The position numbers and the translations under genes were made by a program. Below are positions 1-20,000 of a stretch of DNA of 20,000 bases, in pieces. Where the stretch lies: IMG/VR virus record IMGVR_UViG_3300023196_001660; one strand, written 5' to 3'. A model generated the notes under the pieces. It did no database searches. It saw nothing but the letters and a program-made list of their open reading frames with translations, and had not been told where the DNA came from. The stretch's first letter is position 1; every line of letters starts with the position of its first letter. This DNA is from an uncultured virus (IMG/VR IMGVR_UViG_3300023196_001660) (taxonomy: Duplodnaviria; Heunggongvirae; Uroviricota; Caudoviricetes; Crassvirales).

Positions 1-3000
1 CGTTTGCCCATATTATCAAATAAATCTTCATGCTCTTGTAACCAATCTTCTTTAGTATAATATTGTAAAGTTTCTTTTCGACTAGTAGGGTAATCTAATA
101 AAGTATGTGTACCATCTTCTACTAACCTATCTACTACTTTTTCCCAATGTTTAGATTTCCAATAAAATGCAGGGTCAGTTGTAAAAGTTTGAAAGATATT
201 TACATTAGCTACTAAATAATTTAATACAAAATTAGTAGCATTATGAAATGCAGAAATTTCATCGTTTGAATCTGTATGATATTTTAAAGTTTCTGTAGTA
301 ACATCTACTAATGTATTAGTATTATGGTCTAATATAGTAGCAGTCTCACTTTTAATAAAACCGTATTCTTTCCATGTAGCTAATTTACTATTAACAAGGT
401 TAAACAAAAATATACGTAATTCTTCTTTAATAGCTTCTCTTAAAACACCTTGTTCAGATACATTAGATTTAAGTTTTCTAACACTTCCGTCTTGTTCCCA
501 AATACTAGTTAAACTATTTAAAGAAGGAATAATATTAAACATAGTTCCACCTTCTTCATAAGCTTTAATATCCCATGCTTCAGGAGTATCTTGAATAGAT
601 AATATCCTATTTATATCAGGTGTTACTAAAGCATCATATAGCCATTCTAAACTATTATTTCCCATTTTACCTGTAGAACTAATTCTACCATTCCAATCAT
701 GTCCTATTGTAGTAAGTCCATAAGATACGCTTTTATCAGAAGTAGTAGGATATAATAAATTAAGTATATTATTATTTCCTCTTTTATTTTTACTATAAAA
801 TAAAGCTATTTTAACTTCTTCTATTTCAGCAGGTGACATATGTTCTAATTTCTTACCTTTAGCACCTTCTTTACTTCTACCATCAAAAGTATAATATCCA
901 AAATGTTTTCTAAATTTCTTATTTTCTCTAAATTGCTTAACAAAATGAGAAGTCTTACTAAATGGTTGTTTTGCTAGTTTATCTAGTAAAACAGTATCAG
1001 TATGTAATCTTCTAACTCTATCCGTTAAAAACTTATTTGGACTATAGCCATAATATGTTCTTCCTCTAACATCTTTAAAAGAATTAGTAAAATATACAGG
1101 ATGTTGTTTACCTATTTGTCTTGCAAATTTACCTAAAGCACTATTATTTGCTAAAGGGTTATTATCATCTACATTTAAACCTTTAATCTTATTAAGATTA
1201 TCCATATATAATCCAATAGCACCATCGCTTTTACCAGAAAGCAAATTAAGTAGATTATATCTATTATTATTATATACAACACCTTCATTAATTAGAGTGG
1301 TTATAAGTTTTCTAGGAAATTTAAAACCCATTCTATCTAATAAAGCTGTAGCTTTATCTATTTTAATAGTACCATCTATACCTTTTTGTTTTAATGTGGC
1401 TATAACATCTTTATAATCTCTATTAATAGCTTCTACTTCTCTTTCATTTATAATGTAATTTTCATCAACAACAGATACTAAGTTACTATCATAAATATTA
1501 CTTAACCATTGATTTTGGATAATTCCTACAACATCATTTGAATCACTAGGTACAATAAATAGTCCACCTTTTTTATTCTTAAATATATACATATGATGTG
1601 TATAACTTTTACTCATAGCACTTACAAACTTATTTTTCATAGTTTGTGGAGCATTATTAAGCTCTTTAAGTACATTATGTAAGTAAGGTTTTGTTTCCAC
1701 CCATTCCTCTAATGTAGTAATCATACTATCAAAAGTAGGTATTGTAATATTTCTATTATCTTCTTTGTAATTACTATAAGCAAGTATAGCACTTAATTCA
1801 TTCATTACTTGGTCAAATGGAATTGTAACAGGTAATGCCCAACTCATTTTAGGAATTGCTACACCTTCTTTAGTAATAGATTTTACATCTTCTATGTAAC
1901 TAAATTGATTTTTAATATCTTGACTTAATTGTCTTTTAAAATCTACTCTAAAAGCTCTATCACTTGCATAAATATTATATTCAACTAGTTCTCCTTTATC
2001 ATTAATAAGTTCTTCAAAATCATCATATCCTATTTCATCGTTATCTAATTGAGTTTTAATTTCTTCAAATACTTTTCCATCTTTTACTATACCATGATGT
2101 TGATGTAGGTTATCTAATACTAATTTAACTATTTTCTTATATTCTCTTTTAACATTATTAGCAATTTCTAAATTCTTAGTTGCTCTTTTTCTTTTTTCTT
2201 CAGTTAAGTCAGTTTTTAGTCCTTCTTCTATTTTATTAATACGTTGTCTAATTTCTACATTAGCAAACTCATCTAGTACTGTTAAAGCATCATCATTACT
2301 TTTGTCTTTATATAAAGCTTTTAATACCTTAGAAGTTAAGTGATTAATTATAATATCTTGTAAATTCATACTTACACCTTTAACAAAAAGACTTTCAGGA
2401 ATAGTACCTTCAAATTCATCTTGTTCTTCTTGTGTAAGTTCTCTAGGATTATAATCATCACCATAATCAGATAAACTAAGAAGTCCTTTTAATTGACGTG
2501 TAGTTAAATCAGATAAAGCTTCTACTTTATTAAAACCATCTTTTTTACCACCACTTATATAAGGTCTTAATTTACCACTTGCATCTACAAAGAAACTATA
2601 TACTTCAGTATAATTTTGTTCAATAGTATAAACATTAAACTGATTTCCATCCCAACCTATAGTAAATAAATCACCTACATCTAAACCACCATACTCTTCT
2701 TGAATTTCTTCGGGTAATACTTCCATAGGAGTATTAATTGCAAATACTTTACCTACTGCATCATTTAAAGAAATTTCTTGTGCAGGATTATAATCAGTAT
2801 CATCATCAACATCTTCAAATATATCAAATTCACCAGTTTCTTCTTCAGCATCTATAACTTCTATAGTACGTATATCAGGAACATCTGTAGTTTCATCAGC
2901 TACTTTAGGTGCAAAGGCAAAAGCTGTACCATATTCAAAATTAGGTTGTACTGTGTATATCTCCTTATCATTATCTAGGGTATAAGAATATAAATCAGTA

Positions 3001-6000
3001 GTTGTATGTTCTTTAACAAACTTATCATAAGGCATTTCAGTTGTAGTAACATCGTTAGCAGTTATAATAGGTAGTTGAAAAGAACTATCAAAAGATTCTT
3101 TTTTAAAGTTTAAGTATGTATTATTATTAAGTACGTTTTCTAGTTTAGCAAGATATCCATCTATAGTAGCTCTTCTTTTACTAGCTCTCTCAGTATCATT
3201 TAATCCTTCTTTCTTTCCTATATTATTTATAATATTTCTATTAATAAATCTTATAGTATCTCCTACATTAGCACCTCTACCAAATTCTAAACTATTACTT
3301 TTAGGGTCACTAGATGCAGTTATTAATCTAATGACAGATACATCTTCTCTTACATTATTTTCAACATAATTACTAAATTTATCAAACATAAAAGAAGCCT
3401 TATCTAATTTAGGACTTAAAAATATAAATTTTTCTAAATATGTTTGTAAACCATTTAAAGTAGTTATATCTATATTAGTTTGTTCTCTTAATTTAATAGC
3501 TCTACTCGCATTAGGATTAGCATTTAAATATAAACGTACTGCTTCTAATATAGATTTAATATATTGAGGATGTTTATTTAATAAATCCCGTCTAACAGGT
3601 ACACCAAATTTAGCATCTTTATTTACATCCATTACAGCATACATCATTCCATTATATACTGTATCATTTTGGGTTTCTATTGTGTTACTTTCTCCTGTAA
3701 ACATAGCATCATCTTTTCCAATAGCCATTGTAACATTTGGAAGATTTTTTAATACTGTATCATATACAGCATTAACATCACGCATAAAATGCCCATTAGT
3801 CCTATTCTTAATAGTAGTGGTTACTCCATTAGGAGACTCTATAATAGCTTTTCTTATTACACGAAGATTTTTTTGTTGTCTATCTACATCTTTAAAGTTA
3901 GCAATAGTATTTTCACTTATCCATTCAGGTACATGAAGATAATGTCCTTTAAGTATTTCCCCGTTAAAAAGAACACCAATCGGTGCAGTTTCTACAGGAT
4001 TATTTTTAGTAGTAACTCCATTACTTTCTACACTACCATCTGCATACGATATAGAACCATCATCATGAACAACTTTAGGAAGTACTACTAAAGTAATTGC
4101 ATCTCCTTTATTAAATCTATCATAATCTAATGCTATATGAGAAGCATTATCATTAAGTTCTTTATCTAAGTCTGTTTTAGAAGTTACAAAATCTAATACA
4201 TTAAATCTTTCAGTAGTTTGTACCGTAACTAATTCAACATATTTTTTATCTAAATGAGCAAGATTAATATCTCCTCTTTTAATTTTTACATCACCATTAA
4301 TTGCACTATCTCCTTTATATACAACAAAACCTTGTTGTTCTATACTTTCTCGTACAGTTTTATCTTCTTTTTGGCTAAAATTTATATCACTCATAGAGTA
4401 AATTTCATTGAAAGCCTTAGTTGCATCAATGCTTACTCTATTTGAGATAATACTTCTTTTAGTAGCATCGTCAAAAAATATGTCCTCATAAGTTAAATTA
4501 GTAGGTTGTCCTACTTTGGTAAGATTATAAAGAGCTTTTACTTCATCAAATATTCTAATAAATTTAGCCTTACCTACAGCCTTTTGTATAAATTCAGCAA
4601 CAGTAGGAAAATCTGTAATATCTAAACCAGCATCTTTCATAGAGTTTAGACCTATTTGTACTAATCTCTTACGCTTAATTAAAGCCTCTTCTTCTTCACT
4701 AAGTCCTCCCTCATCTTCTTCAGCAGGATTTAAATCTTCAAATGCATTTTTTATGTCATCTTCTGCTTTTTGAGTAGCTTGGTCATTAGTTTCTTCAGTA
4801 GCCTGTTCTTGTTTTTGTTGAACTTTAAGATGTCTTATAGCATTTTGATATTGTACTAACATACCTGCATTACTTGGACTATCAGGTAAAGCTTTAGTTG
4901 CTTCAATACTTGCTTCAAATCCTTTTATTTTATTTTCTACGGTATTAGCACTATTAATAAATGCAGTAGCCTGTTCTTGTTGTTGCTTATCAGCAAAATT
5001 AAATGCAAAGCCTACAGTATCTTCTATAGTTTCTACTTCTTCTACTTCTGCTACTTCTTCTTCTGTTTCAGCTTCTTCTACTTCTTCAGCAATCGTATCT
5101 TCTTCAAACTTTTTAGCAGTTTGTTTAGCTTTAGTAGCTTTTTTAGTTTGTTTAGCTTGTACTCTAGCTTCAGCTTGTTCTTCTTTTCTACGTTTCTTTT
5201 GTTCTTTTATTACATTACTAATTCTATCTTGTTCTTCATCTGAAGTTAGTTTAGTATGTCGTTCAGCAAGACGTTTAATATTATTAACTACATTAGTTAC
5301 TTTATCTTTAGTATCTTTATATTCTTTTAAACTTTGTAAGTTATTAACAGATGCTTTTTTAGTTGCACCATACTTATTCCAATTATTAAAAGAAATTCCA
5401 CCAGTTTCACTAAAAGTAATTACATCTTCTTTAATGCCTAAATCAGCTAAATCCTGTATTACTTCATCACGTTCAGTTTGTAGTGTACGTTCTAATTGAG
5501 CTTTAGTATCTCTTAATCCTAAATTTTTAGCTCTATTATCATATACTTCATTGAAGTTTAAATATGTGTTAGCTTTAAGATATTCAGTTTCTAAATTTTC
5601 TATACGTTTAATAGCTTTATCGGAATCTTGCTTATATGTTTTCTTATCTAAACCTCTTTGTTCGGCAACATCAGGGTCTAATTCTTTAATACCTTTAAAG
5701 ACATTTACATACTGTTCAGTAGTACCATTAACGAAAGAATCATAAGCTTGAACACTTACTAACCTATCGCTTAACTCTTGTACTCGGGCAAAATCTCCTT
5801 TATTTCCAGCATCTTCTAATTCTTTATATAGATTAAAAGTTTCTTCGGCTTTAAAATAAGCGTCTGTAACGTCACTTATTTTTGAAGCATTATCTAAAGT
5901 ACTAATCTTGTCTAAACTCTCTTGTTGCTTGGTAAAACGGTCAAATTGCTCGTCATTTCGGCTAAATCTGTTACCTTGATTATCTCTTTTATTCCTAATA

Positions 6001-7124
6001 TTTCGACCTGCATTAGTAAGAGCAGTTTGACCTGCACCACCAACAAATCCTAAAAGAGCACTTTCAGCACCTTCTCTAGTAGCGATATCCTTAATAGCTT
6101 TATCAAACGTATAATTATCACTTAAAGCTTGTTCTTCGGCTACTAAGTTAATAGTTTCTTCAGCAGATTCTTGAAGTCCCTCAATACCAGCTATTTTAGC
6201 ACTTCTTTTAAGACTAGGAGCTTTTCTTAATTGTCTAGTTAAAGCAGGTGCTCTAAGAAAGGCAAAAGAACTTGTAAGATTAAGTAATATATTACTTCTA
6301 TTAAAATTAACTACAGATGCAGCTTTTTGAGAAGCTAATAATTTAGCTTCTGTATCTATTTGTTCATCAGATAGTCCTTTATCTTCTTGTTTTAATTTTT
6401 TAATAGTTTCACCATATACTTGTTCATATACATTAGCAGCTATGCCAACACCTTCAGCTTGATTAAGAGCTAAAGCAGTAGAAAGTCCTGAAGCAAGTCC
6501 CATACCTTTTTTAGCTTTATCTGTAGTAGATGCTCCACGTCCTATAGCTTTTAACCATTCTAAAGCTTTTCCACCTTTAGTTAAGAGTTTTAAACTTGCT
6601 CCACCTGTAAGATAACCTAAACCAACAAAAGCAGTAGCACTTTCAACTAAAGAACTACCACTTTGCATCCACCATGCATAATCTCCTACATCAAGAGCTC
6701 TATCAGGATTTTCTCGATATGTAGGTAAAGCTTTATCTAAACTTTCTTTTTGTCCTTGAGCCCAAGTACTTAACCAGTTACCTACTTCGTCATCAGAGTT
6801 AGCATAATCTTCAAAATCAAGTACATTTCCTACTTGACTCATAAATTCTAATGCAGTTTTAGGAATTAATTTAGTTAATGTTCTACCTGTTTGTTCCCAA
6901 TTACTTTGATTAAGTGCTCTACTTCTATCGTAATCAGATGTAAAAGCAAATCCCGAAGCACCCTTAGCTTCAGGATTAATATAACTTTGATAATCTTCTA
7001 TATTAAGAAACTTAGTACTATCATCCGTTTTAAACCCTTTAGAAGTCATACCATTGAGATAGTTATTAGTCTTGGCTTTTTGTTCTTCCTGATTGCCTAT
7101 CAGTTTAAGCATGTCTGGTCGCAT
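1..7124 (-). CDS. Giant virion protein (>2374 aa, 3' end beyond the window): ejection/membrane module fused to the N-terminal part of a crAss-like virion RNA polymerase
   Basis: ATG at 7124-7122 lies 1 nt after the upstream TAA. Manual translation MRPDMLKLIGNQEEQKAK... stays open in one frame to the window edge (...FQTFTTDPAFYWKSKHW...EDLFDNMGK). The ORF track lists no minus-strand ORF here, consistent with no stop in the window. N-terminal motifs RALNQSNWE, EGLQESAEETIN and ESALLGFVGGAG recall crAss-like large cargo proteins. Distal motifs NSFKDVRGRTYYGYS (~1040-1087), YPTTSDKS (729-752) and NIFQTFTTDPAFYWK (156-200) recall crAss-like RNAP proteins. The ORF is well supported; the product is inferred. 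Confidence 0.85.
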   Translation of the reverse strand, partial: MRPDMLKLIGNQEEQKAKTNNYLNGMTSKGFKTDDSTKFLNIEDYQSYINPEAKGASGFAFTSDYDRSRALNQSNWEQTGRTLTKLIPKTALEFMSQVGNVLDFEDYANSDDEVGNWLSTWAQGQKESLDKALPTYRENPDRALDVGDYAWWMQSGSSLVESATAFVGLGYLTGGASLKLLTKGGKALEWLKAIGRGASTTDKAKKGMGLASGLSTALALNQAEGVGIAANVYEQVYGETIKKLKQEDKGLSDEQIDTEAKLLASQKAASVVNFNRSNILLNLTSSFAFLRAPALTRQLRKAPSLKRSAKIAGIEGLQESAEETINLVAEEQALSDNYTFDKAIKDIATREGAESALLGFVGGAGQTALTNAGRNIRNKRDNQGNRFSRNDEQFDRFTKQQESLDKISTLDNASKISDVTDAYFKAEETFNLYKELEDAGNKGDFARVQELSDRLVSVQAYDSFVNGTTEQYVNVFKGIKELDPDVAEQRGLDKKTYKQDSDKAIKRIENLETEYLKANTYLNFNEVYDNRAKNLGLRDTKAQLERTLQTERDEVIQDLADLGIKEDVITFSETGGISFNNWNKYGATKKASVNNLQSLKEYKDTKDKVTNVVNNIKRLAERHTKLTSDEEQDRISNVIKEQKKRRKEEQAEARVQAKQTKKATKAKQTAKKFEEDTIAEEVEEAETEEEVAEVEEVETIEDTVGFAFNFADKQQQEQATAFINSANTVENKIKGFEASIEATKALPDSPSNAGMLVQYQNAIRHLKVQQKQEQATEETNDQATQKAEDDIKNAFEDLNPAEEDEGGLSEEEEALIKRKRLVQIGLNSMKDAGLDITDFPTVAEFIQKAVGKAKFIRIFDEVKALYNLTKVGQPTNLTYEDIFFDDATKRSIISNRVSIDATKAFNEIYSMSDINFSQKEDKTVRESIEQQGFVVYKGDSAINGDVKIKRGDINLAHLDKKYVELVTVQTTERFNVLDFVTSKTDLDKELNDNASHIALDYDRFNKGDAITLVVLPKVVHDDGSISYADGSVESNGVTTKNNPVETAPIGVLFNGEILKGHYLHVPEWISENTIANFKDVDRQQKNLRVIRKAIIESPNGVTTTIKNRTNGHFMRDVNAVYDTVLKNLPNVTMAIGKDDAMFTGESNTIETQNDTVYNGMMYAVMDVNKDAKFGVPVRRDLLNKHPQYIKSILEAVRLYLNANPNASRAIKLREQTNIDITTLNGLQTYLEKFIFLSPKLDKASFMFDKFSNYVENNVREDVSVIRLITASSDPKSNSLEFGRGANVGDTIRFINRNIINNIGKKEGLNDTERASKRRATIDGYLAKLENVLNNNTYLNFKKESFDSSFQLPIITANDVTTTEMPYDKFVKEHTTTDLYSYTLDNDKEIYTVQPNFEYGTAFAFAPKVADETTDVPDIRTIEVIDAEEETGEFDIFEDVDDDTDYNPAQEISLNDAVGKVFAINTPMEVLPEEIQEEYGGLDVGDLFTIGWDGNQFNVYTIEQNYTEVYSFFVDASGKLRPYISGGKKDGFNKVEALSDLTTRQLKGLLSLSDYGDDYNPRELTQEEQDEFEGTIPESLFVKGVSMNLQDIIINHLTSKVLKALYKDKSNDDALTVLDEFANVEIRQRINKIEEGLKTDLTEEKRKRATKNLEIANNVKREYKKIVKLVLDNLHQHHGIVKDGKVFEEIKTQLDNDEIGYDDFEELINDKGELVEYNIYASDRAFRVDFKRQLSQDIKNQFSYIEDVKSITKEGVAIPKMSWALPVTIPFDQVMNELSAILAYSNYKEDNRNITIPTFDSMITTLEEWVETKPYLHNVLKELNNAPQTMKNKFVSAMSKSYTHHMYIFKNKKGGLFIVPSDSNDVVGIIQNQWLSNIYDSNLVSVVDENYIINEREVEAINRDYKDVIATLKQKGIDGTIKIDKATALLDRMGFKFPRKLITTLINEGVVYNNNRYNLLNLLSGKSDGAIGLYMDNLNKIKGLNVDDNNPLANNSALGKFARQIGKQHPVYFTNSFKDVRGRTYYGYSPNKFLTDRVRRLHTDTVLLDKLAKQPFSKTSHFVKQFRENKKFRKHFGYYTFDGRSKEGAKGKKLEHMSPAEIEEVKIALFYSKNKRGNNNILNLLYPTTSDKSVSYGLTTIGHDWNGRISSTGKMGNNSLEWLYDALVTPDINRILSIQDTPEAWDIKAYEEGGTMFNIIPSLNSLTSIWEQDGSVRKLKSNVSEQGVLREAIKEELRIFLFNLVNSKLATWKEYGFIKSETATILDHNTNTLVDVTTETLKYHTDSNDEISAFHNATNFVLNYLVANVNIFQTFTTDPAFYWKSKHWEKVVDRLVEDGTHTLLDYPTSRKETLQYYTKEDWLQEHEDLFDNMGK
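2445..2796. repeat. Perfect 13-bp direct repeat AGGATTATAATCA at 2445-2457 and 2784-2796, in frame, encoding DYNP twice
   Basis: Read directly. The copies are 339 bp (113 codons) apart, in the protein contexts DDDTDYNPAQE and DYGDDYNPREL. Confidence 0.85.
4796..4981. repeat. Perfect 18-bp direct repeat CAGTAGCCTGTTCTTGTT at 4796-4813 and 4964-4981, in frame, encoding QEQAT twice
   Basis: Read directly. The copies are 168 bp (56 codons) apart. Confidence 0.85.
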
Positions 7125-7125
7125 C

Positions 7126-9975
7126 TTATATTATAAATTTAATATGTACATGGAGATTATTTCCTTCTCCATGTAATATGGTTTTTTCTATCCCTTTTTT
7201 AGTTTTTTCTCTATCACTTAAAGCGTGTATTTTTTTTGCTTCTACAGAAGCTTGACTATTATCATTTGCTCTAATATCTATTGAACGTGCTCCATGATTA
7301 GTTTTATGTGTACTATCTACAGCACTTCCTTCTACATTAGTTGTAGGATTTCTACTAATATCTGTTGCAAGTATGTTTGGATAAGCTTTAAATAGGTCTA
7401 CAACATCATCATAAATTACTTCATTTATTTTAGTACTTTCAAAATTATTATTAGCAAGTCTAATCTTTTCATCATTAGCTATGTCTTTAAGAGGAATATC
7501 TTCTATTGGCTTCCCTATATTAGCATCTTGCATAGAAAGAGTCATATCTGCAAATTGAGTTTTTAATGCAGTTACAGTATCTCCTCCTAACATCTTAAGA
7601 TTGCCATTTCTAATTTTTTGTACAGTTTCGTTACTTCTCATTTCATTTTCAGAAAGTCTAACAACATTACCTTTATTATCAAATCCTAAAAATATTGCAT
7701 TATCTCCTGAACCTTCTGTTATATAAAAGCTTTGACCAGTTGGAGAATTATTAGAATAGGACTTAACATTTCTAGTTAAATTCTCATTAATTCTAATAGG
7801 TGTATCAGCGTTTCCAATATTATGTAAATTCTTTAAATCTATATCTCTACTATATTTAGTAGAATTATAAAGACTAAGATTTGTTCTATCTAAAATATCT
7901 CTATCTGCTTCAGATAATGTACCTTGTTTAGCTTTATTAACTAATCTTTCTCTATATTTAACTAGATTTTCTTTAAAACGCTTTTCATAATTAGGGTTAT
8001 CTAAAAAAACAGGCATATTAACTCTTTCAGTTATTTCTCGTGTACCTTGTCTATCTTTAACTATGTCTACTTGGACAGTTAATGCAGGTCTATATTCTCC
8101 TGTTGAAATATCAGGTCTATAATCTAATGTAGGAGATACTTTAGAAGTTTCCCATTTAATATCTCCTTTCTTTTCACTTTCGCTACCTAATCCGTATGCT
8201 TCTTCTATTTGAGTTTTAAGGTCTACTCCTCCATGTACGGACTTCATTCCCATATAAAATGTAGAATTATCACTATACATATCTTCAACCATTTGCCAAT
8301 TACCATATAAAGGATGAGCAATTTGAGCTTTTAAAGGCATTTTAGAAAATAATAAAGTATTATATTGAGTAACATAATCTTTATCATTTTTATCTAATTG
8401 TTTTTCAAAATAATTAGTAGCATGTCTTATTCTACCTTTAGCTGTTGCTACTTTTTTATCTGTATATTCTTTATAGTTATCTGAAAAAGCTACACTAATA
8501 TCACCTTTGTCTTTTTGATTATTAAACTCTTCAATAGAGTATACATCAGTAAGACTTTCTAAAACTTCTTCATCAGTTAATGTACCATTCATTTCAGCAT
8601 ATACTAGTTTCCTTAATTCTCCTTTAGGAATATCTACCATTTTACTTCCAATAGCTTTATCAATTCCTTCATATTCTTCAAACATCTTATTCATATCTAC
8701 ATTATCAAATATAAGAGCTTGTTGTTCTTCTATATCATTTATAGTAAGTTGTTGTCGTTGTATCTTATCTAATGTAATTGCTTTAGCATTAGCATCAGCA
8801 GACCCTTTAAGATTTATTAAATCATTTTTAAGTTTTGCTAGATTATCTTTACTTTCTTCTAATACTTTAGCAGTCTTTTTAACATCATCACTTGAAATAT
8901 TTTGAACATTATCATATATATTTAATATTTCATATTCTTGTGTTTCAAGAGGTTTATTTTTAAGTCCGTATTCTTGTTGCCAATCTTTTAAATATTTAGT
9001 TTCTTCTTTAACAAAACTTTCTTTAACTACAGCAGCTTCAACAGCTTCATCCATAATTTGTTCTTTACGTACTATACTAAATACTTCTTCATTTGTTAAA
9101 TTCTTTTCTTTAATAATGTTTTCTAGTTCACTTGTACTTGGTAATCTATTATCAGTAATACCTAATAAAGAAGCTATTTCACTATTAGTTCTACCTTTTA
9201 AAACTTCTCTTACTTTTTCAGTTGTTAATTCTCCTATTGCATCTAATTCTAAAAATACATCTTCATTAAACTGAGATTGTATTAAACCATTACTTCTTAC
9301 ATGAGCTTTAGCAGCTGCTCTTATATCTTCTTCTGTAACTTCTTCTCTAGTACCTGCCATTAAGTACCCTTTACCATTTGGGTCACGTACAAGAAAACCA
9401 CCATTATAACTAAACTTATTACTTTTAAAACCATTCATAGCAATAAGAACTTCTTTAGATACGTCAATTTGAGGTTGAGCAAGTCTGCCTTCATACGTAC
9501 CAGTATACCCACCAGTTACATCACTTTTAGTTACGCCTTTATAATGTTTATCAGAGTATTGCATAAGTTGTCCCATTCTTTCAGAACTCATTTCCCCTTT
9601 ATCTACCTTTTCTTGTAACCCTTCCATATAGTCAGTCCTAACTTTAGAATTAGTTTGAACACGTAATAACCCATATTTATTAGTTAAATCATTAGCTAAT
9701 CTTTTAGTATCTACAATTTTATTTTCAAAATCACCTTCTTCACTAAATTGTGCAAAAGTTTCTTGATACTTATTATTTGCTCTATCGACTACATGTTTAT
9801 CTTTATCTATAAAACTTACTTGGTTTAAAGCAGTTTCTGTAGCATTTAAACTATCTATTACATAATTATAGTCATCTGCTTTATCTTTATACAATGCCTT
9901 AAGGTCGTCCACTGGACGACCTATAGGTTTAAGGGTTTTTGTATTATATGATAAGTCACTTAGTATTTGTCCCAT
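7126..9975 (-). CDS. 949-aa virion cargo/ejection protein, largely helical, with a C-terminal peptidase M15-like (Hedgehog/DD-peptidase fold) domain
   Basis: Long ORF between the cargo gene and the giant gene. Coiled-coil stretch KVLEESKDNLAKLKNDLINLK...IQRQQLTINDIEEQQ. The C-terminus ATDISRNP...STHKTNHGARSIDIR...NNLHVHIKF fits the S-x-H...D...H-x-H Zn-ligand pattern. Confidence 0.8.
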   Translation of the reverse strand: MGQILSDLSYNTKTLKPIGRPVDDLKALYKDKADDYNYVIDSLNATETALNQVSFIDKDKHVVDRANNKYQETFAQFSEEGDFENKIVDTKRLANDLTNKYGLLRVQTNSKVRTDYMEGLQEKVDKGEMSSERMGQLMQYSDKHYKGVTKSDVTGGYTGTYEGRLAQPQIDVSKEVLIAMNGFKSNKFSYNGGFLVRDPNGKGYLMAGTREEVTEEDIRAAAKAHVRSNGLIQSQFNEDVFLELDAIGELTTEKVREVLKGRTNSEIASLLGITDNRLPSTSELENIIKEKNLTNEEVFSIVRKEQIMDEAVEAAVVKESFVKEETKYLKDWQQEYGLKNKPLETQEYEILNIYDNVQNISSDDVKKTAKVLEESKDNLAKLKNDLINLKGSADANAKAITLDKIQRQQLTINDIEEQQALIFDNVDMNKMFEEYEGIDKAIGSKMVDIPKGELRKLVYAEMNGTLTDEEVLESLTDVYSIEEFNNQKDKGDISVAFSDNYKEYTDKKVATAKGRIRHATNYFEKQLDKNDKDYVTQYNTLLFSKMPLKAQIAHPLYGNWQMVEDMYSDNSTFYMGMKSVHGGVDLKTQIEEAYGLGSESEKKGDIKWETSKVSPTLDYRPDISTGEYRPALTVQVDIVKDRQGTREITERVNMPVFLDNPNYEKRFKENLVKYRERLVNKAKQGTLSEADRDILDRTNLSLYNSTKYSRDIDLKNLHNIGNADTPIRINENLTRNVKSYSNNSPTGQSFYITEGSGDNAIFLGFDNKGNVVRLSENEMRSNETVQKIRNGNLKMLGGDTVTALKTQFADMTLSMQDANIGKPIEDIPLKDIANDEKIRLANNNFESTKINEVIYDDVVDLFKAYPNILATDISRNPTTNVEGSAVDSTHKTNHGARSIDIRANDNSQASVEAKKIHALSDREKTKKGIEKTILHGEGNNLHVHIKFII
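7129..7420 (-). other. Peptidase M15-like Zn-dependent peptidoglycan hydrolase domain within the 949-aa CDS
   Basis: His codon at 7306-7308 (STH), Asp codon at 7276-7278 (SIDIR), HVH at 7144-7152, and an upstream Arg in DISRNP. Confidence 0.72.
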
Positions 9976-9984
9976 TGTAGTGTC

Positions 9985-11433
9985 TTAATTAATATTAGGA
10001 ATTGCTAAAGTTTTAGTAGTACCTGCTACAATAGCATCAAACTTTTTTAACTCTTTAGGATTATTGATATATCTTTGTCTTTGTTGTCTAGCATATTCAG
10101 GGTCTTGTTGTAGTTTTTTTCTCTCAGTACTACTAAGTAAATCTGCTCTAAGAGCTGTACCACCAACAGTAGTTTGTCTTGCAATTTCTAATCGCTCATC
10201 ATCATATTTAGTTTGTGCGTCAAAATTTCTTTTATCTATAAAATCTCCAGCAAGATTAGAAGCATTATCAGATATTCTACTTTGTATATCATTACTTCTT
10301 GCAAAAGCTTTATCTTGATATTGGTTAACAATTCCTAAGTTTTGTCTTGAAATATTTTGAGCATTTTGTACATTTTGATTATGTAGTCCTGCTTCAACAT
10401 TTTGTTTATTAGCCATTATCTTTGCTTTTTCTTCAGCACCCTTTAAACGAACAGATGTGATTTCATTTCTAGCAGTATTGCTATTAGAACTACTTTGTTT
10501 TATATTTCTAGAAGCACTATCTACTGCACGAGTAACAGCATTTACTTGAGGAGTTACATTAACTTTTGTTTTTAATGGTACTATTCTTTGTGTTACAGGT
10601 TTAGGTACTTTAGGAGAAGTTGCTGTTAAAATAGCATTCATTACATTATCTAAATAAGGAGCATATTTACCAAATTTAGATTCAGGTTTTGCAAGAGTAG
10701 TATCATTATTACCAAAATCTCCTCTACTTCCTAATCCTGTTCTACGTTCATCAATAAAATCACCAAGGTCAGCTTTACCTACAACAGTAGGTTCTGTTTT
10801 ATTAGCTTCTTGATGTTGAAATAAAGCATCTTCTTTAGCATCTAACAAAGCTAATTTTCTTTTACCTGTACTACGACCTATTCTATCTAATGTACCCATT
10901 TTCTTTTCTATTTTCCCTTTTTCTTTAGCAAGTTTTTCAGAATGTTCAGCATATGTTTTGCCATCTTTAAAAATAGTTTGGTCACTATATACCTTATTTC
11001 CGTCTTTAATAGTTTCATCACCTTCTATATTTAAAAAAGGTTTACCACTCTTATTTAATAAGTCCATACCACCTTTAGCATGTTTTGGACCTTTAGCTAT
11101 TTCTGTATCAGAAGAAATAGGTACAAGTTTACCTTTACTAGTAGCATAGCTTTGAGTATTACCGCCTTTAGCATATATTTTTCCACCTTTAGCTCTATAA
11201 TAATCTACAACTCCTTCACCTTCTGCTTTAAAATCTTCTAAACGCAAAGCATCTGTTTGTTGTGCGTTAGCTTCAGTTACAGCTCTAGCTTCACGTTCAG
11301 CTTCTTCCATTGCGTTCTTCTTTTTAGCATTAGCTGCTAAACCTGATACAAAAGATAGTCCTGCAATAGCAGCTCCAACAAATGCTTTAGGTGTTTTCTT
11401 TTTAGATTTTATTTGTTTTCTTTTAGTTCTCAT
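9985..11433 (-). CDS. 482-aa cargo/pilot (DNA ejection) protein, crAss cargo protein 1-like
   Basis: Directly downstream of the muzzle gene. It has a basic N-terminus, a hydrophobic Gly/Ala helix AFVGAAIAGLSFVSGLAA, repeated AKGG motifs, a GPKHAKGG...IEGDETI...KVYSD block typical of crAss-like cargo proteins, and an N/Q-rich helical C-terminal half. Confidence 0.72.
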   Translation of the reverse strand: MRTKRKQIKSKKKTPKAFVGAAIAGLSFVSGLAANAKKKNAMEEAEREARAVTEANAQQTDALRLEDFKAEGEGVVDYYRAKGGKIYAKGGNTQSYATSKGKLVPISSDTEIAKGPKHAKGGMDLLNKSGKPFLNIEGDETIKDGNKVYSDQTIFKDGKTYAEHSEKLAKEKGKIEKKMGTLDRIGRSTGKRKLALLDAKEDALFQHQEANKTEPTVVGKADLGDFIDERRTGLGSRGDFGNNDTTLAKPESKFGKYAPYLDNVMNAILTATSPKVPKPVTQRIVPLKTKVNVTPQVNAVTRAVDSASRNIKQSSSNSNTARNEITSVRLKGAEEKAKIMANKQNVEAGLHNQNVQNAQNISRQNLGIVNQYQDKAFARSNDIQSRISDNASNLAGDFIDKRNFDAQTKYDDERLEIARQTTVGGTALRADLLSSTERKKLQQDPEYARQQRQRYINNPKELKKFDAIVAGTTKTLAIPNIN

Positions 11434-11450
11434 ATCATTAGGGTATTTTA

Positions 11451-14400
11451 TTATCTATTACTTATTACACTTTGAGTGTTAACTTGATGTATATGTACTG
11501 TGTCATTATCTATATTATCTATGATTAAACGCACCGTTATAAATTTACCAATAAAATTCGACTTCTCAAACCATAAAGTTAAATTATTTATATTAGCAGT
11601 TATAATATCTCCATTAGCATCTAATATAGGATTATTTGGATTTATTACTAAATCTCTAAATTCATTAAAATTCCAATCACCTTCTGCATTACGAGTTAAT
11701 TCAAAATGATTATCTTTTAAATTAATAATACCACTACATTGATTATTATTATAAATCATAATATGTGTAATAGTCTTATATAATTCATTACCACCAGCAT
11801 TATTTATAACATCTGTTATCCATGTTACATTTTGAAGTAGCCTACTTAATTGGGATTGTTCATTAAAAATTAAATCTACATAAGTATCATACTTAACTCC
11901 ATAATATAAACCTTTAGTAAGTTTATCATTATGTTCATAAACAGAAGCTCTGTCAACTCCTAGTAATTTATTAGTAATACTAAATAAACCACTACTTGTA
12001 TAAAATATTAAATTAGGATGATAATCATGTTCACAAATCCAACTTAAATTTTGAGTTTCTAAATTAAAACTAAGAGTTTTACTAACATTTTCAAACTCAT
12101 TGGTATCACTAAATTCTAACTTATTTCCACTACGGGTATAAAACTCTCCATCAAAAGTAGTTCCTGTAGGACTTCCAATGAAGTTATACATTTTCTTTAT
12201 AAATAATAATCTATTATATTCTTTATCATATCCTACTAAATGTCCTACACTTATAAAGGGATTATCTATTCTTCTCTTTTCTCCAACATCGTCTAAATCA
12301 TAATAGTCTAATCCATTATCCCAATTATCCCAAAACCATCTTTTAACTCCTTTAGCAGAAATTTCTTTTACATCATTTTGTATTATAAATATTTGACCAT
12401 TAACTTGATTAACTGTTATATACATTCCTTTAACAATTATACAAGCAAATTTAGAAGTAGAACCTATATAACCTTTATCATCACTTAATAATTCTTCAGG
12501 GGGTCTATCAAATAGTTCACTAGTTCCAAGATAAGCATCTACATTTTCTGTTTTAAGTTTATCTTTAACAAGTGCAGCAAATAGTGTAAACCTATGCTGA
12601 ATAAATAAAGCACGTTCTTTACCTCTAACAGCTAAAATTTCTCCTTTATCATTAGGCATTTCATAATAATCACTAGCTAAATAAGTGCCTATTGCTTCAA
12701 TAGTTAAACTTTCATTAGGTAATTTTAACCCTCTATAAACTCTAAAAGGAAACTTATTTATAAAATCACTTTCTAAATCAAAAGTAAAAATAGTAATTAC
12801 ATTTTGTATAGAACTAAGAGTTTCTTTACCTCTTATATCAAAATCATAATCAAGTAAATCAAGTACACCTGCAGATTGGTCTGTTCTATCATCAGGAGGA
12901 GTATTATAAAGTTGAGCACCATTTACAGGAGAATTAAGACCTCTAACTTGTATAGGTAAACTTACGTGCCATCTTCTAACAAGAACATAGTCATATACTC
13001 TATGTAATCCTCTTGCATTTATATTAATAGCACTTTCAGTAAAATTATCTCCTCCTTTAAAAACAGTATTATCTGCAATAGTGGAAATTCTTCCTACTAT
13101 ATTTAAATCATCGCTTTTAAAACCTGTATATACGTTTAATTTAAAAGCATATGCAGTAATATTAAGAACAAGTCTACAAGCATACATTAAATCATTACTC
13201 CAAGGAGTACCACCTGGAAATGTATCTATTATATTTTGTCCTAAATAATCAGCCTTTAAATTAAGATTAACACCTTCTTCATGATGGTCAGTATTTTCTA
13301 TAGCAGAATTATGAGGTCTATATATTAAACCACTTTCACATTTACTATACCTATCTACATCAGGAATTACAAAACCTTCATTAAAAAGCCCACCATCACC
13401 ATTTTCAATTGCAACATAAGTACTAAGTACTGTATCTTCTGTATAGTCAATAAGTCTAAACTTATAATTAGTTTGTATAAATAAAGGTTGTAAACTAGGA
13501 CGAAATTTAAAAAGTTCATTACCTAGTAATCTAACTTTATCAAAACGTATTTGAGGGTCATCAACACCTTGATTTGTAGTACCAAAATTATAATATTCAA
13601 ATCCACTATCTGTATCTCCTAAGCCATCACCACCTGCATCAGCAAGGTCATCATGGTCATGTCGTCTAACTGCTACCCAATTTCCAGCAAGAAAAGAATT
13701 ATTAGAAGTTCTACTTACATGAGAAATTCGATAACCCTGTATTTGAGAAAGAATTGGAGCAGGAATAATAGTTGCAATATTAGTAATCTTAATACCATAT
13801 TTCCTATTAACCCAATTAGTATTAATACTATGTCCATAAGGATTACCTGAAGGAGTACTTGTACTAGCACCACTAGCCATTCCCCATCTATCATCAGAAG
13901 CTTCTGTATAAGCAATACCTCCAGTAGTTAAACTAGAATCATACATACTTTTAATACTTGGAAATCTATGATATCTAATAGGAGTATTCCGTAAATCACT
14001 TCCTCCTAAAGCATTATTATCGTAATCAAGTGTACTATCATATTCATCATCATTTGGGTACGTTTCTGCGTTTTCCCAATAACCCATTTTATTCCCACTT
14101 TCATCAGCAGGAACAGGATTAGGACTGCCACCTGTAGGTTGAGTCATACTTGCGGCAATTCCATTATTAAATACATGAAATTGTTTAAAACCAGTTTCTA
14201 AATCAGTCCAAGTTAAATCATATTGTGTTTTTTGTCCAGCAGTTAAAACATCTGTTTCAGTACCTTCAGCAACACGACCCGGAATATGAAATGCTTCAGT
14301 ATAACTACCATTTAGAAGTTGTAATTCAATATATAAAGCATATACTTCATCAGGCATAAAAGAAGCATCTTGTCCTTTATAATTAGTATTAGTTTCCTCA

Positions 14401-15401
14401 ACATATTCTACAGGAACTACATTAAGCATATTAGCATATTTCTGAAATTCAAATTGAGGAGCTGTTTCTACATTTGCTAAAATAGATTGATTATCATATT
14501 TAGTTATAGTATTAGCTTTTTCAAAATAAGCTTGTTCAAGTAAAATAGCTTCAGCAGATACTTCAGCAAAATTACTTAGAGAAGTGACATCAATAGTAAA
14601 AGTAGTTCCAGTATAATTAAGAATTTCACTTTCATACCCTATAAGAGCAGAAGCTACTTCACCTTCTTCTTCAGTTCTAACAGTTAGACCTATTCTTAAT
14701 CTACTAAATGAAAGGTCTAAATCAGTAAAATTTAATGTAAATCCTCTTTGTAAAGTAGGATTAACGTCTATACCTACATATGCAATATCACTTGAAGAAA
14801 AATATCCTGCATTACTATCATCATTATATACATAAGAAAATGTAATATAAACTGCAAATCCTCCAAACTCTCCAAAATCAAGATAATCTATACTAAGAGA
14901 ACCTTGATGTAAATTAGGATTTATATTAATAATAAAAATATCAGTAGGAGTAACAAGAGTGCCATCACCATTTACAGCAAACGGTAAAGTAGTAGTATTT
15001 AATACTCTTGGAGGATTAGAATTAGGTTTAACTCCGTCACACCAACTTACTATTAAATCTCCTTTATAATTGTATATAAAAATACCTTCTATTGGACAAT
15101 TTAATTGAAAGTTTAATTGGTTATCTTTTATAACCGTAGTATAAACAGGAGCGTCATTATTAGTATTTACTACTCCTATTTCATCTGTACCCGTATCATT
15201 CTTATGAAAATACACAACATGAGCATTAGTAGCTATAAACCCAATAACAGTACCCTTTACAAGATACTGAAATTTAAGACCATCTTCATTACTTATACTT
15301 TTATGTCCTTTAGTTAATAAGAAATTCTTTCCCCATTGCCAAGTCCCACTAGGATTATTAATAGGTAGTGTATCTCTTATTATGCTTTTAAAGTCTTTCA
15401 T
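11451..15401 (-). CDS. 1316-aa tail muzzle / tail stabilisation protein (crAss muzzle, P22 gp10-like role)
   Basis: Size, position and beta-rich composition fit. Motifs NPPRVLN, FQKYAN, DEVYALYIELQLLNGSYTEAFHIPGR, MGYWENAETYP, PIRYHRFP, FKGGDNF, YYEMPNDKGEI and WICEHDYHP resemble crAss-like tail stabilisation proteins. Confidence 0.82.
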   Translation of the reverse strand: MKDFKSIIRDTLPINNPSGTWQWGKNFLLTKGHKSISNEDGLKFQYLVKGTVIGFIATNAHVVYFHKNDTGTDEIGVVNTNNDAPVYTTVIKDNQLNFQLNCPIEGIFIYNYKGDLIVSWCDGVKPNSNPPRVLNTTTLPFAVNGDGTLVTPTDIFIININPNLHQGSLSIDYLDFGEFGGFAVYITFSYVYNDDSNAGYFSSSDIAYVGIDVNPTLQRGFTLNFTDLDLSFSRLRIGLTVRTEEEGEVASALIGYESEILNYTGTTFTIDVTSLSNFAEVSAEAILLEQAYFEKANTITKYDNQSILANVETAPQFEFQKYANMLNVVPVEYVEETNTNYKGQDASFMPDEVYALYIELQLLNGSYTEAFHIPGRVAEGTETDVLTAGQKTQYDLTWTDLETGFKQFHVFNNGIAASMTQPTGGSPNPVPADESGNKMGYWENAETYPNDDEYDSTLDYDNNALGGSDLRNTPIRYHRFPSIKSMYDSSLTTGGIAYTEASDDRWGMASGASTSTPSGNPYGHSINTNWVNRKYGIKITNIATIIPAPILSQIQGYRISHVSRTSNNSFLAGNWVAVRRHDHDDLADAGGDGLGDTDSGFEYYNFGTTNQGVDDPQIRFDKVRLLGNELFKFRPSLQPLFIQTNYKFRLIDYTEDTVLSTYVAIENGDGGLFNEGFVIPDVDRYSKCESGLIYRPHNSAIENTDHHEEGVNLNLKADYLGQNIIDTFPGGTPWSNDLMYACRLVLNITAYAFKLNVYTGFKSDDLNIVGRISTIADNTVFKGGDNFTESAININARGLHRVYDYVLVRRWHVSLPIQVRGLNSPVNGAQLYNTPPDDRTDQSAGVLDLLDYDFDIRGKETLSSIQNVITIFTFDLESDFINKFPFRVYRGLKLPNESLTIEAIGTYLASDYYEMPNDKGEILAVRGKERALFIQHRFTLFAALVKDKLKTENVDAYLGTSELFDRPPEELLSDDKGYIGSTSKFACIIVKGMYITVNQVNGQIFIIQNDVKEISAKGVKRWFWDNWDNGLDYYDLDDVGEKRRIDNPFISVGHLVGYDKEYNRLLFIKKMYNFIGSPTGTTFDGEFYTRSGNKLEFSDTNEFENVSKTLSFNLETQNLSWICEHDYHPNLIFYTSSGLFSITNKLLGVDRASVYEHNDKLTKGLYYGVKYDTYVDLIFNEQSQLSRLLQNVTWITDVINNAGGNELYKTITHIMIYNNNQCSGIINLKDNHFELTRNAEGDWNFNEFRDLVINPNNPILDANGDIITANINNLTLWFEKSNFIGKFITVRLIIDNIDNDTVHIHQVNTQSVISNR

Positions 15402-15402
15402 A

Positions 15403-15903
15403 TTAAAACTTATTATTTATTTGTTCTGCATTATCACTTGCCTTTCTACTATAAGCAAGAGCTTCTTGTTTTTCATCTTCTGTCCAAACAGTACTTCCAC
15501 CACCAGTAGCAATAGTTAAACCATCAACAGGGCTTTGTAATACTGTAATATCTCCTCCAACTCCTGTGGCTTTCATAACTTGACCACTTACACCACCAAC
15601 AAATTTAGCACCAAAAATCCTAGTATAGCCACTACCTCCCCAAAACTGTATTTGCCATCTTGCATTAACTCTTAAAATAATTTGTGAAAATAGTAAAGGG
15701 TCATCAGGGTCAGGTATTTTACCGTCTGGATATAAAATCTCAGAATCTTGATTTACATCAGCTTGATTAATATACGGATGCAAACTTCCTACAGGATTTA
15801 CTCCTGCATCTTGTACAAAATCATGAAGTGTCTGTCCATCTATTTCTGTAGTCGGAGAAGTAATCAAAATTAATTCATTTACATAGTCTAGTACTATAGG
15901 CAT
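15403..15903 (-). CDS. 166-aa hypothetical phage structural protein (fibre-cassette associated)
   Basis: ORF track. The gene is coupled to both neighbours with 2-nt and 1-nt gaps. It has a beta-rich body, a GGGS linker and a short C-terminal helix. Confidence 0.75.
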   Translation of the reverse strand: MPIVLDYVNELILITSPTTEIDGQTLHDFVQDAGVNPVGSLHPYINQADVNQDSEILYPDGKIPDPDDPLLFSQIILRVNARWQIQFWGGSGYTRIFGAKFVGGVSGQVMKATGVGGDITVLQSPVDGLTIATGGGSTVWTEDEKQEALAYSRKASDNAEQINNKF

Positions 15904-15905
15904 GA

Positions 15906-16256
15906 TTATCTTTTAGAATTTCTTAAATCTATATAATATTCGTCTAATTGTTTAGTTAGTGTATCTACAATATGAGTATTTTGTATTCTTAATTCTTTAG
16001 CTATTTTTACTCTATTAGAGAGCTGTGTAATATTAACAGTCATTTGAGTAATGGCTATATCCATAGCTTCATCATTATAGTTACGTTTACCTTTTTGCTT
16101 TTTATAAAATCTTTTACGATTAATTTCTGTACCTACTGCACTTTCAAAAGCTAATATATCCATATTGTTTCTATTTAGGAGAGATTTATGTTTATCTAAA
16201 TCTCTCCTAATAATAACATCTATACCTTCTATAAAAACAGTTCCTCTAGCTTCCAT
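15906..16256 (-). CDS. About 116-aa basic helical/coiled-coil hypothetical protein
   Basis: The ORF track gives 15906-16307. The internal ATG at 16256-16254 (MEARGTVFIEG...) overlaps the upstream TAG by only 11 nt (ATGGAAGCTAG) and is the more plausible start. Confidence 0.68.
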   Translation of the reverse strand: MEARGTVFIEGIDVIIRRDLDKHKSLLNRNNMDILAFESAVGTEINRKRFYKKQKGKRNYNDEAMDIAITQMTVNITQLSNRVKIAKELRIQNTHIVDTLTKQLDEYYIDLRNSKR

Positions 16257-18744
16257 AAACTGTATTTGGGATTCTTGGTAAAGAAGCTGAACCACCACTT
16301 GTTCCAATTGTTACAAGCTGTGAAGCTCCTTTAACTTTAATAGCTGCATCAGAAGTATTTCTTAATCTAGCTAAAGAAAATATAGGAGCTACATAAACCA
16401 TAGATACAGATTCATCTCCTGCAGTTTCTCTAAACTTATGCATTATAGTAAATGCTACATCATCAGCAGTATTAACAGTAATGTTTGGAATTCCTCCTAT
16501 AGTAATAGCATCTCCTGTTGTTTGTCCTACAATTGTAGTACAAACTATATTATCGTCATCTGTTCTTGCAGTTATGTAACCAATTCCTGCTAATCCTCCT
16601 ACCGTATTATTTACTACAATATCTCCTACTTGTACAAGTGCAGCAGTAAAAGCTCCTACTTCATTTATAGTAGTAGTTGTAGCTCCAGTTGCAGATGCAA
16701 TTACTGATTGAGATAGAGTAACAACTCCAGTTGAAGGTACAAAAGAATCAAATCTTAAAACATATTCTTGTCCTGCAGCATTTGTATCTCTTAAAACAAG
16801 TCTACCACCATTGTCCTTATTAGGAACATCAGCAGCTATTGTTCCATCTACTGTAAGAGTAGTAGAAGCAAATGTTTCACCACCTGTTGCAGAGTATTCT
16901 GTTTTATCTACACTTCCACCTGAACCTGTAAGTCTAAACCAAGTAGCCCAGTCATATTGAAGTAAGTTAAGCATAGAAACAGTAATAGAAGCAGGTCTAG
17001 ATTTAATAGCACCTGTTGCATCTATTGTAGACCAAAGATTTTCTTCAGCTCCTTTATAATCTGTGATAACTACACCTCTTGATAAGAATAAAGTAGTTCC
17101 AGCAAGTACTCCAAAAGAGTTCTCAGCAACTGGCACAATAACTTCTACAGTAAGTCCTGTTCCATCAAATTCATGTGAAGCAGGAGTAAGAGAAATATCT
17201 TCTCCATCTACAAATGTTCCTCTTGTGTTTCTTAATAGAGCTGTATTAGATGAACCTGCAGGATTAGAAACTACAGTTCCTGTAGCTCCTGAAGTTTGTC
17301 CTGTCACTACTGAACCTTCTCCTACTGTACCTGTAATAGTAGCATAATTAATAGCATAATCAATACCAATCCATTGTTCTCCATCAATACCATCAATTTG
17401 AATAACACTTCCTCTCCTAGCTATGTATTTATTATACTCATTTAATTGAGCTAATGATGCTTGATTAACGTCAATTGAAATAGCATATTCCTCTACTGTA
17501 GAATCATCGTCTACATCTACTTGAGTATTAGCGTAGACATAAGTAGGAAAAGCATTTCCATCAAACCAAGTTGTAAGAGCAGGACCTTCAGCAGCTACTG
17601 CACCAGAACTAGTAGCAGCTCCTGTATCATCTGCATTAGTAATAGCTTCAGAACCATTAAAATCAATTAGTGGATCACCTATTAAATAATAATGATAAGT
17701 AGCAGTTGCTCCCGGATTGTCTATCTGAGTTATAACAGCTCTTGCATTAGATACGTCTCCTGTAATTTCATCTCCAACTGTAAACACTCCCGAACCACCT
17801 GCAACAGTAATTGAAGCATATCCTGTATTATTTGTAATATCATTACCTGAAGTAAGACCTGCAGATACATTACCACCAGAAGTAGTATTCATATTAATAA
17901 CAATAGGGAAATATTTTGTAGAATATTGATTAGCTTTAACTGTTAATACCCCACTATCAATAATAGGGAAGTTAGCAGTTTTCCAATCTGTGATAGGAAC
18001 AGCTCTATCTAAATGACCATCTACCCACCAATCATTATCAGTTTGGTTGTAAGCAACTACTTTAACACCATTTTGAAGCATATAAATATGTGTTTTAGGT
18101 ACTAAAGCACCCGAAGTAAACACATTACCCCAAATCATTTCTCCAGTATGAGCTACAGCAGTTTGTGTAGCTGTAAACCCTGAAGTTCCCATAGTTATTG
18201 TTCCAGAAGCTGTATCCCAATCATTTGCTAATGCATTACTATCAGGTCTAATCCATAGATACTCATTTGTACCATCATCATAAAAATCAAGTAGTGTTCC
18301 CGAATCTCCTGAAGCATGAGAAATAGTATCTCCAATATCCGAATCTATAATAGTTATATTAGTAATTGGTACAACTACTATACCCGTATTACCTGTACCA
18401 TCTCCGGGCAAATCTCTTTTCCAACCTTGTGTTCTAAGAGCACAACCAGTAAAACTACCATTATTTCCAATGATATGCTCCATAGTTCTTAAATCAATAA
18501 ACCAAGGTTCTATTTCTCCTGCATCTATTTTACCTATAACGAACTCTCCCGGAGTAGGAGCGTCGAATATTAATCCATCATTAGATTGGGCAGGGAGACT
18601 CATTAAGTTCTCTGTAGCGTCATACACATCAATTTGTATTTGCGTATCACTTTTAAGAGCACCACCTGTCCACTTTATTTGCTTTCTTCTATCTTCATCA
18701 AGATAGAACACTGTTAAATCACCACTTAAAATTGAACTTGACAT
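16246..18744 (-). CDS. 832-aa beta-rich virion fibre/appendage-like protein with internal repeats
   Basis: Rich in G/T/V/D/A. Repeated units GVFTVGDEITGDVSNARAVI, GTVGEGSVVTGQTSGATGTV and GTFVDGEDIS. Located in the structural operon. Confidence 0.72.
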   Translation of the reverse strand: MSSSILSGDLTVFYLDEDRRKQIKWTGGALKSDTQIQIDVYDATENLMSLPAQSNDGLIFDAPTPGEFVIGKIDAGEIEPWFIDLRTMEHIIGNNGSFTGCALRTQGWKRDLPGDGTGNTGIVVVPITNITIIDSDIGDTISHASGDSGTLLDFYDDGTNEYLWIRPDSNALANDWDTASGTITMGTSGFTATQTAVAHTGEMIWGNVFTSGALVPKTHIYMLQNGVKVVAYNQTDNDWWVDGHLDRAVPITDWKTANFPIIDSGVLTVKANQYSTKYFPIVINMNTTSGGNVSAGLTSGNDITNNTGYASITVAGGSGVFTVGDEITGDVSNARAVITQIDNPGATATYHYYLIGDPLIDFNGSEAITNADDTGAATSSGAVAAEGPALTTWFDGNAFPTYVYANTQVDVDDDSTVEEYAISIDVNQASLAQLNEYNKYIARRGSVIQIDGIDGEQWIGIDYAINYATITGTVGEGSVVTGQTSGATGTVVSNPAGSSNTALLRNTRGTFVDGEDISLTPASHEFDGTGLTVEVIVPVAENSFGVLAGTTLFLSRGVVITDYKGAEENLWSTIDATGAIKSRPASITVSMLNLLQYDWATWFRLTGSGGSVDKTEYSATGGETFASTTLTVDGTIAADVPNKDNGGRLVLRDTNAAGQEYVLRFDSFVPSTGVVTLSQSVIASATGATTTTINEVGAFTAALVQVGDIVVNNTVGGLAGIGYITARTDDDNIVCTTIVGQTTGDAITIGGIPNITVNTADDVAFTIMHKFRETAGDESVSMVYVAPIFSLARLRNTSDAAIKVKGASQLVTIGTSGGSASLPRIPNTVYGS

Positions 18745-18760
18745 AGTTGTAAACGTTTTA

Positions 18761-18781
18761 AATTATTAATTATTAATTATT
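18761..18781. repeat. Tandem heptamer (AATTATT)x3 in the largest intergenic gap
   Basis: Read directly within the 18745-18787 spacer upstream of the 832-aa gene. Confidence 0.75.
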
Positions 18782-18787
18782 GTTATA

Positions 18788-20000
18788 TTAAGACTTTTCT
18801 TTTAAAGACACTGTTAAGTTAAAACCATCAGATGAAATTTGTCCTGTACCAGATTGTGGCTTATATTTAGGAATATCTGCTGTTTCTGCTTTTCTAGTTC
18901 TCCACTTTATATCTATAGGAGTACTTCCTGTATAAGATACAGTAGCTATTCCCGATACATTAGTATCTATATTCATTATTTCTGTAAAAGGACTATCTAA
19001 CAAATACATAGATGTTTGTACATTCTGTAAAACTACTTTAGCTTCATCTTGTACTAATAAGGTAACTGTAACAGCACCTTGTATTACTGTAAAACCATTT
19101 TCTGTAATAGGATTAGAAGTTCCTGCTTTAGATACTGCTACTACATTTGCAGGAGATGTTGTATTATTAACATCAACGGTATTTCCTGAAAATAGTAAAT
19201 CTGTATATGTATAAGGAGTAGTTATACTATAAGCATCGGATGAACCAAAATCATTCCCTATACCACCTGATAAGCCATTAGTTGTTATTTGAATGTTACT
19301 ATCAATAGTAACTACTTTAGCAAAACTACCGTCTGTTTCATTATATACTATATCATCTACAGCTACATCTGTTAAAAAAGTACCTGCTGTATCATGTAGT
19401 ACCACTCCTGTTGCATCTGCTGTTGTAACAGTACCACTCTCTGTACCATTCCAATCTGCATGTTCTATAGCTTCTCCTACTGTATTAGCAATAAAAGAAC
19501 AACTTTGTATATCTATACTATTATTCCATAGTAACGCACCATCTACATTTGTAGTATTAATAAAGTTGCAATTTCTAATAACAGGAGCTCCTACAGGAAC
19601 TACTTGGTCACATCCCGAAAAACTACAAGAATATATATCATGGTTTACATCATCAACAAATGTAATTATACCTAAATCAATAAAAACACATCCATATAAA
19701 TTAAGAGTAGCAACATTTGCTCCTGCTACTGTAAAAGTAGGAGCTATATCTCCACCTTTCTTAATAACCAAACCACTATATCCAGAAGTTCCCGTAACAT
19801 TCCCACATACAAAAGAGTGTGTTCCTGTACCATTACCTTCAACAGTAATACCAAGATGATTGGCTGAAACTAAACTTTCAGCAGTTCCCCTAGTAGCATT
19901 AGTAAATGTTCTGTAATGACTAATAGAGGCTAACACTTGGTCATTATCTTTAAAATACATATCACTTGTACCAGCACTATCTCCAAAGGTAACAGAGCCA
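18788..20000 (-). CDS. Tail spike/fibre-like protein with right-handed beta-helix rungs and a C-terminal Ig/transthyretin-like domain (5' end beyond the window)
   Basis: The frame stays open upstream of ATG 19960 to the edge (GSVTFGDSAGTSD-MYFKD...), so the true start is probably outside. Rungs LYGCVF, IYSCSFSGC, IRNCNFIN, IQSCSFIAN and YTDLLFSGN. C-terminal VTVTLLVQD...TNVSGIATVSY...FNLTVSL. Confidence 0.72.
   Translation of the reverse strand, partial: GSVTFGDSAGTSDMYFKDNDQVLASISHYRTFTNATRGTAESLVSANHLGITVEGNGTGTHSFVCGNVTGTSGYSGLVIKKGGDIAPTFTVAGANVATLNLYGCVFIDLGIITFVDDVNHDIYSCSFSGCDQVVPVGAPVIRNCNFINTTNVDGALLWNNSIDIQSCSFIANTVGEAIEHADWNGTESGTVTTADATGVVLHDTAGTFLTDVAVDDIVYNETDGSFAKVVTIDSNIQITTNGLSGGIGNDFGSSDAYSITTPYTYTDLLFSGNTVDVNNTTSPANVVAVSKAGTSNPITENGFTVIQGAVTVTLLVQDEAKVVLQNVQTSMYLLDSPFTEIMNIDTNVSGIATVSYTGSTPIDIKWRTRKAETADIPKYKPQSGTGQISSDGFNLTVSLKEKS

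Follow-up and report, generated by a model that had tools for sequence, protein, structure and literature searches.

We identified a compact version of the crassvirus cargo module in the 20,000-nt stretch of DNA analyzed here (the window), in which three genes on the minus strand directly follow the muzzle gene. The muzzle gene (11451..15401) encodes the tail tip gate of 1316 amino acids and forms the upstream anchor of the module. It was recognized by Pfam crAss_MUZ (35.6 bits against a cut-off of 27, E 4.1e-9) and crAss_MUZ_C, and by BLASTP similarity to crAss001 gp44 (E 8e-10). After 17 nt it is followed by an ORF of 482 amino acids (C1; 9985..11433), after another 9 nt by an ORF of 949 amino acids (C2; 7126..9975), and 1 nt further by an ORF (3..7124) that is open at the window edge and encodes residues 1-2374 of a giant protein, comprising an N-terminal domain, linker domains and the start of an RNA polymerase (RNAP). 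These coordinates agree with the original prediction of three close genes with the largest in third position; the complete third ORF runs on to genome position 48110 (genome 48110-64396) and encodes 5,428 amino acids. The order muzzle-C1-C2-giant N-terminus, for which a synteny survey had been suggested, is conserved in three of the four loci retrieved with C1 and C2 queries (the fourth stops after C2) and in named crassviruses. Judged by its genes the phage is a crassvirus, as capsid, muzzle, terminase and a phi14:2-type RNAP with a DFDxD motif are all present. The major capsid protein (genome 9143-10648) matched Pfam Crass_capsid (E 3.3e-65), and the best 25 of 151 records related to the terminase large subunit were crAss-type or gut phages with 29-32% identity. 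The hosts of the nearest cultured matches are Flavobacterium and Cellulophaga. None of the three window proteins had a significant hit in Pfam or PHROGs, and comparing their sequences with those of solved structures returned noise alone. Promoter-like sites occurred at chance level (110 against 109.7 expected).

C1 is likely the first ejected, outer-membrane-inserting subunit. A profile of its family matched p-crAssphage gp47 (E 1.5e-23) and cr127_1 gp46 (E 1.6e-35), and the match to crAss001 gp45 was weak (E 0.0075) yet colinear. The N-terminal hydrophobic helix noted earlier was confirmed: residues 17-35 (11329..11385) are Gly/Ala-rich, form the one hydrophobic stretch of C1 (Kyte-Doolittle 19-mer mean 1.61) and align to residues 142-160 of crAss001 gp45, which has a predicted transmembrane helix at 136-158 (PMC10172136). 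Of 19 family members, 16 reach a value of at least 1.2 and 9 a value of at least 1.5. Residues 104-217 (10783..11124) represent a putative portal-binding domain. In the model, this part matched 7qog_M (crAss001 gp45 426-552; rmsd 3.5, 102 of 126 residues), the one entry confined to these residues among the 50 matches listed; the Z-score of 6.7 falls in the range called common by the tool, and the weight of the match lies in the agreement of its register with that of the sequence alignments. Residues 318-421 (10171..10482) are predicted to form a continuous helix of about 100 residues, a candidate channel-wall element, in an AlphaFold2 model with a mean pLDDT of 70 and a pTM of 0.34; this helix gave generic coiled-coil matches alone. 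A match of C1 to the T7 entry 8e4g_a (Z 6.9, rmsd 9.3) was judged to be a generic helix match, and the record label 'putative endolysin/lysozyme' on cr127_1 gp46 was discounted after Pfam gave no confirmation. C1 did not match Pfam crAss_CARG1 (PF25725) up to E 0.1; this model also misses p-crAssphage gp47 and Fpv3 gp30 and is therefore narrow. From sequence profiles and the structural model, C1 is best described as a remote homologue of cargo protein 1 (gp45) outside Pfam crAss_CARG1 membership.

C2 is likely the periplasmic tunnel subunit. Its gene sits between C1 and the RNAP block, the slot in which loci L015 and L016 carry CARGO2 genes. The C2 profile matched phi14:2 gp079 (95%, E 3e-8), a virion protein by mass spectrometry, as well as cr127_1 gp47 (95%), Fpv3 gp31 (94%) and p-crAssphage gp46 (91%), and profile and BFVD fold matches together relate C2 to the same-position genes of five named phages besides phi14:2. 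Shuffled controls gave E-values of at least 0.07 in 25 of 25 tests. With crAss001 gp46, hhalign gave a weak match, N-terminus to N-terminus, of E 0.013 with a three-member profile and E 0.074 with gp46 alone. No match to Pfam crAss_CARGO2 (PF25712) was obtained, nor any in tblastn of C2 against 50,697 phage records or in single-sequence scans of viral contigs. On profile evidence we assign C2 to the C2-position family, outside Pfam crAss_CARGO2 membership.

C2 had been described as helical with a terminal M15-like peptidase. The terminal domain is borne out by fold and motif, and the helical character extends only as far as about residue 530, with residues 600-800 being rich in beta-strands. 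C2 has no hydrophobic segment, and one of 74 family members reaches a value of 1.5; a periplasmic location fits C2, because the absence of such segments is expected of a periplasmic subunit. The conserved N-terminal domain (residues 20-335; 8971..9918) is predicted to self-associate via two different faces. This prediction takes up, for this domain, the earlier suggestion to model oligomers: three copies scored 0.76 against 0.00 for the best of three controls, with at least 76% of contacts shared between runs and a pLDDT of at least 82. Of proteins solved as pairs, 20 of 30 reach the score mark for self-association, against 1 of 23 of those solved as single chains; a three-copy prediction lies outside this two-copy calibration of the tool and cannot show a closed ring. 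K318, which is invariant in alignments A2 and A6, is among the lowest-error predicted contacts. Foldseek searches of the PDB with the C1 and the C2 model found nothing at E ≤0.001 for either of them. Among the matches listed for the model of all 949 residues there was no T7 gp15, N4 gp51 or DEV gp72 entry; such a fold may still underlie C2, because the searched model exceeds 400 residues.

The C-terminal domain of C2 (residues 822-949; 7129..7512) is predicted to be an M15-type zinc peptidase that cuts peptidoglycan. Nine of the 50 matches listed fell on residues 821-949, eight of them titled Hedgehog or zinc D-Ala-D-Ala/LD-carboxypeptidases, with Z-scores of 9.0-6.2 over 84-114 residues (Hedgehog 9.0, VanYB 7.5, LdcB 7.4, Zn DD-peptidase 1LBU 6.2). 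The M15 signature comprises His, Asp and HxH zinc/catalytic residues with an upstream Arg, and C2 has R875, H890, D900, H942 and H944. Across 23 M15-bearing members (35% mean column identity) no substitution occurs at R875, S888, H890, D900 or H942, and H944 is almost invariant; six of the eight invariant columns lie in this domain. The spacing in C2 is H-x9-D against H-x6-D in most relatives, and C2 has a three-residue insertion between H890 and D900. Pfam did not match the domain of C2 itself and found Peptidase_M15_3 in 7 of 60 relatives scanned, one of which exceeds the curated cut-off. The peptidase appears to be accessory, since about two thirds of the C2 relatives lack it: no M15 match was found in 49 of 74, and most of the distant relatives are without it. 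Two of these 49 (P0024 and P0037), together with locus L005, carry a lytic transglycosylase (SLT) in its place, a swap which argues that cargo 2 acts in the periplasm. Two more types of C-terminal domain, one in P0050 and one in P0063, P0083 and L008, gave no Pfam or PHROG match. That the M15-fold domain is a non-catalytic module for wall or protein binding, as the best match to Hedgehog (which shares the fold but is not a peptidase), the silence of Pfam on this copy and a peptidoglycan-binding domain without enzyme on one C1 relative (P0014) might suggest, seems very improbable given the invariant ligands and the alternation with a catalytic SLT domain. The assignment as a wall peptidase is thus supported by predicted fold, conserved ligands and domain swapping.

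The giant protein is a fusion of the three RNAP-associated proteins of other crassviruses, of which the part corresponding to crAss001 gp47 is equated by position alone, as no match of the giant N-terminus to gp47 was detected. Residues ~65-370 (6015..6932) form a conserved Gly/Ala-rich, weakly hydrophobic helical domain, a candidate membrane- or tunnel-binding part, that matched p-crAssphage gp45 (BLASTP E 4.5e-17) and, by profile, cr127_1 gp48 (E 3e-22) and phi14:2 gp078 (E 9e-4). The Gly/Ala helices of the original prediction are thus conserved, but they are weakly hydrophobic, with a best 19-mer of 1.18, compared to 1.22-1.57 in the 13 of 16 family N-termini that reach 1.2. The RNAP-like region does start within the window, from about residue 2021 (residues 2021-2374; 3..1064), whereas the GFRIP motif (residue 2826) and the catalytic DFDID (residue 2867) lie beyond it. 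Residues 2021-2926 matched phi14:2 gp077 (gp66; BLASTP E 3e-22), and the phi14:2 RNAP structure 6VR4 was the sole significant solved-structure match (E 4.6e-17). As had been proposed, the polymerase is unrelated to that of N4, being a phi14:2-type DFDID enzyme and not a T7-like single-subunit RNAP. The C-terminal part matched crAss001 gp49 (E 1.5e-15) and phi14:2 gp076 (E 6e-22). As leads of low recognition value, ESM Atlas searches placed the N-terminal 500 residues in viral clusters with a minority of LPD22 (12% of members) and the C-terminal domain in viral clusters with LPD39/LPD38 (28%, 63%).

The crAss001 cargo module (gp45 as C1, gp46 as C2, and gp47/gp49/gp50; PMC10172136) likewise follows the muzzle gene, with C2 after C1, a C1 with an N-terminal hydrophobic helix and a portal-bound domain, a DFDID RNAP and a gp49-like domain; its cargo homologues are virion proteins by mass spectrometry (PMC10172136). 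It consists of five genes instead of three, gp46 has 534 residues against 949 in C2 with its terminal M15 domain, an M15 profile search of crAss001 found no such domain, and homology to the present proteins is weak for gp46 and undetected for gp47. The module described as tripartite does contain three adjacent ejection genes, the largest with the RNAP, but it represents a fused state of the five-protein cargo set of crAss001 and phi14:2. In Cellulophaga phage phi14:2 (gp076-gp081, a set that includes the proteins also numbered gp65, gp66 and gp67) the correspondence is part by part (C2 to gp079, and the N-terminus, core and C-terminus of the giant to gp078, gp077 and gp076), with the C1 domain borne by gp081, and all matches among gp076-gp081 are found in virions by mass spectrometry; phi14:2 differs in having separate genes, an extra gene (gp080) and no M15 domain on gp079. 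Among cultured phages, the RNAP region is matched best by the Flavobacterium phages Fpv1/Fpv3 (gp30, gp31, gp32, gp33), with 26% identity across 94% of 1500 residues. They have the same gene order, with a fused protein of 4287 residues, a C-terminal domain encoded by its own gene, a C2 of 732 residues without M15 and an intact zincin HExxH.

Outside the crassviruses, the N4/DEV ejectosome (gp52, gp51, gp50 vRNAP; PMC13434306) is also built from three co-linear genes for ejection proteins that increase in size; the largest encodes an N-domain/RNAP/C-domain chain with a zincin-like domain. The N4 RNAP is T7-like whereas the crassvirus giant is a double-psi-barrel enzyme, the N4 ejection proteins lack a wall hydrolase, and N4 gp51 has predicted membrane helices whereas C2 has none. 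No N4/DEV protein was among the fold matches listed for the C1 and C2 models. In the ejectosomes of T7 (gp14/gp15/gp16) and phiM1 (PMC11440229) an ejected protein bears a wall hydrolase, as predicted here, and the middle (tunnel) protein of phiM1 has a C-terminal lysozyme-like domain at residues 718-903 (PMC11440229), a layout like that of C2. Those enzymes cleave glycans instead of being a zinc peptidase, T7 and phiM1 have no virion RNAP, and no homology was detected between their ejection proteins and the window proteins.

In the light of these comparisons, the products of the three genes are probably homologous to the crassvirus cargo proteins, namely cargo 1, cargo 2 and, fused in one chain, the three RNAP-associated proteins. 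They are likely ejected through the tail and build a temporary trans-envelope channel, with C2 as predicted ring tunnel carrying a predicted zinc wall peptidase. In the proposed order of events, residues 104-217 would fix C1 to the portal while its N-terminus lies in the tail, an arrangement shown in crAss001 and extended here by homology. Upon opening of the muzzle, C1 would exit first and helix 17-35 would enter the outer membrane. Copies of C2 would come next and line up side by side to form a tunnel in the periplasm; their self-association is predicted, and we infer ring closure and stoichiometry. The M15 domain, whose fold and ligands are evident, would cut peptidoglycan stem peptides locally; relatives carry a lytic transglycosylase in its place, another domain or none. 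The giant would then pass partly unfolded, and the inner-membrane part might, tentatively, be provided by the Gly/Ala helices of its N-terminal domain, by the hydrophobic helix near its C-terminus, or by both. Finally, once refolded, the RNAP domain would carry out transcription of the early genes, as shown for phi14:2 gp66. In the literature searched, no crassvirus channel has been shown experimentally and the channel model is the expectation of the authors.

With respect to the inner membrane, the anchor could be the C-terminal, gp49/gp65-like domain of the giant and not the N-terminal one, a reading we regard as possible though somewhat unlikely. Of 14 C-terminal domains, 13 have a hydrophobic helix (KD 1.23-2.02) that is situated 117-148 residues before the C-terminus, as do phi14:2 gp076, cr55_1 gp071 and cr127_1 gp49; in the giant it is the most hydrophobic stretch (residues 5301-5319, KD 1.52, outside the window). 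On the other hand, a lone helix of a helical domain may be buried core, and this domain is encoded apart from the RNAP in L011, L015-L018, Fpv3, crAss001 and phi14:2. The original prediction had instead proposed a membrane-tethered RNAP whose transcription pulls in the genome; in full, this reading has an uncleaved giant that is anchored in the inner membrane by its N-terminal helices and draws in the DNA as has been suggested for N4. This we consider unlikely. In its favour, a single ORF contains both the N-terminal domain and the DFDID core, here as well as in 9 of 15 loci retrieved by the RNAP core (four of the nine being near-identical genomes); the succession of N-terminal domain, RNAP, zincin and C-terminal domain resembles that in the N4 vRNAP (PMC13434306; PMC5512222); the Gly/Ala-rich helices are conserved; and the zincin motif reads EEIIH instead of HExxH, which could mean that it no longer cleaves. 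However, the N-terminal helices are marginally hydrophobic, the N-terminal domain and the RNAP each have their own gene in crAss001, phi14:2, p-crAssphage, cr127_1 and loci L006 and L008, and in crAss001 they even lie on opposite strands. Moreover, phi14:2 gp66 is soluble, was crystallized and shows weak dsDNA transcription in vitro, and the authors of that work anticipate cleavage of the fused forms (10.1101/2020.03.07.982082); genome pulling is still a proposal for N4 itself (PMC13434306). A covalent membrane tether of the RNAP is at most optional. The proposed trans-envelope machine thus keeps its pore former, tunnel and RNAP cargo, which fit the homologies and the published crassvirus model; its membrane-anchored, DNA-pulling polymerase finds no support in the present measurements.

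Alternatively, C1 alone could be the conduit through its 100-residue helix, whose length would suffice to cross most of the way through a periplasm, with C2 as an internal core or chaperone ring that brings the enzyme to periplasm or cytoplasm. C2 indeed lacks a membrane segment, unlike N4 gp51, and no solved tunnel protein was among its fold matches listed. The position, size and predicted self-association of C2 are nevertheless in keeping with a middle ejection protein like those of T7, N4 and phiM1, and the enzymes that alternate at its C-terminus act on the cell wall, which puts C2 in the periplasm; we consider this alternative quite unlikely. Equally little credence is given to the idea that this clade, starting from an unrelated polymerase, has converged on a design like that of N4. 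In this reading the chain of 5,428 residues would stay uncleaved, its zincin having been inactivated (HExxH to EExxH) after a dedicated M15 peptidase on the tunnel took over wall cutting; the chain would dock in the inner membrane under the C2 ring and draw the genome in by transcription, with the cargo C-termini as exchange slots for host-wall enzymes.

crAss001 gp45/gp46 are expected to form a T7-like transmembrane channel (Bayfield 2023; PMC10172136), and an explicit N4 parallel for crassviruses was stated in 2026 (PMC13434306). With both published, the core of the channel reading is already known as a proposal. The latter paper asks how the two cargo and three RNAP-associated proteins map onto the parts of N4. 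The module bears on the stated question of how crassvirus DNA and the giant polymerase pass the Bacteroidota envelope, and this compact three-gene version offers several handles: a predicted wall peptidase of 128 residues on cargo 2 that is exchanged with a lytic transglycosylase, a soluble cargo-2 domain with predicted self-association that is suited to cryo-EM, and a natural fusion that gives the N-to-C order of the three RNAP-associated proteins. No report of a wall hydrolase on crassvirus cargo proteins was found in the main texts searched, and supplementary domain tables could already note one. According to the literature searched, the swappable hydrolase, the predicted C2 ring assembly and a cargo-2 homologue in Suoliviridae are apparently new. 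The last of these is found in the Suoliviridae phage cr55_1 and suggests that cargo 2 is more widespread than reported.

The genes for the 482-aa protein (C1), the 949-aa protein (C2) and the giant RNAP polyprotein lie on the minus strand at 9985-11433, 7126-9975 and from 7124 onwards, respectively, the last ORF being open at the window edge. They are separated by 9 nt (C1/C2) and 1 nt (C2/giant), and C1 starts 17 nt after the gene for the 1316-aa muzzle protein. The contig has a length of 77,272 bp, of which the window covers the final 20 kb; on this contig the giant ORF extends to genome position 48110 (genome 48110-64396) and encodes a product of 5,428 aa. The original prediction of three closely spaced genes of rising size after the muzzle gene thus holds for the complete ORFs (482, 949 and 5,428 aa). 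The giant motifs GFRIP (residue 2826) and DFDID, the RNAP catalytic motif (residue 2867), are both located beyond the window. A capsid protein of the crassvirus type (E 3e-65), a muzzle protein and a terminase sharing about 32% identity with those of crassviruses are encoded on the contig, and the giant matches the solved virion RNAP of phi14:2 (6VR4, E 4.6e-17). Its RNAP region matched 145 phage records, the best being those of Flavobacterium Fpv phages (26%). In crAss001 a ring-protein gene is found next to the muzzle gene, whereas none adjoining the muzzle gene was recognized in the window. The assembly contains runs of N at genome positions 21878-21977 and 51216-51225. The second run falls within the giant ORF (residues 4391-4394), so that continuity into the C-terminal domain depends there on the scaffold and on the fused relatives (loci L007, L009, and L012).

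C1 is a homologue of cargo protein 1. A profile built on its family, with 18 relatives of 445-710 aa, matched p-crAssphage gp47 (E 1.5e-23) and cr127_1 gp46 (E 1.6e-35), and gave a weak score with a colinear alignment for crAss001 gp45 (E 0.0075). The N-terminal hydrophobic helix predicted for the first gene corresponds to C1 residues 17-35, which align onto the predicted transmembrane helix of gp45, and the following domain aligns onto the portal-bound segment of gp45. In a comparison of the AlphaFold2 model of C1 (pLDDT 70, pTM 0.34) with 48,161 chains, residues 104-217 aligned to crAss001 gp45 426-552 (Z 6.7, rmsd 3.5, 102 residues) at rank 48 of the best 50, the other matches listed being generic helices. 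As a Z of 6.7 is by itself ordinary, the fold assignment is based on the agreement between fold match and sequence register. C1 did not match the Pfam family crAss_CARG1. One C1 relative terminates in a peptidoglycan-binding domain. In p-crAssphage, the muzzle and C1 genes flank a small gene (gp48, L024:27835-28629) that is similar to the N-terminal helix region in the C1 profile (E 1.5e-7) and may be a C1 N-terminus that was split off or duplicated.

A search of the 50%-identity library with C2 yielded 85 matches, and a profile was made of 74 proteins of at least 600 aa, C2 itself included. This profile matched the N-terminal 250 residues of phi14:2 gp079 (95%, E 3e-8), a virion protein according to its MS-based annotation, and of cr127_1 gp47 (95%), Fpv3 gp31 (94%) and p-crAssphage gp46 (91%). 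Weaker matches were obtained with cr55_1 gp069 (44%, E 2e-4) and phi17:2 gp040 (11%, E 0.003), and crAss001 gp46 was barely matched; none of 25 shuffled-target controls scored better than E 0.07. The C2 model (pLDDT 89) had 16 BFVD matches at E ≤ 0.001, the named ones being mostly crAss-type proteins. C2 has no hydrophobic segment, and a single relative among the 74 reaches a Kyte-Doolittle 19-mer mean of 1.5. In the named phages, all C2-matching genes directly precede the RNAP block. The order muzzle, C1, C2, giant N-terminus is present in three related loci (L005, L006, and L023; L022 stops after C2) and, according to annotation and homology matches, in seven named phages, with the muzzle genes of phi17:2 and cr127_1 assigned by position alone. 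An extra gene occurs within the module in p-crAssphage, phi14:2 and phi17:2. This synteny survey agrees with the expectation that the three-gene order is conserved in relatives. The C2-like gene of cr55_1 (gp069; NC_055869.1, L028:22926-24719), a member of the Suoliviridae, also occupies the C2 position. No gp46 homologue was found for Suoliviridae in PMC10172136, and the sequence match in cr55_1 suggests that the C2 family is more widely distributed than in print, a useful addition.

The C-terminal domain of C2 (residues 822-949) aligns to Hedgehog (Z 9.0, rmsd 3.5, 110 residues), followed by VanYB (Z 7.5), LdcB (7.4), VanXY (6.6 and 6.5) and the zinc DD-peptidase 1LBU (6.2). It holds six of the eight columns (T871, R875, S888, H890, D900, and H942) that are invariant in an alignment of 23 members picked for bearing the M15 domain; H944 is nearly invariant. 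Fold and conserved residues support the M15-like peptidase predicted at the end of the second gene, which presumably cuts peptidoglycan. Pfam Peptidase_M15_3 was found in 7 of the 60 C2 relatives scanned, one over the cut-off, and did not match the domain of C2 itself. A profile of the domain detected 25 of the 74 family members (23 by construction). An SLT lytic transglycosylase takes its place in three relatives (P0024, P0037, and L005), and members with neither domain are shorter or have other C-terminal domains. Two further C-terminal domain types were seen on C2 relatives, one on P0063, P0083 and L008:1-2325 and the other on P0050, one of the two types carrying an R-x-D-x-H-N-N-P motif. 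Both were without match in Pfam and PHROG, and are possibly other wall enzymes. In phi17:2, a gene inside the module that immediately precedes the C1-like one (gp042; KC821609.1, L026:10151-12370) encodes a phage-tail-lysozyme domain (PF18013, E 9e-32). With M15, SLT, peptidoglycan-binding and phage-tail-lysozyme domains, wall enzymes recur across the module in several forms. The swappable wall hydrolase on C2 is a useful addition: the literature searches, covering main texts, listed no paper that describes an M15 or SLT domain on cargo 2 of a crassvirus, although one may exist in print, and the word peptidoglycan does not occur in the main text of PMC10172136. The middle ejection protein of phiM1 has a C-terminal lysozyme-like domain (PMC11440229).

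Three copies of C2 residues 20-335 gave a self-association score of 0.76, compared to 0.00 for the best control. Among proteins of solved structure, 20 of 30 pairs and 1 of 23 single chains attained the mark for this score, a calibration that is only approximate for a three-copy job run on a custom alignment. At least 76% of the contacts agreed between runs, with pLDDT of at least 82. The predicted interface comprises residues 40-67, 121-135, 169-213 and 307-330 of one copy and 88-104, 154-238 and 327-333 of its neighbour, faces that are largely different and would thus fit what a ring requires. K318, invariant in two alignments, sits among the best predicted contacts. In these models the N-terminal domain of C2 is predicted to self-assemble, which is likewise a useful addition.

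The giant matches p-crAssphage gp45 (E 4.5e-17), cr127_1 gp48 and phi14:2 gp078 at its N-terminus, phi14:2 gp077/gp66 in its middle, from residue 2021, and crAss001 gp49, Fpv3 gp33, phi14:2 gp076 and cr55_1 gp071 over its C-terminal 1,000 residues (E 1e-15 to 1e-38). Between RNAP and C-terminal domain it carries a zincin-like motif (EEIIH, residue 3757), followed, still before the C-terminal domain, by an A1S_2505-family domain at approximately 3975-4095 (NCBIfam NF049995, E 2.5e-26; phrog_2072). As this segment had no match in any related locus compared, it appears to be a passenger acquired recently. N-terminal domain and RNAP core are in one ORF in 9 of the 15 loci fetched with the RNAP core as query (4 being near-identical genomes), split in 1, and unscorable or apparently split in 5. 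In crAss001, phi14:2, p-crAssphage and cr127_1 the two are encoded separately, and a covalent membrane tether of the RNAP cannot be general across Crassvirales. RNAP fusions are known and cleavage is expected (10.1101/2020.03.07.982082). Of the Gly/Ala-rich hydrophobic helices and RNAP region described originally, the RNAP homology stands and the helices are conserved, but their hydropathy maximum is only 1.18 in this genome, compared to 1.22-1.57 in 13 of 16 N-termini examined and up to 1.72 in phi14:2 gp078. Of 14 C-terminal domains, 13 have a more hydrophobic helix at a distance of 117-148 residues from the C-terminus. Neither the N-terminal helices nor this helix proves membrane insertion.

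The homologies, folds and motifs of the module are most likely to reflect an ejection mechanism in which C1 would leave first and enter the outer membrane, C2 would form a ring in the periplasm, a wall enzyme on it being optional, and the giant would thread through this ring, its RNAP transcribing early genes. The ejection module proposed originally is real and right in outline, but a tethered RNAP that pulls in the genome is unsupported. The outline is also largely anticipated in print: a C1/C2 channel is proposed in PMC10172136, the parallel between N4 and crassviruses is stated, and called open, in PMC13434306, and activity of gp66 was shown in 10.1101/2020.03.07.982082.

In the loci in which both features were readable, an EExxH zincin motif is paired with an M15-bearing C2 in four of four (this genome, L007, L009, and L012), and HExxH with a C2 lacking M15 in another four of four (L008, L011, L014, and Fpv3). 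This pairing is a lead only, since it comes from a small set of related genomes and an EEFAH motif is present in crAss001 gp49 with no M15. The zincin has been suggested to activate the RNAP or digest peptidoglycan (10.1101/2020.03.07.982082).

Upstream of the muzzle gene, four or five minus-strand ORFs at 15403-19999 (166, 133, 832, and at least 403 aa) are Gly/Thr-rich. Pfam and PHROG searches with these ORFs returned no significant match, and they are likely to be tail-fibre or adhesin parts.
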